Part shown: piece after piece, positions 1-64,000 of the stretch
Position numbering within the stretch: position 1 is the first letter of the stretch
How the letters are laid out: each line of letters starts with the position of its first letter
Origin: an uncultured Acidobacteriota bacterium
Lineage (GTDB): Bacteria; Acidobacteriota; UBA6911; RPQK01
Length of the DNA stretch: 64,000 nucleotides
Direction of reading: 5' to 3'
Assembly (NCBI GenBank): GCA_964421755.1
Contig: CAYQYP010000061.1
Location: forward strand, 24,143-88,142
Translations under genes and position numbers: made by a program
Notes under the pieces: generated by a model
Told to the model about the DNA's origin: nothing
What the model saw: only the letters and a program-made list of their open reading frames with translations
The model's database searches: none

Positions 1-252
1 CTCGGCTGTCTGCGCTCGGAAAAGGGTCTGCTGAAGTTTCTGCCACCCGACTTACGTAGCGGCTTGGAGCCGTGTGACGAAACGGGCGCGCTGGCCCGCT
101 ACCCACTCGCTGAGCGAGTCGGTCTCTATCGGCCAATCGTAGATCGACTCCGCGAGATCTGTCCGGTAGGGCTGTGTGAAGAGACCTTGGACGTTTGGCA
201 GAAGACACTGCCTGATCAGATTCAGCGGCCAACCTGCAACTGCGCCCTGTAG
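1..252 (+). CDS. 3' end of a protein-coding gene running in from upstream of the window. Frame 1 is open from base 1 to a stop at 250-252. Product unknown.
   Basis: Uninterrupted frame from the window edge with protein-like composition (…RYPLAERVGLYRPIVDRLREICPVGLCEETLDVWQKTLPDQIQRPTCNCAL*). No start codon is present because the gene is truncated by the window. Confidence 0.3.
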   Translation, partial: LGCLRSEKGLLKFLPPDLRSGLEPCDETGALARYPLAERVGLYRPIVDRLREICPVGLCEETLDVWQKTLPDQIQRPTCNCAL

Positions 253-346
253 GATGGGGAGCGCTTGGGACACGGAAGGAACCAACCCAGACGATTAAGG
301 CCGGGTCATGTCCCGTTCGAACCGTGAGACAGGCGCCCGCTCACCA

Positions 347-439
347 TCAACCGCGCTGCTTTGAACGAAGCACCAAAGCCACGATGAGCAACAACACGAG
401 CCCCGCGACTACGATCCACTGCCAAGTTTCCATCACCAT
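347..439 (-). CDS. Small 30-aa single-TM membrane peptide (MVMETWQWIVVAGLVLLLIVALVLRSKQRG).
   Basis: The ATG is preceded by a strong SD (cAGGAGAGaaccgatATG), and the N-terminal half is a hydrophobic helix. The gene is short, so confidence is low. Confidence 0.3.
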   Translation of the reverse strand: MVMETWQWIVVAGLVLLLIVALVLRSKQRG

Positions 440-600
440 ATCGGTTCTCTCCTGACGTCCAGGGCCCCCCAGCCACTTATGCAGATTGGACTGTCAACAG
501 CGGCGATGCTAGCACGGGAGAATCGTTCCGACAAGGCGCTTTGTGAGAGATTCACCGGCTGGCACTGACCGACTGACCTGACCTGCTGCCCACTGATCGT

Positions 601-727
601 GCCAACCGGGCCGGAAAGCGGCGGATTCTGAACCGCGAATCCGCCCTACGACCGCTCACTTTCGCACGACGGGTAGTCGTAGGGCGGATTCGCGGTTCAG
701 AATCCGCCGCTTTCCGGCCCGGCTGGC
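601..727. repeat. Copy A of a roughly 130-bp nested palindromic (REP/MITE-like) element. Each arm (CCAACCGGGCCGGAAAGCGGCGGATTCTGAACCGCGAATCCGCCCTACGAC / inverted partner) also contains a local hairpin.
   Basis: A long near-perfect inverted repeat is read directly in the sequence. Near-identical copies occur at 37101-37229 and 58651-58791, and a short version at 32725-32782. Confidence 0.8.
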
Positions 728-759
728 TCGTTCGAGATCGTCAGCAGTGTTATTCGTCA

Positions 760-790
760 GCCGGTCAGTTGGTCAGTGGGTCAGTGGGGT
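760..790. repeat. Tandem 8-mer repeat (NGGTCAGT x3) immediately downstream of the stop of the 795..1175 minus-strand ORF.
   Basis: ccGGTCAGTtGGTCAGTgGGTCAGTgggg. This is the reverse complement of the GCTGACYR repeat at 58573-58638. Confidence 0.7.
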
Positions 791-794
791 GGCT

Positions 795-1175
795 TCAGAT
801 CTTCTTTCCACGAGGAGGAGGGAAGTGCGCAGCCAGCTGCGATTCCACATCAGTTCCCTTGCTGTCAAAATGCTCGAGGATAGCCTCGGGGATCGTCTCG
901 TACTCGGACTGCGGGTACACACCGTAACCTTGTTCTCCACGTACCAGCCAGAAATCTCCCCAGTCGGCAAGATGAAAAGAAAAGGCCAGGAACTTGTAGC
1001 CGAAAACGTCGGCGGTGCCTTCGAACGTCACCTCAGCGTCGGGAAGATGAGCTGCTTTCCGAAGGTATCCGCGGGCCTCGGCTTGCAGCCCAGCTTTGTC
1101 CACTTGCCCTCTCTTCTTGATTCCCATACCACGTCCGTACGAAACCATCGTAAACCGGGTAGCCGAGGAGTTCAC
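795..1175 (-). CDS. Hypothetical protein (126 aa; GTG start, or about 117 aa from the internal ATG).
   Basis: Open frame with non-repetitive protein-like composition (…GYKFLAFSFHLADWGDFWLVRGEQGYGVYPQSEYETIPEAILEHFDSKG…). No recognisable family and no clear SD. Confidence 0.4.
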   Translation of the reverse strand: MNSSATRFTMVSYGRGMGIKKRGQVDKAGLQAEARGYLRKAAHLPDAEVTFEGTADVFGYKFLAFSFHLADWGDFWLVRGEQGYGVYPQSEYETIPEAILEHFDSKGTDVESQLAAHFPPPRGKKI

Positions 1176-1278
1176 GCCGCCGCACTCGGTTTGTGCGAAC
1201 CGCTTTGCTAGACTCTAGTCAGGCATTCCGGGCGAGCGCAACACGCCTGCCCTTATCTCATCGGAAGGAGTTTTACCT

Positions 1279-1491
1279 ATGATGAACCACGGAAAGCGGG
1301 GGGCCAAACACCCCGAGGCCACCGGTCGCAAGACCGAGGAAAAGTACCGCAATCGATCTGCAGTTCAGGAATGGGAGGAGGCGAGCCCTGACGATCTCGA
1401 AAGCAACACCACAAATCCCGAGGTGGATGAGGACCGCGGGGATGAGAGCCCCGATGATTTCGAGGAGCTGATCAGGGAGGAAGGCCGTTAA
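1279..1491 (+). CDS. Small, highly acidic hydrophilic protein (70 aa) of unknown function.
   Basis: Very strong SD (GGAAGGAGttttacctATG). A charged low-complexity C-terminus (DEDRGDESPDDFEELIREEGR) is followed by a heptamer-repeat terminator-like hairpin. Confidence 0.5.
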   Translation: MMNHGKRGAKHPEATGRKTEEKYRNRSAVQEWEEASPDDLESNTTNPEVDEDRGDESPDDFEELIREEGR

Positions 1492-1492
1492 G

Positions 1493-1576
1493 CAACTGCC
1501 CACTGCCCACTGCCCACTTCCCGCTGCGCACTTCCTACTGGCCTTTGGGCAGTGAGTAGTGCGCAGTGGGCAGTCG
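1493..1576. terminator. Bidirectional terminator-like hairpin built from a CCCACTG heptamer tandem repeat and its inverted copy (…CTGCCCACTGCCCACTGCCCACT…AGTGAGTAGTGCGCAGTGGGCAG), between the convergent small ORF and korB.
   Basis: Inverted repeat with a tandem 7-mer, read directly. A related CGCACTG repeat lies at 63971-64000. Confidence 0.55.
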
Positions 1577-1582
1577 TCTTTC

Positions 1583-2476
1583 TTAACTGGGCTGAAACAG
1601 GCTCAGGATCTCGGCCGCCGGTTTCGCCTGGTCGGAAACGCTGGTCTGAAGACCGCGGACTGCCGTCTCATAGGTCATAGGCGGCTCCGGGTTGCGGTAG
1701 AAGACACCGGTGTATAGCTGGACTCCGTACTCCTGAGCGAGAGCCATAGCCCGCAAGCGATCGCCCCGGTCATGACCAAGGTCCTTCAGCTTCTGCATTT
1801 TCTGCTTTTGAGCCGACAGTTGCTGCTCTTCTTCACCGTACGTCACACAAGGCGACTGGACATTGATGAAAGCGAATCCCGGGTAACGAATCCCTTCCTC
1901 GATGATTTCCGCAAGTCCTGCCATATCGGCCGGAGTTCCCTGCGCTACGTAGCCGGCACCGTAACCGAGAACATACATCAGTGGATTGACCGGGTCTTCC
2001 AGGCTTCCGTGAGCGGTCGAAGCGGTTTTCAAACCGCGTGGCGACGTCGGGGATAGCTGTCCCTTGGTGAGCCCATAAATCTGGTTATCCATCAGGATGT
2101 AAGTCAGGTCGACGTTTCTTCGGATGGCGTGTGGGACGTGTCCGCCTCCGATCGAGAACCCGTCCCCGTCTCCGCCGGCAACCAGGACCAGCAACTCCGG
2201 ATGTGCCAGTTTTATGCCCTGCGCGATGGGTAGTGCGCGGCCGTGCACGCTGTTGAACCCGTAGGCGGTCGTGTAACCGGGAATACGGCTCGAGCAGCCA
2301 ATGCCGGAAACGAATGCGATCTCATGGGGCGGGCGACCAATATTCGCCAGCGCTCGATAGATTGCAGAGACCACGCCGAAATCGCCGCAACCTGGACACC
2401 AGATCGGCTTCAGTTCGCTTTTGTAATCTTTTGCCTGGTATTCCTGGATCGGCCGGGCGGTTGTTGTCTCGCTCAT
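1583..2476 (-). CDS. korB: 2-oxoacid (2-oxoglutarate/pyruvate):ferredoxin oxidoreductase beta subunit, TPP-binding.
   Basis: CPGCGDFG Cys motif and GGDGDG TPP-binding motif over a typical 297-aa length. It follows the alpha-subunit gene at a 38-nt gap. Confidence 0.85.
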   Translation of the reverse strand: MSETTTARPIQEYQAKDYKSELKPIWCPGCGDFGVVSAIYRALANIGRPPHEIAFVSGIGCSSRIPGYTTAYGFNSVHGRALPIAQGIKLAHPELLVLVAGGDGDGFSIGGGHVPHAIRRNVDLTYILMDNQIYGLTKGQLSPTSPRGLKTASTAHGSLEDPVNPLMYVLGYGAGYVAQGTPADMAGLAEIIEEGIRYPGFAFINVQSPCVTYGEEEQQLSAQKQKMQKLKDLGHDRGDRLRAMALAQEYGVQLYTGVFYRNPEPPMTYETAVRGLQTSVSDQAKPAAEILSLFQPS

Positions 2477-2514
2477 GTCTTACCTCGTATGTAACTGTAT
2501 TGCGCTGTATTGCG

Positions 2515-4308
2515 TCAGCCTAGCTGCGGTTCCGGCTCGGGCATGCGCCCGCTTTCCAGCCTCACTTTCAATCGTCTCAGACGGGCGAGGACCTCTTCTG
2601 GAAGAATCGGGTTTGATCCGCTCTTGGCCATCGACTGAACTCCGGGTGGGACGTTCACAAACATCCGCAGCAACCGATACAGCTGTCCCTGGTGCGACTG
2701 TTCAATCACGAGCCCCGCCTTGACCGATGCGAAAAACTCGTTGTAGATCTCTTCGGGTATCGGATAGAGCAGTTTCGGCACCATCAGCTTGACCCGCATC
2801 CCTTTTTTTCGGGCGAGCTGGAGGGCTTCGATGGCCATGCCAGCCACGCTACCCCAGCTGATCATTGCAACCGGAGCCGCTTGGTCTCCTTCGATAAAGA
2901 ACAGGTCGCGGCGCGACTTCAGGGGGAGCAGCTTCCGGATTCGCTTTTCATTCATCTGGGCATGTATTTCACCCTTGGCTGTTGGGGCGCCCCTCTCATT
3001 GTGTTCGATGCCCGACGCCAGGTAATTTCCCCCCGGCATCCCGGGATGGCTTATCGGGCTTATCCCCGAATCAGTGATGCGGAAACGCACGTAGCTCTGG
3101 AGCTCGGATTCGTTTGGGAGTTGGCGGCTGACGATCTTGAAGCGGGAGGTGTCGATCGCCGGGACCGTCTCTTTCCTTTGCGCAATCTCCTGATCCGAGA
3201 GAATGATGACGGGCGTCTGGTACTGTTCGGCGATATTGAAGGCCTCGACGGTCACTCCGAAAACATCGTGCACATCGGTGGGCGCCAGAACCGGTCTGGC
3301 CGCGTCCCCGTGCGCCGAGAAAACGGCCTGGAACAGGTCGGATTGTTCGCTCTTGGTCGGCATTCCCGTCGAAGGCCCACCGCGTTGAACGTTGACACAG
3401 ACCAGCGGAAGCTCGGCAATGGTCGCGAGCCCGAGGATCTCGGTTTTCAACGACATTCCAGGACCCGAAGTCGCCGTCATGGCTTTCTTTCCGGCAAAAG
3501 AGGCGCCCACCACCGAGCCGATGCCGGCGATCTCGTCCTCGGCCTGCAGCACTGTCCCCCCGTATTTCGGCAGCTCCCGTGCGAGAAACTGCATAATCTC
3601 GGATGAGGGAGTGATCGGGTAGCCACCGAAGAACCTGCAGCCTGAAAAAATGGCGGCCGCCGCACACATCTCGTTTCCGTCGACGAGAAGGTTCTTTTCG
3701 CCCGACGGTTTTGACGGCGCCATGACCATATCGAGCTGCAGAGGGTTCTTTTCGGCGAAATCCAGCCCTGCCGCGAAGGCGCGCTCGTTCCCCTGAAGAA
3801 CCTGCTCGCCCTTCTTTGCAAACTTCTTGCGGATGCCGCCGAGGATGCCTTCGCGGGCCAGACCGAACCACCCGGACAGCAGGCCGAGAACGACTATGTT
3901 CTTCGCCTTGTCGGTTCCGGCATGCTGTCGGGCCATGTCCTGAATGGGCACCGCCAGGGCGACCGCAGGGGTCACTTCGGTCAACGGCAGCTGATCAGGA
4001 GCAACTTTTGTCTTGCTGTCGTAGATGACCACTGTTCGTCCGTCGACCGGGAGCTCGCCGCCGAATCGGAGAAAATCATCCCAGTTGAGAGCTACCGCAA
4101 CATCCAACGTCCCACCGGGGTTCAGGACCCGGTCGGTGGAAACACGCAGCCGGCAAGATGATTCGCCGCCACGGATCTGCGAGCCGAAGCTCTTCGTCAA
4201 AACAGCGTGATAGCCTTCGATGGCCATTGCCGTCATCAAAGATTCGCCGGCTGCCACGATGCCGTCGCCTCCGGCTCCTGCCATTCCTATGATCAAGTCG
4301 TTTCGCAT
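2515..4308 (-). CDS. korA: 2-oxoacid:ferredoxin oxidoreductase alpha subunit (fused gamma-alpha type).
   Basis: N-terminal MRNDLIIGMAGAGGDGIV start typical of KorA gamma domains, and a length of about 600 aa. The start was chosen at the ATG at 4308 (SD aGGACGAatcggacactATG) rather than the longer ORF beginning at 4362. Confidence 0.8.
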   Translation of the reverse strand: MRNDLIIGMAGAGGDGIVAAGESLMTAMAIEGYHAVLTKSFGSQIRGGESSCRLRVSTDRVLNPGGTLDVAVALNWDDFLRFGGELPVDGRTVVIYDSKTKVAPDQLPLTEVTPAVALAVPIQDMARQHAGTDKAKNIVVLGLLSGWFGLAREGILGGIRKKFAKKGEQVLQGNERAFAAGLDFAEKNPLQLDMVMAPSKPSGEKNLLVDGNEMCAAAAIFSGCRFFGGYPITPSSEIMQFLARELPKYGGTVLQAEDEIAGIGSVVGASFAGKKAMTATSGPGMSLKTEILGLATIAELPLVCVNVQRGGPSTGMPTKSEQSDLFQAVFSAHGDAARPVLAPTDVHDVFGVTVEAFNIAEQYQTPVIILSDQEIAQRKETVPAIDTSRFKIVSRQLPNESELQSYVRFRITDSGISPISHPGMPGGNYLASGIEHNERGAPTAKGEIHAQMNEKRIRKLLPLKSRRDLFFIEGDQAAPVAMISWGSVAGMAIEALQLARKKGMRVKLMVPKLLYPIPEEIYNEFFASVKAGLVIEQSHQGQLYRLLRMFVNVPPGVQSMAKSGSNPILPEEVLARLRRLKVRLESGRMPEPEPQLG

Positions 4309-4436
4309 AGTGTCCGATTCGTCCTGGCCCGTATGTAGGCTTGATGTGATCGAGCGTGCCATGTTACACGTTCAACGCGTTTTAGTTCAAAAAGCAAATT
4401 GGGAGTTGTGCGAAGATAGCCATAAGGGAGGGTTGG

Positions 4437-7358
4437 ATGGCGAGGTCACTTTCGTACATCTGTTCTCTTGTGGTCGGGCTGTCGTTTTTCTCCGGATTCG
4501 CACAAAACCAAAGCGTCGAGCAGCGGGTCGAATCGATTCTTGGGCAAATGACCGCCGGTGAAAAGCTGGACTACATCGGCGGGATCGGGTTTGCGATTCG
4601 AGCGATACCCCGTTTGGGGCTTCCAGAAATCCTCATGTCGGATGGACCGGTCGGAGTCCGTAATTACGGGCCCGCGACCTCCTATCCGGCCGGTATTGCC
4701 CTCACTGCAACCTGGAACACCGATCTCGCCGGCCGCATGGGGTTATCTCTCGGACGCGACGCGCGAGCGCGGGGTGTCCACATACTCCTAGGTCCGGGGC
4801 TGAACATCTATCGGTCGCCTCTATGTGGGCGGAATTTCGAATATCTTGGCGAGGATCCACTTCTGGCCTCGCGCATGGTCGTTCCGCTGGTTCGCGGAAT
4901 TCAAGAGCAGGGTGTCCTGGCGACGTTGAAGCACTACGCGTGTAACAACCAGGAGTATGATCGGCATTCCGTAAGCTCCGATCTGAACGAACGCACCCTC
5001 CGTGAAATCTACCTGCCGGCTTTCCAGGCCGGTGTTGTGGAGGGTCACGCCGGTTGTGTGATGAGCGCTTACAATCCGGTCAATGGTACGCACTGCACCG
5101 AGAACGAGTTCCTCAATAACACGATTCTCAAGGGTGAATGGGGATTCGACGGAATCCTGATGTCGGACTGGGGGGCCACCTACGACGGGATTGCCGCCGC
5201 GAACGGCGGCCTCGACCTCGAGATGCCGACCGGGGCTCACCTGAACTCCAGCCTCCTGGCCGCTATCCAGGCAGGCCTGGTGCCGCAGGCCGCCATTGAT
5301 GATAAGGTTCGACGGATCCTCCGCAAGATCCTCCAAATGGGCTTTCCTGACCGCCCGCAGCTCGACTCGTCCATACCGCTGGCTGATCCTTCATCTAACC
5401 AGACGGCGCTGGAGATTGCGCGTGAGAGCGTGGTTCTTCTGAAGAACGAGGGCCCGATTCTTCCCCTTGCCCGAGACCAAGGGAAATCGATTCTTGTGAT
5501 CGGGGACAACGCTCACCCCGGCGTGCCGGCAGGGGGAGGCAGTTCGTACACGGCCCCGATCCAGCCGATCAGTGTAACTGAAGGGCTGGAGGCAGTCGCC
5601 GGTCCGAACTTCTCGATCACCCATCTGCCGACCCCATATCTCCCATACATCCGCTTTGAGACCACCGACCAAACCGGCTCCGTCCAGCCCGGTTTCAGCG
5701 CCGCGTACTTCGCCAATCGAAGCCTCTTCGGGGTGCCCACCATCCGACGGGTCGACACGGAAATCGCCTTTGACTGGGAAAATGGTTCACCCCACCCTTC
5801 GCTTCCAGCCGACGGCTTCTCCGTGAGGTGGGAGAGCCGGCTCAAGGTCGATCAGAGCGGGGTGATTCGGTTCGAGACTCGTTCGGACGATGGTATCCGC
5901 GTCTACCTTGATGGTGTCGTGGTCCTGGACGACTGGTCTGATCATTCTGCCCGTCCGATCGTATGGAATGTCCAGGTTTCGGCCGGAGAGGTCTACGAGC
6001 TCACGGTTGAATATTACGAAAACACCGGTCGAGCGTCGGTGGAGCTTTCAGCGCGCGTGAATCCCAACCAGGGCGCTCTGCTCGAGTATCTGGATGAACA
6101 CGGAAGCGCCAAGCCGGGGTTGCTCGGCGAGTACTTCAACAATACGCAATTGTCGGGAACACCAGCCTTCACCCGGGTTGACGACGAGGTGAATTTCGAG
6201 TGGGGGGCGGCCTCCCCGGTCCCCGGGCTGAGCGCCGAAGGCTTCTCCGTCCGATGGTCGGGGCGCATCCGTTTCAGCCAGTCGGGGAAGTATCAATTCA
6301 CCACTCGCTCGGACGACGGAATCCGGCTGTACCTGGATGGCCGCCTCTTGATCCACGATTGGTCGGACCATGCCGCTCGATCCACCGGTGCCGTTGTCTC
6401 CGTAGAAGCGGATCGAAACTACTCACTGGTGATCGAGTATTACGAAGGCACCGGTGACGCCGTAGCTCAATTCAGCTGGTGGCCCGTTTTCATGTCCGAG
6501 GTCGTCAGGACTGCGGACATTGCGCTCATTTGTGCCGGTTTCGATTCTGAATCAGAAGGCGAGGGATTCGATCGGACATTCTTCCTGCCGGGCGGCGAGG
6601 CGGCTATGATTTCCGAAGTGGCAGCTGCCAATCCGAACACGGTTGTCGTTCTGTTTGGCGGTGGTGCGATGGATATGCAGGGATGGCTGGGGGCGGTTGA
6701 CGCTGTTCTTCACGCCTGGTATCCCGGACAGAACGGGGGCAGGGCCATAGCCGAAGTGCTTTTCGGAGAGGTCAATCCGTCGGGCAAACTGCCCGTTACG
6801 TTCGAAAGGCAGTGGGAAGAGAATCCCGTTTATCCGCACTACCATGCCCCCGCTGGCGGGGCGACTCGTTACGAGGAGGGAGTTTTCGTCGGCTATCGCG
6901 GATTTGACCGCGCGGGCCTCGAGCCTCTGTTCCCGTTCGGATTCGGTCTGTCATACACCAGTTTTGAGTACTCGGACCTCGAGATCGCTCCCGGCAACTC
7001 CCTGAGCGGCACTCGGTTGCAGGTCTCCTTCTCGGTTAAGAACACCGGGACACGAGCCGGAGCTGAGGTTACGCAGATCTACGTCGAGCCACCCGAGAGC
7101 CCCGTCGAGCGCCCGGTTCTTGAACTGAAAGGTTTTGAGAAGGTCTTTCTCCAGCCCGGAGGAACCCGGCGCGTGACCGTTCAGCTCAACCAGCGCTCGC
7201 TTTCTTACTTTGACACGGCGGCTGCCGGGTGGAAAACGGTGGCTGGCGTCTACGGATTGGCGGTCGGTGCTTCCTCCCGCGATGTGAGGCTCCGCGGCCA
7301 GTTCCGCTTTACGCCCCCAAACCGGGTCAGGCAGGTGCGCCGGTCGAGTCTGCGGTGA
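4437..7358 (+). CDS. Secreted glycoside hydrolase family 3 beta-glucosidase with two tandem PA14 domains inserted between the catalytic and C-terminal GH3 domains.
   Basis: Signal peptide present. GH3 motifs (KHYACNNQEYDR, GFDGILMSDWGA) are followed by two homologous roughly 120-aa blocks (…FSVRWESRLKVDQSGVIRFETRSDDGIRVYLDGVVVLDDWSDH… and …FSVRWSGRIRFSQSGKYQFTTRSDDGIRLYLDGRLLIHDWSDH…). SD AAGGGAGGgttggATG. Confidence 0.85.
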   Translation: MARSLSYICSLVVGLSFFSGFAQNQSVEQRVESILGQMTAGEKLDYIGGIGFAIRAIPRLGLPEILMSDGPVGVRNYGPATSYPAGIALTATWNTDLAGRMGLSLGRDARARGVHILLGPGLNIYRSPLCGRNFEYLGEDPLLASRMVVPLVRGIQEQGVLATLKHYACNNQEYDRHSVSSDLNERTLREIYLPAFQAGVVEGHAGCVMSAYNPVNGTHCTENEFLNNTILKGEWGFDGILMSDWGATYDGIAAANGGLDLEMPTGAHLNSSLLAAIQAGLVPQAAIDDKVRRILRKILQMGFPDRPQLDSSIPLADPSSNQTALEIARESVVLLKNEGPILPLARDQGKSILVIGDNAHPGVPAGGGSSYTAPIQPISVTEGLEAVAGPNFSITHLPTPYLPYIRFETTDQTGSVQPGFSAAYFANRSLFGVPTIRRVDTEIAFDWENGSPHPSLPADGFSVRWESRLKVDQSGVIRFETRSDDGIRVYLDGVVVLDDWSDHSARPIVWNVQVSAGEVYELTVEYYENTGRASVELSARVNPNQGALLEYLDEHGSAKPGLLGEYFNNTQLSGTPAFTRVDDEVNFEWGAASPVPGLSAEGFSVRWSGRIRFSQSGKYQFTTRSDDGIRLYLDGRLLIHDWSDHAARSTGAVVSVEADRNYSLVIEYYEGTGDAVAQFSWWPVFMSEVVRTADIALICAGFDSESEGEGFDRTFFLPGGEAAMISEVAAANPNTVVVLFGGGAMDMQGWLGAVDAVLHAWYPGQNGGRAIAEVLFGEVNPSGKLPVTFERQWEENPVYPHYHAPAGGATRYEEGVFVGYRGFDRAGLEPLFPFGFGLSYTSFEYSDLEIAPGNSLSGTRLQVSFSVKNTGTRAGAEVTQIYVEPPESPVERPVLELKGFEKVFLQPGGTRRVTVQLNQRSLSYFDTAAAGWKTVAGVYGLAVGASSRDVRLRGQFRFTPPNRVRQVRRSSLR

Positions 7359-7460
7359 CCCCGCTGAACCAGGCCAGCCAAGGAGCTTTGCTTCGAGTGT
7401 GCTTCGTGGTAACCTCCTGGTTTTTCCTGGACTCGAAGTCTGGAAAGGGCAATCCACCCG

Positions 7461-8333
7461 ATGAACAAGCTGAAATTGGGGCTTCCGAAAGGCAGTCTGC
7501 AGGAATCGACCCTGCGCCTCTTCGCAAAAGCGGGCTATCAGATCACGGTTTCAAGCCGCTCCTACATGCCCGCCATAAATGACTCGGAGATCGAGTGCCT
7601 GATGTTCCGCGCACAGGAGATCGCGCGTTATGTCGAACGGGGCGTCCTCGATTGCGGCCTGACCGGCAAAGACTGGATCATGGAGAACGACGCGGACGTG
7701 AAGGAGATCGAAGACCTCATGTACAGCAAGGCGACGGCCCAAGCTTACCGCTGGGTGGTTGCCGTCCCCGAGAACTCGGAGATCCGCACGGTCAAGGATC
7801 TGCAGGGCAAACGGATCGCCACCGAGTTGGTCAGCGCGACCCGTCGCTATCTCGCGCGACACGGCGTTTCGGCCGAGGTCGAGTACTCCTGGGGTGCGAC
7901 CGAGATCAAGGCGCCGCAGCTCGTTGATGCCATCGTTGAGGGAACCGAGACCGGTTCCTCACTTCGCGCGCACAACCTCCGGATAGTCGATACCGTAGTC
8001 GAATCCACGACCAAGCTCATCGCTAACCGAGCCGCGTGGGAAGAACGGTGGAAGCGCGAAAAAATCGAGGTTCTGGCGATGCTGCTGAAAGGCGCGCTGG
8101 AGGCGGAGTCGAAGGTCGGTCTGAAGATGAATGCCCCAAAGGACCGACTGAAGGAAGTGACCAGCCTGTTACCTGCCCTCCATGCCCCGACCATCTCGAA
8201 TCAGACCGATTGTGAGTGGGTCGCGATCGAGGTTGTAATCGACGAAGAAGTTGTGCGAGACATCATCCCCCGGTTGCGCAGAGCGGGTGCCCAGGGCATC
8301 ATAGAATACCCGCTGAACAAGGTGATCTACTGA
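7461..8333 (+). CDS. hisG: ATP phosphoribosyltransferase, long form.
   Basis: 290 aa with characteristic LGLPKGSL and C-terminal regulatory domain sequence. It stands alone, without other his genes. Confidence 0.85.
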
Positions 8334-8418
8334 CACGGGGCCGCCTTCTCTGCATGAACGGTGAGGAAGAGGTAGAATAGGGTGCAAATCTGCCTCGCCT
8401 AACCGGAGGAGAATAAGA

Positions 8419-8727
8419 ATGGCGGTTTTATACGAATCGAAAAGCAAGGCACCCAATCCGGATGCCCGGAAAACTGATTTTCTCTACCAGGCTGCCTGCG
8501 CGATCCAGCCCTATATCGAAGAGGCTGCCTGCGGTACTTACATCGTCTGCGTCCGTTTTGCCGGCGCTGAGGGCTCGGACGGTGTGATTCATTGCTCTTG
8601 CCATGCGGACGAGGAGCAGGCTCGCAAGGCTTTGACGAATGTCGAGCCGCCTCCCAATCAGCGCCTTTTCGACTACATGTTTGGAACGCGTGAGGACTTT
8701 ATCGACGCTCTCACGTGGCCGGCGTAA
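8419..8727 (+). CDS. Hypothetical protein (102 aa).
   Basis: Good SD (cGGAGGAGaataagaATG) and protein-like composition. No family recognised. Confidence 0.5.
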   Translation: MAVLYESKSKAPNPDARKTDFLYQAACAIQPYIEEAACGTYIVCVRFAGAEGSDGVIHCSCHADEEQARKALTNVEPPPNQRLFDYMFGTREDFIDALTWPA

Positions 8728-8751
8728 AGAACGGGTCGAGGGGGTGACGGG

Positions 8752-9522
8752 TTGCGCGAAACGGTGCTCATCACCGGGGCATCCGCCGGAATCGGGCTCG
8801 AGCTCGCACGGTTGTTTGCTGCGGATGGTTCGGATGTGGTCGTTGTCGCGCGCCGGGTCGACCGACTCAACGAACTGGCTGACGAGTTGAGGAGCCGGTT
8901 TAAGTCAAATGTGATAGCCATCCCGGCGGACCTGACGGAGAAAGAGGCGCGCACCCGCCTCTTCGACGGCCTGCGCCGGGATGGTGTTCAGGTTGATGTC
9001 CTGGTCAACAACGCCGGTTTTGGCGCCCACGGCGCAATCGTCGACCTTCCCGTCGAGCGCCAGCTCGAAATGATCGAGCTGAACGTTGCCGCTCTGGTCC
9101 ACCTTACCTGCCTGTTCCTCCCGGGGATGAAGGAGCGCGGACGGGGAGGTATTCTCAATGTCGGATCGACTGCGGCTTTCCAGCCCGGTCCGTTCATGGC
9201 TGTCTATTACGCCACCAAGGCATTCGTGCTCCACTTCACCGAGGCTTTGGCGACCGAGTTGCGCGGCAGTCCTATTATCGTGACCTGCCTGGCCCCTGGG
9301 CCGACCCACACAGAATTTGCCTCCACAGCCGAATTGGAACGGACCCGGCTTTTCAGCTCCGGAGTGATGGATGTCCAGACTGTCGCCCGGGCCGGTTATC
9401 GCGGCTTCCGCCAAAACAAGGCAATCGTTATTCCCGGGCTGAAGAACAAGGCCCTGGCCTTTGCGGTGCGGCTGGTCCCACGTGCGGTCGCACGCCGCAT
9501 TGTGGAAATGATCAACAGCTAG
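8752..9522 (+). CDS. Short-chain dehydrogenase/reductase (SDR) family oxidoreductase.
   Basis: TGASAGIG Rossmann motif with a YxxxK-type catalytic region. TTG start preceded by GAGGGGG. Confidence 0.8.
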   Translation: MRETVLITGASAGIGLELARLFAADGSDVVVVARRVDRLNELADELRSRFKSNVIAIPADLTEKEARTRLFDGLRRDGVQVDVLVNNAGFGAHGAIVDLPVERQLEMIELNVAALVHLTCLFLPGMKERGRGGILNVGSTAAFQPGPFMAVYYATKAFVLHFTEALATELRGSPIIVTCLAPGPTHTEFASTAELERTRLFSSGVMDVQTVARAGYRGFRQNKAIVIPGLKNKALAFAVRLVPRAVARRIVEMINS

Positions 9523-9686
9523 CTAGGAGCGCATGTAGCCCTGCCGCTTTTCGGAGCCGCGCACGAAAGCGAGGGTGTTGAAAATGTTAACTCGTAAAGG
9601 CAACACCGTGACTGGTACGCCTCCTTTGCGTCGACCCCTTGACATTCCTCGATGGCATCGCCAAGATCCCCGTCGGAGAGCACTCA

Positions 9687-11111
9687 ATGAATCAGAGTTC
9701 AGTCAGCCGGCGCGAATTCTTGCGCCGTTCGACCGCGGGGATGACTGTATCCGCCGGATATCTGGCCAAGCGTGATCCCACCACCCCTAATGTCGTCATC
9801 ATTTTCGCAGACGACCTCGGCTACGGCGATCTCGGCTGTTTCAGTTCGAGACTCAAGAACACGCCGAATCTCGACCGGATGGCCTCCGAGGGGATCAGGT
9901 TTACCGACTTTCACGTCGCGCAGCCTGTTTGTGGAGCCTCCAGGGCAGCTCTGCTGACCGGCTGTTATCCAAATCGTATCGGTTTGATGGGCGCCCCCAA
10001 CCACAAAAGCACGACGGGAATCGCCGACTCCGAAATGACCCTCGGCGAGTTGGTCAAGCAGAAGGGCTATGCGACCGCGATTTTCGGGAAGTGGCACCTG
10101 GGTCACCATCCACAGTTCCTCCCGCTGCGACATGGCTTTGACAGGTATCTGGGGCTGCCATATTCAAACGACATGTGGCCGTTCCACCCGGAGGACAAAA
10201 GTCACCCCCCGCTTCCTTTGATCGAAGGCGACCGGGTTACCGAGACCAATCCTGACCAGAGGCTGCTAACGCGCCGATATACGGAAGGAGCGGTTAATTT
10301 CATTAGGCAGAACCGCAACCGTCCTTTTTTCCTTTACCTGGCTCACACCATGCCGCACGTTCCGCTGTTTGTCTCGAAGAGGTTCGCAGGCAAATCAGGC
10401 GCAGGTTTGTATGCCGACGTCATCATGGAAATAGACTGGTCGGTCGGGGAAGTTCTCCAGACCATCAGGCGACTGGACCTGGACCGAGACACCCTGGTGA
10501 TTTTTACGTCAGATAATGGACCGTGGCTGAGTTACGGCGATCATGCGGGTTCTGCAGGTCCGCTTCGCGAGGGCAAAGGCACGGTCTGGGAGGGAGGCCA
10601 TCGAGTGCCCTGTATCATGCGGTGGCCAGGGCGAATCCCCACTGGCGCCGCAACCGCGGAACCGGTGATGACCATCGACCTGTTTCCGACGATCGCGCGG
10701 TTGACCGGTGCGCCCCTGCCGCCTCACCGAATCGACGGCCTGGACATTTGGCCGCTCGCGAGCGGCCAGCCGGGTAACCGCTCACCGCATGACGCGCTTT
10801 ACTTCTTCTGGGGTCTCGAGCTTCAGGCAGTCCGAAGCGAGAACTGGAAGCTTCATCTGCCACACTCGTACACCACCCTCGAGGGCCGGCCGGGGGGCAA
10901 AGGCGGAGTCCCGAGCAAGTACGCGCGCGCCGAGACCCCCTTGGCACTCTACGACTTGGGGACGGACATCGGCGAGACGAAGAACCTGGCAGCGGACCGG
11001 CCGGATATCGTGCGCCGATTGCAGGACCTGGCCGAGCGAGCCGTGGCCGACCTTGGTGATTCCGGAACTCCTGGGACGGGTCGCCGTCCGGTCGGGCGCC
11101 TAAACGGTTAG
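9687..11111 (+). CDS. Tat-exported sulfatase (arylsulfatase family; formylglycine-dependent).
   Basis: Tat motif SRREFLRRS. Sulfatase signature [11 protein letters not shown] (CxAxR formylglycine site) and sulfatase-like GKWHLG. Start chosen at the ATG preceded by GGAGAG. Confidence 0.85.
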
Positions 11112-11116
11112 CGACC

Positions 11117-11239
11117 GCCGAACCCCAAGGACGACAAGGACAACAAGGACAACAAGGACAAAAACTACAAAAGCCTGAAGCGATCTTCTGTCTTCGTCCT
11201 TGGTGTCTTTGTTGTCCTTGTTGTCCTTGGGGTTCGGCA
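11117..11239. repeat. Roughly 120-bp hairpin with about 45-bp arms built from tandem CAACAAGGA 9-mers (GAACCCCAAGGACGACAAGGACAACAAGGACAACAAGGACA … inverted copy).
   Basis: The long imperfect inverted repeat is read directly. It lies between the sulfatase stop and the GT2 gene start. Confidence 0.7.
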
Positions 11240-11308
11240 CACCTCAAACCGTTACCTCCTTGACGCGTTTCGTGGATCTCATTTACCCTTCCAGTCGGAG
11301 GTACTCCG

Positions 11309-12778
11309 TTGTTCAAGGGTGGTCGCAAGCTTTGCAGCATCAGCGTGGTGATCCCCGTCTATAACGAGCGTCGGACCATCTCCGAAATCGTCCGGAGAGT
11401 CCAGGCCTTTCCTCGGGAAAAGGAGATCATCATTGTCGACGACGGATCGACCGATGGGACACGCGCCGTCGTGGCTCGTCTTCAGGACGACCCCGAGGTC
11501 CGTGTTTTCCTCCAGCCACACAACCAGGGGAAGGGGGCGGCGCTCCAAAAGGGCTTCGAGCTGGCCACCAAGGAAGTGGTCATCGTCCAGGACGCTGACC
11601 TTGAATACGACCCTGCCGACTACGAACTTCTGCTTAAGCCAATCGAGGCAGGGCGCGCCGACGTCGTGTATGGTTCCCGCTTTCTGCACGGGGAACGTCG
11701 GGTTCTGTATTTCCGTCACTCGATCGGCAACCGGCTGCTGACCTTGCTGTCGAATCTGTTCACGGACTTGAATCTGACCGACATGGAGACCTGCTACAAG
11801 GCCTTCAAAAGGGAAATCATCCAGAACATCAGGCTGCAAGCAAAACGCTTCGGTTTTGAGCCGGAAGTAACTGCGAAAATCGCAAAGCTGCCCTGCACTG
11901 TTTACGAGGTGCCGATCAATTACCACGGACGCTCCTATCTCCAGGGCAAGAAAATCACCTGGAAAGATGGAATTGCCGCCTTCTGGTATATCGTCCGTTT
12001 CTCCCTGAGCCGGAATTTCGTGAAGGATAACGAGGCCTTGGAACGAGTGCTGGTCAGTCCACCGGAGCCTGTTGACCACGGAATCGCTACGCTCGAAGCT
12101 TTTGAGCAGGCAAGGCGGTACAACCAATGGATTTTCAGCCGCTTCAGTCGACACGTTGGTTCCAGCGTCCTGGAGATCGGGTCGGGTATCGGGAATATCG
12201 CGGCGGACGTGCTGACTCACCCGGGGGTGGAAGAAGTGGTCGCGACGGATTCCAGCAGTTCCAGCCTGACGGTCCTCTATGATCGGTTGGGGGCCGATTC
12301 GCGGCTCTCCTGTGTCACTTGGGACGCGAACACCAGCCCACCGCCGGAGTTGGCGGGTCGACTGTTCGACACCGTCATCTGCTCAAACGTGCTGGAGCAC
12401 ATTGAGAATCACGAAGCCGCGCTGAGTGCGATGGCTGGCCTTTTGCGTCCCGGTGGAAAGCTGCTTTTGCTGGTCCCTGCCCACCCCTACCTTTACTGTC
12501 GGCTCGACAAGGAGCTTGGTCACTTCAGACGCTACCGCAGGCGGGAACTGGTGAGATTGCTCGAACAGCTAGGCTTTCAGGTAGAAAAAGTGGCCAATCA
12601 TAATTTCCCCGGGGTTATCGGCTGGTTCTGGTCCGGCAAAGTCAGGGGAAGGGACATGCTCCACCAGAAAAGCCTGCGACGGTTCGACCGCCTGGTCCCG
12701 CTCATCAGGCGGATTGATCCATTGATCAGGGGCCCGCTGGGCGGCATCTCGCTGATCAGTATTGCCCGCCGGAAATAA
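11309..12778 (+). CDS. Bifunctional family-2 glycosyltransferase (DPM1-like) fused to a class I SAM-dependent methyltransferase domain.
   Basis: N-terminal VVIPVYNE…IIVDDGSTDGT…DADLEYDP GT-A motifs. C-terminal LEIGSGIGN SAM-binding motif and CSNVLEHI methyltransferase motif. TTG start preceded by GGAGG. Confidence 0.75.
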   Translation: MFKGGRKLCSISVVIPVYNERRTISEIVRRVQAFPREKEIIIVDDGSTDGTRAVVARLQDDPEVRVFLQPHNQGKGAALQKGFELATKEVVIVQDADLEYDPADYELLLKPIEAGRADVVYGSRFLHGERRVLYFRHSIGNRLLTLLSNLFTDLNLTDMETCYKAFKREIIQNIRLQAKRFGFEPEVTAKIAKLPCTVYEVPINYHGRSYLQGKKITWKDGIAAFWYIVRFSLSRNFVKDNEALERVLVSPPEPVDHGIATLEAFEQARRYNQWIFSRFSRHVGSSVLEIGSGIGNIAADVLTHPGVEEVVATDSSSSSLTVLYDRLGADSRLSCVTWDANTSPPPELAGRLFDTVICSNVLEHIENHEAALSAMAGLLRPGGKLLLLVPAHPYLYCRLDKELGHFRRYRRRELVRLLEQLGFQVEKVANHNFPGVIGWFWSGKVRGRDMLHQKSLRRFDRLVPLIRRIDPLIRGPLGGISLISIARRK

Positions 12779-12788
12779 CTGGAGGGGT

Positions 12789-14060
12789 TCACGCGACGTA
12801 CGGCACCGTCTGAGGTCCTTCCGGCAGGACTGCAATCGCTGCCTCTTTGCCGTACTTCTCAATCAGTCCACCCACCGCGCGCTCGATCGATCGGCAGGGC
12901 CGAAGCAAAGCGGCGATGATTGCCTCGTCGGTCAAACCGTCCGCGTAGACGAAGACGTAAGCCTTTTCTTGGATTTGTGCCTGGATCTGCGCTTGCCATT
13001 GATCTTGTGCCAGGAACCCGGGCGCGCACACCGTTCTGAGGACCTGCCGGGGGCTACCCGCCTCGCGCAGCAGCTGGCCGTAAAGCCCATGATCAGGGAT
13101 CCCGTCCCAACACTCGGCCGCTATCACGATCGTCCCACCCGGTTCGACCACTTGTGCTGCGGCGCTCATCCCCTTAACCGATTGGTACAGATTAAGATCC
13201 AGTGGATAGCCGGAATTCGTTGTGATGACGATTGGGAACCTCTTCGGCACAGGAACCATGGCCTTTTCCTTCACCGATTTGCAGCCGGCAGCGTGCGCAG
13301 CCTGCCAATTGCCGGCAAAGACACCCGTTATCTCCTTGGCCCGATTGAGCGTTACGTTGACGAGGAACGTGGGATTAAGCCGGCCGGCGACCTCCTGTAT
13401 CTCTTCCCAGATGGGATTGCCTCGAGTCACGCCCCAGGTTGCCTCAGGCGATGAGATCATCCGGGCGTCGTGATTGCCGAGAACCGTCGTCAAGCCCGCC
13501 ATGCCTGGCATGATTGCCTTCCCGCCACCGGAAAAGCCGGCGAAGAAATGTGGTTCGATGAACCCCGTCAGGATCTTAACGTCGCATTCTACGAACTCCC
13601 GGTTCAGCCAGATCTCGTGACCTCGGTTGCTCTTCCCGAGGAAGACCTGAGTGGTCGGGTCAAAGGCGCTGTTCTGGACGATTCGGCAGTTGCGAAAGAG
13701 CTCATCGCCCAACATAGTCCGTAGCTCTTCGTCGGTGTTCGGGCGGTGGGTGCCCAGTGCGTTGAAAAGGACAATGCTCGAAGGATTCACCTGCTTCAGC
13801 TCGGCCAGCAGAGCCGGGATTATGAGGTGGCTCGGGGACGGCCTGGTGATGTCGCTGAAGACGATTCCGATCTTCTGACCCGCTCGCACGATTTCGCGCA
13901 AAGGAGCGGATTCGCGCGGTTGCCGAAGCGCTTCCCCGAGTGCTGACTGTGGGTCCGGAAGACCTGGTTCGTGCCGAGGCTCGAAAACGGAGACGTTCAG
14001 GCAATCGTCAAGGCAAACCTTCAGGCCCTTCTTACCGTACGCCAAGTTGATGTCCATCAT
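12789..14060 (-). CDS. larA: LarA-family (nickel-pincer cofactor-dependent) lactate racemase-like protein, DUF2088.
   Basis: The N-terminal MMDINLAYGKKGL matches the LarA start pattern. Length is about 420 aa with conserved His-rich internal motifs. No larB, larC or larE genes lie nearby. Confidence 0.6.
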   Translation of the reverse strand: MMDINLAYGKKGLKVCLDDCLNVSVFEPRHEPGLPDPQSALGEALRQPRESAPLREIVRAGQKIGIVFSDITRPSPSHLIIPALLAELKQVNPSSIVLFNALGTHRPNTDEELRTMLGDELFRNCRIVQNSAFDPTTQVFLGKSNRGHEIWLNREFVECDVKILTGFIEPHFFAGFSGGGKAIMPGMAGLTTVLGNHDARMISSPEATWGVTRGNPIWEEIQEVAGRLNPTFLVNVTLNRAKEITGVFAGNWQAAHAAGCKSVKEKAMVPVPKRFPIVITTNSGYPLDLNLYQSVKGMSAAAQVVEPGGTIVIAAECWDGIPDHGLYGQLLREAGSPRQVLRTVCAPGFLAQDQWQAQIQAQIQEKAYVFVYADGLTDEAIIAALLRPCRSIERAVGGLIEKYGKEAAIAVLPEGPQTVPYVA

Positions 14061-14094
14061 CCCTATCTTACGACGTTGAAGGCTTGGCAAGCTT

Positions 14095-14405
14095 TACGGA
14101 ACCGCAAACACAGCGCTTTTTGCGGAGTGCGCGGATTGTCAGGGTGCGCTCCGAAGCACTCGGGGTGGGGTATCGAGTTTTACAGAACCGCAAACGGAGC
14201 GTTTTTTGCGTAGTGCGCGGATTGTCACCGGAAGCGACGCCTCGCTCCGAGCCTGGTTGCTTACGGCCGCAATCCGCGCACTCCGCAAAAGACGCTCCGT
14301 TTGCGGTTCTGTACAGTTCGCCGACTCCATGGCGACGCCTGGGTCTGTTAGACGCTGAGCAGTCTTCAGTCCCAATCCGAAATCCGCAATCCGCAATCCG
14401 CAATC
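14095..14405. repeat. Intergenic repeat block. Three copies (two direct, one inverted) of a roughly 45-bp self-hairpin unit GAACCGCAAAC(A/G)GAGCG(C)TTTTTGCG(G/T)AGTGCGCGGATTGTCA, followed by CCGCAAT heptamer tandem repeats ending at the amidase stop codon.
   Basis: Units at about 14098-14142, 14183-14232 and (inverted) 14267-14318, then aatCCGaAATCCGCAATCCGCAATCCGCAATcag, all read directly. Confidence 0.75.
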
Positions 14406-16050
14406 AGGAGGAGCTTCTCACCTCTGCCTCCCTCAGAAACCGGGGCGATTTGCGAGCCTTGGTGGCCTGCTCGAAGGCATACGCCAACCGGATCAGTACC
14501 GCTTCGGTCCATGCCCGGCCGAAGAACGAAATCCCCACCGGCAGCTCATGCACGAACCCCATCGGCACCGAGATGTTGGGGTATCCCGCAATCGCAGCCG
14601 GGCTCGAACTGCCTCCCATAAAGTGGTCGCCGTTCACGTGGTCGGTAAGCCAGGCCGGTCCCCCGGTTGGAGCCACAATCGCATCCAGACGATGGGTAGC
14701 CATCAGCTTGTCGATTCCGTTTTCGCGCGACAACTGCCGGCACTTAGCCAGACTTTCCAGATACTCGGTGGAGGTCAGCGGACCCTTCTCCTGGGCGGTA
14801 ATGAACACGTCCTGCCCGAAGAACGGCATCTCTCGATCCTCGTTTCGTTTGTTGAACGCTATCAGATCGGCGAGAGATCGAACCACGGTTCGATCGCCCA
14901 GGTTCGCAAGATAAGCATTCAGATCCGCCTTGAACTCGTAGAGCAGCACCTGAAACGAGTTCTTTCCCAATTCCGACCGACCCTCGAACTTGACCGGATC
15001 GATGATTTCTGCGCCCCGGTCCTTGAGGGCTTTAATCGCGGCGTCGAAGAGCTTGTCGACGCCGGGGTGAAAACCGGCGAAATCGCGTGCCACGCCGACA
15101 CGAGCTCCTTTCAGGCCATCTGGATCGAGGCTTTGTCGGTAGTCCGGCACACCGGACCGCATCTGACGGGTGACTGGATCACGGTCGTCCGGACCGGCAA
15201 GGATTCCGAGCAGGATCGCCGCATCGGCCACGCTTCTGGCCATCGGCCCGGCGGTGTCCTGAGAATGAGCGATCGGCACAATCCCCGCGCGGCTGACAAG
15301 GCCCACGGTTGGTTTGATTCCGACCACTCCGTTGGCATTCGACGGGCAGACGATCGAGCCGTTTGTCTCGGTGCCAATGGCTGCGACACAAAGATTTGCG
15401 GACACGGCCACCGCGGAACCGGAGCTCGAGCCGCAGGGATTACGTTCCAATATGTATGGATTGCGGCACTGGCCGCCTCGTGCGCTCCATCCACTCGACG
15501 AGTAATCCGATCGGAAGTTGGCCCACTCGCTCAGGTTCGCCTTGGCGAGTAGGACTGCCCCGGCTTCGCGAAGCCGTGAAGCGACGCCGGAGTCCCGGGT
15601 GGGTATCGAGTTTTCAAGGGCGAAAGAGCCCGCCGTGGTGGTCATGCGGTCGTGGGTATCGATATTGTCCTTGAGGACGATCGGTATCCCGTGGATCGGG
15701 CTTCGAGGCCCCTTGGTCTTACGTTCCTGGTCCAGTTCGTCCGCGATCCGGAGAGCCTCGGGATTAACCTCGATCAGCGAACGCAACGTGGGTCCCTTGC
15801 GGTCCGTCCGCTCGATCCTTTCGAGGTACCACTGGGTTATCTGGTGCGAGGTCAGCTCGCCGGCAGCCATCCGAGAGGCGAGCTCAGAGATCGAGGTTTC
15901 ATCAAGAATGAGCCTCGCGTCTTGCGCCCGGCTCTGTGTCTGCCCGGACGCCGATCCCAGCCCCACTACCGGCCCTGCGGCCGCCAGAGTCTTGACGAAG
16001 TCTCTTCGGTCAATACCGTCAGTTCGTGATGATCGACTGAAAGTGCTCAC
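14404..16050 (-). CDS. Tat-exported amidase (amidase-signature family).
   Basis: Tat signal SRRDFVKTLAAAG. Amidase signature region GGSSSGSAVAVSA and the K…S-cisS…S catalytic region. GTG start at 16050 preceded by a strong SD (GGGAGGGAGGaaacGTG). Confidence 0.8.
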   Translation of the reverse strand: MSTFSRSSRTDGIDRRDFVKTLAAAGPVVGLGSASGQTQSRAQDARLILDETSISELASRMAAGELTSHQITQWYLERIERTDRKGPTLRSLIEVNPEALRIADELDQERKTKGPRSPIHGIPIVLKDNIDTHDRMTTTAGSFALENSIPTRDSGVASRLREAGAVLLAKANLSEWANFRSDYSSSGWSARGGQCRNPYILERNPCGSSSGSAVAVSANLCVAAIGTETNGSIVCPSNANGVVGIKPTVGLVSRAGIVPIAHSQDTAGPMARSVADAAILLGILAGPDDRDPVTRQMRSGVPDYRQSLDPDGLKGARVGVARDFAGFHPGVDKLFDAAIKALKDRGAEIIDPVKFEGRSELGKNSFQVLLYEFKADLNAYLANLGDRTVVRSLADLIAFNKRNEDREMPFFGQDVFITAQEKGPLTSTEYLESLAKCRQLSRENGIDKLMATHRLDAIVAPTGGPAWLTDHVNGDHFMGGSSSPAAIAGYPNISVPMGFVHELPVGISFFGRAWTEAVLIRLAYAFEQATKARKSPRFLREAEVRSSS

Positions 16051-16093
16051 GTTTCCTCCCTCCCCGTCTCGGCGACTGGAACCCGCACAGTCC

Positions 16094-16903
16094 CTATTTC
16101 TGCCCACTCACCTTTCTTCCCACGATGTACTCTGCCAGCCGGGGGCTGATTTCGTTGAGCCACAGTAACCCCCGGAGCTTCGACGGAAGGAACAGCTCGC
16201 GGCGTCTCTTCCCCATGGCTTCGATGATCGACCGGCTGATCGAATCGACGGATAGCGACTCGCTAGTGTGCTTTCGCGTGGATTCTCCGACCACTGTCCC
16301 TTCCTTGCCGAACGCGTTACGTCGGAGATTCGTACCGGTGATCCAATGCGGAAAGACTTCAAGGATATCGACCCCTGTCCCATGCAACTCATGGCGAAGC
16401 GAAGAGAAGAAACCGTGCAGCGCGTGCTTGGATGCCACATATCCTGTATGGTACGGCACTCCGATTCGTCCCTGGATCGAGCAAATCCCCACGATCATTC
16501 CCCTGGAGGCCTTCAGATGGGGCAGGGCGTAATACGTGCAGTAGACTCCGCCCAGGTAGTTCACCGCCATGACCTTCTCGAAAACGTCCAGGTCCTGCAC
16601 CTCTTCAAACTTTGCCCACATGCTGACGCCGGCGTTGACGATCAGGTAATCGATCTTCGGGGAACTGGACATGGCCGTGTCCACGAATCGACGACATTCG
16701 GTTCGATTGGTTACGTCGCCGGTGACGATAGCCGTGGTAGCGCCGCGTTCGCGGCAATCTTCGGCCGTTTCTCCGAGCCGATCGGATTGCCGGTCAAACA
16801 ACACGAGGTGGACCTGCTGACCCGCGCAATCCAAGGCGAGTTGACGTCCGAGGCCCGATGCCGCGCCGGTGATCAGTATGGTTTTGCCCGCTTGACTTAC
16901 CAT
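16094..16903 (-). CDS. SDR family oxidoreductase.
   Basis: TGAASGLG Rossmann motif and an SDR-typical YxxSK catalytic region. It sits in an operon with the upstream Gfo/Idh/MocA gene and the downstream amidase. Confidence 0.8.
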   Translation of the reverse strand: MVSQAGKTILITGAASGLGRQLALDCAGQQVHLVLFDRQSDRLGETAEDCRERGATTAIVTGDVTNRTECRRFVDTAMSSSPKIDYLIVNAGVSMWAKFEEVQDLDVFEKVMAVNYLGGVYCTYYALPHLKASRGMIVGICSIQGRIGVPYHTGYVASKHALHGFFSSLRHELHGTGVDILEVFPHWITGTNLRRNAFGKEGTVVGESTRKHTSESLSVDSISRSIIEAMGKRRRELFLPSKLRGLLWLNEISPRLAEYIVGRKVSGQK

Positions 16904-16914
16904 TGGCCGTCAGC

Positions 16915-18357
16915 CTAGAGGCTCCATCCGGACCGGTAGGTCGGGCGGACGTACTGGTTGATTTCCTCGACGTTCGTGCACTTGAGCTCGGCGCCGTCCC
17001 AAGACAACCGCTGCCCAGGTTGCTTAAAGCTCAGTGCTCCCATCAGCACCGACTCCACCATCGGACCGACCGCTTCGAAGTTCGCGCTCGATGGTTCGCC
17101 TCCCTTGCAGGCATCCAGCCAGTCACGGTGGTGGCCCTTGACCCGGCGGATCGTCGGCTCCGGACGCTTGAAGGCGGCCATGGCTGTCTCCGGGATGAGT
17201 CGCGGCGACCCTCCCCATCCACCGCACACCATCTTCCCCTTGTCGCCAACGAACAGAATGCCGTGGTCGGCCGCGAGTCTACGTCCGACTTCCAACTCCG
17301 GCGGAGTCTCCGGCCCCAGGCCTCCGTCATACCAAGTCATTTCCACCGGCGGAAGCCCCTCGCGAGCCGGGAAATTGAAGTAGACGATGCTCGCGTGCGG
17401 GAACGTCTCGGAAGAGCCGGCGTAGGTCCGCGCCTCTGTGTTCGTCGGATGGGTCAGCTTGAGTCCCCAGAAGGCGGGGTCAAGGTGGTGGCAGGCGAAA
17501 TCCCCCAGGTGCCCGGTGCCGAAATCCCACCAGCTCCGCCATTTCACCGGCGCGTATTCCGGATGATACGGACGCTCCGGGGCGGGTCCCAACCAGAGGT
17601 CCCAGTTCATACCCGAGGGAACCGGCACCGTCTCTTTCGGCCGCTGGTGCAGCTGCGACCATGGGATCAGGGTTGCCCAGGAATGGACCTCACGAACGGC
17701 TCCGATGGCGCCGCCCTGCAGCCACTCGACCGTCACCCGGATTCCCTGTCCACTGTGGCCGTGATTGCCCATCTGTGTCGCAACCCCGGCGTTCTTGGCC
17801 GCTTCGCGGATCTTGCGCGTCTCCCAGAGGGTGCGGCAAAGCGGTTTCTCGCAGTACACGTGCTTTTTCAACGCAAGCGCAGCCATCACCGTTACAGCAT
17901 GAGCGTGGTCGGGAGTCGCCACAAGCACCGCGTCGATGGCTTTTTCCTTGTCGAACATTTCGCGGTAGTCAACGTACCCGACGCACTCCTTGAAATTCTT
18001 CTTAGTGTTGAAGTCGTTGATTAACTTGAGCGCCGGCAGCCTCCCCCAGGTACCACGGTAGTAGAAGGGGCTGTAATCCGCCTGCTCGGTCGGGTCTGCG
18101 ATTGCGATGATCCTCGCATCGGGCTCCTGAAACAGGCCCCGGATGTTCACGACGCCCTGGCCGCCCGTCCCGATGATGGCCAGATTCACGGTATCGCTCG
18201 GCGCGACATATCCCCGGCCCCCAAGCACGTGACGCGGAAGGATGACAAGGCCGGTCGCTGCGCCGCCTCGGCGGAGGAAATCTCGTCGGGACCATCCCCC
18301 GGTCACTGATATCGATGCTTCCTTCTGATTCTGGTCGGCTGTCCTGTTCCTGCTCAT
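16915..18357 (-). CDS. Tat-exported Gfo/Idh/MocA-family NAD(P)-dependent oxidoreductase.
   Basis: Tat motif SRRDFLRRGGAA and Rossmann motif IIGTGGQG. The EKP and HH motifs are typical of Gfo/Idh/MocA (GH109-like). ATG at 18357 follows SD AAAGGAGT. Confidence 0.8.
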   Translation of the reverse strand: MSRNRTADQNQKEASISVTGGWSRRDFLRRGGAATGLVILPRHVLGGRGYVAPSDTVNLAIIGTGGQGVVNIRGLFQEPDARIIAIADPTEQADYSPFYYRGTWGRLPALKLINDFNTKKNFKECVGYVDYREMFDKEKAIDAVLVATPDHAHAVTVMAALALKKHVYCEKPLCRTLWETRKIREAAKNAGVATQMGNHGHSGQGIRVTVEWLQGGAIGAVREVHSWATLIPWSQLHQRPKETVPVPSGMNWDLWLGPAPERPYHPEYAPVKWRSWWDFGTGHLGDFACHHLDPAFWGLKLTHPTNTEARTYAGSSETFPHASIVYFNFPAREGLPPVEMTWYDGGLGPETPPELEVGRRLAADHGILFVGDKGKMVCGGWGGSPRLIPETAMAAFKRPEPTIRRVKGHHRDWLDACKGGEPSSANFEAVGPMVESVLMGALSFKQPGQRLSWDGAELKCTNVEEINQYVRPTYRSGWSL

Positions 18358-18848
18358 CAGATGACTCCTTTTATGTGAGCACATGATACTCCAAGCAGGA
18401 GCAGCTTGTGGAACGGGGAAGCATCCGAGCAAGGTCTCAGCGAGGGCCGCGCAGACGGCAACGCGCGAAGTTGAAGTCAGTGTTAACCGGATCTATTATC
18501 GAAAGTAGAATCTACCTTCGCTCATGGCATCCCAGGTGGAAGCCGCGGGATGGGGCCTTGAGGCAGCCCGAACTCCTCCGGACTCTTCTCGGCTCCGTCC
18601 CGAGACTGCCAAAGTGACCCCGACTGACAAGTAAGTCGGTCGCCAGAACCTGGTCCGTCCTCGTACGTCTCACTCCGTGTCTCTGCAGGTCCTTGTAGCT
18701 GATGAGCTCAATTCCGCGCATCACGGAGATGAGTATCCCTTTCATCACTCTCTGCCTGGGGTCCGAGATACGAAGTGCAAAAGCCAACCTTTATCGCTTC
18801 GTGTCTTTCTGCCTTGGTGTCTGTGTGGTTAAATCATAAGGAAGCAAC

Positions 18849-19697
18849 ATGCGCAAGCGAGAAGGATCAGTGGTTTGCCCGTCCTGTGGTTACCTGGTGG
18901 GCGTGAACGACGAGACCTGTTACAACTGCGGACGGAGAAACCCCGGTCTTTGGGGCTTCGCATCCTCTCTGCAGCGCCTCGGGAACATCAACTTTCCCCA
19001 GGTCGTCATTGTCACCTGCGTTGTGCTCTACATCCTGATGCTGGCTCTCGCACCCGATGAGATCGGCGGGCGGGGCATGCTGGGTTTCCTCTCGCCCAGC
19101 TCGGTCAGCCTTGTTGTTTTCGGAGCGAGCGGAGCGGTGCCGGTTTTTGGTTACGACCGCTGGTGGACTGTGCTGAGTGCCTCCTGGCTGCACGCCGGGT
19201 TACTGCACATCCTTTTCAACATGCTGTGGGTTCGTGATCTGGCTCCCGCAGTGTCGAGCCTGTACGGCTCCAGCCGGATGGTCATCATCTACATCATCTC
19301 CGGTCTCGTCGGATTCGCAGCTAGCACGTTTGCCGGTTACTACCTGGCTTTTCTCCCTTCGTTCCTGGCCGGGGCAAGGCTTACCGTCGGCGCGTCGGCG
19401 TCGATCTTTGGGCTGCTCGGTGCTCTTATCTACGCCGAACGACGCGGCGCGGGTATGTTCATCGGCCAGCAAGCCAAGATGTGGGCCATGATCCTCTTCC
19501 TGTTTGGGCTGTTCATGCCCGGGATCGACAACTGGGCTCACCTCGGTGGGCTCGCGGGTGGCTTCGGGGTCAGCGCCTGGCTCAACCCGCTCAAACGGGA
19601 GCGGTTGGAAGACACGGTAGGCGCCTTTGTCCTGGTGATTCTGAGCGCCGCGGCAATAGTGTGGTCGGTGATCACCGGGCTCCGGCTGCTGGCATAG
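18849..19697 (+). CDS. Rhomboid-family intramembrane serine protease with an N-terminal zinc-ribbon.
   Basis: CPSCGY…CYNCG zinc ribbon. Multi-TM body with the GASGA(I/V) rhomboid serine motif and a downstream AHLGGL histidine motif. Confidence 0.8.
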
Positions 19698-19714
19698 GTC
19701 CAGCACTAAGCTTT

Positions 19715-20956
19715 ATGACTGACATCGTGGTGTTGAAGTTTGGCGGGAGTTCCGTCGCGAACCTGGAACGTCTGCGGGAGGTTGCGAAGATTGTCATCCG
19801 AAAGCGCGACGCCGGCCATCGGGTCGTTGTTGTGGTTTCAGCTCGTGCCAAGATGACCGATTCCCTGATCGCAGACGCCAAGTTTTTCGGCGCCGCACCG
19901 GCTCCACGCGAAATGGACATGCTGTTGACCTCGGGCGAGCGGATCAGCGCTGCGTTGCTCGCCATCGCCCTTCATTCAGCCGGTGCCGAGGCGGTCTCCC
20001 TGACCGGCTCACAGGCGGGACTCATCACGGATGACGACCACACGAACGCACGCATAATCGAAATTCGCCCCGCCCGGGTATTGCAGGCGCTCGACAAGGG
20101 AAGAATCGTCGTCGTAAGCGGATTCCAGGGCGTCAGCTTCCGAAAGGAAATCACAACGTTGGGGCGGGGCGGCTCCGACATAACCGCCGTGGCGCTCGCT
20201 GCGGCACTCGAGGCCGGGGCCTGTGAGATTTATTCGGATGTCGACGGCGTCTTCGCGGCTGATCCCGCCGTCGTGAAAGACCCTGCCAGGATCCCGGAGC
20301 TGTCCTACCAGGAAATGCAGGAAATGGCCGAATCGGGCGCCAAGGTGCTGAATCCCCGCTCGGTCGAGTTCGCCAAGCTGAAACGAACGATCGTCCACGC
20401 CAAGTCGACTTTTGTCCCGGACGGCGAGGGGACAATCATCAGGGACCTGGAAGGCCGGATAAAACCCCGGGTTGTCGGGATCGCGTCCGAGGACAAAGTC
20501 CTTGTCGTGGATTGCTGGGAGACCGGGCAGCCCGGAATCGCCGCAGCCGTGACGGACTTTCTGTCTTCGGCGAACCTGAAGGTCAAGCAAATGGCGTTTC
20601 ATCGGACCCCTGACCGAGGTATGTCGGGGAACTTCATCATCCCGGAGAAAGAGAATTACCAGGTTGAGTCGGTCATACCCGAACTGGAACGGCAGTTTCA
20701 CGGACGGATCACGGTGGCCCGACATCTGGGGGCCGTCTCGCTGATCGGCGCCGGTATCAATGATCGATATGACTTCCTGCGGGACTCCCTGGATCTTCTG
20801 GGGCGAAACTCGATTGAAGCGTTCTCGTTTCACACCAGTTCCTTCCGGATCAGCTTCGTCATCAGGCGGGAGGAGCTCAACCGGGCGGTCTCGTTGCTCT
20901 ACGAGCGGTTCCTGCGCGAGGATTCGGGCCCTTCGGGACCGGTTTCCGCGACTTAA
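19715..20956 (+). CDS. lysC: Monofunctional aspartate kinase.
   Basis: [15 protein letters not shown]-terminus and ACT-domain C-terminus. The true start is taken at the ATG at 19715 (the six-frame ORF extends further upstream, overlapping the rhomboid gene). Confidence 0.85.
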
Positions 20957-21090
20957 GGCTCGTTCTGCCATTCTCCCAGTTGTGGTTGTCTTGGCGCCTC
21001 GACGTTCGTGCAGTTTCTCTCGTTCTTGTCGAAATTTCTTTACATTCTGCTTCTCTCTGGCTAAATCTATATAGTTAGGGATGGAATACT

Positions 21091-21657
21091 ATGTCTGCCA
21101 ACGCGATTAACGAGCACGTTCGTCAGCGACTCAGGGAATTGCGTATTTCCAAGAGAATCGGCTTTCGTGAGATGTCAGAAGGCACCGGGATTCCTTCCAG
21201 CTCCTACTGTTGCATGGAATCGGGCTATTACAAGATCAATCTGGATAGCCTGCACCGGATACTCGGTGTCCTGGGAGCCAGCATCCAGGATGTGTGGCCG
21301 ACTGATTTGCCCGCCACCGAGGTCGACACGAGCCCGGTTCACCTCAGACGGATTCAGGATTTCAGGCTCAGCGAGCTGATCTCTCTCAGCCAAGCCGAAG
21401 GGGCGGCACTCTTCGCAATCGCGGGAGGTAAGTCGAAGGTCCTGATGTATCAGAACCTCAGTGATTTCCTGCTCGATCGACTCTGCCTCTATCTGGAAGA
21501 CGGTCGTTCACACGAACACGGGCTGACGCTGGCCAGGAAACGTGGCAAAACAAACTACGTTTTGTTTCTGAAAACCGAGCTCTGTCCGAGCTATGTCGGC
21601 AAGCTCGCAGAAAAATACCTGGTCATCTGGTCAAACCTGTTCGGCGACGTTCTCTGA
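21091..21657 (+). CDS. XRE-family helix-turn-helix transcriptional regulator with an uncharacterised C-terminal domain.
   Basis: N-terminal HTH (LRELRISKRIGFREMSEGTGIPSSSYCCMESG). The upstream promoter region is AT-rich, and the gene sits in a low-GC islet. Confidence 0.65.
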   Translation: MSANAINEHVRQRLRELRISKRIGFREMSEGTGIPSSSYCCMESGYYKINLDSLHRILGVLGASIQDVWPTDLPATEVDTSPVHLRRIQDFRLSELISLSQAEGAALFAIAGGKSKVLMYQNLSDFLLDRLCLYLEDGRSHEHGLTLARKRGKTNYVLFLKTELCPSYVGKLAEKYLVIWSNLFGDVL

Positions 21658-22071
21658 TCAATCCTGTGCCGACCGCAGCAGGGCCAACTCCAAACCGGAG
21701 AGGAACTGCAGGTCTCTCTTCCCGCACAGAAGTCTCGCCTTGGCGCGCAGCAGGTGGTAGCTGGTAAAGAACAGCGCCAAGAGCGGCAGGGCCGTCGGTC
21801 TCCTGAATCGGCCAAGCCTGCGCAGCGTCTGAATGTCCTCCATCAGTGCGCCTGAGTATTCCAGGAAAATGTCTTGCCTGGATGTTCGGTTCTGAAGAAT
21901 CAGTCGAACATCCGGGGCCTCCAACAGACGGAGGATATGAGCGGCGTTGAGCTCCATTTGCTCGATCCGGCGAATCTCCCTGGCATCCCAGCGCACTCCG
22001 GCGACCTGCTCGTAGGCAAGGTACACCATCAGCACGCAGAACGCGGCCACAAACGCGTAATAGTAGATCAT
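21658..22071 (-). CDS. Hypothetical protein with one N-terminal TM helix (137 aa).
   Basis: Its start overlaps the stop of the upstream 7-TM gene by 4 bp (ATGA), suggesting translational coupling. Its stop abuts the XRE stop (TGATCA). Low GC. Confidence 0.55.
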   Translation of the reverse strand: MIYYYAFVAAFCVLMVYLAYEQVAGVRWDAREIRRIEQMELNAAHILRLLEAPDVRLILQNRTSRQDIFLEYSGALMEDIQTLRRLGRFRRPTALPLLALFFTSYHLLRAKARLLCGKRDLQFLSGLELALLRSAQD

Positions 22072-22802
22072 CGTGACATAAGGCCCCTCACAGCCTTCTC
22101 AACCTCTTTGCTGACATGATCGAGGCGATCGGCAATGTCGGGACGCACGATTTTGACGGGATCGTAGTTCCAGAGGGTGTAACCAAACACGGCCAGGGCC
22201 ACGAAGTACACGAACTGCAACGAGAAAGAGAAAATCATGAAGGAGGTCTCTTTGAAGAAGTAGTTCGCGAAGTTCATGCCCTGCAGTCCCACAAGCAGGC
22301 AAATGCCCACCAGGATTCCGCGTAGATTACGGCCCGGGTCCACATCCTTTTGTCCCACAATTCGCCTCAAGACGATCACACAGGCGAGCATCTGCACAAA
22401 CAGCATGACCGCGTGATAGCGTTCGAAAATGCTCACATTCGGAAGCGAGAACACCTTCCACGCCACCGGTAAAGCGATCGTCAGGACAAGGATGACGGAC
22501 TCGATAATTCGCCGTAAAGCTAATTTGGTATTTCCAAAAACTCGGTACAGAATCTCGGTGAGAATGGCCACCTGAAAAAGAGGCGCCAAGAGGTTCGGAA
22601 TGTGATAAACAAAGTAGTATTCGCGTGATCGCCAGCCGTAAAGAATCTGAGAAACGTCAACGGAAAGTGCGGCGAGCAGCACATAGCACATGTACAGGTA
22701 AAACAGCAGATAGCGGGGAAATGTGCCGGAGTAAAGGCCTCGCACGATGACTAGCAAGAGCAACGCTTGTCCGATTGCGGGGAAGACCACGGGACCCGAC
22801 AC
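22068..22802 (-). CDS. Hypothetical polytopic membrane protein (244 aa, about 6-7 TM helices).
   Basis: Hydrophobic helices throughout, about 50% GC against about 62% in the surrounding genome, no recognised family. It is first in a two-gene operon. Confidence 0.55.
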   Translation of the reverse strand: MSGPVVFPAIGQALLLLVIVRGLYSGTFPRYLLFYLYMCYVLLAALSVDVSQILYGWRSREYYFVYHIPNLLAPLFQVAILTEILYRVFGNTKLALRRIIESVILVLTIALPVAWKVFSLPNVSIFERYHAVMLFVQMLACVIVLRRIVGQKDVDPGRNLRGILVGICLLVGLQGMNFANYFFKETSFMIFSFSLQFVYFVALAVFGYTLWNYDPVKIVRPDIADRLDHVSKEVEKAVRGLMSR

Positions 22803-22855
22803 ACGGAGAGACTAATACTATTTTACTCCAGACATCAACAGGTATCGGTTTTCAA

Positions 22856-22914
22856 GGTTTTTTGGAATTACCAAATAACTTTGTTGAAAGTCGTTTGGTA
22901 ATTCCGAAAAAAGA
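22856..22914. promoter_or_regulatory. Perfect 12-bp inverted repeat (GGAATTACCAAA N19 TTTGGTAATTCC) flanked by T6/A6 runs, in the divergent promoter region of the membrane-protein operon and the small-peptide gene. Candidate operator.
   Basis: Read directly: ttttttGGAATTACCAAAtaactttgttgaaagtcgTTTGGTAATTCCgaaaaaa. A degenerate copy (aaTTTGGTATTTCCAAAAA) lies inside the 244-aa membrane-protein gene at about 22520. Confidence 0.5.
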
Positions 22915-22962
22915 TGAACGCGATGCCCGTTAGACCGACAATCATTCGTGAAGGAGGAGCGG

Positions 22963-23148
22963 ATGATTTATCTAATTGTTTCCTTGTGGATGATGTTCGG
23001 AGGATACTCCGACACCGATTCGCGCTACCAGGAGTTTCAACAGCGCCCACGGCCGGAGTTGAAAGTCCCGAGCGGGCCCCCGCCGCAATTCCACTGCTGC
23101 GGCCCAGTTGCGCCGCCACCACCGCCGCCGCCGCCGGCCGAACGGTAG
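22963..23148 (+). CDS. Small membrane peptide (61 aa) with an N-terminal TM helix and a Cys-Cys plus poly-proline C-terminus (…QFHCCGPVAPPPPPPPPAER).
   Basis: Very strong SD (GAAGGAGGAgcggATG) in a low-GC context. The poly-Pro tail is unusual. Confidence 0.45.
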   Translation: MIYLIVSLWMMFGGYSDTDSRYQEFQQRPRPELKVPSGPPPQFHCCGPVAPPPPPPPPAER

Positions 23149-23194
23149 AATCGGCACTGAACTGCGCTGCCAGAAGTTGCCTGCTGGCAAACGG

Positions 23195-23536
23195 CTAGAT
23201 GATTTTCTGCAACAGCGACGAATACTGAGCCGCTTGTTGAGGCAGGGGTATGGTTCGAGTCGGCAGGAGCGTTTCCAGGAGGACGGTGATCCATTCACGA
23301 GTCGTTTCGATTCGGCTGAATCCCAACAGCAGTTTCGGGCCGTGGTTGATCAGTTCGTAATCCAGGATGCTTCCGAAGATCGGCTCACTCTCGCCCTTCA
23401 GAACGACGGCGAAATCAATCCGTTTGGAGCCGGAGTCAATCTGAAAGCTCAGCAGTTGACCATACGCAGCCATCTGTGATCGGATTGCCCGCTCGGCGCC
23501 CCATGAGAGCGCCTGATCCTTCAGTTTTCGAAACAT
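23195..23536 (-). CDS. Hypothetical protein (113 aa).
   Basis: Open frame with globular-protein-like composition. No family recognised. A hairpin (CTGCCAGaagtTGCCTGCTGGCA) lies downstream. Confidence 0.4.
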   Translation of the reverse strand: MFRKLKDQALSWGAERAIRSQMAAYGQLLSFQIDSGSKRIDFAVVLKGESEPIFGSILDYELINHGPKLLLGFSRIETTREWITVLLETLLPTRTIPLPQQAAQYSSLLQKII

Positions 23537-23567
23537 CTGTGAAAAGTCGCGTGATTAGACAGCAGAG

Positions 23568-24572
23568 CTAGCCCGCCTGACCGGCTGCCGGCACGAAATA
23601 ACCGTGTCTGGATCGCACCCGAAGCTCGGGTCGTTGAGGTACAGTGACACGGATTTTCCGATAGCCGCCGGCGGACGTCCGCTCCGAGGAATAATACCCC
23701 AGAAGGTACTGAGCCTGCAGGTCCGTACCTATCTGATCGAAAATCCCCTGGAAATCGGCTGCTTCTTTGGGCACAAATGCGGCTCCGCCTGTCTGATTGG
23801 CGAGAAACGCCATCGATTCCTGCCCCTTGCGACTGACCAGATTGAGTCGAAGCGAAGGGGAGGCGGGGTTGATGGAATAGAAGAGGCAATCCGCCTGTTG
23901 AAGCTCCCGCAGCGTGGTGTCCGCGTTTTCCTTCAGGCTGAAATTATCTTCACCATCCGAAATGACGATCTGGACACGACGGGAAAACGGCAAGGCGGTC
24001 TTGTCGAGGTATCGTGCAGCGGCGGACACAGAATCGAAGAAAGCCGTGCTCTGCCGCGTGGGGCGAATCCCGAGCAATCCCCGGACCGCATTTGCGGCGA
24101 TGGCGGTGCGTGGGACCAGAAGCTCGGGTTCCGGCCCGATCGAAAAAATCGTGACGGGACGCTGCCCGGCGACGATCCCCTTCAAGAAGGCGGCCCCTGC
24201 CTGCTGTTCGAACTTGAATCGCGGAGACACGCTACCGGAAATATCGATGAGGAGAGCCAGCTCTACCGGGGACTGACCGGCGAGCTCGAGATTTGTGATT
24301 TGCTGTCTTTTCCCCTCTTCGAGGATCTGGAAATCCTCCTGCCGGAGGTCCGAGACCGGTCGGCGTTCTGCGTCGGTCACAGAGACGGGAACCAGAATGA
24401 GGTCGGTTGAGACGCGGATGGTGCGGTCAGACGACGGGACTTCGTTGTCCGTCGACGCTACCTGCTGTGCAGCACCTGCCGGCGACTGGACCGCAAAGGC
24501 CCAGACGAGCAAGAGAACGAATAGCGGCACCGCAACGATGGCTCGCAGAACGATGCTCTTCGGTAATCTCAT
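23568..24572 (-). CDS. Secreted von Willebrand factor A (VWA) domain protein of the acidobacterial VWFA-related family.
   Basis: Signal peptide, a MIDAS-like DxSxS motif (LLIDISGSVS), DGEDN in the VWA fold, and a C-terminal …KIRVTV…GYF tail shared with the second paralog at 54922-55866. Confidence 0.7.
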   Translation of the reverse strand: MRLPKSIVLRAIVAVPLFVLLLVWAFAVQSPAGAAQQVASTDNEVPSSDRTIRVSTDLILVPVSVTDAERRPVSDLRQEDFQILEEGKRQQITNLELAGQSPVELALLIDISGSVSPRFKFEQQAGAAFLKGIVAGQRPVTIFSIGPEPELLVPRTAIAANAVRGLLGIRPTRQSTAFFDSVSAAARYLDKTALPFSRRVQIVISDGEDNFSLKENADTTLRELQQADCLFYSINPASPSLRLNLVSRKGQESMAFLANQTGGAAFVPKEAADFQGIFDQIGTDLQAQYLLGYYSSERTSAGGYRKIRVTVPQRPELRVRSRHGYFVPAAGQAG

Positions 24573-24708
24573 TTCCGCCCCGGTGTAGCTTAACGATTCG
24601 TTCGACGTCTGTCATGGATGCTCGGTTCAAAGCATGGTACCCGGACCGAACACAAAAAGGGCGGTCCAGAATGAACCGCCCTGACGGTTGAGTAACAACG
24701 GCTGAGCC

Positions 24709-26097
24709 CTACTCGGTTCGGCTGTTGTTGGTTTTTCCGGTATTACCGGTCGTCCCGGTATTGCCGGTGGTGCTGTCGGTTCCGGTCGTACCCGTATTCG
24801 AGTTCTCCATGCTCCCGGTCCCGGTGGTGCCTTCATTGCTCATCGTGCCGCTGGTACCCATCTGGTTTCCGGTCGTCGCCTCGGCCGACTGGCCCATGAT
24901 ACCCCGGTTGACCATGATTCGGACTTCGACACGGCGATTCTGCTTCCGTCCGTCGCGTGTGCCGTTGTCGGCAACCGGCTGCAGTTCTCCGTAGCCGAAT
25001 GGGACCACGATTCTGCGGAGCGGAACGTTGTGTTTCTCGGCGAGGTAACGGACCACTGCGTCGGCCCTGCGCTGGCTGAGCCGGCGGTTGTAGTCTTCTG
25101 AGCCCTCTGCCGATGCGAAACCGGTTACCTCGATGATGTAGCCCTTTTCATTGTTGATGTGCTGGGCTATCTCGTCCAGGTTCTCCTGAGCTTCGGGGGA
25201 CAGCTTGGCGCTGGCCACTTTGAAGTTCACCGTGACACTCTGGCGGACATCGTAATTGTCCAGCGAAACGATCCGCTCGTTCGCTGCATTGACCCCGGTC
25301 ACGGCCTCGTCGGCGCGGTTTTGTGCAGCACCGGCCGCGCTGACGGCCCGGTCGGCTGTCTCCTGGGCGGCCACTGCGCCCCCTCGGGCGGCGTTCGACA
25401 CGCGGCCCAGTTCGTCCAACTGTCCGGACATCCGCTGGGCGTTCTCACGTGCTTCGGCAAGGTCTTTTTCGACTGGAGTGACCCGGGTCTCGATCGAGTA
25501 GGCCGTCTCGAAGTCATCATTCTTGAACTTGATCTTCTCGGCCACGAGATTGCCGGAGCTGTCGCCCTGGCCTTCCACTTCCACCCTCAATCCCGGAAGC
25601 AGGTTCTCGGCCGAATAGCGCTTGGCTCCCCGGAAGGGATTGGACTTTTTCTCTTTGATCTCGGTCGAGGAGTTAACCATGACGTTAACTCTCTGGCCGT
25701 CGTTCGTGACAACGGTGACCTGGTCTCCCTGGCGACCCGCCACGAATCCCTTGATTTCGGTTTCCTCGCCCGCGGCAATGGCGCTCAGCTGAGATCCTGC
25801 TGTCGACTGGGAAGACGTGGCGCCTGCCTGTGAGTCGCCAGACTGATCGCCTGTGTTCTGATCGGGCACGGGCTGCCCATCAGTGGCGGTGGTTGAATCA
25901 GTTCCGGTCGAGTCGGATGGCTGACTGTCCTGGCTACTAGGATCCTGCTGGTCGGGAGTCGTCTGTTCCATCGTCTGCCGATCTTCGTTTTGCGAGGAGT
26001 TGGCCGACGGGTCCTGAGCGAAAGCTGGTGCCGCGATCAGAGCCGCGAGGACAACAGCCACCATCCATCGTGACATTGTGTGTACTAAACTTTTCAT
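24709..26097 (-). CDS. OmpA-family protein (C-terminal OmpA/MotB peptidoglycan-binding domain) with extended low-complexity S/T/G/N-rich tails.
   Basis: Signal peptide MSRWMVAVVLAALIAAPAFA. OmpA_C motifs (TGFASAEGSEDYNRRLSQRRADAVVRYL…NRRVEV). Start taken at the ATG at 26097. Confidence 0.75.
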   Translation of the reverse strand: MKSLVHTMSRWMVAVVLAALIAAPAFAQDPSANSSQNEDRQTMEQTTPDQQDPSSQDSQPSDSTGTDSTTATDGQPVPDQNTGDQSGDSQAGATSSQSTAGSQLSAIAAGEETEIKGFVAGRQGDQVTVVTNDGQRVNVMVNSSTEIKEKKSNPFRGAKRYSAENLLPGLRVEVEGQGDSSGNLVAEKIKFKNDDFETAYSIETRVTPVEKDLAEARENAQRMSGQLDELGRVSNAARGGAVAAQETADRAVSAAGAAQNRADEAVTGVNAANERIVSLDNYDVRQSVTVNFKVASAKLSPEAQENLDEIAQHINNEKGYIIEVTGFASAEGSEDYNRRLSQRRADAVVRYLAEKHNVPLRRIVVPFGYGELQPVADNGTRDGRKQNRRVEVRIMVNRGIMGQSAEATTGNQMGTSGTMSNEGTTGTGSMENSNTGTTGTDSTTGNTGTTGNTGKTNNSRTE

Positions 26098-26200
26098 TGA
26101 ACCCTCCTGCTTATCCCTATCCTGTTGCTCAATTACAGAAAACATGGCAGCCAAACCGGACACTGCCTCGTGTCCGTTTGTGCCTAGCTGCCAGTCGAAT

Positions 26201-26216
26201 AGCAATCGCGGTGCCA
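26201..26216 (-). promoter_or_regulatory. Sigma-54 (-24/-12) promoter TGGCACcgcgaTTGCT oriented toward the OmpA-family gene.
   Basis: The reverse complement of 26201-26216 gives aTGGCACcgcgaTTGCT with the correct GG-N10-GC spacing. It lies about 100 nt upstream of the ATG and is adjacent to an NtrC-type activator gene. Confidence 0.6.
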
Positions 26217-26438
26217 TATCGAGCGAGTAGGGTTCGGAGGCTGTCGCGCTAGGGACGACCGCCATAGAGTCTGTAGGACTGAACGTAAAACGGCTGAAGG
26301 TTTCGGGGAAATTTTCCCCGCCACTTCTTCTATAAAGGAAGCCTAGCCGGTATAATATCCCCATCAGTATTAGAGTCCGCGCAAAAGAAGTTCACAGAGG
26401 AATAGTCCGAGAATTCCCGCACATTCAGGAGAAAACGC

Positions 26439-27797
26439 TTGTTGGGTGAAACGAAGATTCTGGTTGTGGACGACGAGATGGCTTTGCGCGAAGTCTTAGG
26501 CATGCGGCTCGAGGAATGGGGATTTGATGTTCGCCTGGCGGCCGACGGAATCCAGGCCAAACAGCTCGTCGAATCATACGGGCCGGACATCGTCATTTCG
26601 GACGCGGTCATGCCCGAGCTCTCCGGGATGGAGCTGCTACGAAACTTGAAGGAGGGTGACGTCCATCGCCCCGTCATCTTGATTACCGCGCACGGCAGCG
26701 TCGACATGGCCGTGGAAGCGATGAAGCAGGGGGCACGTGATTTCATCACGAAGCCTCTAGATTATTCCAAGTTGCGGGCCGTACTCGGTGCCGCAGAGAA
26801 GGACTTGCATTCGCGACAGGTGTCCCGTCGGCTGGTTTCGCAGCTGGAGAAGGGACCCGGTTTCATGGGGTTTATTGGCACCAGCAAACAGATGCGTGAG
26901 GTCTACGACCTGATCAAAGCTGTGGCCAATAGCGATGCTTTCGTCCTGATCACGGGGGAAAGCGGCACAGGCAAGGAATTGGTCGCGCGGACGATTCACG
27001 AGTTAAGCGGTCGAGTCAACGGCCCCTTCGTCGCTATCAACGCCGCCGCGATCCCGCACGAACTGATGGAAAGCGAGATCTTCGGGCACGAAAAGGGCGC
27101 GTTTACCGGCGCCGTTGGAGTCCGCGCGGGCTGTTTTGAGCTCGCGAACGAGGGAACGCTCCTCCTGGACGAAATTGCGGAAATGCCGCTGGCGCTCCAG
27201 CCTAAACTGCTGCGCGTGTTGGAGGACGGGCGGGTCCGGCGAATCGGCGGACGCCAGGAGTTCGAGTTCAACGTGCGGGTCATCTCGGCGACCAACCGCG
27301 ACCCGGGCAACGCGACCAAAGAAGGAGCACTGCGGACCGACCTCTATTATCGTCTTAACGTTTTCACCGTCAGGATGCCGCCTCTTCGGGACCGCAAGGC
27401 TGATATCCCGTTATTAGCGCAATACTTCGTGACTGAATTTAACCGCAAGCACAATGCCGAGGTCGAGGGGTTGCGCGAAGAGACGCTCGACCTGCTCGCA
27501 AACTACTCCTGGCCGGGCAACGTGCGAGAGTTGAAAAACGTCATTGAGCGGGCAATCATCCTCGCGAGGAGTTCGTGGATCGAGCCCTCGCATCTCCCGC
27601 CGTACATTCAAACGCCGATTGACGACAGCTCGGGCAAGATCGTGCTTCCGCTTAATGTCACGGCGGCCGAGGCCGAGAAAGAGTTGATCCTGAGGACCCT
27701 TGAGCGAACCGGGAACAATAAAGCTGAAGCGGCCCGCCAGCTCGAGGTTGATGTGAAGACCATACGAAACAAACTGAAGTCGTACGGTCTCGAATAA
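26439..27797 (+). CDS. Sigma-54-dependent response regulator (NtrC family: REC + AAA+ sigma-54 activator + HTH).
   Basis: REC domain (VVDDE…D…). Walker A GESGTGKE, GAFTGA sigma-54 contact motif and ESELFGHEKGAF. C-terminal Fis-type HTH. TTG start after AGGAG. Confidence 0.85.
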   Translation: MLGETKILVVDDEMALREVLGMRLEEWGFDVRLAADGIQAKQLVESYGPDIVISDAVMPELSGMELLRNLKEGDVHRPVILITAHGSVDMAVEAMKQGARDFITKPLDYSKLRAVLGAAEKDLHSRQVSRRLVSQLEKGPGFMGFIGTSKQMREVYDLIKAVANSDAFVLITGESGTGKELVARTIHELSGRVNGPFVAINAAAIPHELMESEIFGHEKGAFTGAVGVRAGCFELANEGTLLLDEIAEMPLALQPKLLRVLEDGRVRRIGGRQEFEFNVRVISATNRDPGNATKEGALRTDLYYRLNVFTVRMPPLRDRKADIPLLAQYFVTEFNRKHNAEVEGLREETLDLLANYSWPGNVRELKNVIERAIILARSSWIEPSHLPPYIQTPIDDSSGKIVLPLNVTAAEAEKELILRTLERTGNNKAEAARQLEVDVKTIRNKLKSYGLE

Positions 27798-27806
27798 CTC
27801 AGAACC

Positions 27807-29357
27807 ATGAAGATTTCCACCAAGATTATTCTCGGTTACGCGCTTCTGATTCTCCTGCTGGTGACATCCCTGGTCTACGAGTTGTCCCTCATCCGTCGGA
27901 TGCAGGCGGTTAACCGCAATCTGTCAAACATCAAGACCCGGGCGACGCAATATACCCTTTCCAGCAAAGACATCGAGCAGTTGGGCAAGCACGTCCGCCG
28001 ATTCTATGTCACCCGTGACCCGGAGTACTTGGATCAATCGCAGGGTCAACTGAGTCGACCGCTGAGTGAGGACCTGCAGAAGATGCGGGCCAGCGATCCG
28101 GAGGAACAACGCCAGCTCGACAAGCTCAGGCTGCTCTGGGCACGCTTTTCAAACGGAATCTCAGACGGAGAGGCCCTCCTCCAGATGAGTCCCGAACAGT
28201 TTGACTCCTGGATCGCACTCGAGCTCCAGGAACTGGAAAGCCAGATCGATCTGACGCTTGCGGCAAACCAGAAAGCGATTGAGGCGGAAGTGGCCCAGTC
28301 GGCGCGGGCTGGGCAGAGGGCGGAGTGGGTTTCGCAGATCGCCGCGATCATCGCTCTCGGTCTCAGTTGCCTCGTATCTTTCGTGGTTGTCCGTTCGATT
28401 TCCAGATCACTACAGCAGCTGACGCACGGTGCCCGGGCGGTCGCGGAAGGGCGGTTTTCGTATCGAATCGATGACTCGGGCGACGAACAGTTCTCAAAGG
28501 TGGCCCGCGATTTCAACTTGATGGCCACGCGGCTCGACCAGCGAGATCAGCTGACCCGGGAGTATGTGTCACACGTGTCCCACGAGCTGAAGGCGCCGCT
28601 TGCAGCCATCCAGGAAACATCGAAACTCGTGCGGGAAGGAATCGCCGGTCCGGTCACGGAAAAACAAAAACACCTGCTTGGACTAAGCATTGAGTGCGGC
28701 GATCGGCTATCCAAGACGATTCGCAGTCTGCTGGATCTATCGCGTATGGAAGCGGACGCTTTGGACTACGAGTTGGAGAAGCAGGACGTGCGGGACCTGG
28801 TTAAAGCCGCGGTGGCGGAGTTCGAAGTGCACTTTTCGCAGAGCAACCGGCCCCTGAAAGTTCAGCTGCCCGACAGCGAGCTCTCGGCCAACTGCGACCG
28901 CGATCGCGTGATACAGGTTCTGACTAACCTGGTCGACAATGCGCTGAAGTTTTCCCCGGCTATGTCGCCGCTGGAGGTTCGCGCAGAGCGAGTGAAGGCC
29001 AAGCCCGAAGGTCTTCCGTCGGCTTGGGCAGAGCGGGTGCGGGAGGGAGCGGGGGGCTATATTCTGATCACGGTGGCCGATTCCGGCCGTGGTGTCCCCG
29101 ACGAGCACAAGGAACAGATTTTTGAGAAGTTTCACCAAGTTAAGTTCGGTAAGAAGGTGGCCGGCCAGGGAGTCGGGCTTGGACTGGTGATCTGCCGCAA
29201 CATCGTGCAGGCTCACGGCGGCGCAATCTGGGTAGAGGACAACAGAGAGGGCGGAAGTATCTTCTCCGTGCTGCTTCCTTCAGCGGCCGAACAGCCGGTG
29301 ACCGGAGATAGTCCTACCGGCGCTCATAGGGCACTTCAAGGGGTTCAGCCAGCCTGA
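27807..29357 (+). CDS. Sensor histidine kinase (TM-HAMP-HisKA-HATPase_c).
   Basis: N-terminal TM. H-box SHELKAPL. G-box motifs GRGVP…GQGVGLGL. Confidence 0.85.
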   Translation: MKISTKIILGYALLILLLVTSLVYELSLIRRMQAVNRNLSNIKTRATQYTLSSKDIEQLGKHVRRFYVTRDPEYLDQSQGQLSRPLSEDLQKMRASDPEEQRQLDKLRLLWARFSNGISDGEALLQMSPEQFDSWIALELQELESQIDLTLAANQKAIEAEVAQSARAGQRAEWVSQIAAIIALGLSCLVSFVVVRSISRSLQQLTHGARAVAEGRFSYRIDDSGDEQFSKVARDFNLMATRLDQRDQLTREYVSHVSHELKAPLAAIQETSKLVREGIAGPVTEKQKHLLGLSIECGDRLSKTIRSLLDLSRMEADALDYELEKQDVRDLVKAAVAEFEVHFSQSNRPLKVQLPDSELSANCDRDRVIQVLTNLVDNALKFSPAMSPLEVRAERVKAKPEGLPSAWAERVREGAGGYILITVADSGRGVPDEHKEQIFEKFHQVKFGKKVAGQGVGLGLVICRNIVQAHGGAIWVEDNREGGSIFSVLLPSAAEQPVTGDSPTGAHRALQGVQPA

Positions 29358-29871
29358 AAGTAAACATGGCGCCCGGGGGGTAGGAGAGCGGCCTGCCCGG
29401 CGAATCGTCTGAATCCAACGCCTTCAATCGGGCACCGTCGTTCCGAACGGGCACTCCAAGTGCAAGCACCTCGGTATCGATTCGAATTTTCTTCCCATCC
29501 ACTCGCAGCCGATTCAGGCGCATCGTCATAGCAGGCCGTTTACCTTTGGCCCTTGGAGATTCCTCGAGAGCGAACTCTCCGTTAACCTGCACCCCAGGGG
29601 AAAGAACCACGTGGCCGTTGGTTTTGACCGGCTGATCGAGCACCCCTTTAAAGGTCCCTTCTGAATCACTGGACGACAGCTTGTCCGTCAGCCGAATGTG
29701 CAGCTTGGTGCCTTTGGGAATAGTCAGACTCCTTTTTTGGGGGGGGCGGGGAATCAAGGAGTCGTCTTTCAGGGTGCTCAGATCCAGCCGGCTTCCCGCG
29801 GTAGACAGTATCGCGCCCGGTAATGCCATGAAAATGGCAACCAGCAGTATAAGGACCAGAACGCGATTCAT
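29314..29871 (-). CDS. Secreted or membrane-anchored hypothetical protein (186 aa) expressed from a sigma-54 promoter.
   Basis: N-terminal signal/TM MNRVLVLILLVAIFMALPGAI and SD GGAGactgtaaaATG. Its 3' end overlaps the convergent histidine-kinase gene by 44 bp. Confidence 0.55.
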   Translation of the reverse strand: MNRVLVLILLVAIFMALPGAILSTAGSRLDLSTLKDDSLIPRPPQKRSLTIPKGTKLHIRLTDKLSSSDSEGTFKGVLDQPVKTNGHVVLSPGVQVNGEFALEESPRAKGKRPAMTMRLNRLRVDGKKIRIDTEVLALGVPVRNDGARLKALDSDDSPGRPLSYPPGAMFTFRLAEPLEVPYERR

Positions 29872-29896
29872 TTTACAGTCTCCGCACAGGCAGTCC

Positions 29897-29913
29897 TGCA
29901 AGATTCGTGCCAA
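29897..29913 (-). promoter_or_regulatory. Consensus sigma-54 promoter TTGGCACGaatcTTGCA about 27 nt upstream of the 29871 ATG.
   Basis: The reverse complement of 29897-29913 reads TTGGCACGAATCTTGCA, a perfect match to TGGCACG-N4-TTGCA. Confidence 0.7.
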
Positions 29914-30227
29914 GCGGCCCAGGTTCTGGAGGGCCAGGGCCGGAGGCGCCACCGGGGCCCGACTTCGTTGTGAACAAAGGGGCCTGCAGCGGTGGGGCTG
30001 CAATCATCGAGTCGGTCGGCACGCCCTTCAAAAGTTGCCTGGCCGGGCGGTCACGGATATTTTCCCGGGTCGCACTACTTCTTTCCCCGTCTCCTTGCTT
30101 CCGTCTCTCCCTGTCTCCCCTCCGACTGCAATTGTCCTACAATGGTTAAAAAGAGATTCTCCGCGGACGAGTGTTCCCCGTGTTGTTGTGTATCGGCCGC
30201 GTGTTGCGTGTCCGTCGCCTTTCCATG

Positions 30228-31334
30228 ACCAAAGAAAACAACAAAGAGCTGGCGGCGCCGGGTCCGGCCAGAGATCAGACCGTCTTGGGCCAGACGGTGG
30301 ACATCCGGTCGGTCATGTTGACCGGTCTGTTCATGCTGGCCCTTTTCTACACCCTATATCTCGCCAGTGAATTCATCCTGCCTGTAATACTGGCTTTGCT
30401 TCTGGACTTTCTGCTGAGACCGGCAGTGCGGGTTCTCAGGAAAGCCCGCATTCCCGAAGCCGTAGGCGCCGCTGTGATTCTGCTGGCGTTCCTGTCGCTG
30501 CTCGCATTCGGCTTCTATCAACTGTCCGGGCCGGCAGGTAGGTGGATCGCGGAGGCACCCAAGGCATTACGTCGGATAGAAACCGAGGTCAAGAGCTGGC
30601 GGGGCCCTGTGCAACAGATGTCGAAGGCCGCTGAACAGGTCGACAGGATCACCACCGTGACACCTGAGAAACGTGTCGAGACGGTCGAGCTCAAGCAGCC
30701 CAGCCTCATCGATTCCCTGGTGAGCGGCACCCGCAGTGCGATCGCCGGGGTCGTCGTGGTTATGCTGCTGCTTTACTTTCTGCTGGCTTCGGGAGACCTG
30801 TTCCTAACCAAGCTTGTCCGTGTGCTGCCCACGCTGACCGACAAGAAGACCGCGGTCCAGGCGGCGTACGAAATGGAGGACCAGGTTTCGGTCTATCTGA
30901 CGACCGTCACGGCGATCAATATCGGCTTGGGAATCGCGGAAGCCAGCGCGATGTATCTGATCGGGATGCCGAATCCAGTCCTCTGGGGACTGATGGCAAC
31001 TGTTTTCAACTTCGTCCCGTATCTTGGGGCGCTGGTCGGGGCGACCGTAATCGGCACGGTGGGTTTCGTAACTTTCGGGGAACCTCAGTGGGCGGCTCTT
31101 GCGGCCGGGCTCTACCTGTTGATCACCTCGATCGAAGGCGGATTCGTAACCCCGATGCTGCTCGCCAGGCGCCTCACTTTGAACCCCGTTGTCGTCCTGA
31201 TCGGGGTCATATTCTGGGGCTGGCTCTGGGGGATCGCCGGGACACTGATTGCGGTCCCCCTCATGGTCACCTTCAAGATCCTTTGCGACCACATCAAGCC
31301 GCTCGCGCCCATTGGCGAGTTCATGGGCCAGTGA
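30228..31334 (+). CDS. AI-2E family transporter (PerM/YdiK/TqsA-like membrane protein).
   Basis: Eight predicted TM helices. Conserved C-terminal region …FVPYLGALVG…IAVPL…. Start at MTKENNK. Confidence 0.7.
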   Translation, partial: TKENNKELAAPGPARDQTVLGQTVDIRSVMLTGLFMLALFYTLYLASEFILPVILALLLDFLLRPAVRVLRKARIPEAVGAAVILLAFLSLLAFGFYQLSGPAGRWIAEAPKALRRIETEVKSWRGPVQQMSKAAEQVDRITTVTPEKRVETVELKQPSLIDSLVSGTRSAIAGVVVVMLLLYFLLASGDLFLTKLVRVLPTLTDKKTAVQAAYEMEDQVSVYLTTVTAINIGLGIAEASAMYLIGMPNPVLWGLMATVFNFVPYLGALVGATVIGTVGFVTFGEPQWAALAAGLYLLITSIEGGFVTPMLLARRLTLNPVVVLIGVIFWGWLWGIAGTLIAVPLMVTFKILCDHIKPLAPIGEFMGQ

Positions 31335-31338
31335 CTGG

Positions 31339-32646
31339 TTAGCTGCCGCCTCCATCGCGGGCAGGCGCCGGTGCCTGATACGACTGGATGATCGCCTGGT
31401 AAACCGCAGCCCTGAATTTTGGCTGGAGGTCGACTTTCGCCGGCATCAGTTGAGTCATGAAAACGGCCACCAATTTTTCAACTGGGTCGACCCAGTAGGT
31501 CGTGTAGTAGGCGCCGCCCCATCCGAACGCACCTACACTGCCCGGTTCTCCCGCCTTTCCCAGGTGTTCGATTACCCAAAAGCCCAGACCGAAGCCGGTG
31601 TTCCCGTTATTGTGCAAGTCGCCCACATGGTTGACCGTCATGAGCTGGACGGTTTTCGGACCGAGAATCCGGGCCCCCTCGAGTTCTCCCCCATTGAGCA
31701 GCATCTGCAGGAACCGGGCGTAGTCCTCCGCGGTGGCAAGCAGTCCCGCGCCGCCTGAGTAGGATACCTGTGGCCCTTTCACGTAGTCATTTTCCGTGGC
31801 CTTCTGAACCAGCTTGATGCGTCCGTCCTCGCCTGATGCGTAGACCGGTGTGAAGCGACCGATCTTATCCTGCGGAAGGTAGAAGTGCGTATCGACCATC
31901 TTCAGCGGATCGGTGATCCGGCTTTTGATGAAATCGGCCAGGCTCATTCCCGATACCTTTTCGACGACGTGCCCAAGAATGTCCGTGTTGAAACCGTAGA
32001 TAAACTTCTCGCCTGGTTGCGAATCGAATGGCAGGCCAGCGAGTGCCTTGATCGCTTCTCCCACCGGCCTCGTCTGGTCGGCAAAATACCAACCGTGCAC
32101 ATCGGCTGACTTGTAAAGCTCCTCGGCAGGACCCGATCCGTAGGAGATACCGGCGGTGTGCGTCAGCAGATCGCGAATGGTTATTTCGCGTTTGGCCGGC
32201 ACCGTGCTGTAGCCCTGTGAATCTTTCTCCGAGGCTTTGACAGCGACCCTGGAATTCTTGAACTCGGGGACGAACTTTGAGACCGGGTCGTTGAGCAGCA
32301 GTTCCCCCTCTTCATACAGGATCATGATCGCAACACTGGTCAGGGCCTTCGATTGCGAAGCTATGCGGAAGATGGCGTCGGTCGGCATGGGCGTGTTTGC
32401 TTCCACATCGAGCTTTCCGATTCCTTCGTAATGGACCACCTTGCCTTGCCGGGCAACCAGCGTCACAGCGCCGGCGATCTTGCCATCACGAACGTATTCC
32501 TGCATGAGGGAACTGATTCGTCCCAGGCGTTCGGATGACATGCCGACTGTCTCAGCTTTCGCACGGGGCAGTTTCTGACCAAAGGCGGAGGTAACCAAAA
32601 CGAGCAGGACGACGCAAAGAACCGTTTGCTTCAGCGCTCTTTTCAT
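31339..32646 (-). CDS. Secreted serine hydrolase of the beta-lactamase / penicillin-binding-protein-like (class C, esterase) family.
   Basis: Signal peptide. Catalytic SxxK motif (ASQSKAL). Length and downstream YxN/HTxG-type motifs are consistent with family. Confidence 0.75.
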
Positions 32647-32724
32647 GCCGCCTATCTTACCGCTGCGGTGAAGCGGAGGACCAGACGTAATGGCGAGTGG
32701 CGCCCACTTATTGACGTTGCAACT

Positions 32725-32782
32725 GGGCCGAAAAGCGGCGGATTCGCCGTTCAGAATCCGCCGCTTTTCGGCCCGGTTGGCA
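32725..32782. repeat. Short copy (core hairpin) of the palindromic repeat family (GGGCCGAAAAGCGGCGGATTCgccgtTCAGAATCCGCCGCTTTTCGGCCC).
   Basis: Read directly. It lies in the divergent promoter region between the beta-lactamase-like and gluconolactonase genes. Confidence 0.75.
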
Positions 32783-32817
32783 ATCACTGTCAGTTGCGTT
32801 AGGCTCGTTTTATCCAC

Positions 32818-33682
32818 CATGAAACTCCAAGACATCATTTCCCCAGGAACCGAGTTCCAGGTGCTTGGTACAGGGTACGGATTCACAGAAGGGCCGGCGG
32901 CCGATGGGCTGGGCAACGTGTATTTTTCGGACGGACAAAACGACTCCATTCACTTTTGCGAGATCGGAAAGCCGATCACGCTCTTCGTCGCGGACAGCAC
33001 GGACGCCAACGGCATGATGTTCAACCATAAGGGAGAACTGCTGGTCTGTGAGGGCGCGGCTCATCGCATCGTCGCTATCGACGTCCAGTCCAGGGCGAAA
33101 CGCATTCTCGCCTCGCAAATCTATGGTACGCACTTCAACGAGCCAAACGACCTGAGCGTCGATGAGGTGGATGGATTTTACTTTACGGACCCTAATTATG
33201 GGCATCGCGGGCAAGCGACCGTAATGAAGGAGGACGCTTATTACTGCAGCCCAGAGGGCCGGGTCAGCCGCGTCTCTACTGTTTGCGTGAAGCCGAATGG
33301 TGTTATTCTCTCGCCGGACGGTAAAGTACTGTACCTTGCCGACAACCGCGGAGAGCGGATCTACAAGTATGACGTAACTGCACCTGGCCGGTTGACAAAC
33401 GAACGAGGGTGGATCGAGCTCGGGGCGCGACCCGACGGCATGACGCTTGATGTTCACCGGAATCTGTATGTCGGATGCGGAGATGCCGGTGTTAAGGTCT
33501 ACTCCCCCTCGGCTGAGTATATAGGCGCGATATCGGTTCCGTACGCGTCAAATCTGGTTTTTGGCGGCACTGATTTCACCACCCTTTTCATCACTTCCCG
33601 CGACAAGTTGCTCTCTATTCGTACCCGGGTCGAAGGAATCAGGCCTCCGGGAAGTGGGCAGCGAACGCGACTAACGGGATGA
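32818..33682 (+). CDS. SMP-30/gluconolactonase/LRE-family protein (six-bladed beta-propeller lactonase).
   Basis: [16 protein letters not shown] and NEPNDL…DGF motifs typical of gluconolactonases. Start at the ATG downstream of the repeat element. Confidence 0.75.
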
Positions 33683-33730
33683 CAGGGCGTCGCGCTTCGC
33701 ATATGATCCGTACTTCGAAAGGATTCGACA

Positions 33731-35050
33731 ATGGCGAGTGACAATAAGCAAAATCGTCGTGAGTTTCTCATTGGATCCGGGGCGCTCTTGACCGCGGCCG
33801 TCGGCTTCCCGACGATCGTCCCCAGTAATGTGCTCGGGCGAGGCGCGGGGGTGGCTCCGAGTAACCAGGTGATTCTCGCCTGCATCGGAGTCGGCTGGCA
33901 GGGCACATCCAACATGGAAACCTTCCTCGAGGACAATAACGCCCGCATTGTTGCGGTCTGCGACATCGACAAGGAGCACCTGGAGAATGCTCGCGACATC
34001 GTCAACAAGGCCTACGGGAACAGCGACTGCCGGACCTTTCACAACTACGAAGATGTAATCGGGCGGCAGGATATCGATGCGCTTTCGCTCGGGCTCCCCG
34101 ACCACTGGCATGCCATTCCTGCCGTCGCGGCCGCTGCAGCAGGCAAGGATATTTACGGTGAGAAGCCATTGGCACACAACTGGGCGGAGGGCCGCGCCAT
34201 CTGCGACGCTGTCAAGCGCTACGGACGGGTCTGGCAAACCGGAAGCTGGCAACGCTCGATTGACAATTTTCGCTTCGGATGCGAGTTGGTGCTGAACGGG
34301 CGCATCGGAAAGGTCCATACGATCGAGGTTGGACTCCCCGATGGGCATACCGATTTCGCCGGAACCAGAGGTCTGGAAGACCCCGGCCCACCTCCGCCCA
34401 CCCTCGATTACGAACGATGGCTAGGTCCTGCCCCCTTCGCTCCCTACTGCGTGGCGCGAGTCCACAAGAACTGGCGGTGGAACCTCGATTACGCCGGAGG
34501 CCAGATTATGGATTGGGTCGGACATCATGTCGACATCGGCCACTGGGGCGCTGGTCTGGACTACGAGGGGCCTGTCAAGGTGGATGGCGAGGGAACCTAC
34601 CCAGACCGTGGAAAGCTCTGGAACACAGCTACCCGATACAGGGTCAATGCAAAGTATGCAAATGGGATCAAGATGATCATCGCCGGAGGCCACTCGGACA
34701 TCCGAAGCGGCACAAAATGGATCGGCGATCAGGGATGGGTTTGGGTAAATCGGGGAGCCATCGATGCCGAACCGAAGAGCCTGCTGAAGGTCAAGCTGGC
34801 ACCCGGCGACATTCACCTGTTTCGGTCACCCGGTCACACCCGCGAGTTCATTCAGTGCGTTAAGAGCAGGGGCCTGACTCTTTGTCCGGCCGAAGTCGCT
34901 CACCGTTCTGCGACTCCGGGATTCCTGGGCCAGATCGCAATGCTGACCGGCCGGGAAATCACGTGGGATCCGGTCAACGAGAAGATTCTGGGAGACCCTC
35001 AAGCCGAGCGATTGTTGTCCAGACCCATGCGCAGCCCGTGGCACCTTTAG
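33731..35050 (+). CDS. Tat-exported Gfo/Idh/MocA-family oxidoreductase.
   Basis: Tat motif NRREFLIGSGALLTAA. Rossmann motif CIGVGWQG. EKP motif. Confidence 0.8.
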   Translation: MASDNKQNRREFLIGSGALLTAAVGFPTIVPSNVLGRGAGVAPSNQVILACIGVGWQGTSNMETFLEDNNARIVAVCDIDKEHLENARDIVNKAYGNSDCRTFHNYEDVIGRQDIDALSLGLPDHWHAIPAVAAAAAGKDIYGEKPLAHNWAEGRAICDAVKRYGRVWQTGSWQRSIDNFRFGCELVLNGRIGKVHTIEVGLPDGHTDFAGTRGLEDPGPPPPTLDYERWLGPAPFAPYCVARVHKNWRWNLDYAGGQIMDWVGHHVDIGHWGAGLDYEGPVKVDGEGTYPDRGKLWNTATRYRVNAKYANGIKMIIAGGHSDIRSGTKWIGDQGWVWVNRGAIDAEPKSLLKVKLAPGDIHLFRSPGHTREFIQCVKSRGLTLCPAEVAHRSATPGFLGQIAMLTGREITWDPVNEKILGDPQAERLLSRPMRSPWHL

Positions 35051-35082
35051 GATTTTCGGCAGCACATATTTCGGAGAATAGT

Positions 35083-37095
35083 ATGAGGAATCGTAACGTT
35101 CCGCTGGTTATTTCGCTGATGCTGTTGACGCTGGTGTTTCCTGGTGGCCTGCTCGCCCTCCAACAGCCGGGGACGAGCCAGGAAGCCGTGAAGGCGCCTG
35201 CAACCCTTGCCGACTTGGAGCCGTTCCTGACTCAGGTCGCTTCCTACAAGTATGGTCAGGATCGCAAGCCGCTTGCCGCTGTAATTGAGTTCGTTCGCAA
35301 TGCATACGTATCTGGAAAAGAAGTACCCGAGTTAGAGAAGAGGCTTGTCCAAATGCTTTCGTCGGCTGGGACCGAGGATGGCAAGCGTTTCGTGTGCGAA
35401 CAGTTAAGCCTGATCGGGACCGCGGCCGCCGTGCCGGTTCTTTCCGGAATGTTGGCTGACCCCAAGAGTTCGGATATGGCCCGGTACGCGCTCGAGCGCA
35501 TCAGCGATCCGGAAGCCAGCGAGGCTCTGGTCAAGGCTTTGAGCTCTACAACCGGCAAGGTGCGAATCGGAGTGATCAACAGCCTGGGGCGACGCGGCGA
35601 TTCGCGGGCGCCGGTCGTTGGCGCTCTTAAACCGTTCATCTCGAACCGGGATGAGGACACGGCGGTCGCCGCAATAACGGCTGTCGGCTTTATCGGCAAT
35701 GTGGAGGCGGCCGTTCTGCTCGCCGATGCCCGTCGGAAAGCCTCGTCTTCTCTGCGGTTGAGGACCACAGATGCCTATCTGAACTGTGCCGAACGTATGG
35801 CGAAGGGTGGCGACAGGGGATCGGCGGTTAAGATCTACCAGGAGCTTAACTCGGCGCTCGAGACTCCCCTGGTCCAAATCGCGGCGCTTCGCGGCATCGC
35901 GGCCTTGGAAGGGGCGGGAGCCAAAACTGCGCTCGTGGCCGCGCTCGACAAGGGGCGTCCCGTCGTCCAGGCGGGAGTGGTCCGCCTGCTCGCGGCGCTG
36001 CCTGGAGAGGCGACGACCGGGCTGCTCGTGGAGCGCTACGGCAAATTGCCGCCGAGCGTCCAGGCCCAGGTCCTGTCGGCGCTCGTCGACCGGGGGGATC
36101 CCGGTGCCAAGGGACTGGTCCAGCAGGCCGCCAGTAGCCCGGAGCTCAATATTCGCGTGGCCGCCATCGAGGGAATGAGCAAGGTCGGCGACTCTTCGGC
36201 GGTCGTCTTCCTTGCCGAGCGTGCCGCAAACACCCAGGATCCGGAGAAGGGTGCCGCCCGCTTCAGCTTGTACCGGTTGGCTGGCGCCGATGTAGACCAG
36301 ACCATCCTCGGGAGCCTCGAGGTGTCGGACCCGAAAGTAAAGACGGAGCTGATTCGTGCTATCGGCGAACGCAGGATCTACTCGGGGATCGATGCCCTGC
36401 TCAAGGCGGCTGGGGATGCAAATTCCCAGGTGAGGAGGGAGTCATTCCGCGCCTTGAGGGAGACGGCGGGTGCGGAACAGATGCCTCAGTTGGTGTCGCT
36501 GCTCGTGGCCGCTAAGCCGGGTGCGGAACGCACCGATGCCGAGGCCGCCGTTGTGGCGGTCATTCGAAGAAGTGAGAACAGGACGCTCGTTGATCAGGTG
36601 GCCTCTGCATTGCCGAAAGCCACGGATCCTGAGGCCAAGTCTTCGCTCCTGCTGGTGCTCGGAACTGTCGGAAGTCGGTCGTCTTTACCGCTTCTGAAGG
36701 ATGCGCTGAAGAGCACCGAGGATGATGTCCGACGCGGAGCCATCCTGGGACTGTCACAGTGGCCTGGCCCCGAGCCTATTCCCGATCTGCTGGAAGTTGC
36801 CAAGAACGACCCGAGCGAGACCCATCGCGTGCTCGCTCTTCGGGCTTACATCCGCCTGGTCGCCCGGCCCCGCTTCAGAAGCCGTTCCGAAACTGCCAAA
36901 ATGCTCGGTGAAGCGCTGAAAATCGCCCAGGAGGATGCGGAGAAACGCGCCGTTCTGGCCGCTTTGCCTGATTTCGCGTCGCCCGAGGCACTGCAGTTGG
37001 CCGAAGGATTAAAAAAGGAAGCCAACCTCGCCGGCGAGGCGAACGTCGCGGTCGAAAAAATCAAGACCGCCCTGGCAGCCCAGCCGCAGCGCTAG
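35083..37095 (+). CDS. Secreted HEAT/PBS-lyase repeat protein.
   Basis: Signal peptide MRNRNVPLVISLMLLTLVFPGGLLA. Numerous roughly 30-aa repeats with A/V…R…A…ALG…GD periodicity. No CxxCH heme motif. Confidence 0.7.
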   Translation: MRNRNVPLVISLMLLTLVFPGGLLALQQPGTSQEAVKAPATLADLEPFLTQVASYKYGQDRKPLAAVIEFVRNAYVSGKEVPELEKRLVQMLSSAGTEDGKRFVCEQLSLIGTAAAVPVLSGMLADPKSSDMARYALERISDPEASEALVKALSSTTGKVRIGVINSLGRRGDSRAPVVGALKPFISNRDEDTAVAAITAVGFIGNVEAAVLLADARRKASSSLRLRTTDAYLNCAERMAKGGDRGSAVKIYQELNSALETPLVQIAALRGIAALEGAGAKTALVAALDKGRPVVQAGVVRLLAALPGEATTGLLVERYGKLPPSVQAQVLSALVDRGDPGAKGLVQQAASSPELNIRVAAIEGMSKVGDSSAVVFLAERAANTQDPEKGAARFSLYRLAGADVDQTILGSLEVSDPKVKTELIRAIGERRIYSGIDALLKAAGDANSQVRRESFRALRETAGAEQMPQLVSLLVAAKPGAERTDAEAAVVAVIRRSENRTLVDQVASALPKATDPEAKSSLLLVLGTVGSRSSLPLLKDALKSTEDDVRRGAILGLSQWPGPEPIPDLLEVAKNDPSETHRVLALRAYIRLVARPRFRSRSETAKMLGEALKIAQEDAEKRAVLAALPDFASPEALQLAEGLKKEANLAGEANVAVEKIKTALAAQPQR

Positions 37096-37100
37096 GTTCT

Positions 37101-37229
37101 GAGCAGGACCGACCGGGCCGCAAAAGCGGCGGATTCTGAAAAGCGAATCCGTCCTGCGACTGCTCGCCGTGCGAAAGCGATCGGTTGTAGGGCGGATTCA
37201 CTTTTCAGAATCCGCCGCTTTTGCGGCCC
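37101..37229. repeat. Copy C of the nested palindromic repeat element.
   Basis: GACCGGGCCGCAAAAGCGGCGGATTCTGAAAAGCGAATCCG…GGGCGGATTCACTTTTCAGAATCCGCCGCTTTTGCGGCCCGGTTGGCA. Confidence 0.8.
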
Positions 37230-37396
37230 GGTTGGCAACCATTTACCGCCAAGAGTGTAATCAACTGAACGGTTTCCGCTATTTAGGCGGCTTCTGCCCC
37301 CAACCTGCCGTCCGATTTGCATTTAGCGCCTCAACTGTTGATAATCTCCGTAATACCTGCGCGTTCTCTGGTACGCAACCTATTAATTGATAATCT

Positions 37397-38779
37397 ATGA
37401 AAAGCCAGATCAGCAGAACCGTTACTTTTTGGACGATTGCCGCATTCGTCTCCTTCGGCGTTGGGACAGGGCTGGCGGGACAATCACAGACTGAAGCTGC
37501 ACCGGGGCAATCCGGTTCGCCGGCACCCCTTCCGACTACCGAATCCTCGCCGGACCAGTCGGACAGCAGGATTGAGGAGCTCAAAGCTCGACGGCGTGCC
37601 CAGGCAGGCAAGTCGCGGGAGAAACATCTGTCCGGGTTCGAACGCGGCTTAGCCGAAATGGAAAAGACACGGTTCTACAGGATCCTGAACTTTAATTACA
37701 GAGGACTGTATCCTCAATTCGCCACCCTGAGCACCGGATCAGGCTTTGCTCCGGGAGCGCGTTTCTGGCGACCGAATATCGCGGGGTTGCCGCTTGACCT
37801 GCAGGCTTCCGGTGCCTATTCGTTCAATGGTTATCAACGTTACGGCCTGCAGTTCGGACACATCCAGAAGCGGGGCAGTTCCTTCAGCTTGGAAGGAGTC
37901 GGGATTGGGGCGGCCGCGCAGTTCGACGAGGCTACGCCCAAGGAACCGGGTTTTTTCCTCTATGGGGATCTAACCTACCGGTTTTATCCACAGGAAGATT
38001 TCTTCGGCCTCGGACCGTCTTCACTAGACGCTGACCGCACCGACTTTCTGCAGGAGGACATGTCCTACGACGCAGTTGGCGGCTGGCAGGTGAACCGGTG
38101 GTTGGGTGCGGCTGTCCGGCTTGGCTACCTTCAGGTCAACGTCAACCGGGGAACGGACGGGCGGTTTCCGGACACGCAAGACCTGTTCACCGACCTGCAG
38201 GCGCCTGGTCTGGACCGCCAGCCTGATTTTCTGGATATCACCGGCGCGGTTCTGATCGATTACCGCGATCGCCCGGGCAACCCGCACAAGGGGGGGATGA
38301 TCGGGTTCTATCTTTCCCGGCATGACGAGAGGAAAGGGCATGAGTTTGAATTCAAACGGGCAGCGTTGGACATCCGGCAGTTCATCCCGCTTTTCTCCGA
38401 GCAGAGAGTCATAGCCGTGCGGTTTTTCACCTCAGCGGATGATGCTGACAACGGAAGTCGCATCCCGTTCTTCCTCGAGGAGCACCTGGGCGGATCGGAG
38501 ACCTTGCGCGGTTTCAGGGAGTTTCGCTTTCGTGATCAACGGCTCATGTACCTGTCCGCTGAGTACCGTTGGGAAGCCGCCCACTTCCTCGAACTGGCGC
38601 TCTTCTATGATACGGGCAAGGTCTTCTCGCAACGGTCCGACTTCAAGTTCGACAACATGGAGAAGAGCATCGGGGGGGGCATCCGGTTCAAAACACCGCA
38701 CGCAACCGTCCTGAGGATCGACATGGGACGAAGCGACGAGGGCAACCGATTTTTCTTCAAGTTTGGGCCTTCTTTCTAG
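37397..38779 (+). CDS. Omp85-family outer-membrane beta-barrel protein (bacterial surface antigen D15/TpsB-like, short form).
   Basis: Signal peptide. C-terminal barrel motifs (LRGFREFRFRDQRLMYLSAEYRWE…LALFYDTGKVF…FFFKFGPSF) match Omp85 C-terminal signatures. Confidence 0.7.
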   Translation: MKSQISRTVTFWTIAAFVSFGVGTGLAGQSQTEAAPGQSGSPAPLPTTESSPDQSDSRIEELKARRRAQAGKSREKHLSGFERGLAEMEKTRFYRILNFNYRGLYPQFATLSTGSGFAPGARFWRPNIAGLPLDLQASGAYSFNGYQRYGLQFGHIQKRGSSFSLEGVGIGAAAQFDEATPKEPGFFLYGDLTYRFYPQEDFFGLGPSSLDADRTDFLQEDMSYDAVGGWQVNRWLGAAVRLGYLQVNVNRGTDGRFPDTQDLFTDLQAPGLDRQPDFLDITGAVLIDYRDRPGNPHKGGMIGFYLSRHDERKGHEFEFKRAALDIRQFIPLFSEQRVIAVRFFTSADDADNGSRIPFFLEEHLGGSETLRGFREFRFRDQRLMYLSAEYRWEAAHFLELALFYDTGKVFSQRSDFKFDNMEKSIGGGIRFKTPHATVLRIDMGRSDEGNRFFFKFGPSF

Positions 38780-38788
38780 CGAGTCGAT

Positions 38789-40510
38789 ATGAAGAGGAAA
38801 GCAAGGGCAACGATAAGGTTCTGTCTGGTTCTAGTCTTGTCGACGGCCTGGCTCACGGCGGCGCCGCAGAAATTCAAGAGCGACGATCCGATCTGGGTAG
38901 ACCCGGACAACCTGCCGATTCCGCAGCCGGAAGAACAAGACGATCGCAGCCAGATTCTCGATTTGATCGAGAACACGTTCACCCACAAGCCGGATGACAT
39001 CATCCCTCGGGCGGAGAACATCAATACGCTCGGGGAAGTCCCCGATTCCTCGTGGTTCACCAATCGAATGGGTCGAAGGATTCTGAACGTGGAGGAACTC
39101 GTACGCGGTCCGGACCGCGGGAACGGGCCGGACGTCAGCCAACCGTGGACCATCATTAGTGCCAAGACAGAGGGCATCACTCCGGGTTTCAGGATTCGAG
39201 ACGCGCGGGGCGACGTCTATCACATCAAGTTTGATCCCGCCGATAACGACCAGCTCGCCACGTCGAGTGAAGTGATCTGCACAAAGCTTTTCCACGCCTT
39301 CGGGTATTACGTCCCGGAGAATTACCTGGCCTTCGTCACCCGAGAGATGATCCGAATCGATGAGAAGGCTGAGAAGCCCGCGAAAATCACGGATGAGAAC
39401 GGGAAGGAGCGAAGGCTTACCGAAAGGGACGTCGACCGAATCTTCGAGCGAATCGCCGTCCGCGCTGATGGGCGCGTTCAATGCGTCGCGAGCCTCAACA
39501 TCGAGGGGGGTCTGATCGGGCCTTTCAAATACTACGGGCTCCGATCGGACGACCCGAATGATATCTTCCCGCACGAGCATCGCAGGGAGCTGCGCGGGCT
39601 CCGGGTCTTTTCCGCATGGCTGAACCACGATGATTCCAGGAGCATGAACACAAAAGATTTCTTCATCCCGGAGCCTGGGACAGGTCCCACTTCCAAGTCG
39701 GAAAACTCCGCGGGGGAAGTGGAGCCCAAGGAACCCAAAGAACCGAAGATGGGGTTCATCAGACACTACCTGATCGACTTTGGTTCGTGCCTGGGAAGCG
39801 GGAGCGTCCAGATCCAGGGGCGGCGAGCGGGAAACGAGTATCGGTTGGAATGGACCCCGATGCTGAAATCCGCCCTCACCTTCGGTTTGTGGGATCGGCC
39901 CTGGCGGTACATCGACTATCCGGACTATCCGTCAATCGGGCGCTTTGAATCTGACTATTTTCATCCCGCGCGGTGGAAACCGGAGTATCCCAACCCGGCG
40001 TTTGAGCGCATGACCGGCGAAGACGCCTTCTGGGCCACGCGCATTCTGATGCGCTTCACCGATGACATGCTGGCTGCAGTGGTGAGAACGGGACAGTGGC
40101 TCGACAGTGAGGCTGAACAGTACTTGCTGAAGACCCTGATCAGGCGACGGGACAAGATAGTCAAGTACTACCTTGGGCAGGTGAATCCGCTCGATGATTT
40201 TCGAATCGGCGAGGATCGTGGCAAGCCGGCCGTGACGTTCACCAACCTGGGGGAGAAGGCGGCAATCGCGCCGGCCTATTCCTACGAGTGGCAGTGGTTC
40301 CGGTTCGACAACCGCACCGGTACGACGGAGAGTCTCGGACCGGTCACGGTGACAACGGCCGCTCCGGTGCCGCTTCCCGATGACCGCGGTGATTATCTCC
40401 TTTTGAAGATCAGGACAATCACTTCAGGCCAGGCAGGGTGGCGAAAAGACGTATTGGTTTATGTGAGGAACGAAAGCCAGAAGAAAGTTGTGGGGGTGGA
40501 GCGGGAATAG
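38789..40510 (+). CDS. Secreted 573-aa protein with a protein-kinase-like (PKL) catalytic core; atypical kinase or nucleotidyl-/phosphotransferase fold.
   Basis: Signal peptide. Catalytic-loop motif HxDxxxxN (NHDDSRSMN, nt 39624-39650) followed about 45 residues later by a DFG motif (HYLIDFGSCLG, nt about 39771-39785), with a Pro/Glu/Lys low-complexity insert between them. Confidence 0.5.
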   Translation: MKRKARATIRFCLVLVLSTAWLTAAPQKFKSDDPIWVDPDNLPIPQPEEQDDRSQILDLIENTFTHKPDDIIPRAENINTLGEVPDSSWFTNRMGRRILNVEELVRGPDRGNGPDVSQPWTIISAKTEGITPGFRIRDARGDVYHIKFDPADNDQLATSSEVICTKLFHAFGYYVPENYLAFVTREMIRIDEKAEKPAKITDENGKERRLTERDVDRIFERIAVRADGRVQCVASLNIEGGLIGPFKYYGLRSDDPNDIFPHEHRRELRGLRVFSAWLNHDDSRSMNTKDFFIPEPGTGPTSKSENSAGEVEPKEPKEPKMGFIRHYLIDFGSCLGSGSVQIQGRRAGNEYRLEWTPMLKSALTFGLWDRPWRYIDYPDYPSIGRFESDYFHPARWKPEYPNPAFERMTGEDAFWATRILMRFTDDMLAAVVRTGQWLDSEAEQYLLKTLIRRRDKIVKYYLGQVNPLDDFRIGEDRGKPAVTFTNLGEKAAIAPAYSYEWQWFRFDNRTGTTESLGPVTVTTAAPVPLPDDRGDYLLLKIRTITSGQAGWRKDVLVYVRNESQKKVVGVERE

Positions 40511-40558
40511 GAGCAGGAACCGGAAGAACCAAGGCGGTCTGCGGGACCTGTCCGCTTC

Positions 40559-40987
40559 CTATTGATTCTGACTACCGTTCCTGCGCTGAGCGCCCGGCGG
40601 ATTCTCCTGCCTGCGGCGTTCGCGTTCCTTCTCGCGCTCGCGCATGAAGTCGTCAAACTTTGTCATCTGCTCAGCACTCAGCACTTTCTCGAACTTTCGG
40701 TGGGTCTTGTCCCTCACCTCACCGAACGCCTTGCGATAGTCCTTCCTCGACTCGTCGAAGATCTGGCGCATCTGGATCTCCTGCTCCTCGCTGAGGGCAA
40801 GGAGCGAAGACAGTTGGTCCATCATCCGTTCGGGATTATCGCGAGGACCTCGGGGAGGACGGGTGCCACCTGAATCGAAAGCAGTCGAACGAGGCGCCAT
40901 GAACAGGTAGACCATTCCGCCGCCCGTCAAGGCACCGATCAGGAATACGGCAAGGACCCAGACAACAGCGCGGCTGCGGTTATTCAC
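40559..40987 (-). CDS. Membrane-anchored periplasmic Spy/CpxP/ZraP-family (LTxxQ-motif) stress protein.
   Basis: N-terminal TM. LSEEQ and LSAEQ LTxxQ-like motifs. Charged helical C-terminus. Confidence 0.6.
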   Translation of the reverse strand: MNNRSRAVVWVLAVFLIGALTGGGMVYLFMAPRSTAFDSGGTRPPRGPRDNPERMMDQLSSLLALSEEQEIQMRQIFDESRKDYRKAFGEVRDKTHRKFEKVLSAEQMTKFDDFMREREKERERRRQENPPGAQRRNGSQNQ

Positions 40988-41390
40988 CCGGATCCTCCGA
41001 CCGCGCCTTGTGCAGCGAGTTGATCATGTTCTCGAAGGAAACCTCGCTGGCTGCCGAGTCATCCAGGATCACGGTATCCGGCAGTTCCGGTTCCCTGAGA
41101 ACATTGATGATCAGGAGACCGGTCGCCAGGATAAGCAACGCCAGGACGGGAGCCAGCCTCGCCGCCGCCCAGCGGAAATAGAACCACATCGGCTGACTGG
41201 CCTGTTGGATCGACCGGGCCACCTTGCTGGCAAAGAACGGAGGAGGCTCAACCGGGCGGGCCGATCGGGCCTGCCTGACGAGGAACATGTGCAATCGGTA
41301 CTTCTTTTGGCACTCGGGACACTCCTCCAGATGACTCCGGTCAAGCTGGTCCTCCGAGCCGACCATTTCCCAGTCAATATGCCGTTTCAA
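40980..41390 (-). CDS. Anti-sigma factor (zinc-finger N-terminal domain, single TM).
   Basis: HLEECPECQ…H zinc-binding anti-sigma motif and one TM helix. TTG start at 41390 with a strong SD (GAGGAGGaacgtcTTG), 12 nt after the sigma gene stop. Confidence 0.65.
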   Translation of the reverse strand: MKRHIDWEMVGSEDQLDRSHLEECPECQKKYRLHMFLVRQARSARPVEPPPFFASKVARSIQQASQPMWFYFRWAAARLAPVLALLILATGLLIINVLREPELPDTVILDDSAASEVSFENMINSLHKARSEDPGE

Positions 41391-41401
41391 GACGTTCCTC
41401 C

Positions 41402-41983
41402 TCAACGACTTTCGAGAACTCCCTCAAGACGCTTCAGCAGTTTCCTTTTCACCCGGCTCAACCGAATCCTGACGGCAGTCGGTGAAGTGCCGAGGGTCGT
41501 CGCGATGTCGTCGTAGCTGCGTCCTTCAACTTCACGGAGGACAAAAGTCATTTTATCCTTTGCCGAGAGTTTGTCCAGCAAACGATGCAGCAATTTAAAC
41601 GACTCTTCTTCTTCCGATTCAAGTAAAGGTGAACCCTTGGTGCTCTTTTCAAACAGATACTTGACCCGATCTTCTTCTTCCTCCGTCATGTCCGCGAAAA
41701 GGCGAATGAACCTATGCCGGGCCTTTCGCATCTCGTCCAGACAATGGTTGACGGCAATCCGGTAAATCCAGGCCTGCAACGGACGGGACTGGTCGTAACG
41801 CTCCAGAGAGCGGTAGAGTTTGAGGAAGATTTCCTGGGCGACGTCTTCGGCCTCAGAGTTGTACCCGAGGTAGTGGTAGATCGCGTTGAAAACAAACCTC
41901 TGATAACGCCTAACGATCTCCTCAAACGCATCCTCGTCTCCCCGAAGGATTTCGGCCACGAGTTCCGGATCCGTCTTCGGCAT
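41402..41983 (-). CDS. ECF (sigma-70 family group IV) RNA polymerase sigma factor.
   Basis: Region 2 (FVFNAIYHYLGY…DVAQEIFLKLY) and region 4 (YDDIATTLGTSPTAVRIRLSRVKRKL) signatures. Confidence 0.85.
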   Translation of the reverse strand: MPKTDPELVAEILRGDEDAFEEIVRRYQRFVFNAIYHYLGYNSEAEDVAQEIFLKLYRSLERYDQSRPLQAWIYRIAVNHCLDEMRKARHRFIRLFADMTEEEEDRVKYLFEKSTKGSPLLESEEEESFKLLHRLLDKLSAKDKMTFVLREVEGRSYDDIATTLGTSPTAVRIRLSRVKRKLLKRLEGVLESR

Positions 41984-42095
41984 CCAATAGAGTATATACG
42001 GGGACCGGCGGAAGCTGTTTCAATTTGCTCGACTTTTGAGACTCAGCCGGCATCCAACGGTATAGTACAATGAACTACTTTCAAGGGAAGGTCTG

Positions 42096-42821
42096 ATGCA
42101 TAGGTACTTGTTGGTTCTGTCTGCTCTTGTTGGCATCTTCAGCTCGACACTGGTATTAGCCCAGCAACCGTTTCAGCGGAAAGATCATAAGTGGGAAGTA
42201 TCGGTTTTCGCTGGTTCGAGTCACCGTGGAGACGGGGTATTTCCCACCACGTTCACCGATACGGCTGTCCCGCCCCAAGTGACGTCCAATAACGTAGGGT
42301 TGAGCTTCGCCTCCGGATACATTGTCGGTGCTCGCGTGACGGAGAATCTTGGCAAATACTTCGGAGCCGAGCTCGAGTACAGTCTGTCCAACCAGCCCCT
42401 CGTTTTCACCAACCTCACTCCGGATATCAGTCGTGTTTCGGTCGACCATAGGGTTCACCAGATCACCTATGTCGTTCTGGTCTACGGGCTGCCGCGCAGC
42501 AGCCGGTGGCGGCCCTACGGCCTCGTCGGCCCCGGGATCTCCCTGTATGAGTTCTTCGGCGACAAGGAAGACGACGCGATCGCCAGGGGCCTGAGCCTCA
42601 AAGACCGCTGGAAGTTCGGCGCGACTTTCGGGGGTGGAGTGAAGTACCGCGTCACCGATCAGGTCGGCCTGCGGTTCGACGTAAAAGATCACCTGACCGG
42701 CGTACCTGATTTCGGTCTCCCGGCCACGGGCACTGCGACGGCGCCGGGTTTCCGGCCAGACGGAACGCTGCAAAACTGGCAATTCACGATCGGCCTTTCG
42801 TACCTGTTTTCCGATAGATAG
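42096..42821 (+). CDS. Small outer-membrane beta-barrel protein (OmpW/OmpA-like eight-strand family).
   Basis: Signal peptide. Alternating hydrophobic beta-strands and a C-terminal …IGLSYLFSDR aromatic terminus. Confidence 0.6.
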   Translation: MHRYLLVLSALVGIFSSTLVLAQQPFQRKDHKWEVSVFAGSSHRGDGVFPTTFTDTAVPPQVTSNNVGLSFASGYIVGARVTENLGKYFGAELEYSLSNQPLVFTNLTPDISRVSVDHRVHQITYVVLVYGLPRSSRWRPYGLVGPGISLYEFFGDKEDDAIARGLSLKDRWKFGATFGGGVKYRVTDQVGLRFDVKDHLTGVPDFGLPATGTATAPGFRPDGTLQNWQFTIGLSYLFSDR

Positions 42822-42890
42822 ACCGCGGAGGGCTTTCGAAGGCCAACCCATGAACCGGCCGTTGACACCCTCCGCCCCCGAATCAAACAG

Positions 42891-44114
42891 ATGTTGCCGA
42901 TAATGAACTCGACCGCGCCGCGGACTGCCAGGCTCGTCGCGATCTGGTGGCCCCTCCTACTGATCGTCTCGCCGCTCTTTTCACAGGACTTGCGGAGCCC
43001 TGCCTTCATGCAGGCGGCCGAAAAGGGTTTTGCCGAGATCTATAACCTGGATTACGACCAGGCTAACAAGACCTTTTCCGACCTGCGCGCGCGCTACCCA
43101 GAGCACCCAGCCCCTCCGCTGTACCTGGCCACCGTCACGTGGCTCTCAGAGTTATTTGGGCGCAACGAGCTGGATCTGGACCGCTTCATAGCCCCGGCCT
43201 ACTTCACGCAGCCCACGACTCGCAAGATGCCAGCTGAGGCCCGCAAGCTGTTCTTTGATAATGTCCAGACCTCTCAGAACCTGGCCGAGGCAATCCTCAA
43301 GAAGAACCCTAAGAACCACGATGCACGCTACTTCGTCGGAAGCTCTCATGGGGTGCTTGGCGCATTCTCCATAACAATCGACCGCAGTTACTCCGATGCC
43401 TTCTCACATGGCAAGAAGGCGTACAAGTACCACGACGCGATCATCGAGGAGAACCCCAACTACTTTGATGCCTACATGTCGGTCGGATTGTACGAGTACA
43501 TCGTCGACAACCTGCCGTGGTACATCAAGTGGGTAGCGGTTATAGTCGGCTACCGTGGAAGCCAGGAGCGCGGTTTCGATTACCTGGGCCGGGCAGCCAG
43601 CAAGGGCCAGTATGCGGCCGATGACGCAGCCGTTCTCCAGATGGTTCTTTTCGTACGGGAGAACCGTTACGCGGATGCTTTGAAGAACGTGAGCTCGCTC
43701 CATTCGAAATACCCCCGCAACTACATCCTTCATCTGAATAAGGCGCAGATCCTCGAAAAACTCGGGCGGCGAAGCGAGGCGGCAGGGGAGTACCGGAAGG
43801 TGCTGTCCCAGGCGGATGCGAAGGCCCCCAACTATGGCAAGATTCCGATGCCCGGGTTCCGACTGGATGCCGCCCAAAAGCTTCTGAGCCTGGGCGACGG
43901 CGGTGGTGCCCTGACCCAGTTCGAGAAGCTGCTCGCAGACAAATCCGCCCAAAGGCAGAAAGTTATCTGCCACTTGGGCGCAGGCCAGGCGATGGACCTC
44001 TTGGGACGCAGGAAGGAAGCGACCGCGCACTACGAAGAAGTACTGCGTCTGCCCGATATGGAGGATTCCCACGACCGGGCTCGCGATTATCTGAAGCGCC
44101 CATATCGCCCCTAG
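42891..44114 (+). CDS. Secreted tetratricopeptide-repeat (TPR) protein.
   Basis: Signal/TM at the N-terminus and multiple TPR-like helical repeats. Confidence 0.6.
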   Translation: MLPIMNSTAPRTARLVAIWWPLLLIVSPLFSQDLRSPAFMQAAEKGFAEIYNLDYDQANKTFSDLRARYPEHPAPPLYLATVTWLSELFGRNELDLDRFIAPAYFTQPTTRKMPAEARKLFFDNVQTSQNLAEAILKKNPKNHDARYFVGSSHGVLGAFSITIDRSYSDAFSHGKKAYKYHDAIIEENPNYFDAYMSVGLYEYIVDNLPWYIKWVAVIVGYRGSQERGFDYLGRAASKGQYAADDAAVLQMVLFVRENRYADALKNVSSLHSKYPRNYILHLNKAQILEKLGRRSEAAGEYRKVLSQADAKAPNYGKIPMPGFRLDAAQKLLSLGDGGGALTQFEKLLADKSAQRQKVICHLGAGQAMDLLGRRKEATAHYEEVLRLPDMEDSHDRARDYLKRPYRP

Positions 44115-44126
44115 CGGAGACAAACG

Positions 44127-44564
44127 ATGGCCGAGTGGTCAATTACCCCTGATGCTCTCAAAATGGCCTGGAAGATGATCGCTACAGTCTTCCCTCGGTA
44201 TTCCCTTCCTGCCAAAGAACGAAACGCTCTGCTGACAATCATCACTCAGGTAGCCATCGATGATTTGCTGCAATCGCAGTCCATCCGGTGGCTTAAGGCG
44301 CCCCCTTCAAAACATGTTCTCGTGTTCGACGGAGACGCCGTGCGCCTCAGACCCGCCGACAAGACGAGGCTCGATCTCAAGCAGGTGCCGTCTCCGGAGG
44401 AAATTGACCGGGCGCTCGAATGGGTCGAGAATCTCTTCGACCGATACAGCATGTCGGAGGACGAGCGGGCCACACTTTTCACCGCGCTTCCGTGCGTGGG
44501 TTTCCATGCCCTGTCGCAGTACGTCGAGTGGCGGAAGGAGCCACCATTTCCAGAACTGGGATAG
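44127..44564 (+). CDS. Hypothetical protein (145 aa).
   Basis: Open frame 12 nt after the TPR gene, followed by GCAGCRG tandem repeats. Confidence 0.45.
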   Translation: MAEWSITPDALKMAWKMIATVFPRYSLPAKERNALLTIITQVAIDDLLQSQSIRWLKAPPSKHVLVFDGDAVRLRPADKTRLDLKQVPSPEEIDRALEWVENLFDRYSMSEDERATLFTALPCVGFHALSQYVEWRKEPPFPELG

Positions 44565-44614
44565 CGGGGCAGCGGGCAGGAGGCAGCCGGCAGCGGGCAG
44601 CAGGCAGCAGGCAG
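44565..44614. repeat. GCAGCRG heptamer tandem repeat (about 7 units) immediately after the stop codon.
   Basis: GCGGGGCAGCGGGCAGGAGGCAGCCGGCAGCGGGCAGCAGGCAGCAGGCAG. Confidence 0.7.
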
Positions 44615-44727
44615 TTGTCAGTCGACCTTTTCGTTTTTCCCCTTCCTGGGTTATCATCACCCCTTTCTGAAAACACGAAGTCTCCGACCTGGTCGGACCT
44701 GCGGAATTGCTACTTGCTGGAGGAGAA

Positions 44728-46350
44728 ATGGCACAGCAGACCAAAATGGATCCTGAAACGCTCATGATGGTCCTCGACACCTTGGGCCGTCTGGAGAAGG
44801 ATCGCCTTCCTTTGGATACCAAGCTCGATCTCGACTACAGGGCTCTTTTCCCGAAAGAACTGATTCGCTTTATGGTCGGCCCGGATGTCGGGCTGCACCT
44901 CATTTTCGTGCCCGAAGAGTTCGGCGGGCTCGGCGCCGGGGCAACCGAAATAGCCGTGCTGTCGGAAAAAATGGCGAAAATTGACCTCGCGGTCGCGACC
45001 GCCTTTCTGGCGATCTGCCTCGGGATGGACCCGATCCTGGTCGGTTCAACGCCCGAGCAGAAGGAAAAGTACGTTACCCGCATCGCCGAGGAAGGGTTGA
45101 TCGTGGCTTATTGCGTCACTGAGCCCGAAGCTGGCTCGAACGTCCAGTCACTCAAGACTCGCGCGGATCGAGTCCTGGATTCAGAGGGCAAGCTGATCGG
45201 ATACAAGATCAACGGCCAGAAACAGTTTGTCACGAACGGCGGTGTTGCGGATCTGTACACGGTGCTTGCCGATACACCCGACGGACCGTCTTTCTTCATT
45301 GCGGAAGCAGGGACGCCCGGTCTTATACCCGGCCGTCATGAGGACAAGCACGGCATTCGTGCCTCCGATACAAGCCCGGTTACTCTCGAGGACATGTTCG
45401 TCCCGGTCGAAAACCTGGTAGGCGGCGTGGAAGGCCAGGGGCTCAAACAGGCCAACCAGGTCTTCGGCTACACGCGGCTGATGGTTGCGGCATTCGGGCT
45501 CGGCGCCGGGGTGGCCTCCATGGAGCGGGCTATCGCGTACGGCAAGGAGCGCATACAGTTTGGCACCCCGCTGGTTGCCAAACAGGCTTACACCCACAAG
45601 CTGCTCGTTCCACATATCGTGCAGCTCGAGGCCGCCCGTGCCTACATCGAGAAGGTTGCTGCCAGGCTGGATTCGGGGGAGGAAGACCTCCAGGTCGAAG
45701 GCGCGATTGCCAAGTACTTCGCCACCGAGGCGGGCGATTGGGCTGCCAATGATGGCATCCAGGCTTTTGGCGGCTATGGCTACATGCGCGAGTATGAAGT
45801 CGAGAAAATCAAGCGTGACGTGAAGATTACGACCATATACGAAGGCACGAGCGAGATCCTTCAGAACGTCATCGGCATGTTCCGCCTGCGCGAGACGGTG
45901 AGGAGCAAGGGCGGTTACTACACTTCAATGGCGGACGCTGTCGAGCAGTTGCCGGCCGAGACGGGGGGGCCGTGGGTCGGGCGCGCACTACGCGCGGTGG
46001 CCGAGGTTGTGCACGTGGCGCGTGACCTTAAGCTAACCAAGTCGCAGCATGTCATGTTCCTGCTGGCCGATATGATGACCTGGGCCGAAGTGGCGGGGGC
46101 GATGTGTCAAAAGGCGGCCAGGACCGACCTTGGTGGCAAATGGTCGCGCGATTTCATGCTGGCCGTTTCACGACTTTTTGCCCGGGAGACGGTCGAGTTA
46201 GCCCATGCTAACGCGCAGAAGATTTTGCGGGGTGGCGAGGCGACCGCCGATGGGGCAGCCGATCCGATCATTGCCAGGCTGCCCGTGGCTGCCTGCCAGG
46301 CAGGCCTGTTGCGTGATATGGACTTCATTGCCGCAGAAATGACGAAGTAG
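44728..46350 (+). CDS. Acyl-CoA dehydrogenase family protein with a C-terminal extension.
   Basis: ACAD N-terminal, middle (CVTEPEAGSN) and C-terminal (QAFGGYGYMREYEVEKIKRDVKITTIYEGTSEI) motifs. Confidence 0.8.
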   Translation: MAQQTKMDPETLMMVLDTLGRLEKDRLPLDTKLDLDYRALFPKELIRFMVGPDVGLHLIFVPEEFGGLGAGATEIAVLSEKMAKIDLAVATAFLAICLGMDPILVGSTPEQKEKYVTRIAEEGLIVAYCVTEPEAGSNVQSLKTRADRVLDSEGKLIGYKINGQKQFVTNGGVADLYTVLADTPDGPSFFIAEAGTPGLIPGRHEDKHGIRASDTSPVTLEDMFVPVENLVGGVEGQGLKQANQVFGYTRLMVAAFGLGAGVASMERAIAYGKERIQFGTPLVAKQAYTHKLLVPHIVQLEAARAYIEKVAARLDSGEEDLQVEGAIAKYFATEAGDWAANDGIQAFGGYGYMREYEVEKIKRDVKITTIYEGTSEILQNVIGMFRLRETVRSKGGYYTSMADAVEQLPAETGGPWVGRALRAVAEVVHVARDLKLTKSQHVMFLLADMMTWAEVAGAMCQKAARTDLGGKWSRDFMLAVSRLFARETVELAHANAQKILRGGEATADGAADPIIARLPVAACQAGLLRDMDFIAAEMTK

Positions 46351-46422
46351 GCGTAGGCGCGAAAGGTAGCAAGAGACTCGGACGTACGCGGACCAAAACG
46401 GACTTACACGGACAGCCTCTGA

Positions 46423-47787
46423 TCAGGGCTCGTCCGTGCTCGTCTGTGCCCTTCCGTGTTCGTCTTTGGCTGTCCCGCTCAGTTTTGCCAATCTCTCCAG
46501 CGCCGCTTCCACCTGCTCGAGTCTTTCAAAGAACCGACGTCGAAACCGATCGCCCTTGCGGACGATGCGCGTTGGATAGGTCCGGCCGAGCGCCTTCAAG
46601 AAGGCTTCATCGAGTGATCCGAGCGAGGGGATCAACTTGTCAGCCAACTGTTGAGCGTTCTTCCTCATCATCAGGAGCTCGGCGTACCCCCGCTGGAACA
46701 ACGACTGAAGGTGGATCGATTTCACTCCAGCGACCGCCTTCTCCAGATTTCCACCCGACCAGATTTCCAGGCCCAGATTGATGCCGGCGACTGCTTTCTT
46801 GATCCCCCGCCTTACTGCGTTGGGCGAACTGGGTGAAATTCGGTCCGCGGTCAGGAGCTTGTTGCAGACGAAAAAGAGCTCCTCGAGCAGTTCGCCGATG
46901 TCACCGGCCTGGCTCGCTCTCGCGAGGACCTGGATCAGGAGGAGCGGAGTCCGTGGAGCTTTAGTTCCGGGCGCCGGCAATTCGGAAAGCGCTTCAGTTT
47001 CTTCAATGCGCTTCCTGGGCAGGCGTTCCCCCGGATATATGGGAGTATAGATTCCGATGGCGTCGAAGTAGTCCTGAAAGCCCATTTCTTCGACCCGCTC
47101 GGTGCGACTGCGGTAGGCTGTCTCCATAATCTCCAGCCGGGTGCGGCTCATTGCCGACTCGAGCGTAACCGCAGTCCATTCGGAATCCAGGGCGTACAGT
47201 CGCAAGATGACGGCTCGCAGCAGTCTCGCCACTTCCGGGTTCTCGGGCAGGACGAGCAGATACCGGTTGTCCGGCGTGTGAAACTGTTCGCCTTCCTTCG
47301 GCTCGCTTTCCAGGTCGTCATAGACCTTGCGGTGAATCGTAATCTGCCGTCGAAACAGGAGCTCCCAGAGATCACGGTCGGCGGCGGCGATCAGCTTCCG
47401 GGCGACTGCGTCCTCAGCAGACAGCAGGTGACGTTGGAGGGAGAGGAACCGCTCGGTACTGGCCGTTGCCCGCTCCCAGATATCGAGGTCGATAACCGCT
47501 TGCCACTGCTCGCGGGTCAGGTGAGGCGCGAGCACCGCTATTTCATCCTCGTCCAGTTCCTTGAGGCCGAAAAAAATTTGAACAGCGGGCAACTTGCGAA
47601 TCCGGCCGCGGGTCTCGGAACTGGCCAGCAAGTCACGTAGATCGATTGGCGAATAACAGGCTCGGTAGATTGCGTCCTCTGGTTTTCGCACCAGGTCGTA
47701 CGATCGCGGCTCTGGATCCTTTCCCTCGGGTGCCATAGCTCGATTATAGGACCAATGAGACGGATAGCCCCTATCAGGGAGCCCCAA
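46423..47787 (-). CDS. Hypothetical alpha-helical protein (about 440-454 aa), last gene of the kamA-led operon.
   Basis: The TTG start abuts the upstream GNAT stop; the alternative ATG is at 47736. No recognised domain. Confidence 0.5.
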   Translation of the reverse strand: MGLPDRGYPSHWSYNRAMAPEGKDPEPRSYDLVRKPEDAIYRACYSPIDLRDLLASSETRGRIRKLPAVQIFFGLKELDEDEIAVLAPHLTREQWQAVIDLDIWERATASTERFLSLQRHLLSAEDAVARKLIAAADRDLWELLFRRQITIHRKVYDDLESEPKEGEQFHTPDNRYLLVLPENPEVARLLRAVILRLYALDSEWTAVTLESAMSRTRLEIMETAYRSRTERVEEMGFQDYFDAIGIYTPIYPGERLPRKRIEETEALSELPAPGTKAPRTPLLLIQVLARASQAGDIGELLEELFFVCNKLLTADRISPSSPNAVRRGIKKAVAGINLGLEIWSGGNLEKAVAGVKSIHLQSLFQRGYAELLMMRKNAQQLADKLIPSLGSLDEAFLKALGRTYPTRIVRKGDRFRRRFFERLEQVEAALERLAKLSGTAKDEHGRAQTSTDEP

Positions 47788-48327
47788 TCAGTCCAGGCGC
47801 AGTTCCATGAGCACCGGGGAGGGCATCAACTGGGGGTAATCCGCAAAAAGCGCGACCGGACGCAGGGTCGTGAAGTGATGCTTAACGAAGAGCGGCTGGG
47901 AGTGTGCATTCGCGATCAGGTGAATCCTCGATGCCGCCAGCCGCTTGGCGGCAGCCAGTTCGCGGTGCACCAGCGAATTCGCTATGCCAAGCTGCCTGAA
48001 GACCGGATCCACCGTCAAACCGAACACAAAGAAATACGGGGCGCGCGGGACGTGCCTAGGCGGAAAAGCTTCGCTGAGGTGCGAAGGATCCAGAGGGTCA
48101 AGGTCTGTGAGGACCGCACAACAGAAGCCGAGGATGTCCGGTCCTGCGGCCGCGACGCAGAAGCCTTGGGGAAAAACGCTGAACCGCCGGCGTATCTCGT
48201 CGGCGGATGCGGCGAGCTCGCGCCAGACGCGCGCTTCCAAGTGCGCCACCTGACCGAGATCTTCGAGGTGGCAGGTGCGAATCTCGCAGGTGACTTTTGT
48301 TCTTAGTTGAATTCTCTCGGCATCCAT
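47788..48327 (-). CDS. GNAT-family N-acetyltransferase.
   Basis: Acetyl-CoA-binding motif region (R/Q-x-x-G-x-A/G: FRQLGIANSLV). Confidence 0.65.
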   Translation of the reverse strand: MDAERIQLRTKVTCEIRTCHLEDLGQVAHLEARVWRELAASADEIRRRFSVFPQGFCVAAAGPDILGFCCAVLTDLDPLDPSHLSEAFPPRHVPRAPYFFVFGLTVDPVFRQLGIANSLVHRELAAAKRLAASRIHLIANAHSQPLFVKHHFTTLRPVALFADYPQLMPSPVLMELRLD

Positions 48328-48384
48328 CTCAAAACCGACGTCAGCCAGCTTGCCGGGCCTTGGCCAAAATCGCAGGCGGGTCCG

Positions 48385-48882
48385 TTACGGAGTCGGTGAT
48401 AGCTCACGGCTGAAAATGACTTTCGAGTCGCCAGGGCGATAGAAATCCTTGAGTACTGCCTCCTCGCGGTATCCGGCGGAGAGGTAGAAGGCCCGCGTAG
48501 GATTGTAGAGCTCGCGCGAAGACGTTTCGATGTAGACCCGGCGTCCGCCGCGTTCGGCGATCATTCGTTCGCTCTCCCGCAGCAGGGCTTTCCCGATGCC
48601 CCTGCCCTGGAACTGCGGATTGACCACGATCCAGTACAAGTCGTAGCTGGCGAGCGTAGCGGGTATCGGGCCGTAACACGTGTAGCCGACGAGGCGGCCT
48701 TCAGTCTTGGCAAGAAGGAAGAAGTACCCCGATTCTTCGCCTCGTCTGGCACTCTCCTCGGCCAGTTCGTAGGCTATTGCCACCTCCTCGTCGTTGAAGA
48801 AGCCGGTGGCTGCAACCAGCGATCTGAGTTGAACGAGATCGGCCTGCGAGACGTGAGTCAGAAAGGTGAGTTCGATGGGCAT
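48385..48882 (-). CDS. GNAT-family N-acetyltransferase.
   Basis: Classical motif A QFQGRGIGKALL. Confidence 0.8.
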   Translation of the reverse strand: MPIELTFLTHVSQADLVQLRSLVAATGFFNDEEVAIAYELAEESARRGEESGYFFLLAKTEGRLVGYTCYGPIPATLASYDLYWIVVNPQFQGRGIGKALLRESERMIAERGGRRVYIETSSRELYNPTRAFYLSAGYREEAVLKDFYRPGDSKVIFSRELSPTP

Positions 48883-48897
48883 AGTCGATATTGGCAG

Positions 48898-49857
48898 CTA
48901 GAGAGCCTCGGCCACGATTCGCGCGATCACCGTCCCGTGATCGTACCCGGCTTCCCGGGCAGCGGCCATGAGACCACCGTCCGGCGAAATGCAGGGGTTG
49001 GTGTTTACCTCCAGGACCCACGGCTCGCCGTTCCGATCGACCCGAAAGTCCACCCGGGCGTAGCCGCGAAGGCCGAAGACGGTCCAACACTGGCTGGCGA
49101 CGAGAGCCAGTCGGTTCAGCACCGGTTCCATATCCGGCCCGAACTGAAAGGTTCTTACCGTGTTCTTGTACTCGAAACTCTGTTCGTCCCACTTTGCGCG
49201 GTAGTCGACGATGTGGTACTGCCCGTCAGGGAAATCGATGAACTGAATTTCGGCGGGAGGCAAAAGCTCCGGTTGCTTCTTGAACCCGAGCAGTGACAAG
49301 TTGAACTCCCGACCGTGAATGAAGAGCTCGGCGAACCTCTCATCGGGCCCGCCTTCCCGAATACGCTCCGCTGCGAGAGCGCTGTCTGCGACGACGTTGT
49401 CCTGCCCGATTCCAATGGATGCATGCTCCCAGACCGATTTCACTATCCACGGAGAGCCGTCGAGCTCGGTCACGGCCGAATCCGCGGAGAGCCAGAGAGG
49501 CGTGGGGATTCCAGCCTGTTGCATGATGCGCTTGGCGAGCGTTTTGCTCCCGGTCAGGAAGAACGCCTCTGCGGGACAGCCCGTGTACGGGATGCCCAAG
49601 GAGTCCAGAAGCCCCGGAGCGAAGTACGCGAGACGACCCTTTCCTTCGACCGATTCCACGAGATTGAATGCGAGGTCAGGTGCGAAGCCGCGCAGGCGGG
49701 CAATTACGTCAGGGAGCGACAGCGAAAACTCAATCCGCTCGACCGTGTGTCCCTGGCTGCGGAGGCACGACGATACAACCTCTGCCTCGACGAGCACATC
49801 CTGCTCGTCCGGAGGTGCTTCCGGCGGCACGACCCCGTGGAGAACCGCGATTCTCAA
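48898..49857 (-). CDS. ATP-grasp ligase of the D-alanine--D-alanine ligase family (Ddl-like).
   Basis: Ddl-like N-terminal MRIAVLHG… and an ATP-grasp C-terminal core (…GYARVDFRVDRNGEPWVLEVNTNPC…). It overlaps the upstream ATP-grasp gene by 4 bp. Confidence 0.7.
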   Translation of the reverse strand: MRIAVLHGVVPPEAPPDEQDVLVEAEVVSSCLRSQGHTVERIEFSLSLPDVIARLRGFAPDLAFNLVESVEGKGRLAYFAPGLLDSLGIPYTGCPAEAFFLTGSKTLAKRIMQQAGIPTPLWLSADSAVTELDGSPWIVKSVWEHASIGIGQDNVVADSALAAERIREGGPDERFAELFIHGREFNLSLLGFKKQPELLPPAEIQFIDFPDGQYHIVDYRAKWDEQSFEYKNTVRTFQFGPDMEPVLNRLALVASQCWTVFGLRGYARVDFRVDRNGEPWVLEVNTNPCISPDGGLMAAAREAGYDHGTVIARIVAEAL

Positions 49858-50834
49858 GCCTTGCGTATCCTTTCGCAGGCGGAATCGATGATCATACCGA
49901 GCAAGTCGTCGTATTCCACCCCGGCCAACCGCGCGAGAATCGGCAAGTCCGACCAGACCGGGTTAAGACCCGCAAGCGGATTCACCTCGATGAATTGAGG
50001 GACGCCTTCATCGTCGCATCGCAAATCAATGCGTCCGGCATCCCTGCAGTCGAGGCCTCTCCACGCCTTGACGGCCGTTTCCTTGGCCTGTTCCGCCGTT
50101 TCGTCATCGACCAGCCGGTACTTGACCCGGTCTTCGTAGTTTGCCTTGTTCTGGTAAGAGTAGGAGCCCTGCTCGGCCGTGTCGAGAAGGTGCACCTCCA
50201 TGATTCCGAGCGCGCGCGTGGCCTTCCCGGTGCCGACGAGCCCTACGGTGAACTCCCGGCCGGGCAGGAATTCTTCGATGAGCACCGGCTGACGGTAAAG
50301 ACTCAGCAACCGGGCAACCACCGCGCGCAGCTGGCGCAGGTCATCGATTTTGGAATCGGCGGAAATGCCCTTGCTCGTACCTTCGCCCACGGGTTTTGCG
50401 AACAAAGGGAAGCGGAAATCGAGTTCGTTGATTTCCTCGGTGTCGGAAACAACCGTGAAATCAGTGGTCGGAAGGCCGAGATCGCGGATGACATGCTTGG
50501 TCAGGCCCTTGTGAAGAGTCAGGCCGAGCACCACCGGATCGGAAAAGGTATAAGGAATCTGGTAGGCGTCGAGAAGGCAGGGAACCTGCGCTTCGCGTCC
50601 GAGACCGTGAAATCCTTCGGCGATGTTAAAGACGAGATCCCATCTCTCGTTGGCCAGGAGTCTCCGCGCCAACTCGTTCAGGTTGCCGATGTTGACCGTC
50701 TGATGTCCGAGTTTGCCGAGTGCGCACGCAATGGCGTCGACGGTCTCCCGGCTGTCCAGCTCGGCCGTCTCTTCTTTCCCATACCCTTTGCGCAGGTACT
50801 CATCCCGGAGGTCGTAGGTTATTCCGATTCTCAT
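49854..50834 (-). CDS. ATP-grasp ligase of the D-alanine--D-alanine ligase family (Ddl-like), paralog of the downstream gene.
   Basis: MRIGITYDL… N-terminus and ATP-grasp core (…GRIDLRCDDEGVPQFIEVNPLAGL…). Confidence 0.7.
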   Translation of the reverse strand: MRIGITYDLRDEYLRKGYGKEETAELDSRETVDAIACALGKLGHQTVNIGNLNELARRLLANERWDLVFNIAEGFHGLGREAQVPCLLDAYQIPYTFSDPVVLGLTLHKGLTKHVIRDLGLPTTDFTVVSDTEEINELDFRFPLFAKPVGEGTSKGISADSKIDDLRQLRAVVARLLSLYRQPVLIEEFLPGREFTVGLVGTGKATRALGIMEVHLLDTAEQGSYSYQNKANYEDRVKYRLVDDETAEQAKETAVKAWRGLDCRDAGRIDLRCDDEGVPQFIEVNPLAGLNPVWSDLPILARLAGVEYDDLLGMIIDSACERIRKA

Positions 50835-50953
50835 TTCAGTTCTCGCTTCGGATCTGTTTGACGGGAGGCGCGTACACGCCGCAGTCCGGAGTCCGGTGAA
50901 GTGTATCAAACGCGAAGAGCGAAAGAAATGGGGAGCCCGCGCTCCCCATTTTG

Positions 50954-52249
50954 CTAAGCCCTCAACTGGACTAGTTTCGGATCGGCCGACGCCGAATCGA
51001 CAGGCCGCGCCAACGGATCCGGGTATTTGAACTTTTTACCCTCGTAGTTGCGAAGGACGATGTCGTCACCCTCGCGGCCTACGTAATACTCGGGAAGAAG
51101 AGGAATCTTCCCGCCACCACCGGGGGCATCGATGACGTAGGTCGGAACCGCGTAACCGGTCGTGTAGCCCCGCAACCCCTGGATGATTTCCAGTCCCTTC
51201 TCCACTGGTGTGCGGAAATGCGACGAACCGGAGATCGGATCGCATTGGTAAAGGTAATAGGGGCGAACGCGGATCTTCAGCAGACCGTGCACCAACCGCC
51301 TCATCACCTCCACGTCATCATTGACGCCCGCCAGCAATACGGTCTGGCTTCCAAGCGGAATGCCAGCGTCAGATAGCCGCGAGCAGGCTTCCGCCACTTC
51401 CGGGGTCAGTTCGTCTGGATGAGTAAAGTGAATACTCATCCAAAGCGGATGATACTTGCGCAGCATGCGAGTGAGCGCGGGCGTCACTCGCTGCGGAAGG
51501 ACCGACGGAACCTTCGTCCCGATCCGCAGGAACTCAACGTGCGGAATCTGGCTCAGCCTGGACAACAGCCATTCCAGACGATTGTCTGCCAGCGTCAGGG
51601 GATCGCCGCCGGACAACAAAACGTCGCGGATTTCGGTATGCGCCGCGATGTATTCCAGCGCCCGGTCCCACTGCTTCGTGTTAAATCGATATTCCCCGCC
51701 GGGGTTACCCACCATGCGGGACCTCGTGCAGTACCGGCAGTACACCGAACAGAAACCCGTGACCAGGAACAGAACGCGGTCGGGGTAGCGGTGTACCAGA
51801 CCCGGAACCGGGGAGGCATGGTCTTCACCCAGGGGATCGTCCGCCTCTCCAGGCACCCGAAAATGCTCGGCGGTGACCATTACGACGGTCCGCCGAAGCG
51901 GCTGGGTCGGGTTGATCTCGTCCAGAAGGGAGGCGTAGTACGGCGTGATGCCCACCGGGAGCGGGCCGGAGTGGCTCTGCAAAGCCAGACGCTCGTCTTC
52001 AGAGACCTGCAGAAAGCGTTCCAGGGTACGGAGGTCCGTAATCCGGTTACGCAGCTGCCAGTGCCAATCGTTCCATTCGAAGTCAGTGACGGCTGGGAAA
52101 AAGCGCTCTCTGAAAAGACGGGCCCTTGGCCCAATGACGAGATTCCGGGCGTTCGAGGGGCGTTTCGCCGGTGCGGGGTTGACTAAAGGCAGGTCGACAG
52201 ACAACCTACCGGGAGGTTCGGCTGACTGGCTTGCGCAGTCATCGTTCAT
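50954..52249 (-). CDS. kamA: Lysine 2,3-aminomutase (KamA/AblA family radical SAM enzyme).
   Basis: CSVYCRYCTR radical-SAM cluster motif in KamA context. PLP-binding-lysine region and the KamA-typical N-terminal …WQLRNRI… motif. Confidence 0.85.
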   Translation of the reverse strand: MNDDCASQSAEPPGRLSVDLPLVNPAPAKRPSNARNLVIGPRARLFRERFFPAVTDFEWNDWHWQLRNRITDLRTLERFLQVSEDERLALQSHSGPLPVGITPYYASLLDEINPTQPLRRTVVMVTAEHFRVPGEADDPLGEDHASPVPGLVHRYPDRVLFLVTGFCSVYCRYCTRSRMVGNPGGEYRFNTKQWDRALEYIAAHTEIRDVLLSGGDPLTLADNRLEWLLSRLSQIPHVEFLRIGTKVPSVLPQRVTPALTRMLRKYHPLWMSIHFTHPDELTPEVAEACSRLSDAGIPLGSQTVLLAGVNDDVEVMRRLVHGLLKIRVRPYYLYQCDPISGSSHFRTPVEKGLEIIQGLRGYTTGYAVPTYVIDAPGGGGKIPLLPEYYVGREGDDIVLRNYEGKKFKYPDPLARPVDSASADPKLVQLRA

Positions 52250-52586
52250 GGCCTGTATCTCCTTTCACCATGTCGGTCAGGCTGATGGCCTCACCATGAG
52301 GCGAAGGTTAACAAACCTCCCTGACAACCCGACCGAAACCTGCAGGATTTTAGCCCTGCTTCCTTTGATCCGTTGTGCGTGACCACACAAATCCCACGTT
52401 GAGACTCAGCGGCCTGACACTAAAAATAATTATACGGATTGCATCCGACAACGCGAGCAATCTCTGCAATTTCCGTAATTTTTTTGCGCTCTCAAATAGA
52501 AGCGCGACTAATAAGACGTGGACCTGCGCTGATAGTTGCGTGTTTTTTTGAGGGAGCCGCAGGGGGCCAACCGGGCAGACAAGCTG

Positions 52587-52600
52587 ACTTTAAGGACCTC
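52587..52600. terminator. Perfect 14-bp palindrome GGACCTCGAGGTCC downstream of the 52644..53123 gene. Possible terminator or operator in the long kamA upstream region.
   Basis: Read directly. Confidence 0.35.
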
Positions 52601-52643
52601 GAGGTCCGTTGGTGTCTGCGGTTCGCCATCCGACTGCGCGATC

Positions 52644-53123
52644 CTACTCGGTCGGGCAGATGACCGCTTGGGCTTCATCATCGGGAGGGCAGAAGGCCAC
52701 GCCGGCCGCTGGCCACCGCTCAGTCCGAGGGACAGTGGGCCAGCCTCCCAGTTGGTACTGGGCTTTCATCAGGCTGCGATCGAAGTTGTCCGCGGTGACC
52801 GGGACCGAAACCCGGCTGTGCCGTTTGTCGATGGCTCGTCCCAGGAAGTACCCACCGACCCCGCCTGCGGCGGCAAGCGCCAGTGCCAGCGTCCAGATCT
52901 TTCGCTCCGCGAAAGTGGCGTCGTCATACGCCGCGATGCCGGCAAAAACCCCCAAGGTATAGGCCCCACCGGCTCCGGCGGCCGTGCAGATGATCCGGTA
53001 CTTGGACGATTCTTTCGGTGGGGTGGGGTTCTGGGATGGGCCGCCGCCTTGTCCGAAGACCGAGCTCAGGGCAAACGACGCGATCACAAACGAAGCAATG
53101 AGGCGATTGTGTCGTGAAATCAT
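52644..53123 (-). CDS. Secreted glycine-zipper (SlyB/17-kDa-antigen-like) small membrane-associated protein.
   Basis: Signal peptide and GxxxG-rich segments (AAGAGGAYTLGVFAGIAA…AAAGGVGGYFLG). Confidence 0.55.
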   Translation of the reverse strand: MISRHNRLIASFVIASFALSSVFGQGGGPSQNPTPPKESSKYRIICTAAGAGGAYTLGVFAGIAAYDDATFAERKIWTLALALAAAGGVGGYFLGRAIDKRHSRVSVPVTADNFDRSLMKAQYQLGGWPTVPRTERWPAAGVAFCPPDDEAQAVICPTE

Positions 53124-53357
53124 AATGTCTCCTTGCGCTTGGTCGGATGCACGTTCTGTTCCTTACAGCACGACCTCGGCCAGTCGCCTTAAAGGCGCAC
53201 TCCTGCGTGGCTCCAGGTGCCTCCGGTGGAGCAGATCCTCGACAGCAAGTGCCAAAAAGATCGGCACCGGCTGACGCCAGAGAGTCTATTGTTCGGTCAC
53301 ACGCGTTAAGAGCGGATTGGCACTCGTCTTGCTCCTCAGCGATCAGGAGAAGAGTCC

Positions 53358-54905
53358 GTGATGCATCTGTTGGGGTTCTCGGGGAAGACGCGCTTGTGGG
53401 CAGCGATTTTAGTCTGCGCCTTCGTCTGCAATCAACCGGCGACAGCCGGAGGGCAATTGACCGAGGACGAGCGGAAGGAGCTTGCGGCGGCAGTCAAGGA
53501 GTACAAGAAGAGTCATGTCGGCCGGGACGACTGCAAGCTCATCCGATTATTCCCGAGCCTCCCGCCCGACGAGAAAGTGAAGCTCTGGCTCACCTTGATC
53601 AAGCGTCACCTTTTCGGAGACCAGGTGGTCCGCGACACGATGCTCATCTGGGGAGTGGATGCGGCGCCGGTTCTGACTGACATCGTTCGCCGTGGGAAGG
53701 GCATGGACCGGACGCTCGCGCTGATGTTGCTGTGCGACATGGACCGCTTTGTCCCCCATGATCAGTTTCCGTTTGAGGAGCTTCACGGTTCGGTGCGCGA
53801 CTGGACTCGAACCGCCTGGTCGGAGAAGCTTGAGCATGGCGGAGAAATCAACCGCTTCGCACCCATCGATGGGCGAAGGATTGGCGTGGAGGCTCGAAAC
53901 GCCGTTTACTGGGCTGCCGAGCAGACGGACGACACCGAGTTGCGCTTCCACGCCCGTGAGCACACCGGGCTCTTTCTCGAGGACCTCAGAAAGTGGCCGA
54001 CTGAACATGTCGTGAAGCAATGGGTTCGTCTGGCGGCCAAGGCTCGCCAGTTGGCAGCCCTGGGCTTCTACACCGATGTAAATATCTGGATTCACCAGTG
54101 TCAGATGATCCTGATGGAACGACCGAAAGAGTCGATCCCGGCCGTGACCGCCATTCTACGGTCGTCTCGGGACCCATTCGTGAGGGACAGGGCAGAGGAC
54201 CTTCTGCTTCGGATGGACAGGAGCGTCGTTCGGCTGCGGCGGACTGAGGACGGACGGAAGGCTATCGAAGCGCTTCGGGCGCGATACCGGCGCTCGGATC
54301 TTGCGGTATTTGAACGGCCGCAAGCACCTTTTGGTCTTGCGTCCATTCACGAGCGGATACTGCTGGACAAGGACCCGGAGGCGCTGATGGTGAGCGACTT
54401 CACGCAGCTGATGGCGATCGCCTTTGAACAGTATTATGGAGAGGTAACCCGCTCGACGCTCCCGCCGGAACACACGGCCAAGAGCGTCAACCCCGAGGTC
54501 CGCAGATTCGGCGCTTACCTGAGCTGGGTTGACCCGTGGTATCCCAGCTGGGAGTTCACCGACTGCCGCGGCGGGCGGGACGCCGTCTTCCATCCTGCCT
54601 TCAAGGGCAAGATGGCCAGGTATTACCAAGTGTGGAAGGAATTCAAGGCACGTGGTTTCGTTCTCCCGGAGGCGGCTTTGCCCCCTGCCCCAGACCCTGA
54701 GTACGCCGAGGCTGTTCTTGCTGCCCGCCAACGGGTTGACGAAACAGTCGCAGTGCGAGCGCGTGGTTCCAACCGGGTCCTTTCACCTGAGGCCGCCGGT
54801 TGGCCCGCATGGTTACCGACGGGGCCAATCGGGCCGAATGGCTCGTCGCCATGGCGGAGCGGAATCGACGGGAAGCTCGGAAAAGTACAAGGACGGATCA
54901 ATTAA
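53358..54905 (+). CDS. Secreted hypothetical protein (515 aa).
   Basis: Signal peptide. No recognised domain. Confidence 0.5.
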   Translation: MMHLLGFSGKTRLWAAILVCAFVCNQPATAGGQLTEDERKELAAAVKEYKKSHVGRDDCKLIRLFPSLPPDEKVKLWLTLIKRHLFGDQVVRDTMLIWGVDAAPVLTDIVRRGKGMDRTLALMLLCDMDRFVPHDQFPFEELHGSVRDWTRTAWSEKLEHGGEINRFAPIDGRRIGVEARNAVYWAAEQTDDTELRFHAREHTGLFLEDLRKWPTEHVVKQWVRLAAKARQLAALGFYTDVNIWIHQCQMILMERPKESIPAVTAILRSSRDPFVRDRAEDLLLRMDRSVVRLRRTEDGRKAIEALRARYRRSDLAVFERPQAPFGLASIHERILLDKDPEALMVSDFTQLMAIAFEQYYGEVTRSTLPPEHTAKSVNPEVRRFGAYLSWVDPWYPSWEFTDCRGGRDAVFHPAFKGKMARYYQVWKEFKARGFVLPEAALPPAPDPEYAEAVLAARQRVDETVAVRARGSNRVLSPEAAGWPAWLPTGPIGPNGSSPWRSGIDGKLGKVQGRIN

Positions 54906-54921
54906 GAAGGCCCTTAAAGCC

Positions 54922-55866
54922 TCAAGGTTGGGTGCCGAAGTCTCGTCGCGCGAAGAGACGGACTTTCCCCCAACGTTCACGAGAGACTCGGACCTGGACA
55001 GTCCGCTTCTTCGTTCCGCTTACCGAACTCGACCGGCGGAAGAAGACTCGATATTGCCCGCGCAGAAAGTTCGAGAGAACGTGAAAGTTCTTCTCGATCC
55101 TGGCAAACGAGACCACCGAGAACGGGAAAACGGTTCCTCCCGATCTCCTTGGAAGTTCCGCCACCACCCGGGGAGGAAACCGGAATCGAGTGTCTGGCCC
55201 GACCGCCGGCAGGTCTGATGTAGCAAATGCAATATGGACCGTTACCAGGCTCCGGTCTATTTCTTTCCCGATTGCGGATAGAGACAACTCACTGCTGTTG
55301 TCTTCTCCATCGGTCACGACCACGATAATCCGCCTCCCTGGGGATGCCCCGAGTGGAATTAGTGCCTCACCCAAGGCCTCGTAAAGAGCAGTTGGCCTCC
55401 CTGGACCTCGACTCGCCCGGGGGACCGGGGGCAGCTGCCGAGATTCGATGGCAACGGGATAGACTGATTGATCGAAGGCCAGGACCGAGCAGCGCGACTC
55501 TTCAGGTAACAATCCGGACAACCGTCGGATCTCGCTCATGACGCCCGTTTCCACGTCCTTGGTCGCCCACCAATCGTCCATGGAACTACTCCGGTCGAGG
55601 AGGAAAACGACATCGGCGGGAACCATGCGTGAGACCTTCACCACGTTGCAGCGAATTCCGTTCTCCGTGATCGTGAAGTCGCTGCCATCGAGGTTGGCAA
55701 GGATTTCGCCATCCGTCATCGAGCCTTTCATAACCACCACGTCGACGAAGCCCTCACTCTCACCCGAGGCGAAAAGACCGTGGAACGAGATCGCAAAAAC
55801 CAGCAGACAGCACCTCAGGGATAGGTAAGCGAGCGACCGGGCAGGCATACGAACGATTATAAGCAC
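54922..55866 (-). CDS. VWA-domain protein, second acidobacterial-VWFA paralog.
   Basis: MIDAS-like DRSSSMD and VTDGEDN motifs. Signal/TM N-terminus. The C-terminal …VQVRVSRE… region parallels the 23568-24572 paralog. Confidence 0.7.
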   Translation of the reverse strand: MLIIVRMPARSLAYLSLRCCLLVFAISFHGLFASGESEGFVDVVVMKGSMTDGEILANLDGSDFTITENGIRCNVVKVSRMVPADVVFLLDRSSSMDDWWATKDVETGVMSEIRRLSGLLPEESRCSVLAFDQSVYPVAIESRQLPPVPRASRGPGRPTALYEALGEALIPLGASPGRRIIVVVTDGEDNSSELSLSAIGKEIDRSLVTVHIAFATSDLPAVGPDTRFRFPPRVVAELPRRSGGTVFPFSVVSFARIEKNFHVLSNFLRGQYRVFFRRSSSVSGTKKRTVQVRVSRERWGKVRLFARRDFGTQP

Positions 55867-55947
55867 AGGGGGCCGCCAAGCGGGGTTGATTTCTTCGGAA
55901 AACCGCAGCGCTTGGCGGCCCTTTTCGCCGCCCCACCGAGGAGGCCG

Positions 55948-56631
55948 CTAAGGTCGGCTTCCCGCGTCGTTGACCGACGCTCGTAGCGCCCGCAAATCCT
56001 GGCCCATATGGTTGAAGTGCGACACCAGGTTCCGGGCGAGAAGTGACCCCTCCTGGGCGCCGGCTGCCGCCCGCTGCAGGTGGCGCATTTGCTGGTTCTT
56101 GGATGTCTTTGTCGAGCTCATCAGGGCGGCTGCGAATTCCATTTCGGGATTCCCTGTCTTGTCGATCGCCTGCTGCACCAGGGCATAACCGTCAATTGAG
56201 GGCGCGGTCACCGGGCGTTTCAGGATCGGCAGCGCTTGTCTGTACGTCTCGACGAAGTATCCGAGGTCGAACTGGGCAAGGGCCGCGGGAGTGCCCTTGG
56301 CCTCCAGCATCCGCGTCTTCAGAGCGCCCATCACGGATATGGCTGCCTGTTGATCGCGAATGCCGTAGAGCGCCGAACGCCGGAGAGTTTCCATACGCGT
56401 GATTACGGGGGTTTCCGGCTGAAGCAATGCCAGGGTGTCTGCGGCGAGCTTGGCCGTGTCGTAATCAGGACGACTTTCGTGCCAGCCGGCTCCACCCCAG
56501 GGGAGCGAGCGCGAATTCTCGGTCTCAAACGGGAAGCAGACCAGCGGTGGGCCCGCCCAAAGCGCTGTTCCGACTCCGGTGATCGTAATCGAAAGAAAGG
56601 CCACGCAAGCGACCAGGTGTTTCGTTTTCAT
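55948..56631 (-). CDS. Secreted hypothetical protein (about 227 aa).
   Basis: Signal peptide MKTKHLVACVAFLSITITGVGTALWA. It is divergent from the ECF sigma gene. Confidence 0.5.
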   Translation of the reverse strand: MKTKHLVACVAFLSITITGVGTALWAGPPLVCFPFETENSRSLPWGGAGWHESRPDYDTAKLAADTLALLQPETPVITRMETLRRSALYGIRDQQAAISVMGALKTRMLEAKGTPAALAQFDLGYFVETYRQALPILKRPVTAPSIDGYALVQQAIDKTGNPEMEFAAALMSSTKTSKNQQMRHLQRAAAGAQEGSLLARNLVSHFNHMGQDLRALRASVNDAGSRP

Positions 56632-56862
56632 GATTCGTTCTCCTTTGTATGTCAGGTGTCGCCGGCCGGCACGCCTGGGCTGCATTTCGTGGTGCAGCTA
56701 GTTGTTTTTCTGCCCGGATTAGACGCCGGCGGAACCCTCCGGGTTGGAACTGCATATTTATTAGTAAGCTCACACTCTGTTTAAACGGCGGACCGCCCGT
56801 CGGTGTCTAACGAAGTTAAGAACCAGAGGCGGACGGGCGGCTTGGGTTTTGCGGCCGGAGAA

Positions 56863-57435
56863 ATGATGTCTATAAACCCCGCATTGATGGGGAACCAGGG
56901 AGCATCGGACCCGGAAGAGGTTCGGGAGTGGGTCGCGTGCGCTCAGGCGGGCGATACGGCAGCCTACGAGCGGTTGTACCGGATCTATGTCCGCCGGATC
57001 TACTCGCTCTGTTACCGAATGCTGGCAGAATCGGACTGGGCAGAAGAAGTTACCCAGGAAATCTTCATCAAAGCATGGACGGCTCTCAGGAGCTTCCGGA
57101 ATGAAAGCAGCTTTTTCTCCTGGCTCTACCGGTTGGCGGTCAACCGGGTGCTGGGAAGCATCCGGGAAAACCGACGACGCGTCGCCCGTGTGTTCACTGC
57201 CGAAGACCGAGTCCTGGAGCAGCACCCGGGGAGACGGACATCTACCGAAGAAAATTTGGACTTGGAGCTGGCGATAGCGGGGCTTCCCGAGCGCGCCCGC
57301 CTGGTCTTTGTGCTGTACGAGATTGAGGGATATCGTCACGACGAAATTGCCGCATTGCTTGGCGTTGCGGAAGGGACCTGCAAGGCGCAGTTGCACCGCG
57401 CCCGGCTTTTGCTCAGAAAGGCACTAGGAAGATGA
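56863..57435 (+). CDS. ECF RNA polymerase sigma factor.
   Basis: Region 2 (YRMLAESDWAEEVTQEIFIKAW) and region 4 (HDEIAALLGVAEGTCKAQLHRARLLLRK). The alternative GTG start at 56803 cannot be excluded. Confidence 0.75.
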   Translation: MMSINPALMGNQGASDPEEVREWVACAQAGDTAAYERLYRIYVRRIYSLCYRMLAESDWAEEVTQEIFIKAWTALRSFRNESSFFSWLYRLAVNRVLGSIRENRRRVARVFTAEDRVLEQHPGRRTSTEENLDLELAIAGLPERARLVFVLYEIEGYRHDEIAALLGVAEGTCKAQLHRARLLLRKALGR

Positions 57436-58565
57436 TTTGTAACGAGGCACAAAAGAAAGTCGACGAGCTCGTCGATGGAAGCCTTGTTGGGCGTGAACGC
57501 GACGAGTTCGAGAGGCATCTGCTCGGCTGTCCGGAATGCCGATCCTATCTCGATTGGGTTCGGTGGCTCTCGGTCGCGGCCCGGGCATTGCCGGAAATGG
57601 CCCCCGCCCGCGATTTCTGGCAGGACATTTCCGGTGAGCTCGCAGAACCTGGCGCGTCTGTGGTCTGTCTGGCTGACCACAAGGCGATCGGCTCTCGCCG
57701 GCGGTCCCCTCTTCCAGATATTCATCTGTACCGGCGGGCATTGATCCCCCGACTCGGGAAGGCCGCCGCCTTGGTCTGCATTCTCCTCGCGTTCGGTTTC
57801 GCCCTGATGCTTGTTTCGGACGAGCCAGTCGCGGAGACCGGGTGGAGCGTGAAGTGGGAGTCGCAGGGAGGCGCCCAGGAGCGCGGCGATCTCGCCGCCC
57901 AACTCAGCGTCGGCCAGATGATGGAGACGGACAGCCGATCCACGGCTCATATCGAGATTGCCAGCATCGGGCAAGTGGAGGTGCGGCCCAACAGCCGGGT
58001 ACGCCTGGTTGAAAGCCACGAAAACGAACAGCGCATGGCATTGGAGAAAGGCGTGATCAGGGCCCTGATATTGGCGCCGCCGCGCCTGTTCTTCGTGGAA
58101 ACGCCATCCGCGCTGGCTGTCGACCTGGGTTGCGCTTACGAGCTGAGCGTGGATGAAAATGGCAACGGCAAGCTTGAAGTAACGTCCGGTTGGGTCGCTC
58201 TGGAGTACGATGGCATCGAATCCCTGGTGCCCGCAGGAGCGGTTTGCACGTCCCGGCCGGGGCGAGGTCCGGGCACGCCGCATTTTCCGGACGCCGCGCC
58301 TGGCTTCAAGGCAGCTCTGGCAGAGATCGACGCCGGTTCTGCAGGAACCGCGGCGATTGAGGCCGCGCTGGCCGGCGCCCGGTTGCGTGACACCCTGTCT
58401 GTTTGGCACCTGTTCGCGCGAGTGGAACCGCGGGTGCGCCCGGCGGTTTACGACCGGTTGTCGGCTCTGGTGCCGGCCCCCGAGGGAGTCACCAGGGAAG
58501 GCGTGATGCAGCTCGACCCGACGATGCTTTCGCTTTGGAAAGGCGAGCTGCAGGCGCACTGGTAA
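57432..58565 (+). CDS. Anti-sigma factor with an N-terminal zinc-finger, a TM helix and a periplasmic FecR-like domain.
   Basis: HLLGCPEC motif. It overlaps the sigma gene by 4 bp. TM AAALVCILLAFGFALMLV. Confidence 0.7.
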   Translation: MICNEAQKKVDELVDGSLVGRERDEFERHLLGCPECRSYLDWVRWLSVAARALPEMAPARDFWQDISGELAEPGASVVCLADHKAIGSRRRSPLPDIHLYRRALIPRLGKAAALVCILLAFGFALMLVSDEPVAETGWSVKWESQGGAQERGDLAAQLSVGQMMETDSRSTAHIEIASIGQVEVRPNSRVRLVESHENEQRMALEKGVIRALILAPPRLFFVETPSALAVDLGCAYELSVDENGNGKLEVTSGWVALEYDGIESLVPAGAVCTSRPGRGPGTPHFPDAAPGFKAALAEIDAGSAGTAAIEAALAGARLRDTLSVWHLFARVEPRVRPAVYDRLSALVPAPEGVTREGVMQLDPTMLSLWKGELQAHW

Positions 58566-58572
58566 GGGAGGC

Positions 58573-58638
58573 GGCTGACCAGCTGACCGGCTGACCAGCT
58601 GACCGGCTGACTGGCTGACCGGCTGACCGGCTGACTGG
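58573..58638. repeat. GCTGACYR octamer tandem repeat (8 units) immediately after the anti-sigma stop codon.
   Basis: GCTGACCAGCTGACCGGCTGACCAGCTGACCGGCTGACTGGCTGACCGGCTGACCGGCTGACTG. Confidence 0.8.
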
Positions 58639-58650
58639 CGACTGAAACCC

Positions 58651-58791
58651 TGCCAACCGGGCCATAAAGCGGCGGATTCTGAACCGCGAATCCGCCCTAC
58701 GACTGCTCGCCATTCGAAACCACTCGGTCGTAGGGCGGATTCGCGGTTCAGAATCCGCCGCTTTTCGGCCGGGTTGGCAGGGGTCCCCGGT
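58651..58791. repeat. Copy D of the nested palindromic repeat element, between the convergent anti-sigma and leuD genes.
   Basis: About 95% identical to copy A (601-727). Confidence 0.8.
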
Positions 58792-58793
58792 CG

Positions 58794-59387
58794 CTAGGTC
58801 CCCATCCGCTGTTCGTAGGCCCGGATCTTGTCCTCGTGCTCGAGCGTGAGGCCGATGTCGTCCAGTCCGTTCAGCAGGCAGTGCCGGCGAAACGGATCCA
58901 CTTCGAAGCAGAATCGCAACCCCGAGCCATCCGAGATCTCCTGCTTCTCCAGATCGACAGTGAGTCGATAGGGTCCCTGAGAGGCTTTTGCCCGCCGGAA
59001 CAGGTCCGATACCTGCGCGTCGGATAGCTTGATCGGGAGGATGCCGTTCTTGAAGCAGTTGTTGTAGAAAATGTCCGCGTATGAGGGGGCGATGATTGCC
59101 CGGAACCCATAGTCGAGCAGAGCCCAAGGCGCATGCTCACGCGAAGACCCACACCCGAAATTGGAGCCGGCAAGGAGAATCGCAGATCCGTTGGCCTCGG
59201 GCTTGTTCAGCTCAAAGTCAGGATTGGGGCTGCCGTCATCTCTGAATCTCCAGTCGAAGAAAAGAAACTCACCGAAGCCGGTGCGCTCGATTCTTTTCAG
59301 GAACTGCTTGGGAATAATCTGGTCGGTATCGACGTTGACGCGATCCAGCGCAGCCACGATTCCCGTGAGTTTCGTAAATGGTTGCAT
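58794..59387 (-). CDS. leuD: 3-isopropylmalate dehydratase small subunit.
   Basis: LeuD family sequence (…[21 protein letters not shown]…). Confidence 0.85.
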
Positions 59388-59418
59388 GATCCAGTCCTCG
59401 ATTTCGCCTGGGAACCGA

Positions 59419-60819
59419 TCAGTCCCAGTTGCGGATGTCGACGAAGTGACCCTCGATCGCCGCTGCAGCCGCCATGGCTGGGCTGACCAGGTGGGTCCTG
59501 CCTCCGCGGCCCTGCCGGCCCTCGAAGTTGCGGTTGGAAGTGGAGGCGCAGCGCTCTCCCGGGGCCAGGATATCGGGGTTCATCCCCAGGCACATGCTGC
59601 ATCCGGATTCCCGCCAGTCAAAACCTGCCTGCACGAAGATTTCGTCAAGTCCCTCGGCCTCGGCCCGTCGCTTGACCTGCTGCGACCCGGGGACAACCAT
59701 CGCCTTGACTTTCGGGGATACCTTTCGGCCTCGGACGACCTCTGCCGCCACCCGAAGATCCTCGATGCGCCCATTCGTGCAGGATCCGATGAATACCCGG
59801 TCCACCGGGATTTCGGTAATGGGTTGTCCCGGATGGAGGTCCATGTACTCGAGCGCCCTGCGCGCGGCTCTTCGCGCGTTGTCCTCCTCGAGGCGGTCGG
59901 GATCGGGCACAGCACCGGTGACGTCGGCCACCATGCCGGGGCTGGTTCCCCAGCTGACCTGTGGAGCAAGGTTTTCGACGTTCAAGGTCAATTCGCGATC
60001 GAACGACGCGTGCGGATCGGTACGCAGTGCCTTCCACGATTCAACGGCGTCCGCAAACTCTCGTCCCTTTGGGATGAAGGGTCTGCCTTCCAAATATCCG
60101 AACGTGATGCCGTCGGGAGCGATCATCCCAGCCCTGGCCCCGGCCTCGATCGACATATTGCAGACGGTCATGCGCTCTTCCATCGTGAGCGCGGTGATGG
60201 CTTGCCCCGCGTATTCGAGCACGTAACCGGTGGCCCCGTCGGTTCCGATGTTCCGAATCAGGTACAGGATGAGATCCTTGGCTGACACGCGCTGCGGGAG
60301 ACGGCCCTCGAAGACGACCCGGAACGTCCGCGGGTCGGACTGCAGCAGGCATTGGGTTGCGAGCACGTGCTCAACCTCGCTCGTCCCGATACCGAACGCG
60401 AGCGCCCCAAAGGCGCCGTGGGTGGCGGTGTGGCTGTCGCCGCAAACGATCGTCGTACCGGGCCGCGTGATGCCGAGCTCCGGGCCGATAACGTGCACGA
60501 TCCCCTGGTTCGGGCTGTCCAGCCCATAGAGCGGGACACCGAATTCCTTGCAGTTTCGCTCCAGGGTCTCGATCTGAGTGCGCGAGATCGGATCCACGAT
60601 TGGTAGTGATCGGTCGGTCGTGGGGACATTGTGGTCCATCGTCGCGTACGTCCGATCGGGTCTTCGGACCTTCCGGCCGGTCAGCCTCAGTCCTTCGAAG
60701 GCCTGCGGAGACGTCACCTCATGGACCAAATGACAGTCGATGTAGAGGATGGCCGGTTGACCGGCCTCGCGGTGCACAACATGACTGTCCCATATCTTTT
60801 GGAACAGGGTCTTCGGCAT
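59419..60819 (-). CDS. leuC: 3-isopropylmalate dehydratase large subunit (aconitase family).
   Basis: LeuC N-terminus [15 protein letters not shown]… and the aconitase Cys-ligand region ([11 protein letters not shown]). Start at the ATG at 60819. Confidence 0.85.
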
Positions 60820-60947
60820 GGTGTGAGCTCTTGAAAAGAGGTCATCCACGAAGTACACGAAGGAACACGAACAAGACCGTCTTATTCGTGCTACGCCGCG
60901 CTGTGTCCTTAGTGGATGACCTCTCTCTCTTCCTTTCCCGAGATCGA

Positions 60948-62498
60948 TCAGCTCTCGGCCACTTTATCGGCTTTCTTGGCTTCGCTTCGCTGCTTCTCCG
61001 TATACGCTTTGTTGACCGCGTTGATGTAGGCCCGGGCACTGGCATCGATGATGTCGACGCTGGCGGCCTTCCCGGTGTAATTCTTGTTCTCGAATTCCAC
61101 GTGAACGAAAACCTCACCGAGAGCGTCCTTGCCACGGGTGACGGAGTTGACTGTGTAATCGAGTAGTCTGCCGGGCATGCCCGTGACCTTGTCGATCGCC
61201 TTGTAACAGGCGTGGATCGGACCATCCCCAACCGCTGATTCTACGCAGCTATCGGTGCCTTTCTCGATCTTCACGGCCGCGCTGGAAATCGCCTGGCTGC
61301 CGCCGGACGAAAGTACGAACTTCAGCCTGTATACGTCCGGGACAATCTTCATCCCATCCTGGATAATCGCGACCAGGTCTTCCTCGTATACTTCCTTCTT
61401 CTGGTCGGCCAGTTTCGTAAAGAAGAAATAGGCACGTTCGAGCTCTTCGGAGCTCAATTCGTACCCCAGTTCTTCGAACTTGTTGCGCAATGCATGCCGT
61501 CCGCTGTGCTTGCCCATCACAAGCGTGGTGCTGCTCAGCCCCACCGATTGGGGCGTCATGATTTCATAGGTAAGCGAGTTTTTCAGGATTCCGTCCTGGT
61601 GGATGCCGGCCTCGTGTGCGAACGCGTTGCGGCCAACAATAGCCTTGTTCGGCTGGACGAAACTACCGGTCAGGTTGGTCAACAGCTTGCTCGAGCGCGA
61701 GATCTCCTCGGTGTTGATCTCGGAGTTGAAGGGGAGCACGTTTTTGCGGGTGCGGATCGCCATGGCGATCTCCTCAAGCGATGCGTTCCCGGCGCGTTCC
61801 CCGATGCCGTTGATCGTGCATTCCACCTGGCGACAGCCGTTCAACAGCCCGGCCAGCGAGTTTGCGACGGCAAGACCCAAATCGTTGTGGCAATGGCAGC
61901 TGAAGATCGCCTTGTCGCGGTTCGGGATCTTCGCGATCACGTCGCGAACGAACGGCCCAAACTCCATCGGCACGGCGTACCCGACCGTATCCGGGATGTT
62001 TATGATGGTCGCACCTTGTTCGATAGCGGCCGTCAGAACCTCCGCGAGGTAATCGATGTCGCTGCGGGTGGCGTCTTCTGCCGAAAACTCCACTTCCTCG
62101 CAGAGATTGCGGGCTGTCTTCACCGCTTCTATCGTCTGCGCCAGAACCTCGGCGCGGGTCTTTCTAAGCTTGTACTGCAGGTGGATGTCCGATGTCGCGA
62201 TGAACGTGTGAATGCGAGGCTTGCGCGCCTGTTTGACCGCCTCCCAGGCACGTTCGATATCCAGTCGGTTGGCCCTTGCCAGGGCGGCAATCGTCGGCTT
62301 TCGGACTTGCACGCTAACCGCCTGAACCGCCTCGAAGTCACCTTCGGAAGCAATCGGAAACCCGGCTTCAATGACATCGACGTTGAGGCGTTCCAGCTGG
62401 CGGGCCATTTTTAGCTTTTCTTCCAGGTACATCGAACAGCCAGGGGATTGCTCGCCATCTCTCAACGTGGTGTCAAAAAAATACACTCGCTCTGCCAT
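60948..62498 (-). CDS. leuA: 2-isopropylmalate synthase.
   Basis: [21 protein letters not shown]-terminus (HMGL-like) and a C-terminal LeuA dimerisation/regulatory domain. Start at the ATG preceded by AAGGAGGAAG. Confidence 0.85.
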
Positions 62499-62570
62499 GC
62501 TTCCTCCTTGGGTGCAAAAAAAGCGGTGTCTAAAACTATCAAAATCACGCCCAGCTGGCAAGTTTGGGGC

Positions 62571-62612
62571 CGAATGCGGAGTGCGGAATGGCGGAGTGCG
62601 GAGTGCGGAATG
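62571..62612. repeat. TGCGGAGTGCGGAATGG-type tandem repeat upstream of leuA and downstream of the MFS gene, related to the 14095-14405 repeat family.
   Basis: GAATGCGGAGTGCGGAATGGCGGAGTGCGGAGTGCGGAATGG. Confidence 0.65.
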
Positions 62613-62700
62613 GGGAACCAAAGCGGGCATCGCGGTTGTCCCTGGTGTCCTTGAGCTCCTTGGGGTTCTTGGGGTCCGACGCTCGACTCCCCGAAAAGAC

Positions 62701-63957
62701 TTACAGTTCCTTCACCCTTGTCGGGAGCAGCAAGAATCCAAGGGCTACGGCGGCCAGTACGATCGCGAGCCCCAGCAGGGCAGTACGCGGCGAAGCAACG
62801 CTGGCGACGGCTCCGGCGGCGAGACTGCCGAGTGGCATTCCACCACGAAATGCGAGCATGAAAATGCTCATCACCCGTCCGCGCATTTCTTCGACCGTCG
62901 TGAGCTGGACCAGGGAGGTAATGGAGGCGAACAAGCCGATCAAACAGACGCCGGCAAGAAACAACACCACGTAACTCAGCAGCAGATGACGCGAGAGGGC
63001 AAAGGTCATGAGGAGGATGGAAAATACCAACTGGGCCCACAGGGTCGACTTGCCGGGCGTAGTGGTCCGGGCCAGGCTGGCATACAGGAGCGCTCCCGTA
63101 ACGGCACCCGCGCCGGAAATCGCCATCATCGTCGAGTAACCGGTGGCTCCGGTTTTGAAAACATCCTTGGCGAAAACGGGGAGCAGCGTCATCAGCGGAA
63201 TTCCGCAAAAGGCGCTCACGAAGCCCAACACGCTCAGTTGCCAAAGCGCGCCCTTCGTTTTCATGAAAGAGAACCCGTTGCGCAGTTCCGTCCAGACCGA
63301 TTCGTTGGTCGCGACCGGCTTGAAACTTGCGCTGATCATGTACAGGCTCACAATGACCGCGACAAAGGAGATTCCATTGAGCGCGAAGCAGAGGGCCGCT
63401 CCAACTTTGACCAGCGCCAGACCTGCGACAAGCGGGCCGATCACCCGGGCGAGGTTGAACTGGATGGAATTGAGTGCGATTGCGTTTGGCAACGCTTCGT
63501 GTTTGACGAGACTCGGTATCAATGCCTGGTAAGCAGGCCCGCCGAAGGATCGCGCCGTGCCCACGGTAAAGACAAGAATCAGCAGGTACTCGATCCGAAT
63601 CATCTCGAAGTAAACCAGGAATGTCAGGATGAAGGCACACGCCATCTGGACGTACTGGGAGGCGAGGAGCATCTTGCGACGCTCTGCCCTGTCGGCTGCC
63701 ACACCGCCAATCAGGGAAAACAGCAGAATCGGCAATTCTCCAAGGAAACCGGTGAGCCCGAGGTAGAACGCCGAACCGGTGAGGTTGAGCACCAGCCACG
63801 ATTCGGCGACCATCTGCATCCAGGTGCCGGTGGTTGAGGTGAACGCCCCGAACCACATGAGCCGGAAATCCCGATAGTAGAAGGCCCTGAAGGTCCTTCT
63901 CAGGAATCCCCCGGTTCCTTGCTTCCCTTCGGAGACGGCCGGCTCTGGCTGTGACAT
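62701..63957 (-). CDS. Major facilitator superfamily transporter.
   Basis: 12-TM hydrophobic profile (EntS/macrolide-efflux-like MFS_1). ATG at 63957. Two other long ORFs overlapping the same DNA are rejected. Confidence 0.7.
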
Positions 63958-63970
63958 GACGGCTGAGGAC

Positions 63971-64000
63971 TGACAACTGCGCACTGCGCACTGCCTACTG
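63971..64000. repeat. CGCACTG heptamer repeat (CAACTGCGCACTGCGCACTGCCTACTG) truncated by the window end. It is homologous to the repeat at 1493-1576.
   Basis: Compare CAACTGCCCACTGCCCACTGCCCACTTCC…CTTCCTACTGG at 1493. Confidence 0.6.

Follow-up and report, generated by a model that had tools for sequence, protein, structure and literature searches.

A REP/REPIN family of an uncultured, probably acidobacterial lineage and its cognate RAYT gene in close relatives

REP sequences of the GTAG class are recognised by a short hairpin with the tetranucleotide GTAG at its foot (PMC3733652), and the name REPIN is given to two inverted REPs that fold together into one hairpin (PMC3116915, PMC3337134). 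Doublets whose GTAG ends point inward are the 'TT' ('tail-tail') dimers of the Di Nocera nomenclature (PMC3733652). For the E. coli REP/BIME system and its transposase TnpA_REP (RayT/YafM; 4ER8), described by Ton-Hoang 2012 and Messing 2012, we follow the account given in PMC6006769, which assigns the WQ..R stretch of the protein to GTAG recognition and sets out the roles of the motif residues. The RAYT gene is deleted in some E. coli strains, in which the REPs persist (PMC3733652). A 2013 survey recorded GTAG REPs in Proteobacteria, Cyanobacteria, Chloroflexi and the PVC group, and from Acidobacteria it reported only TIR-flanked 'TIRYT' transposases (PMC3733652).

Here we analyse palindromic repeats in a 64-kb stretch of DNA, referred to below as the window. 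The repeats are very probably REPINs, that is, non-autonomous elements made of two inverted REP units. They belong to a genuine, abundant REP/REPIN family whose cognate RAYT is identified in close relatives, and the host lineage of this family is probably acidobacterial.

Copies in the window and their anatomy

The window contains three full copies and one collapsed copy (Table 1), and a profile HMM built from 80 family members found no further copy in it. An earlier note on this DNA had described four intergenic copies of a nested palindrome, with two arms that pair over about 50 bp and each fold locally. All four copies are confirmed to within a few bases of their described positions, all are extragenic, arm pairing spans 53-58 bp, and every arm has its own local stem of 9 bp with a loop of 8 nt. 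A repeat finder recovers the window copies as direct and inverted repeats of each other, the arms measuring 56-59 nt at 88-95% complementarity. Every copy contains the 13-mer AAGCGGCGGATTC twice, on opposite strands, which accounts for all eight of its occurrences in the window, and the 33-mer GTCGTAGGGCGGATTCGCGGTTCAGAATCCGCC has four matches at up to three mismatches, where shuffled sequence gives an expectation of zero. The predicted structure is also borne out by folding as single-stranded DNA, with full copies reaching -66 to -78 kcal/mol (z = -13 to -18).

Each REP unit consists of GTAG, a hairpin (GGCGGATTC-N8-GAATCCGCC) and a conserved tail of about 20 nt (GCTTTnCGGCCCGGTTGGC). In a full copy two such units are inverted, with the GTAG ends directed inward, toward a 29-nt centre. 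The left half runs from the outer tail (t/c)GCCAACCGGGCCGnAAAGC through the hairpin GGCGGATTC-TGAACnGC-GAATCCGCC to CTAC; the centre follows (GAC...GTC), and the right half comprises GTAG, the hairpin GGCGGATTC-GCnGTTCA-GAATCCGCC and the outer tail GCTTTnCGGCCCGGTTGGC(a/g). In both arms the stem is immediately preceded on its 5' side by GTAG, which is also present in the REP singlets that flank the RAYT genes described below. Because every REP carries its conserved tail, the stem of the doublet reaches 53 bp. The centre is asymmetric (consensus GACCGCTCGCCGTGCGAAAGCACTCAGTC, with the GNRA-like apex GCGAAAGC), so each copy has an orientation, given in Table 1 as the direction of its centre with respect to the family consensus; copies 3 and 4 run one way and copy 1 the other.

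Copy 3 is a loop variant (TGAAAAGC/ACTTTTCA) in which both arms are altered. The collapsed copy has neither the centre nor the two GTAG/CTAC feet, and profile positions 4-29 are fused to positions 84-128. Judged from its sequence, it is a deletion derivative, a full element minus the 54 nt between two direct GGCGGATTC nonamers. Comparable collapsed copies occur at several metagenome loci (L013, L075, L121, L003, L090).

Table 1. Coordinates of the repeat copies and of associated features. Positions refer to the window unless a locus is named.
Feature	Position	Strand	Description
REPIN copy 1	600..728	-	profile; folding -77.5 kcal/mol, z -17.7
Copy 1, left half	outer tail 600-619; REP hairpin 620-645; CTAC 646-649		hairpin GGCGGATTC/TGAACCGC/GAATCCGCC
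Copy 1, middle and right half	centre 650-678; GTAG 679-682; REP hairpin 683-708; outer tail 709-728		
Collapsed copy (copy 2)	32720..32782	.	both outer tails and one hairpin, GGCGGATTC-GCCGTTCA-GAATCCGCC
REPIN copy 3	37108..37236	+	profile; folding -65.8 kcal/mol, z -13.3
REPIN copy 4	58651..58779	+	profile; folding -75.2 kcal/mol, z -18.0; pairing reaches 58648-58782
Tandem array (CGGCTGAC) x 8.5	58572..58639	+	adjoins copy 4, outside the REPIN
Tandem arrays	763-788, 1495-1574, 14373-14405, 44568-44614, 58572-58639, 62568-62617, 63976-63994		
Subfamily with other outer ends	L017 3446-3556, L058 3448-3558, L062 2263-2376, L106, L046		

Copy 1 is located in a gap of about 540 nt that follows a plus-strand reading frame ending at about 250 and is bounded on its other side by the 3' end of a minus-strand gene, as called in metagenome contigs. 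Copy 2 separates divergent genes for a secreted beta-lactamase-like protein and an SMP-30-like protein. Copy 3 begins about 13 nt past the stop codon of a 737-aa ORF (34882-37095), with about 160 nt to the next gene on the same strand, and its neighbours are in tandem. Copy 4 lies between convergent genes, an anti-sigma gene (FecR/zf-HC2) ending at 58565 and leuD ending at 58794. Long ORFs that nominally cover window copies, such as 58489-59127, are artefacts of reading through the palindrome. ORFs that run through palindromic repeats are found at 58489-59127 (-), at 14068-14403 (-) and in the 5' part of 31339-32949 (-); all three, very likely spurious or called too long, are a possible source of error in automatic annotation.

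Intergenic regions of the window are rich in tandem arrays of 7-8-nt units (CNGCTGAC, ACTGCSC, ACTGACN, CAATCCG, GAATGCG). Such arrays are also present at many metagenome loci (e.g. L104, L091, L086), often as inverted pairs flanking a spacer or a REPIN. An array lies within 100 nt of 36 of 79 REPINs, compared with 1.45% of random 100-nt windows, and in the array beside copy 4 the number of units varies between samples of the same population in a VNTR-like manner. The window also contains a second, unrelated cluster of nested palindromes (14086-14322) in the gap between two minus-strand genes. Its unit of about 52 nt (AGCTTTACGGAACCGCAAAC...TTGCGGAGTGCGCGGATTGTCA) is present as two direct copies and one inverted copy beside a (CAATCCG) x 4.7 array, and it may represent another repeat family. 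Between two plus-strand genes (11117-11238), (CAAGGACAA)4 faces (GTCCTTGTT)4 in 9-nt units with hairpin arms of 49 nt, and a related array is located at 62628-62677.

Family size, pairing and placement

Scanning metagenomes with the pattern GTAGGGCGGATTC-N8-GAATCCGCCGC matched at least 120 loci, and the matches listed all came from one sample series (Ga0105091/92/104, Ga0209077/819/593), in which the window DNA itself is found at 99.6-99.98% identity. Clustering on long flanks resolved at least 121 distinct sites. Among the matches listed, the doublet is the predominant form, with 88 of the 121 sites full length, and about 10 of the 33 short sites are merely clipped by contig ends. The unique full copies among the matches listed, 80 in all, were oriented and aligned (alignment A1). 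Their length is 129 nt in 76 cases and 130 nt in the other four, and the spacer is 29 nt in 76 of the 80. The earlier note had suggested a mobile element or a genome-wide motif, and the family occupies at least 121 distinct sites in the source population. A scan of a genome collection with the hairpin pattern gave at least seven matches, those listed being mostly chance hairpins in other taxa; a full copy was present in the Acidobacteriota MAG MFD03899.bin.1.231 (locus L005). The probable placement of the window's lineage in this phylum follows from that MAG, which shares the REP family.

Across the 80 copies the 53-bp stem is 97.4% paired. Double-sided changes number 110, compared with 45 in shuffles, and none of 500 shuffles reached the observed value. 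These changes are concentrated in the REP loops and at one tail position, as in columns 36/101 (CG 62, AU 17), 37/100 (AU 31, CG 28, GC 8, UA 3) and 17/121 (AU 48, UA 22). When the partner is slid by 1-3 columns, pairing falls to 29-46%. The REP stem and GTAG are essentially invariant in sequence: stem columns are 98-100% conserved, and at the GTAG/CTAC pairs (columns 49-52 with 85-88) the commonest bases are found in 78-80 of the 80 copies. Such invariance is consistent with recognition by a protein, and loops and part of the tail that change only when the other arm changes are consistent with a requirement for the long hairpin. From the alignment we read this as two layers of constraint, one probably sequence-specific (GTAG and stem) and one acting on pairing only (loop and tail).

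Strong hairpins would also be expected of a host-encoded structured motif that was never mobile, such as an intrinsic or bidirectional terminator or a small-RNA gene family. The GCTTTT that follows the inner hairpin on both strands and the many copies just past stop codons fit such a motif, which we nevertheless consider very improbable. A consensus terminator scan makes no call on the copies and flags neither copy 2 nor copy 3 on either strand, as the T run is only four long; the inner hairpin is followed only by TTTT or TTTA, and nothing T-rich follows the long hairpin. Rfam 15 gave no match at the gathering score in the whole window, and the matches at the E-value threshold were eukaryotic or viral microRNA precursor hairpins with 34-42 bits, where the gathering scores are 70-80. 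The copies occur in both orientations (44 versus 36), one of them is missing at orthologous sites in relatives, and the REP units are linked to a RAYT, as described below. These scans give no support to terminator, insulator or small-RNA function as the primary identity of the repeat, which the earlier note had put forward beside mobility. CRISPR and integron attC were dismissed on the copies being dispersed, not arrayed.

The copies lie outside real genes, against a crude ORF coverage of about 91%, and the 22 cases of nominal overlap with an ORF are explained by read-through ORFs or by starts called too far out. Gene contexts are convergent in 17 cases, tandem in 30 and divergent in 4, and the copies are biased toward gene 3' ends.

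There are no target-site duplications, the lengths of direct repeats at the ends being equal to the null obtained by re-pairing flanks between copies. About one third of the copies have extra, copy-specific complementarity beyond the conserved ends. Small size, inverted ends, many copies and intergenic location would suit a classical MITE, a deletion derivative of an insertion sequence with a DDE transposase, which has TIRs, is mobilised in trans and makes target-site duplications. This origin is extremely improbable and largely refuted: the direct repeats at the ends exactly match the null distribution, the element is palindromic throughout and not only at its termini, and the repeat has the GTAG-plus-hairpin signature and flanks a gene for a Y1 (HUH) and not a DDE enzyme. 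Of the 'mobile miniature element' in the earlier note, the REP branch stands, with GTAG hairpins, inverted doublets and RAYT-flanking copies, and the classical MITE, together with the duplications it would leave, does not.

Mobility over evolutionary time is suggested by copy 4, which is absent from the orthologous leuD/anti-sigma spacer in three related genomes (L140, L141, L142). Their LeuD orthologues are 87-90% identical and they share the leuC-leuD / anti-sigma / ECF-sigma synteny. The spacer without the element measures 32 nt in L141 and L142 and 121 nt in L140, and all five versions from the window's population carry both the copy-4 REPIN and the octamer array. The presence of the element at this site is lineage-specific, and the copy-4 spacers are too diverged to provide an exact empty site defining the insertion junction. 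The joined flanks of every copy, compared with all loci, gave no true empty site, as the searched loci had been selected for carrying the element.

Contigs with window DNA stop at or near repeats, indicating that the repeats fragment assemblies. L008 and L009 both end at window position 814, just beyond copy 1; the end of L103 falls at 58598, within the octamer array next to copy 4, and that of L010 at 1495, at another tandem array. The elements also create spurious ORFs, and recognising REPINs therefore improves annotation.

Some loci share the REP cores and differ in their outer ends, forming a subfamily (Table 1) that has CAAGGGCTGGCC... instead of CCAACCGGGCC... The copy at L055:8352 sits inside a perfect additional palindrome of at least 33 nt, and those at L083, L087 and L033 have 11-12 additional paired bases, with GAGCTC common to them.

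A RAYT gene beside the same REP in related genomes

The acidobacterial tyrosine transposases from the supplement of PMC3733652 were used as tblastn queries. These queries match an ORF in L005 (6831-7367, 179 aa) right beside the element. A REP singlet (GTCGTAGGGCGGATTCgttttgcaGAGTCCGCCGCTTTTCGGCCCGGTTGGCGAG) precedes the ORF by 66 nt, and a full REPIN lies 18 nt past its stop codon. The lone REP folds locally. The protein scores 172.9 bits against NCBIfam NF047646 (REP-associated tyrosine transposase, equivalog; cutoff 80), and E. coli TnpA_REP (PDB 4ER8) is its closest solved relative (E=1.7e-34). The aligned motifs of the two proteins comprise the HUH motif (DHYH versus EHMH), the WQxRxWEHxIR stretch and the DYIxxNP tyrosine motif. 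With Pfam Y1_Tnp the E-value is above the threshold of E<=0.001, as it is for many of the listed homologues. The L005 RAYT is of the E. coli type, being about 40% identical to YafM and only 23-27% identical to the acidobacterial TIRYTs.

A closer relative among the protein matches is L132, from GCA_040961035.1. It is syntenic with L005, sharing a treY-like gene (79-81% amino-acid identity) followed by genes for 60 and 115 aa. Its RAYT is decayed: the frame is shifted by 1 nt, and an internal deletion of 162 nt has taken out the region from WQ to the tyrosine; the pseudogene is flanked upstream by the exact REP variant of the window and downstream by a REPIN with an enlarged spacer. In L134 one REP directly joins an L005-type left flank to an L005-type right flank, with no REPtron. 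In L133, which belongs to the window's metagenome series, a solo REP marks the RAYT locus and a different neighbourhood follows. The syntenic locus is found with an intact RAYT (L005), with a decayed RAYT (L132) and as solo-REP remnants (L134 and L133). The REPtron arrangement, with the same REP flanking the RAYT gene, is present in L005 and, around the decayed gene, in L132, and is absent from the window. The earlier note had proposed looking for a transposase association elsewhere in the genome; physical linkage of this REP to a RAYT gene is seen in related genomes. In agreement with the REP-RAYT pairing rule, the more distant, unrelated RAYT of L131 has on its flanks a GTAG-hairpin REP of its own, different from the one described here.

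L133 (1027-1079) and L094 (2383-2511) have the same GH97-side flank, 99.3% identical over 5.9 kb. In L133 a REP connects this flank to RAYT-locus genes; in L094 the connection is a full REPIN, and the left flank there is a different one. Either the RAYT was removed by a rearrangement mediated by the REP, or the assembly is chimeric at the repeat; the latter could apply because L094 has the same right flank beside a full REPIN. Another Y1-transposase-like gene from the same metagenome population (L066 9757-10230) is nearest to the Koribacter 'TIRYT' aba2776 (E=3e-20). It lies 8.6 kb from the nearest REPIN and has no flanking REP of the family.

With E. coli YafM and five acidobacterial TIRYTs as tblastn queries, no RAYT was detected in the 64-kb window. 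The same queries plus the L005 RAYT detected none in 1.2 Mb of REPIN-bearing contigs from the source population, the only match being the unrelated gene in L066. The top protein matches include no close RAYT orthologue from the source metagenomes, although short fragments would rank below these matches, so that this result counts for little. Given these searches and the solo REP in L133, the copies in the window's genome may be immobile orphans that no longer move.

Taken further, this would make the repeats orphan or domesticated hairpins, of REPIN origin and immobile after loss of the RAYT, which host-level selection keeps intact as mRNA 3'-end stabilisers, as aids to Rho-dependent or bidirectional termination or as binding sites for nucleoid proteins. 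We consider this unlikely, though deserving of more weight than a host-encoded motif. In three of four related genomes the RAYT at the syntenic locus is decayed or lost, which points that way, as does the lack of a RAYT in any sequence retrieved from the source population. Between copies the arms are much better conserved than the centres (94% versus 68% identity), and 45 of 80 copies (56%) have flawless internal stems, with zero mismatches in 50 internal pairs, at centres that differ by 32%. The bias to gene 3' ends would suit the proposed roles as well. However, the REP stem and GTAG are invariant in sequence beyond what pairing needs, which suggests a specific protein such as a RAYT, and the collapsed copy and four others lie in promoter regions between divergent genes, places in which a role at the 3' end would be meaningless. 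The absence of a RAYT, moreover, refers to the window and the retrieved contigs, which are part of the genome, and the window's own genome may still have one.

It is doubtful, and somewhat less probable than the orphan hairpins just described, that the window lineage has lost its RAYT and yet keeps more than 100 REPINs with near-perfect 53-bp stems while their centres drift. If this were true, the host or a hairpin-templated repair process would now maintain the REPINs, giving a natural case of REPINs that persist and stay conserved after transposase loss, in a phylum without previously described canonical GTAG REPs.

Proposed mechanism and comparison with known systems

If the family is a REPIN family, as we think very probable, the likely mechanism of its movement can be drawn by analogy with E. 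coli TnpA_REP. A single-copy HUH/Y1 RAYT would bind the REP hairpin in single-stranded DNA exposed at replication and would read the GTAG adjacent to it. It would then cleave and rejoin the DNA, and the whole doublet would be copied or moved to new extragenic places with no target duplication. That a RAYT moves these elements is suggested by this analogy. The absence of target-site duplications is expected of IS200/IS605-type chemistry. Arm divergence and centre divergence are not correlated (Mantel r=0.02), which would not be expected from simple replicative descent.

Imperfect palindromes of about 127-155 bp that are intergenic and co-transcribed with their neighbours are also known as ERIC/IRU and Correia (NEMIS) elements, and the present family resembles them in being palindromic, intergenic and of similar size. 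We know of no GTAG-REP substructure in ERIC and of no link between ERIC and a RAYT. This family lacks both the TA target duplications and the 26-bp terminal repeats of Correia elements.

The GTAG REP superfamily shares with our repeats the GTAG tag, the stem-loop body and the organisation in dimers (PMC3733652). Some of its families, such as that of T. roseum, lie in small outer palindromes, CCGSSCC...GGSSCGG (PMC3733652), that are reminiscent of the CCGGGCC...GGCCCGG tails described here. As far as they are presented in PMC6006769, the E. coli REPs and TnpA_REP likewise have GTAG 5' of an imperfect palindrome and a REPtron organisation. In E. coli BIMEs, according to that account, Y and Z REPs form heterodimers, and there are variable linkers and IHF sites, whereas the elements in our family are homodimers with a centre of conserved length.

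The REPINs of Pseudomonas fluorescens SBW25 and its relatives (PMC3116915, PMC3337134) have the same plan, with two inverted REPs, a short spacer and one long hairpin. They too show compensated arm changes, extragenic location, hundreds of copies and no target duplication, and a single cognate RAYT gene flanked by the same REPs. The host, however, is probably a member of the Acidobacteriota here and belongs to the Gammaproteobacteria there, and the RAYT is of the E. coli type and not of the Pseudomonas type. Our elements further differ in having GTAG directed inward, a REP tail of about 20 nt, a 53-bp stem and an unusually uniform length of 129 nt.

REPINs themselves are a well-known class of bacterial repeats, and what is new here is the host range. 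To our knowledge, REPIN-RAYT systems have been studied, as long-lived and vertically inherited replicators, almost entirely in Proteobacteria. One small clade with intact, decayed and absent RAYT genes offers a natural series for following the fate of REPINs after transposase loss, and the occurrence of a GTAG REPIN family of the canonical kind, along with a RAYT of the E. coli type, in a probably acidobacterial, uncultured lineage extends the host range known for such systems.

Follow-up and report, generated by a model that had tools for sequence, protein, structure and literature searches.

Organization of the locus

The region between lysC and a VWA gene was analysed within a 64-kb window, the whole stretch of DNA considered here. 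The gene order in this block is lysC-XRE-p137-p244-peptide-p113-VWA-OmpA (Table 1). Four genes, encoding XRE188, p137, p244 and a 61-residue peptide, constitute the actual unit. The peptide gene is divergent from the p244-p137 operon, the spacer between them holds two 15-bp palindromes, and the start of p137 overlaps the stop of p244 as ATGA. All features listed in a preliminary description of this DNA, including this overlap, were found in the sequence, with slight corrections to the numbers. The same description had counted p113 as part of the cassette. The open reading frame is present, but it starts 32 nt past the VWA stop; p113 is the last gene of an OmpA-VWA-p113 string and belongs to the VWA operon. 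It is kept with VWA in most syntenic relatives and is missing in loci L028-30, L031 and L033.

Table 1. Position and strand of the features at the locus (coordinates of the window).
Feature	Position	Strand	Description
XRE188	21091..21657	+	188-aa regulator, convergent with p137
p137	21658..22071	-	137-aa membrane partner
p244	22068..22802	-	244-aa seven-helix membrane protein, GTG start
Operator-like site S3, TTTGGTATTTCCAAA	22524..22538	.	Within the p244 coding sequence, encodes FGNTK
Tentative p244 promoter, TTGATG-18 nt-TAGTCT	22809..22838	-	Conserved blocks in the intergenic alignment
Operator-like site S1, TTTGGAATTACCAAA	22861..22875	.	Divergent promoter region of p244 and the peptide gene
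Operator-like site S2, TTTGGTAATTCCGAA	22894..22908	.	33 bp centre-to-centre from S1
Peptide gene	22963..23148	+	61 aa; Shine-Dalgarno sequence AAGGAGGA at 22951-22958
p113	23195..23536	-	113-aa soluble protein, outside the module

All five open reading frames are under purifying selection (dN/dS 0.05-0.26 in close pairs), the peptide being the fastest evolver. p137, p244 and the peptide match no described family: scans against Pfam, NCBIfam, PADLOC and PHROGs gave no match for these three or for p113, in line with the initial impression that the membrane proteins had no recognisable family. Sequence-profile searches of the PDB with the locus proteins returned weak HTH matches and nothing else, leaving p113 without a PDB match too. 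No known RNA element was found at the locus and no tRNA in the window, and the fold stability of the peptide-p113 spacer was ordinary (z = -0.48). A description of the four-gene module was not found in literature searches.

Composition and conservation of the module

The GC content falls to 0.522 in the bin 21001-23000, the minimum among the 2-kb bins of the window, and the 400-bp bin with the lowest value (0.458) is 22600-22999. The dip noted previously is thus real, but it is flanked by values of 0.59-0.61 rather than 0.62. It had been taken as a signature of horizontal acquisition. Codon composition argues otherwise: GC3 of the genes in the module region is 0.66-0.75, against 0.67 +/- 0.07 for the long open reading frames of the window, and the dip results from the low GC2 of the hydrophobic p244 (0.335) together with AT-rich intergenic DNA.

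An acquired islet was not expected to be found at the same position in related genomes. The block is nevertheless syntenic between lysC and VWA in L003-L009 and L028-30 (LysC identity 67-94%), and the same site is occupied in all related MAGs down to 67% LysC identity. The same four genes were also detected in two unrelated neighbourhoods, beside LexA/PDZ genes (L031) and beside the suf operon (L033). The four genes therefore travel together as a unit; at L034, an XRE188 homologue was found without the module. No tRNA, integrase or flanking repeat marks mobility in the window, and the adjoining genes have housekeeping roles (lysC, rhomboid, suf, LexA). A role in abortive infection, defence or prophage biology was likewise unsupported: PADLOC gave only a weak, sub-threshold HTH match (E = 0.0046), PHROGs gave HTH matches only, and no relative was found among 2.9 million viral contigs. 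The module is a lineage-specific, vertically inherited and old feature of Acidobacteriota.

The membrane proteins p244 and p137

In the AlphaFold model, p244 is a bundle of seven transmembrane helices with the N-terminus out and the C-terminus in, followed by a cytoplasmic C-terminal helix (residues 221-243). The predicted fold is generically GPCR/rhodopsin-like. Foldseek gave no E-value of 1e-3 or lower and TM-scores of at most 0.52, microbial rhodopsins scored like GPCRs, and identity in the structural alignments was 5-15%. p244 matched no GPCR family signature in Pfam, and no GTPase gene that might serve as a coupling partner was found in the module across the contexts examined. Because the fold match is generic, the label of receptor rests on topology, conservation pattern and gene context. 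A microbial (type I) rhodopsin was ruled out, since TM7 (residues 188-209, SFMIFSFSLQFVYFVALAVFGY) contains no lysine, none is conserved there in the family, and the Pfam Bac_rhodopsin model did not match.

A 5-mer word-index search returned only 6 near-identical clusters, making p244 look like an ORFan. This was an artefact of the index: profile searches raised the number to 29 and eventually to 1,392 clusters (50% identity). The family has no Pfam or NCBIfam model, its distant clusters are annotated as "hypothetical protein" throughout those looked up, and it is so far known only from records labelled Acidobacteriota. In a 25-sequence family alignment, the invariant residues are R21, Y31, F34, Y62, G157, N159, G162, G166, Y199 and W211, with no invariant Cys, His, Ser, Asp or Glu. 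The conservation peaks cluster on the cytoplasmic face and not along a pore or substrate path. They comprise R21, RYxxFYxY, the signature motif GRNLRG at the cytoplasmic start of TM6, and W211, whereas the outer face is variable.

In every close-clade locus that extends far enough, p137 directly follows the 7TM gene. It was previously described as a single-TM protein. An N-terminal transmembrane helix (1-21) followed by a charged helical region is present, but a second hydrophobic stretch at 94-108 makes this label uncertain. The basic tail is strongly conserved (CG.RDL.FLSGLELA..RS).

The small peptide and its linkage to the 7TM family

The peptide starts with a hydrophobic, signal-peptide-like segment (MIYLIVSLWMMFGG), followed by a variable linker, an invariant CCGP, a proline run and a charged C-terminus. 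A strong Shine-Dalgarno sequence had been pointed out for this gene; it ends 4 nt upstream of the ATG, and both elements are kept in all relatives. Together with a dN/dS of 0.11 in close pairs, this supports the peptide as a coding gene. In the window clade the N-terminus has about 13 hydrophobic residues and no basic n-region, and the product may be either exported or membrane-anchored.

Upstream of the 7TM-family gene there is nearly always one for a small proline-rich protein with a hydrophobic, signal-peptide-like N-terminus. When loci were made non-redundant and restricted to those with 300 bp or more of upstream sequence, 61 of 62 had, just upstream of the p244-family gene, a small open reading frame encoding a hydrophobic N-terminus and a proline-rich motif. 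All 14 close-clade 7TM genes were preceded by a CC.P..PP frame, a motif absent from 93 kb of control DNA. A DG[GTSAV].P.P frame was found at 47/48 distant-clade loci, with a variant at the remaining one. The peptide-frame motifs had no match in about 183 kb of control DNA. The motif differs by clade, CC(G)P with a proline run in close relatives and ADGGxPxPxP, often in tandem, in distant ones. The distant-clade peptides carry canonical, cleavable-looking signal peptides and 2-7 tandem motif repeats, and are free of cysteine, DGG replacing CC. Handling of metal (Hg/Cu) through the vicinal cysteine pair was rejected, because the distant peptides carry DGG and the CC of the XRE recognition helix is not kept outside the window clade.

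The distant-clade order is peptide, 7TM protein, bitopic partner, 149-aa protein and convergent XRE-like HTH gene (38 of the 42 loci with enough downstream DNA), and a convergent HTH gene is present in both clades. Family scans of the distant-clade counterparts returned no match either. Homology across clades was not detected between p137 and the 183-aa partner, between XRE188 and XRE272, or between the 149-aa protein and either (hhalign probability below 3%). The parallel between the clades is therefore architectural only.

The regulator and its putative operators

XRE188, convergent with the membrane pair, was anticipated to be an XRE-family HTH protein with an additional C-terminal domain, and this is what we found. 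Residues 3-68 form an XRE-type HTH, detectable as a five-helix Cro/C1-type domain (PF01381, HTH_3). They are followed by a disordered linker (72-79) and by a domain (82-187) of alpha-beta-beta-alpha-beta-beta-alpha order, the modelled structure of which may be Roadblock- or GAF-like. A TPR domain is absent from XRE188, and the protein is not long enough to hold one, which excludes an RRNPP regulator.

The inverted repeat upstream of p244 had been described as a 12-bp palindromic operator with a 19-nt spacer. Both arms (GGAATTACCAAA at 22864-22875 and TTTGGTAATTCC at 22894-22905) match perfectly, with a spacer of 18 nt rather than 19. Moreover, the reading as a single long operator did not hold. 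Each arm belongs to a self-palindromic 15-mer, TTTGG-N5-CCAAA, and relatives keep these two palindromes rather than the long-range symmetry, the complementarity of the inner 5 nt of the 12-N18-12 repeat being lost. An intrinsic terminator was also rejected: T-runs precede the stem on both strands, and the terminator scan did not report the repeat.

A third copy (S3) lies 330 bp away from the S1/S2 pair. The window contains two perfect TTTGGN5CCAAA matches, both at this locus; of the four matches obtained when one mismatch is allowed, three are here as well. With a weight matrix trained on sites from this locus (the window sites among them) and from its relatives, S1-S3 scored 24-26.5 bits and the next window match 11.7. 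The S1 position is kept in L003, L006-9 and L028, and the S2 position likewise in relatives. A third site is always present in relatives, located in the p244-p137 spacer in L007-9 and L028, and weaker and within the 7TM coding sequence in L031 and L033. At loci outside the training set, L031 reached 24.5 bits and L033 15.5 and 14.5 bits. Outside this set, strong or positionally equivalent sites were found only together with an XRE188 homologue and the module; loci without these stayed at or below 11 bits. From this co-occurrence we infer that XRE188 may bind the TTTGG-N5-CCAAA sites.

The tentative p244 promoter appears to end 6 nt before the GTG, which would imply a leaderless or near-leaderless p244 mRNA. 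A consensus scan of the region reported no sigma-70 promoter at its thresholds.

Among known regulators with paired palindromic operators, the closest are the controller (C) proteins (C.AhdI, C.BclI, C.Esp1396I) and phage-type XRE repressors (lambda CI, P22 c2). XRE188 differs from the C proteins by its additional 105-aa alpha/beta domain, predicted to be Roadblock/LC7- or GAF-like, and from both groups by its putative targets, a membrane-protein operon and a peptide gene rather than restriction-modification or prophage genes.

A possible peptide-sensing circuit

We propose, with a probability of roughly 0.4 and on the strength of sequence comparisons, that the module may be a self-regulating peptide-sensing membrane circuit (autocrine, quorum or envelope-state) built from undescribed parts. 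The peptide would be exported, or anchored with its tail outside, and its C-terminal CCGP-polyproline tail would engage p244 (N-out/C-in) on the variable outer side. Through its conserved cytoplasmic side, and together with bitopic p137, p244 would relay this state to XRE188, probably via the putative Roadblock/GAF-like C-domain, for example by holding the regulator at the membrane or releasing it. XRE188 dimers would bind the three operators, possibly with looping, and the resulting transcriptional control of the peptide gene and of the receptor operon would complete a feedback loop.

A more novel reading, which we consider doubtful, sees the p244 family and the proline-rich peptides as a bacterial signalling system of peptide ligand and 7TM receptor. 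The peptide, secreted and derived from a single-motif or tandem-repeat precursor, would act as autoinducer or envelope signal and be read outside by a stand-alone GPCR-fold receptor. This receptor and its bitopic partner would control the HTH transcription factor at the inner face. Yeast alpha-factor and Ste2 offer an analogy only, in that the distant clade genetically ties a tandem-motif signal-peptide precursor to a 7TM protein of GPCR-like topology; homology, a G protein and Kex2-type sites are absent, and the window peptide has a single motif.

Among bacterial systems, the RRNPP pathways of Firmicutes (Rgg/SHP, ComR/ComS, PrgX/cCF10, PlcR/PapR) use a re-imported peptide bound through a TPR domain, which XRE188 does not have. 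In the present loci, which belong to another phylum (Acidobacteriota), a 7TM protein and a bitopic partner always stand between peptide and regulator, and no Opp-type importer or Eep/PptAB-type processing gene is linked. MASE4 (E. coli DgcT/CdgI) and 7TMR-DISM are also seven-helix, N-out modules with models that are GPCR-like in structure searches, and are presumed to be input domains (PMC10760455). They are fused to cytoplasmic outputs such as GGDEF. In contrast, p244 stands alone at 244 aa, ends in nothing more than a helix-8-like tail and matches no Pfam model; its partner, peptide and HTH regulator are encoded by separate genes.

Alternative explanations

An unlikely alternative to the circuit is a transporter, channel or complex for envelope maintenance made of p244 and p137, with the 61-aa product as membrane-anchored accessory subunit, XRE188 as local repressor and no peptide sensing. 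Membrane complexes do possess small accessory subunits (AcrZ, KdpF, CydX, MgrB-type proteins), and XRE local repressors with palindromic operators are common. The short peptide N-terminus without a basic n-region could remain in the membrane, the 7TM fold match is generic, and a single copy and vertical descent give the module the look of a housekeeping accessory. Like MgrB (with PhoQ), SafA and AcrZ, the peptide is about 50-60 aa long, has one hydrophobic segment and is encoded beside a possible target. Those proteins, however, have no conserved proline-rich/Cys motif, no link to a 7TM family and no tandem-repeat secreted precursors. Distant-clade signal peptides and tandem repeats are ill-suited to a stoichiometric subunit; the conservation of p244 does not follow a pore or substrate path, and both clades retain the convergent HTH gene.

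The bacteriocin-immunity and peptide-processing ideas of the preliminary description fared less well, the evidence leaning against both. According to the former, which we judge improbable, a secreted antimicrobial Cys/Pro-rich peptide would be matched by p244/p137 immunity, with XRE188 controlling production. Proline-rich antimicrobial peptides are known, a secreted-looking peptide does adjoin multi-pass membrane proteins and an XRE regulator, and it outpaces its neighbours in evolution (dN/dS 0.26-0.49 among L007-9). However, no export or processing gene (ABC-C39, maturase) appears in any context seen, no CAAX/Abi or other immunity family matched, and viral contigs hold no relatives. The position is stable over deep divergence, whereas bacteriocin loci are usually patchy. 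The peptide gene is divergent from the supposed immunity operon and shares its operators, and tandem-repeat precursors are atypical.

According to the latter, p244 would cleave, modify or export the peptide at [CC/DGG]-G-P with the help of p137, as in AgrB/AgrD- or sortase-like machines; this we regard as quite improbable. In the Agr system, too, a small polytopic membrane protein, AgrB, is encoded beside the peptide; AgrD is likewise short, has an N-terminus that associates with membranes and contains Cys in its core. The tight peptide-7TM linkage, and motifs that lie at or near the C-terminus or in tandem as in multi-core precursors, would suit such a machine. Against it, the p244 family offers no invariant residue for a catalytic centre. 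The catalytic His and Cys of AgrB have no counterpart, and AgrB, CAAX, rhomboid and exosortase models (Pfam/NCBIfam) did not match. Moreover, conservation is cytoplasmic, whereas an exported peptide would be processed outside. The Agr output is the two-component system AgrCA rather than an XRE regulator, and the distant-clade peptides are Cys-free.

Finally, a recently acquired low-GC islet with an abortive-infection or defence cassette would fit the local GC dip and an XRE regulator adjoining membrane proteins without a family, but is contradicted by the synteny and GC3, runs against the missing mobility marks and viral relatives, and is hardly credible.

Biological significance

Acidobacteriota are among the most abundant bacteria of soil, and to our knowledge hardly anything has been learned about how these bacteria perceive one another or the environment. 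What was an anonymous low-GC patch is now a delimited module of genes, found again at many metagenomic loci. The analysis adds an unannotated 7TM family (about 1,400 clusters at 50% identity) with a near-obligate link to small proline-rich proteins, along with a membrane partner, an HTH regulator and a recognisable operator-like motif, which provides a handle for reporter assays. Should the function turn out to be that of a membrane complex or of an immunity pair, a context would still have been gained for one peptide family and three undescribed protein families. If the peptide were indeed the ligand of the 7TM protein, the module would represent a peptide-receptor pathway without a described bacterial counterpart, a reading that is directly testable since each of its predicted elements, from ligand and receptor to regulator and DNA target, has been named here.

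Organization of the locus

All the elements named in the preliminary description could be located, both among the listed ORFs and in the raw sequence itself, numeric corrections aside. In the raw sequence, the stop codon of p244, a 244-aa seven-transmembrane (7TM) protein, and the start codon of p137, its 137-aa bitopic membrane partner, overlap as ATGA. The ATG of the 61-aa peptide lies 4 nt past the end of AAGGAGGA, and the C-terminal end of the product is FHCCGPVAPPPPPPPPAER. Purifying selection acts on all five genes, peptide included: between the window and the related locus L003, the peptide gene displays 18 synonymous and 9 non-synonymous differences (dN/dS 0.11). The dS of p244 was 0.38 against L003 and 0.51 against L006, below the values of its neighbours (0.49-0.68 and 0.93-1.9, respectively). 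This hints at constraint at silent sites, perhaps due to the embedded S3 site or to mRNA structure.

Coordinates of features in the window and in related loci (XRE188, p137, p244 and peptide from the ORF list and raw sequence).
Feature	Locus	Position	Strand	Remarks
Rhomboid protease gene	window	18849-19697	+	directly upstream of lysC; N-terminal zinc-ribbon
Region upstream of XRE188	window	20957-21090
XRE188	window	21091-21657	+
p137	window	21658-22071	-
p244	window	22068-22802	-	GTG start
S3	window	22524-22538		TTTGGTATTTCCAAA; within p244 gene
S1	window	22861-22875		TTTGGAATTACCAAA; 15-bp palindrome
S2	window	22894-22908		TTTGGTAATTCCGAA; 15-bp palindrome, 33 bp centre-to-centre from S1
61-aa peptide ORF	window	22963-23148	+
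p113	window	23195-23536	-	32 nt past stop of TIGR03436 VWA gene
OmpA-family protein	window	24709-26100	-
p244-p137 spacer with third site	L007	12313-12489
p244-p137 spacer with third site	L008	8597-8804
p244-p137 spacer with third site	L009	8290-8511
p244-p137 spacer with third site	L028	8736-8920
Best operator-like site	L031	6779-6793		between XRE gene and divergent stand-alone response-regulator gene
272-aa XRE-like regulator gene	L024	9748-10566	-	equivalents in L050-L114

Conservation of the locus in Acidobacteriota

The region had been described, on the basis of a drop in GC, as a horizontally acquired islet, and its gene arrangement as resembling abortive-infection or bacteriocin-immunity-like cassettes. 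The dip is real but milder than claimed: GC falls to a window minimum of 0.522 in the 2-kb bin 21001-23000, and the flanks are at 0.59-0.61 rather than about 0.62. It results from the low GC2 of the hydrophobic p244 (0.335) and from intergenic DNA (0.41 and 0.46). For the five genes, GC3 ranges from 0.66 to 0.75, in line with the long ORFs of the window (0.67 ± 0.07). Related loci (Acidobacteriota MAGs and metagenome contigs, numbered with the prefix L) were fetched via LysC and exact-protein look-ups. The string lysC-XRE-p137-p244-peptide-p113-VWA-OmpA-sigma54 regulator was syntenic across Acidobacteriota MAGs, in L003, L004 and L006 (80-95% identity), in L007, L008 and L009 (67-69% LysC identity) and further in L028-30, where p113 is absent. 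In MAGs at 52-57% LysC identity the block was absent. Neither a tRNA nor flanking repeats were found in the window. Normal GC3, conserved synteny and this lack of tRNA or flanking repeats argue against horizontal acquisition. A defence role is likewise disfavoured, as PADLOC gave a weak HTH match alone and a search of viral contigs revealed no relative.

In L004 (ERZ25039596 contig_50778), lysC, XRE, p137, a beta-lactamase and other genes are split into pieces. This locus looks like a frameshift-rich long-read assembly, and its variant operator and peptide sequences are thus unreliable. The position of the rhomboid protease gene is kept in all syntenic relatives reaching that far. On the other side, the string OmpA-VWA(TIGR03436)-p113, OmpA first, adjoins a sigma-54 response regulator and histidine kinase pair and is syntenic in relatives. 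The OmpA-family protein displays long S/T/D/Q-rich and T/G/N-rich low-complexity regions, together with DUF5666 and an alanine-zipper segment.

The preliminary description also listed p113, a 113-aa soluble protein, among the products of the islet. Besides L028-30, p113 is absent from L031 and L033, so the module comprises the peptide gene plus XRE188, p137 and p244, and p113 lies outside it, as a member of the VWA operon. L031 and L033 carry the other four genes in two quite different neighbourhoods: in L031 they adjoin LexA, a PDZ protein and an ECF sigma factor, and in L033, where the contig spans 5.3 Mb, the suf operon. Their peptides (MFNVALLLLSLFVWSGSG...DDCCPVPPPPQE in L031, MIYRILLALTLLIPFVFA...ACCGPGCPPW... 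in L033) have the same design as that of the window. The family of XRE188, the 188-aa XRE-type HTH regulator, comprises at least 128 clusters, all of about 190 aa, and the members bearing an organism name are from Acidobacteria.

Operator-like sites

The 12-bp inverted repeat reported upstream of p244 has two perfect arms, but its spacer is 18 nt, not 19, and both arms are parts of self-palindromic 15-bp sequences. Allowing no more than one mismatch, the 64-kb window contains four matches to TTTGGN5CCAAA, three of which are the sites S1-S3. With a weight matrix trained on sites from the window and related loci, window sites included, S1-S3 scored 24-26.5 bits and the next best sequence in the 64 kb scored 11.7 bits. 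The positions of the two spacer sites are conserved in relatives. The inner five bases of the paired sites are not mutually complementary there; the conserved unit is therefore a pair of putative dimer sites rather than a single long palindrome.

A third site was present in every case. In the clade of the window it falls within the 7TM gene, in which it encodes FGNTK. In L007-9 and L028, p244 and p137 do not overlap, and the site is located in the 180-220-nt spacer between them. The p244 proteins of this subclade are devoid of FGNTK. Since the site is kept where the motif is absent, the conserved entity seems to be the DNA site rather than the protein motif.

L031 and L033 were left out of matrix construction, and both have sites at places equivalent to those of the window. 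In L033, the spacer site scored 15.5 bits and the one in the coding sequence 14.5 bits. In L031, the spacer and the 7TM coding sequence contain sites weaker than the best one of this locus, a perfect TTTGGTATTTCCAAA (24.5 bits) upstream of the XRE gene. The placement of this best site suggests that the XRE gene may be autoregulated in L031. No comparable site was detected in the region upstream of XRE188 in the window. At loci that do not combine an XRE188 homologue with the module, the matrix scan found none above 11 bits.

The 7TM family and its linked peptides

A single-sequence search with p244 gave an orphan-like outcome. A profile search recovered 29 clusters, and an exhaustive HMM search 1,392 clusters at E ≤1e-3, 134 of them at ≤1e-30. 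No family member tested matched Pfam or NCBIfam, and all records bearing an organism name are from Acidobacteriota. A metagenome scan added 80 further loci.

Linkage was counted after redundant loci, and those with less than 300 bp of DNA upstream, had been set aside. In the close clade, a divergent CC.P..PP ORF was found at 14/14 loci. The distant clade (24-30% identity) has a co-directional upstream ORF with DG[GTSAV].P.P at 47 of 48 loci, the 48th carrying a motif variant. Some 183 kb of control sequence, taken from downstream, contained no match to either motif. Distant-clade peptides start with textbook-looking signal peptides (e.g. MSKMRVSFVLSLVVLLAAVAVFSG) and either end in ...LTADGTDPQPPPSPFPW... 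or carry a motif repeated in tandem 2-7 times (ADGGKPLPDPW or ADGGRPYPTPP, for example). Their gene order, found at 38 of the 42 loci with enough downstream DNA, is peptide, 7TM protein, overlapping 173-192-aa bitopic partner, 149-aa protein and convergent 272-aa XRE-like HTH gene. No homology was detectable between the clades for either the partner or the regulator; what they share is confined to the 7TM protein, the design of the peptide and the arrangement of the genes. The 149-aa protein between partner and regulator genes is itself conserved, and the 272-aa regulator (75-96% identity) is conserved far better than the adjoining 7TM protein and peptide.

The p244 model (pLDDT 84, pTM 0.76) comprises seven transmembrane helices and a C-terminal helix (221-243). 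An N-out/C-in topology is predicted because of the K+R distribution, with means of 1.9, 1.6 and 2.5 in the cytoplasmic loops and 5.7 in the tail, as against 0 at the periplasmic N-terminus and 0.7, 0.8 and 0.7 in the periplasmic loops. The inner halves are conserved above the outer halves (p = 0.002). Of the 25 most conserved positions, 17 are on the cytoplasmic side, R21, the RYxxFYxY stretch, GRNLRG and W211 among them.

Proposed function of the module

Regulator and operator together make up an ordinary XRE arrangement, whose fold and site layout come close to those of controller proteins. The peptide family, the 7TM family and the partner correspond to no described family in Pfam (2025), NCBIfam (2026), PADLOC, PHROGs, PDB or the literature searched, and the module lacks the defining features of RRNPP, Agr, CAAX/Abi, rhodopsin, GPCR (at the sequence level) and defence systems. 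It is thus placed outside the known kinds of system, and its function is read from anatomy and context only.

Altogether, these results show a conserved four-gene unit with its own conserved set of operator-like sites. They also show that the 7TM family is linked to small Pro-rich proteins whose N-termini resemble signal peptides, and that both clades retain a convergent HTH regulator gene downstream. The reading we tentatively prefer, with a probability of about 0.4, leads from the peptide through the 7TM protein and its partner to XRE188 and S1-S3. A membrane complex in which the peptide is a small subunit is distinctly less probable. A bacteriocin-immunity pair is unlikely, a peptide-processing machine slightly more so, and the acquired-defence islet of the preliminary description is hardly credible. 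In the preferred peptide-to-regulator mechanism, the Pro-rich tail of the peptide would contact the 7TM protein on its outer face, which is variable. The inner face, which is conserved, would act jointly with the bitopic partner to relay the state of the 7TM protein to XRE188 via the XRE188 C-terminal domain. XRE188 would then work at S1-S3, setting transcription of the peptide gene and of the p244-p137 operon.

Follow-up and report, generated by a model that had tools for sequence, protein, structure and literature searches.

An Omp85-family barrel gene and the gene directly downstream of it, which encodes a signal-peptide-bearing protein with a predicted atypical kinase fold, make up a two-gene envelope module that is self-contained and inherited together. 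Both open reading frames, their coordinates, their placement on the forward strand and their 9-nt separation, as described in the original prediction, agree with the ORF list and with the sequence of the window (the whole 64,000-nucleotide stretch of DNA that was analysed):

37397 to 38779, forward strand: Omp85-family barrel gene (460 aa)
38780 to 38788, forward strand: intergenic spacer of 9 nt (cgagtcgat), read directly from the sequence
38789 to 40510, forward strand: kinase-like protein gene (573 aa)

The barrel gene ends with a TAG stop codon at 38777-38779 and the kinase-like gene begins with an ATG at 38789, a spacing consistent with a tightly coupled operon. We propose, with a probability of about 0.6, that the POTRA-less barrel accepts the kinase-like enzyme encoded beside it, for catalysis outside the cytoplasm. 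The novel aspect is a kinase-like family obligately coupled to an Omp85 barrel of the noNterm class. Such barrels have been catalogued since 2014 (PMC4104836), and neither a client nor a function is known for them (PMC11358297). The literature searched, which omits most subscription-journal papers, contains no description of an Omp85-kinase module.

The synteny of the pair extends to other genomes. Across several phyla the Omp85 gene lies directly upstream of the kinase-like gene in 72 of 75 loci, which span Acidobacteriota, Gemmatimonadota, Krumholzibacteriia and Calditrichaceae, and a search in the reverse direction, starting from the Omp85 gene, gave adjacency in 3/3 loci. The intergenic gap elsewhere is mostly -15 to +30 nt (tblastn-derived), and paralogous pairs are inherited as units. 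As evidence of interaction, only this agreement of paralog pairs is informative; the mirror-tree Spearman correlation of 0.75 carries little weight, such a value being expected for any two genes that share genomes. No universal neighbour besides the Omp85 gene was found across the loci, and a calcineurin-like phosphoesterase gene is present in just ~12-15% of them. The pair is present in at least hundreds of related species. The family of the 573-aa protein has at least 537 loci among species-representative genomes and comprises more than 7,800 clusters at 90% identity, all unannotated, with 50-63% identity among the 120 closest homologs. Its members come from free-living soil, groundwater and marine lineages and are abundant in Acidobacteriota and their relatives.

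The kinase-like protein can be divided into the following elements, numbered by residue and by position in the window.

38789 to 38863, forward strand: signal peptide, about residues 1-25 (MKRKARATIRFCLVLVLSTAWLTAA), from homolog N-termini
38867 to 39142, forward strand: conserved N-terminal extension, residues 27-118, from the conservation profile
39143 to 39337, forward strand: kinase N-lobe, residues 119-183, from the structure model and conservation
39623 to 39649, forward strand: catalytic loop N279-H-D-D282-S-R-S-M-N287, from motif, conservation and model
39674 to 39748, forward strand: Pro/Glu/Lys-rich insert, about residues 296-320, lineage-specific, from the homolog alignment
39776 to 39784, forward strand: DFG metal-binding motif D330-F331-G332, within IDFG at 329-332, from conservation
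40184 to 40507, forward strand: C-terminal FnIII-like beta-sandwich domain, residues 466-573

The predicted signal peptide holds across the family: a hydrophobic h-region is found in 237 of the 241 homologs with a complete N-terminus, in which a median of 27 residues precedes the conserved KF..DDP. The N-terminal extension contains KFxxDDPxWxDPD and a highly conserved block, LGEVPDSSWFTNR (81-93), in which residues 81-90 have a mean conservation of 0.84, among the highest in the protein. Since pLDDT is 86-96 at residues 81-120, that part of the extension packs against the kinase core. The structure model shows a bilobal fold with an N-lobe beta-sheet, helix C and a helical C-lobe. The N-lobe runs from strand 1 through a Gly-rich loop (K126..G129..G133-F134), strand 2 and strand 3 (K147, IKFDP) to helix C with E161, followed by strands 4 and 5; the modelled strands cover residues 120-126, 133-137, 143-148 and 178-183, and the helix 157-171. 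In this model the ATP-anchoring K147 falls in strand 3 (143-148), and the Glu paired with it, E161, belongs to helix C (157-171). K126, G129, G133, F134, K147, D149 and E161 are invariant in a 30-homolog alignment, and among 246 homologs K147 is kept in 228 and Glu or Asp occupies position 161 in 229.

The two motifs on which the kinase assignment was originally based, NHDDSRSMN (279-287) and IDFG (329-332), are conserved well beyond what a chance string match would give. D282, the proposed catalytic base, is present in 223 of the 246 homologs (9 more have Glu) and N287, the proposed metal-binding residue, in 228; D330 is found in 241, G332 in 211, and H326, upstream of the DFG motif, in 243. 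In the 30 homologs at 52-63% identity D282, N287 and D330-F-G are invariant; across 76 homologs at 31-63% identity, conservation of D282, N287 and D330 is still 90% or more. The catalytic loop lies between helix 266-278 and strand 288-294 of the model. The Gly-rich loop, K147, E161, D282, N287 and D330-F-G together make up a complete catalytic constellation, placed on the expected elements of a confident model of the kinase fold, and the predicted structure and the motifs thus point to an atypical kinase. Short motifs of this kind can arise at random in long proteins, and a single window alone cannot decide whether two unrelated genes are adjacent by chance. Nevertheless, coincidence is refuted by the synteny in both directions, by the fold model and by the invariance and correct placement of the motifs, and we give it practically no weight.

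Comparison with known structures places CtkA closest to the predicted model, with the HipA/CtkA, PI4KII, Fam20 and CotH group as structural neighbours and PI4KII-alpha and MavQ among the top ones. At the sequence level the relationship is remote. CtkA (JHP0940; PDB 3AKJ) and the HipA/HipT Ser/Thr kinases share 11-15% identity with the 573-aa protein and give no profile-level match, and Fam20 (the Golgi casein kinase Fam20C and the xylosylkinase Fam20B) and CotH share 8-11% and give no Pfam match. Searches of PDB sequences, by phmmer with the protein and by hmmsearch with the 30- and 76-sequence profiles, found no kinase. Their sole match was an IgA-Fc-receptor, aligned marginally (E 0.2) with the C-terminal beta-sandwich. 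Aligning the family profile with E. coli K-12 HipA by hhalign gave a spurious 39-column match (probability 0.35%). Pfam HipA_2 (PF20613) scored 18.6 bits against a cutoff of 27, over the N-lobe only (residues 122-194); among 76 members the best E values were 3e-4 for HipA_2 and 0.012 for HipA_C (PF07804), and the Pfam Fam20C and CotH models matched neither the protein nor these members. Pfam and NCBIfam gave the 573-aa protein no family assignment.

Joint conservation of the Lys, Glu, Asp, Asn and Asp positions is the usual signature of active kinases in the PKL superfamily. All five positions and the Gly-rich loop are kept in the 573-aa protein and in 88% of the family, and the residues are co-conserved down to 31-63% identity. 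This argues against the protein being a non-catalytic scaffold, a pseudokinase fold used as a binding module whose 'catalytic' residues bind a ligand or metal. Such a scaffold would be in keeping with the scarcity of ATP outside the cytoplasm and with the K/D/N constellation being degenerate in ~20 of the 246 homologs (~8%), every long form included. Moreover, the most conserved block of the family, R252-DDPND-H262-RRELR269, lies outside the canonical active site; together with EVPDSSWFTNR it is more conserved than the catalytic residues and is retained in the degenerate paralogs. Part of the family's function is therefore independent of catalysis. We regard a non-catalytic scaffold as unlikely. 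The long homologs (685-1158 aa) were also considered as Omp85-kinase fusions, and this was rejected; they carry instead an extra C-terminal domain that has no Pfam match. The C-terminal end of the 573-aa protein is a conserved VVGxERE, in which close homologs show no variation at G569 and R572.

The barrel protein matches Pfam Omp85 (PF01103) over residues 277-460 with an E value of 6.4e-16, above the Pfam threshold. Three elements within it are listed here.

37562 to 37687, forward strand: POTRA-replacing helical segment, residues 56-97, periplasmic or plug-like, from model and conservation
38504 to 38515, forward strand: loop-6 signature L370-R371-G372-F373, the (V/L)RG(F/Y) motif, from conservation in 32 homologs
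38603 to 38617, forward strand: strand-13 signature F403-Y404-D405-T406-G407 (FxDxG), the lid-lock partner of loop 6

A signal peptide (about residues 1-27) and a disordered Ser/Thr/Pro/Gln-rich linker (28-54) are followed by helices at 56-97 and a predicted 16-stranded barrel (104-456) that ends in ...FKFGPSF. In the model, LRGF is located in a 31-residue loop joining strands 11 and 12, and FYDTG lies inside strand 398-410. Among the 32 homologs no substitution occurs at L370, R371, F403, Y404, D405 or G407, and conservation reaches at least 90% at G372 and F373, so the Omp85 C-terminal barrel motifs noted earlier from the sequence are confirmed by both conservation and the PF01103 match. The protein had also been described as a short barrel with at most one POTRA domain; short it is, although the model shows zero POTRA domains rather than one, with no beta-alpha-alpha-beta-beta unit ahead of strand 1 and no Pfam POTRA match. 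The three short helices in this place (56-71, 80-90 and 93-97) have low pLDDT values of 55-74 in the model; all 32 homologs share E89, and at least 90% of them share R58 and R66.

The absence of POTRA places the protein in the 'noNterm' Omp85 class (PMC4104836). It resembles the Leptospira members LIC12252, LIC12254 and LIC12258 (PMC11358297) of the subfamily described by Heinz and Lithgow 2014 (PMC4104836) in lacking a POTRA arm while retaining the lid-lock motifs, and noNterm members, as here, occur in free-living environmental bacteria. However, the hallmark of the Leptospira/Cytophagales group is an N-terminal barrel segment, DUF5982, and the 460-aa protein gave no match to it (a Pfam scan at E up to 1 returned Omp85 and ShlB only), and its gene neighbourhoods are variable (PMC11358297), in contrast to the obligate kinase-like partner seen here. 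TamA has three POTRA domains and its partner TamB is inner-membrane-anchored and DUF490/AsmA-like, unlike the POTRA-less barrel and kinase-fold partner of this module; the NCBIfam TamA model gave 24.5 bits against a cutoff of 625. PlpD (type Vd) has one POTRA and a covalently fused passenger, whereas here the partner is separate and soluble and POTRA is absent.

In organisation the pair parallels type Vb systems (FhaC/FHA, CdiB/CdiA, ShlB/ShlA). In both, an Omp85-superfamily barrel gene adjoins a co-oriented gene for one Sec-exported partner, and the 16-stranded barrel carries signature motifs in L6 and strand 13. In contrast, type Vb TpsB proteins have two POTRA domains. Type Vb transporters also have an N-terminal plug helix (H1) within the barrel pore; in the 460-aa protein the segment ahead of the barrel has the low-confidence helices at 56-97. 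Pfam scans found no TPS domain (Haemagg_act, NPNL/NPNGI) in the 573-aa protein or in sets of 30 or 76 homologs, as expected from the earlier view that this is not a classical TpsA/TpsB pair; the partner's N-terminus is KFxxDDP...EVPDSSWFTNR. The nearest structural neighbours of the barrel are BamA, Sam50 and TamA, and by its modelled structure the barrel looks more like an insertase than a translocator and is not of the TpsB type.

In the mechanism that we favour, Sec would export the kinase-like enzyme, which would then be received by its cognate barrel in a 1:1 complex. The barrel would hand the enzyme to the outer membrane or keep it there, a functionally type-V-like 'barrel plus passenger in trans' that would work without TPS-domain or POTRA recognition. 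At its destination the enzyme would perform NTP-dependent phosphoryl (or related nucleotidyl) transfer to an envelope or extracellular substrate. Interaction, translocation and catalysis are steps that we infer, and several observations weigh against them: the barrel is closer to insertases than to translocators, a barrel without POTRA has no known substrate-recognition route, about 8% of the family has lost catalytic residues, and there is no profile match to solved kinases or to E. coli HipA. The extracellular dome of noNterm barrels also speaks against a secretion pore (PMC11358297). That the POTRA-less barrel exports or displays an active kinase beyond the inner membrane, and thus constitutes an unrecognised outer-membrane system of free-living diderms, is offered as a tentative reading.

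To our knowledge the periplasm has no described source of ATP, and an active extracytoplasmic kinase is for this reason biochemically awkward. Fam20 kinases obtain ATP inside the Golgi lumen, and the assembly of CotH proceeds from the cytoplasm of the mother cell; we know of no like supply at the Gram-negative periplasm or surface. Fam20 and CotH kinases, unlike the 573-aa protein, are also without a barrel partner. A signal peptide combined with a complete kinase active site is hard to square with the view of an ATP-less periplasm. Either a donor supply exists, or the enzyme works elsewhere, at the cell surface or inside a target cell, or the fold serves another purpose; each outcome would be informative.

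The kinase-like protein could alternatively be a periplasmic accessory that docks below the POTRA-less barrel and lends it a periplasmic domain in trans, in the way that TamB serves TamA or the BAM lipoproteins serve BamA. The complex would then serve outer-membrane biogenesis or the modification of lipid or LPS through the lateral gate of the barrel, possibly as a lipid kinase, which the similarity to the lipid kinases PI4KII-alpha and MavQ would fit. Complex formation is common to this proposal and to the one that we favour; topology and purpose differ. The barrel's nearest neighbours and its retained lid-lock motifs agree with an accessory role, as does the persistence of catalytically dead paralogs, which suggests a structural role, and a part for noNterm Omp85 proteins in membrane-protein biogenesis was suggested by Heinz and Lithgow (PMC4104836). 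The conserved VVGxERE strand could in principle pair with a lateral gate and so resemble the hybrid-barrel state of TamAB, whose structure (PDB 9xdc) is present among the barrel's structural matches. However, neither TamB/AsmA-like nor lipoprotein features are present in the partner (a lipobox-like motif occurs in just 17 of 246 homologs), genes of outer-membrane protein biogenesis are not conserved near the pair, and the lack of a known ATP source in the periplasm counts here as well. We consider the accessory role possible, though doubtful.

A delivered toxin is a further candidate, in which a HipA/CtkA-like kinase would be sent into competitor or host cells through a dedicated Omp85 pore. 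The cytoplasm of the target cell would supply ATP, HipA-family kinases are toxins, and CtkA, the closest structure, is a secreted H. pylori kinase that targets host cells and relies on a type IV secretion system (PMC5536186). Nevertheless, HipA toxins are cytoplasmic and are partnered by an antitoxin, HipB or HipS, whereas the 573-aa protein has a Sec signal peptide; no HipB or HipS gene adjoins it, no immunity- or antitoxin-like gene is conserved beside the pair, and the Omp85 gene is its only conserved neighbour. Compared with CtkA and HipA, it also adds the ~90-residue conserved N-terminal extension, the C-terminal FnIII-like domain and the Omp85 partner. The family is well conserved and widespread in free-living lineages, unlike polymorphic effectors; no TPS, RHS or pre-toxin delivery domain was found, and the barrel differs from the TpsB type. 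PADLOC, which covers systems known in 2023, matched neither protein, leaving a defence-system reading unsupported. An effector function therefore seems very unlikely.

Export or display of an active enzyme, if true, would imply that substrates in the envelope or outside the cell are phosphorylated under regulation, a bacterial counterpart to the secretory-pathway phosphorylation of the Fam20 type, and with it a supply of nucleotide or another phosphate donor to the periplasm or cell surface. The exported phosphoesterases of some operons could then oppose or recycle the reaction, and the orphan noNterm Omp85 class would gain its first function and its first client. The function of noNterm barrels is now directly testable, as this clade has a single, obligate and easily traced partner, and extracytoplasmic phosphorylation in bacteria likewise becomes a testable question. 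With a Pfam/NCBIfam model and a name for the family, thousands of genes would be better annotated, and the host lineages (Acidobacteriota and related soil, groundwater and marine bacteria) are poorly studied.

The Pro/Glu/Lys-rich insert noted between the two catalytic motifs is real; two strands flank the active site, and the insert occupies the hairpin that joins them. None of the 29 aligned homologs has the insert, its pLDDT is <50 at residues 300-316, and its DNA includes a tandem repeat of 9 nt (39725-39744, CCCAAAGAA x2.2, TRF).

Two elements lie in the DNA upstream of the pair:

37109 to 37235: imperfect inverted repeat with 59-nt arms and a 9-nt loop, from a repeat search
37316 to 37345, forward strand: weak sigma-70-like promoter match, a candidate operon promoter, from consensus match only

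The promoter candidate (TTTGCA-18-GATAAT, 9/12 matches) lies ~50 nt upstream of the Omp85 start; with 2 sites of this quality in the region and 1.0 expected, the match alone is not significant. The inverted repeat (arms 37109-37167 and 37177-37235, 88% complementarity) lies within the 300 nt that separate the Omp85 gene from the HEAT-repeat gene upstream of it. An Rfam scan of the window gave no match, so the repeat does not correspond to any known RNA family. It may act as a terminator or mark a boundary, and it need not be part of the two-gene module. Its core 24-mer occurs in the window at these two sites only, against a chance expectation of 0.

The sequence, read directly, agrees exactly with the original prediction in coordinates and spacing, and both genes lie on the + strand: the Omp85 gene stops with TAG at 38777–38779, and the kinase-like gene begins with an ATG after a further 9 nt (cgagtcgat). 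Each gene occurs once within the window, whose G+C content (∼59%) is unbroken at the pair. The 300-nt spacer 5′ of the Omp85 gene holds an inverted repeat and one weak promoter-like match. The repeat has no match in Rfam, and its 24-nt core is found at no other site in the window; a terminator, an operon boundary, and the remnant of a small mobile element are all possible. An operon encoding a sigma factor and its probable anti-sigma factor (40559–41983) is convergent on the pair, with OmpW-like and TPR genes beyond it. All of these are envelope-related, yet they are not kept beside the pair in other genomes.

Features at and around the gene pair (window positions, strand where noted)
34882–37095, large HEAT_2-repeat protein, directly upstream of the Omp85 gene
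37109–37235, imperfect inverted repeat between the HEAT-repeat and Omp85 genes (59-nt arms, 88% complementary, 9-nt loop)
37397–38779, +, Omp85 gene, 460 aa
38789–40510, +, kinase-like gene, 573 aa
40559–40987, −, small single-pass membrane protein with a charged C-terminal tail, sigma factor operon
40980–41405, −, probable anti-sigma factor without Pfam match, same operon
41402–41983, −, ECF-type sigma-70 factor, same operon
42096–42821, +, OmpW-like small barrel
42891–44114, +, TPR protein

One of the loci from other genomes (L084, 210–3023) also encodes a HEAT_2 protein, of 937 aa, ∼1 kb upstream of its pair. This is probably a coincidence, since clustering of the reading frames across loci shows no recurrence.

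The only sequence match of the 573-aa protein is a sub-threshold one to Pfam HipA_2 (residues 122–194; 18.6 bits, cutoff 27). It has no match in NCBIfam and none among PDB sequences, whether searched by single sequence or by two family profiles, and hhalign found no match between the kinase-like family and E. coli HipA. The HipA_2 signal is weak but systematic, appearing in Pfam scans of 21 of 30 close and 17 of 76 diverse members; HipA_C appears in 10 of the latter, and no other kinase family was detected in either set. The predicted structure, with its elements in kinase order and kinases as its structural neighbors, bears out the bilobal protein-kinase-like (PKL) fold that had been proposed. 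Foldseek independently ranked Fam20 and PI4KII-alpha at the top, weakly (E about 0.02). The 573-aa protein is probably related, very distantly, to the atypical kinases of the HipA/CtkA, PI4KII, Fam20, and CotH group and, judging from the model, may work as they do; by sequence, it falls outside every Pfam family of that group.

Order of elements in the 573-aa model
Strand 1, residues 120–126
Gly-rich loop, K126..G129..G133-F134, then strand 2
Strand 3, bearing K147
Helix C, residues 157–171, bearing E161, then strands 4 and 5
Inserted subdomain, between strand 5 and helix E
Helix E, residues 266–278
Catalytic loop, N279-H-D-D282-S-R-S-M-N287
Strand, lineage-specific insert, strand, between the catalytic loop and DFG
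DFG motif, H326..D330-F-G
Activation-segment-like stretch, residues 340–371, low model confidence
Helical C-lobe

Structural neighbors of the 573-aa model (score)
H. pylori CtkA, 13.2 (204 residues aligned)
PI4KII-alpha, 11.4
Hydra Fam20, 10.8
HipA-like kinase 7wcf, 9.9
Zebrafish Fam20C, 9.9
Actin-fragmin kinase, 9.6
HipA, 9.6
CotH, 9.4
HipT, 9.1
MavQ, 8.5

The family comprises over 7,825 clusters at 90% identity, each of them annotated as hypothetical and lacking Pfam domains, and 3,300 clusters at 50% identity (E ≤ 1e-3); at least 537 stretches in one-per-species genomes were confirmed as relatives of the kinase-like gene. The HxDxxxxN and DFG motifs first noticed in the 573-aa protein are present and are conserved in most of this family. 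At the proposed catalytic positions K147, E161, D282, N287, and D330, 88% of 246 full-length homologs (roughly 33–100% identity) carry the patterns KEDND (187), KDDND (22), or KEEND (7), and about 20 are clearly degenerate. The degenerate set includes all long forms (685–1158 aa), which have an extra, unannotated C-terminal domain. Five of these long paralogs, all outside the window (P0128, P0130, P0142, P0208, and P0250; 742–1158 aa), have lost K147, D282, and N287, and their extra domain of ∼200–600 aa has no match in Pfam; the blocks DDPND-H-RRELRG and EVPDSSWFTNR are retained. These five look like a pseudokinase branch.

Conservation in the diverse alignment is highest, exceeding that of the catalytic residues, in two blocks that degenerate paralogs also keep: R252-x-DDPND-xxx-H262-xx-RRELR269 (39542–39595; residues 252–269, modeled with low confidence) and EVPDSSWFTNR (39035–39067; residues 83–93). 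Possible roles of these blocks are the binding of a metal or ligand and docking with the barrel. The Pro/Glu/Lys-rich insert described between the two kinase motifs is indeed present and is private to this genome's protein: the segment (residues about 296–320; window 39674–39748) is missing from all 29 aligned homologs and is disordered in the model. It includes a 9-nt tandem repeat at 39725–39744 (CCCAAAGAA ×2.2, encoding PKE). The insert is a private hairpin insertion, which probably arose by slippage, and not a family feature; a tandem repeat in a surface hairpin is consistent with recent replication slippage.

A hydrophobic h-region is found in 237 of the 241 homologs with a complete N-terminus, the conserved mature start KFxxDDP being preceded by a median of 27 residues, and only 17 of 246 homologs have a lipobox-like motif. 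Sec export as a soluble protein therefore appears, from these N-termini, to be a property of the family.

The predicted synteny of the pair was upheld across genomes, in loci drawn from species-representative genomes (79) and by exact look-up (three). Among the 75 loci whose sequence extends 1.2 kb or more upstream, 72 have an Omp85 homolog immediately before the kinase-like gene on the same strand, usually with a gap between −15 and +30 nt. The exceptions are L012, where a second transposase gene separates a truncated Omp85 gene from the kinase-like gene; L021, where (as in L022) the order is reversed and Omp85 directly follows the kinase-like gene; and L017, whose contig spans 4 kb and where the upstream gene is divergently oriented. 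In the reverse direction, each of three Omp85 homologs was found to be followed by a 549–563-aa protein without a Pfam domain. All-against-all clustering of every reading frame in 83 loci identified just two families that recur, the kinase-like gene (83) and Omp85 (78); the next real family, of a generic response-regulator type, occurs in only 31. A third cluster was rejected as an artifact of antisense shadow reading frames within the kinase gene.

MAGs with two or three copies carry a separate Omp85 gene for each kinase-like gene, and both genes of a pair have their nearest other-genome relative at the same locus. The pair has thus duplicated and diverged as a unit, which argues for a specific 1:1 coupling of barrel and kinase-like protein; the pairing is obligate and co-inherited. 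Its hosts are Acidobacteriota (Vicinamibacteria, Terriglobia/Bryobacterales, Aminicenantes, and "Marinacidobacterales") and, outside that phylum, Gemmatimonadota, Krumholzibacteriia, and Calditrichaceae. A few bins are labeled Actinobacteria; these are probably misbinned, as the one such locus with upstream sequence (L037) has the Omp85 gene. The kinase-like protein is unlikely to be a toxin, because the pair has no accompanying immunity gene, PADLOC gives no matches, the family lacks effector-typical polymorphism, and it is distributed much as housekeeping genes are.

The identification of the 460-aa protein as an Omp85-type barrel is confirmed by its Pfam match (PF01103, E 6.4e-16) and by an AlphaFold2 model built from 32 homologs (pTM 0.72). 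In the model, a signal peptide is followed by a Ser/Thr/Pro/Gln-rich linker that is disordered (residues 19–54), three short helices (56–71, 80–90, and 93–97), and sixteen β-strands between residues 104 and 456. The original prediction allowed for at most one POTRA domain; none is present, the model having no β-α-α-β-β unit. The label "TpsB-like" does not hold either: the ShlB/FhaC match reaches only E 0.12, and the barrel belongs to the BamA/TamA type. NCBIfam gives BamA, TamA, and Omp85_fam matches, all sub-threshold, and the homologs (370–520 aa) match PF01103 only and, where labeled, are called "BamA/TamA family outer membrane protein". The 460-aa protein belongs to the Omp85 superfamily proper, within it to the noNterm class, without N-terminal POTRA domains, which is a default class of unknown function in the Heinz and Lithgow classification (PMC4104836; PMC11358297). 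The DUF5982 segment characteristic of the noNterm group of Leptospira and Cytophagales was not detected in it by a Pfam scan. Part of the mature N-terminus (residues 28–54; window 37478–37558, GQSQTEAAPGQSGSPAPLPTTESSPDQSDS) is Ser/Thr/Pro/Gln-rich with a sequence that varies among homologs; the neighboring kinase might conceivably use it as a substrate.

The pair is not a type Vb (two-partner secretion) system, since POTRA domains, a TPS domain, and a TpsB-type barrel are all wanting. The original interpretation stands in its fold, conserved motifs, and synteny, and falls in its TpsB analogy. Our literature search, of incomplete coverage, found no description of an Omp85–kinase module, and we therefore regard as new this unannotated PKL family and its obligate association with an orphan Omp85 barrel class. 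Such a module would surprise specialists in outer-membrane biogenesis or atypical kinases, and it makes two open questions accessible to experiment.

From the predicted structures and the gene context, we propose that the two proteins would assemble with each other at the outer membrane, where the barrel would serve the enzyme as its own translocator or as its anchor. The enzyme may be exported through the barrel to the surface. All other Omp85 barrels known to us that have one soluble, Sec-dependent partner of their own are secretion devices (TpsB), and PlpD provides a precedent for a globular enzyme as passenger of an Omp85 barrel. Surface export is also favored by the presence of an FnIII-like domain, a type usual in extracytoplasmic proteins, and by the periplasm having no ATP supply that we know of. 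Alternatively, the kinase-like protein may dock at the barrel from the periplasm, as suggested by the BamA/TamA type of the barrel, its capped architecture, and the persistence of catalytically dead paralogs. In a Leptospira study, a capped architecture was used as an argument against a secretion pore (PMC11358297).

In about 12–15% of loci, the pair is associated with a phosphoesterase gene; none lies near the pair in the window. One marine lineage has a second type of module, a three-gene unit of a Metallophos (calcineurin-like) phosphoesterase, a kinase-like gene, and Omp85, in that order, which stands divergent beside an ordinary pair in five loci (L011, L014, L015, L018, and L012/L021) and alone in L022.

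Other arrangements with a phosphoesterase gene
L084, Omp85, kinase-like gene, Metallophos
L060, Metallophos, Omp85, kinase-like gene
L001 and L010, convergent Metallophos gene 50 nt downstream
L086, Metallophos gene upstream on the opposite strand
L085, Exo_endo_phos gene downstream

The kinases of the three-gene module retain all catalytic residues, with the catalytic loop WVNHDDCGATN against WLNHDDSRSIN in the ordinary pair. The phosphoesterases have signal-peptide-like N-termini and give at most a hint of a chemistry concerned with phosphate esters outside the cytoplasm. One kinase/Omp85 supercluster of the MAG CBDCLS01 contains inserted copies of a DDE transposase (DUF4372 + DDE_Tnp_1) and a second transposase (L012, 1230–5677; L021, 3670–4896), which truncate an Omp85 gene and a Metallophos gene.

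Follow-up and report, generated by a model that had tools for sequence, protein, structure and literature searches.

The window analysed here, a 64,000-nucleotide stretch of a contig from an uncultured Acidobacteriota bacterium, contains a locus of six co-directional open reading frames (ORFs), all of them on the minus strand in the ORF listing of the window (Table 1). The positions and domains given to these genes in an earlier, sequence-only reading agree with that listing and with Pfam and NCBIfam matches, as does the 4-bp overlap between the genes of two paralogous ATP-grasp ligases, AGA and AGB, which share 30% identity. Two starts probably differ from those of the longest ORFs. For AGA, the longest ORF begins at 50909 (49854–50909), whereas the true start is probably 50834 (MRIGITYDL), which is common to all orthologues and leaves a kamA-AGA gap of 119 nt. 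The longest DUF6178 ORF (454 aa, 46423–47787) begins at 47787; its start is probably M18 (47736), its homologues being 411–436 aa long and the closest relative having a gap of 115 nt. With this start the protein does not abut the GNAT2 stop codon, as had been supposed for the 454-aa form.

Table 1. Features of the kamA locus (positions are those of the window)
Feature	Position	Strand	Description
kamA	50954..52249	-	431 aa; Pfam Radical_SAM and LAM_C matches
AGA, Ddl-fold ATP-grasp ligase A	49854..50834	-	326 aa from likely ATG
AGB, Ddl-fold ATP-grasp ligase B	48898..49857	-	319 aa; Pfam Dala_Dala_lig_C
GNAT1, N-acetyltransferase	48385..48882	-	165 aa; Pfam Acetyltransf_1
GNAT2	47788..48327	-	179 aa; Pfam Acetyltransf_1, weak
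DUF6178 protein	46423..47736	-	437 aa from likely ATG; PF19676
Upstream intergenic region	52250..52643	-	394 bp; TATAAT, structured leader, AAGGAG
Terminator-like GC-rich hairpin and U-tract	50921..50952	-	in kamA-AGA spacer

Scanning yielded at least 594 genome loci with a match to the cassette, and comparison of 83 loci determined that the conserved unit consists of four genes, kamA-AGA-AGB-GNAT1. This order is kept in at least 56 of the 83, across more than ten phylum-level labels; the cassette is uninterrupted in 40 and carries one inserted gene in 16, while most of the remaining loci are cut by contig ends. The ligase genes adjoin kamA in 75 of the 83 loci and are never found beside mur or fts genes. 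In four loci the ligase genes occur with no kamA inside 8 kb. Natural fusions exist for every adjacent pair, namely KamA::AGA, AGA::AGB (in tandem) and AGB::GNAT1 (P0246 and P0255), although these proteins were called from metagenomes, and frameshifts could account for some of them. The cassette proteins are 55–70% identical across more than ten phyla, and their carriers are hundreds of mostly anaerobic bacterial species, represented alike by freshwater, peat, groundwater, digester and marine metagenome-assembled genomes. No transporter, carrier protein or precursor peptide is conserved with the cassette, no plasmid copy of it was found, and its GC content is not atypical. Thus, the four-gene core of the neighbourhood proposed in the earlier reading is kept across phyla, and we found no description of the cassette in the literature, in keeping with that reading's view that the pathway had not been characterised.

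KamA is predicted to be a radical SAM/PLP enzyme of the lysine 2,3-aminomutase type, converting L-lysine to beta-lysine. It carries the radical-SAM CxxxCxxC motif and passes TIGR00238 (367 bits, cut-off 199); its best equivalog match, the AblA model, stays below the cut-off (481 versus 525 bits). Against the crystallised lysine 2,3-aminomutase (PDB 2A5H) it scores 449 bits at 51% identity. The cluster cysteines C125, C129 and C132, R134, the aspartates D293 and D330, which hold the lysine epsilon-ammonium group, and the PLP lysine K337 are conserved in KamA and, without exception, in its 71 cassette orthologues. KamA has lost none of the catalytic and lysine-binding residues of the crystallised enzyme, which fits the beta-lysine-forming role proposed earlier.

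AGA and AGB are labelled 'D-alanine--D-alanine ligase' in the source databases. AGB matches Pfam Dala_Dala_lig_C with 62 bits, and the NCBIfam Ddl models score 145 bits on AGA and 110 on AGB, against a cut-off of 243. Residues K97, K144, E180, E187, K215, R255, D257, E270 and N272 (E. coli DdlB numbering), the ATP/Mg catalytic set of Ddl, do not vary among 80 AGA and 69 AGB sequences; both ligases are therefore predicted to be active. Conversely, the D-Ala-specific residues Y216, S150 and L282 are replaced in both: in AGB, Y216 is tryptophan in every sequence and S150 is alanine. Both families have an invariant aspartate at the nucleophile site, at position 282 in AGA and 280 in AGB. As judged by these residues and the model scores, AGA and AGB are catalytically intact, distantly related to D-Ala-D-Ala ligase yet distinct from it, and they adjoin kamA rather than mur or ddl genes. 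About 70 loci have AGB downstream of AGA; AGA would carry out the first ATP-dependent ligation, involving beta-lysine, and AGB the second.

GNAT1 matches Pfam Acetyltransf_1 (55 bits) and is kept alongside AGB in at least 56 loci. Its best NCBIfam match is the model of RimI, a protein N-terminal acetyltransferase, below the cut-off; faint matches to streptothricin and aminoglycoside acetyltransferase models (E = 0.004 to 1e-4) lie far below theirs, and neither GNAT1 nor GNAT2 matches an AblB-type model. GNAT1 would N-acetylate the ligation product using acetyl-CoA. About a quarter of the loci, the window not among them, add an acetylpolyamine-amidohydrolase-type deacetylase with an N-terminal GNAT domain, which in L041 and six further loci is joined with GNAT1 in a single protein. 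The nearest solved structures to this deacetylase are acetylpolyamine amidohydrolases (264 bits), and all 21 copies contain the motifs RPPGHH and EGGY, both of which have been reported for bacterial polyamine deacetylases (PMC11532494).

The two remaining genes belong to a different context. GNAT2 matches Acetyltransf_1 weakly (31 bits) and the DUF6178 protein matches PF19676 with 230 bits, and their homologues are missing from all non-acidobacterial cassettes. In L088 a GNAT2 homologue (58% identical) lies on the opposite strand, an arrangement shared by L091, and in L090 one (51% identical) stands divergently beside DUF6178 where there is no cassette. Other Acidobacteriota carry DUF6178 next to endonuclease V and downstream of leuACD, so this backbone seems to have received the cassette as an insertion. 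We conclude that DUF6178 is part of the syntenic backbone and not a member of the cassette, that GNAT2 is probably a lineage-specific neighbour paired with it, outside the cassette, and that neither is needed for the proposed pathway.

All elements previously noted in the 394-bp upstream region were located: a -10-like TATAAT (52429–52434), kept with its flanks in the relatives L089 and L088; a structured leader of about 180 nt containing the hairpin CCTCATGGTGAGG (52289–52301); and a strong ribosome-binding site, AAGGAG (52259–52264), 9 nt before the kamA ATG. The leader folds more stably than shuffled sequences (z = -4.66) and matches no Rfam family at E ≤ 1; its conservation is limited to one near-identical relative, and two metagenome pattern scans gave no further copies. 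These results lend no support to the metabolite-responsive leader suggested earlier. The 119-nt kamA-AGA spacer also folds stably (-45.4 kcal/mol, z = -3.1). Its hairpin is kept in L089, and L088 has an analogous hairpin with a T-run at the equivalent place; a simple terminator scan missed the hairpin of the window. The hairpin may be a partial terminator or an mRNA-stabilising element. Because this hairpin and its U-tract are kept in relatives, the claim that the operon is almost certainly one transcript is not safe.

We consider it rather probable that kamA-AGA-AGB-GNAT1 builds a small cytoplasmic amide containing beta-lysine, a route in which each chemical step is a prediction from gene content, conservation, fusions and conserved residues. 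KamA would isomerise L-lysine to beta-lysine; AGA, translationally coupled to KamA or fused with it elsewhere, would form the first amide via an acyl-phosphate, with beta-lysine as one of the two partners; AGB, its paralogue, would add a second residue; and GNAT1 would acetylate a remaining free amine. Where present, the deacetylase could render the acetylation reversible, as in polyamine homeostasis. The product would be an N-acetylated di- or tripeptide-like molecule, probably cationic, candidates being beta-lysyl-X, the identity of X being part of the prediction, or a short oligo-beta-lysine, and it may serve anaerobes as a compatible solute or a polyamine-like stress metabolite. A cytoplasmic product is suggested by the lack of a conserved transporter, carrier protein or precursor peptide, and the range of habitats argues against a purely osmotic role. 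The earlier core idea of beta-lysine formation, ATP-grasp ligation and GNAT acetylation thus fits the residues, gene order and fusions.

Against a small-molecule product stand the RimI match of GNAT1, the four loci with ligases apart from kamA, the terminator-like hairpin that in this lineage lies between kamA and the ligase genes, and the ability of ATP-grasp enzymes to act on proteins, which makes a macromolecular acceptor possible. The ligases might then attach beta-lysine or a beta-lysyl peptide to a side chain or terminus of a protein, with acetylation following, for which EF-P beta-lysylation, RimK poly-glutamylation and LysX/LysW offer precedents; we nevertheless regard this as unlikely. 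It is somewhat more doubtful still that all six genes form one operon serving one pathway, as first proposed. In the window, as in the relative L089 (84% identical), the genes run in one direction and are separated by short gaps, and GNAT2 and DUF6178 adjoin the cassette in four acidobacterial loci, but no homologue of either occurs in the 83 other loci (L005–L087), the strand and pairing of GNAT2 in L088, L091 and L090 and the endonuclease V context speak for a separate neighbour module, and the DUF6178 structure model shows no enzyme-like fold. Of the six-gene unit, only the four-gene core is upheld.

A secreted bioactive beta-lysine peptide, akin to the streptothricin side chain or poly-beta-lysine, with GNAT1 conferring self-protection and the deacetylase activation, has a slim chance of being correct. 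Beta-lysine oligomers are known antibiotics (PMC10522769), the faint matches of GNAT1 to streptothricin and aminoglycoside acetyltransferase models would suit this role, and acetylation followed by deacetylation suits a pro-drug; however, no exporter is conserved with the cassette, no plasmid copy was found, its GC content is not atypical, and its 55–70% protein identity over more than ten phyla and presence in hundreds of species look more like housekeeping or stress physiology than like a specialised metabolite. Least credible, and very improbable, is a standard AblA/AblB pair making N-epsilon-acetyl-beta-lysine, or lysine fermentation, beside two cell-wall Ddl paralogues by chance. AblA is indeed the best equivalog match of KamA, and the database names of the ligases point the same way, but the scores of KamA, the GNATs and both ligases, the replaced D-Ala-binding residues, the proximity to kamA in 75 of 83 loci and never to mur or fts genes, the fusions tying the ligases to KamA and GNAT1, and the absence of kamDE, kdd, kce and kal genes all argue against it.

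The reading that we prefer, a small acetylated beta-lysine amide, can be set beside several known systems. AblA/AblB of methanogens and some bacteria likewise places a lysine 2,3-aminomutase before a GNAT in one operon and yields a cytoplasmic acetylated beta-lysine derivative, as proposed for the cassette, which differs in having two ATP-grasp ligases between mutase and GNAT, a RimI-like rather than AblB-type GNAT1, and a KamA below the AblA equivalog cut-off. From the Ddl/VanA family AGA and AGB are set apart by scores about half the cut-off, by the three replaced residues and by their partner, kamA in place of mur or ftsQ. In pyrrolysine synthesis, PylB is a radical-SAM lysine mutase, after which the ATP-grasp enzyme PylC couples the rearranged product with a second amine; the same order in the cassette makes this our working analogy. 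NAGGN is an N-acetylated dipeptide compatible solute made by Ngg, a fused GNAT and ATP-grasp protein, together with AsnO. Its synthesis is not known to involve an aminomutase or a beta-amino acid. GNAT/ATP-grasp fusions likewise occur among the cassette relatives. The streptothricin side chain and epsilon-poly-beta-lysine are also beta-lysine amides, and in their pathways a lysine 2,3-aminomutase gene adjoins that of the peptide-forming enzyme (PMC10522769). Those systems depend on adenylating NRPS-type enzymes in actinomycetes; the cassette would rely on ATP-grasp ligases of the ADP-forming kind, in anaerobes of many phyla. Finally, the cassette deacetylase resembles ApaH in its nearest solved structures and motifs, and is paired or fused with a GNAT, as in the combination of a SpeG-type GNAT with ApaH, but here these enzymes form part of a biosynthetic cassette that also encodes an enzyme forming beta-lysine. 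The cassette is thus a widespread gene set, new to the literature as far as we found, that is predicted probably to make an N-acetylated beta-lysine peptide.

The six co-directional minus-strand open reading frames proposed in the sequence-only reading, together with their domain assignments, were recovered by Pfam and NCBIfam searches (46423-52249; see the table), and the two Ddl-fold ATP-grasp ligases, A (AGA) and B (AGB), are indeed paralogs (30% identity) whose genes overlap by 4 bp. Two start sites probably need revision. As all AGA orthologs open with MKIGITYDL or MRIGITYDL, AGA probably starts at 50834, leaving a spacer of 119 nt to kamA. Furthermore, the 454-aa protein had been described as starting directly at the GNAT2 stop; because its homologs are 411-436 aa long and its counterpart in the closest relative (L089, 84% identical) begins 115 nt past GNAT2, its start is probably M18 (47736), so that the two genes would not abut. 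An exact-sequence lookup with the 454-aa ORF returned no record, presumably because the real start differs. The GC content across the region is unremarkable, and recent horizontal acquisition was therefore set aside, as was a defense system; none of the six proteins matched a PADLOC anti-phage defense model. A tblastn search with AGA returned no plasmid copies. The L089 counterpart of the stretch at 52644-58559, which lies between leuC/leuD and the cassette, carries an ECF sigma/anti-sigma pair.

Features of the kamA region (positions in the window)
Feature	Position	Strand	Basis
454-aa ORF	46423-47787	-	DUF6178, PF19676, 229.8 bits (gathering threshold 25.5)
GNAT2	47788-48327	-	Acetyltransf_1, weak
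GNAT1	48385-48882	-	Acetyltransf_1
AGB	48898-49857	-	Dala_Dala_lig_C
AGA (longest ORF)	49854-50909	-	Dala_Dala_lig_C
Terminator-like GC-rich hairpin and U-tract, kamA-AGA spacer	50921-50952	-	sequence
kamA	50954-52249	-	Radical_SAM and LAM_C; TIGR00238, 367.5 bits (cut-off 199.2)
kamA leader (about 190 nt)	52250-52440	-	three or four hairpins
ORF	52644-53123	-	no Pfam match
ORF	53358-54905	+	no Pfam match
vWA-domain protein	54922-55866	-	weak match
ORF	55948-56685	-	no Pfam match
ORF	57336-58559	-	no Pfam match
leuA and leuC, upstream of the cassette	59419-62630

To define the conserved unit, we searched 80 genome and 3 metagenome loci with each of the six window proteins. The six-gene operon proposed earlier contracts to a four-gene cassette, kamA-AGA-AGB-GNAT1, as GNAT2 and the DUF6178 protein were unmatched in all 83 loci. 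Conservation of the kamA/ATP-grasp/GNAT neighborhood was confirmed across phyla: the four genes are contiguous and on the same strand in 40 of the 83 loci, and a further 16 have one extra gene ahead of GNAT1. The other loci comprise kamA-AGA alone (3/83), kamA-AGA-AGB with GNAT1 not found downstream (2/83), GNAT1 placed ahead of AGA (1/83, L059), no kamA in the flank (4/83), and truncation at a contig end (17/83). In the four loci in which kamA is absent within 8 kb of AGA (L021, L036, L043 and L080, of which L043 and L080 also carry AGB and GNAT1), we looked for a stand-in upstream enzyme and found none; either kamA is located elsewhere in these genomes or the ligases accept another substrate.

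The AGA family is very large and unusually well conserved, with more than 8000 matching protein clusters, the best of which are 60-68% identical and come from many phyla, and with 787 clusters (at 50% identity) at E ≤ 1e-30. Scanning a collection with one genome per species revealed at least 594 AGA loci. Cassette loci carry the labels Thermodesulfobacteriota (Syntrophales, Smithella and Desulfobacterales, including the cultured Desulfosarcina variabilis), Ignavibacteriales, Bacteroidota, Planctomycetota, Spirochaetota, Thermoanaerobaculia, Marinimicrobia, WOR-3, KSB1, Riflemargulisbacteria, and Gamma- and Alphaproteobacteria; as these are MAG labels, a few may reflect binning errors. Unbiased clustering of all neighboring ORFs in the 83 loci revealed no other strongly recurrent partner and no transporter. 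Some neighbors recurred weakly: a PAS/sigma-54 activator (14 loci), Fpg (9) and PhoU/Pho4 (7).

Natural fusions also link the cassette genes. A KamA::AGA fusion (representative protein P0364) is 65% and 57% identical to the respective window proteins, AGA::AGB tandems of 640-730 aa occur in either order in many representatives, and AGB is fused to GNAT1 in P0246 and P0255. Individual cases could be artefacts, given that these are gene predictions from assemblies, yet the fusions are numerous and span every adjacent gene pair. A further representative that came up among relatives of AGA, P0453 (980 aa), joins N-terminal leucine-rich repeats to the C-terminal half of an AGA-like ATP-grasp protein.

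GNAT1 itself carries the acetyl-CoA motif region, and its best match, RimI, is under the cut-off. In 21 loci there is an additional gene whose product pairs a GNAT domain at its N terminus with a Hist_deacetyl domain and has acetylpolyamine amidohydrolases as its nearest solved relatives (264 bits). All 21 copies contain RPPGHH and EGGY, described as motifs of bacterial polyamine deacetylases (PMC11532494). In D. variabilis (L041:10022-12277) and six further loci (L025, L049, L056, L057, L071 and L079), GNAT, deacetylase and GNAT1 are encoded by one ORF of about 750 aa. The presence of an acetyltransferase and a deacetylase within one polypeptide is an unusual architecture. When GNAT2 was compared with the GNAT domain of this fusion protein, no similarity was detected.

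GNAT2 and DUF6178 constitute a neighbor module separate from the cassette. DUF6178 homologs (38-48% identity) adjoin genes for endonuclease V, TerB, an SSF-family transporter or glycosyltransferases, with no kamA. Two DUF6178 loci (L003 and L004) have the order leuA-leuC-leuD-endoV-DUF6178, while an acidobacterial relative (L088) has leuACD-kamA-AGA-AGB-GNAT1-GNAT2-DUF6178-acyl-CoA dehydrogenase, with GNAT2 on the opposite strand. In view of this leuACD...DUF6178 order, the cassette seems to have been inserted into a pre-existing leu...DUF6178 backbone. A second, Pfam-assigned GNAT likewise lies on the opposite strand in another acidobacterial relative (L091), and a locus without the cassette (L090) has a divergent GNAT2/DUF6178 pair beside an RND pump. 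DUF6178, observed in loci L001, L003, L004 and L090 and in the window, is nearly confined to Acidobacteriota and lies repeatedly beside endonuclease V, with one sub-clade accompanied by a divergently transcribed GNAT of the GNAT2 family. The DUF6178 model is helical, with a faint likeness to the MgtE N-domain and no informative fold match, and our literature search found no paper on the family.

The window KamA is 51% identical to the crystallized lysine 2,3-aminomutase (PDB 2A5H; 449 bits), and has the CxxxCxxC motif, the PLP-binding lysine and a TIGR00238 score above the cut-off that characterize the KamA family. C125/C129/C132, R134, D293, D330 and K337 (2A5H numbering) are invariant across the window KamA and its cassette orthologs (71 of 71). 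We take R134 to contact the substrate carboxylate, and D293 and D330 the lysine epsilon-ammonium group. D293 and D330 are replaced in glutamate 2,3-aminomutase, and since both are kept here, lysine is the expected substrate. KamA scored under the cut-offs of the AblA (TIGR03820, 481.1 vs. 525.4), glutamate, arginine and EpmB equivalog models. Beta-lysylation of EF-P by EpmB/EpmA was rejected because TIGR03821 gave 260 against 369 and the cassette contains no aaRS-like gene. Similarly, lysine fermentation or a Bacillus-type yodT-kamA operon was rejected, as neither the window neighborhood nor the recurrent neighbors include kamDE, kdd, kce, kal, aminotransferase or CoA-transferase genes.

Comparing the ligases with other ligase families gave values of 25-29 for Ddl/VanA, 21-23 for LysX/ArgX/RimK, 16-21 for L-amino-acid ligases, 18.5 for glutathione synthetase and 16.1 for PylC. 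When the residues of Escherichia coli DdlB were mapped onto AGA (80 sequences) and AGB (69 sequences), those that bind ATP/Mg or act in catalysis proved invariant. The D-Ala-binding set S150/Y216/S281/L282 is not kept: AGA has T for S150, E, A or K for Y216 and an invariant D for L282, and AGB has A for S150, an invariant W for Y216, A, S or G at S281 and G for L282, as well as D for H280. An extra acidic residue at the nucleophile site would fit a cationic amine substrate. Moreover, both proteins score below the cut-off of the Ddl model NF002378 (AGA 145, AGB 110, cut-off 243), kamA lies immediately upstream of the ligases in 75 of 83 loci, and mur or fts families, ftsQ among them, are absent from the recurrent neighbors in the 83 loci. 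We therefore rejected an assignment of the ligases to cell-wall Ddl. A RiPP cluster was set aside for want of a conserved precursor ORF. A low-molecular-weight thiol is a possible product, an idea that we also set aside because nothing pointed to a cysteine-specific step.

The 394-bp upstream region noted in the sequence-only reading is present, with its TATAAT element, CCTCATGGTGAGG hairpin and ribosome-binding site (AAGGAG). The kamA leader folds more stably than all 200 shuffled sequences (z = -4.7). TATAAT and its flanks are kept in L089 and L088, and the leader only in L089, where a hairpin differs in sequence but retains its pairing (GCAGGG...UCCUGC in the window, GCAGGA...UUCUGC in L089; two sequences). 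Rfam returned no family at E ≤ 1 over 46000-53200, and pattern scans of metagenome DNA revealed no further leader copies; a riboswitch-like role of the leader is hypothetical. The hairpin in the kamA-AGA spacer is kept in L089 (about 6712-6745), and L088 has an analogous hairpin with a T-run at the same place (about 9945-9990); a simple promoter/terminator scan, which performed at background level, missed the hairpin of the window. This hairpin may set the kamA-to-ligase expression ratio or permit regulated read-through; kamA and AGA abut or overlap in most other phyla. The window promoter is of the TATAAT type rather than the sigma-54 type. In other phyla, 15 of 70 loci (L014, L020, L031, L033-L035, L037, L039, L045, L049, L050, L053, L056, L064 and L075) have a sigma-54-type -24/-12 motif (TGGCAC-N5-TTGC-like) no more than 450 nt upstream of kamA, where about one would be expected from a background of 0.013 per 460 nt, and enhancer-binding proteins with PAS or receiver domains often lie near the cassette.

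In the pathway that we propose, KamA would convert L-lysine to beta-lysine, AGA would form a first amide bond, AGB would add a second residue and GNAT1 would N-acetylate the product, from which an ApaH-type enzyme would, in some lineages, take the acetyl group off again. As no transporter, carrier protein or precursor peptide accompanies the cassette, the product is probably a small cytoplasmic molecule. The polyamine-type deacetylase and the acidic pockets of the ligases suggest that it is cationic, for example a beta-lysyl di- or tripeptide or a short oligo-beta-lysine. It could plausibly serve as a compatible solute or in a polyamine-like capacity. That the cassette is found in genomes of freshwater, peat, groundwater, digester and marine origin speaks against an exclusively osmotic function. 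We consider four other readings much less likely: modification of a protein, a secreted antibiotic combined with self-protection, a single six-gene unit, and ordinary AblAB beside Ddl. Tentatively, and with less than even confidence, we suggest that the cassette makes an unrecognized, very widespread anaerobe metabolite, a beta-lysine oligomer or beta-lysyl peptide assembled by ATP-grasp enzymes, with amines reversibly N-acetylated like those of polyamines, which would serve as a polyamine surrogate or new compatible solute in more than 10 phyla, and that beta-lysine amides would here be made for the first time by an ADP-forming (ATP-grasp) route.

If this chemistry is correct, an undescribed metabolite derived from beta-lysine and a new enzymatic synthesis of beta-amino-acid amides would be common to hundreds of mostly uncultured anaerobic species, among them Syntrophales, Desulfobacterales, Spirochaetota, Planctomycetota, Bacteroidota and Acidobacteriota. 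Two large protein families that currently carry the annotation 'D-alanine--D-alanine ligase' would also gain a function, and the ApaH-type deacetylase would be tied to a defined pathway. Because the cultured D. variabilis carries a five-component version, in region 2905589-2922572 of NZ_CP159846, the hypothesis is directly testable, and the corrected four-gene boundary shows experimenters which genes to clone.

Our literature search yielded no paper that deals with this gene combination, although many subscription papers lay beyond the search, so that an earlier description is possible; two papers refer to ordinary ablAB or kamA only (PMC3543383, PMC12316311). By the criteria applied, the cassette does not belong to AblAB, cell-wall Ddl, EpmAB or lysine fermentation. 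Adenylating NRPS-type enzymes produce the known beta-lysine peptides, namely the streptothricin side chain and epsilon-poly-beta-lysine (PMC10522769); an ATP-grasp route to such peptides would be new. In its logic, the cassette is similar to PylB/PylC and to NAGGN synthesis. It resembles AblA/AblB with two ligation steps added, but differs in that two ligase genes part the mutase gene from GNAT1, KamA scores below the AblA cut-off and no AblB-type NCBIfam model matches GNAT1 or GNAT2 at E ≤ 0.01.
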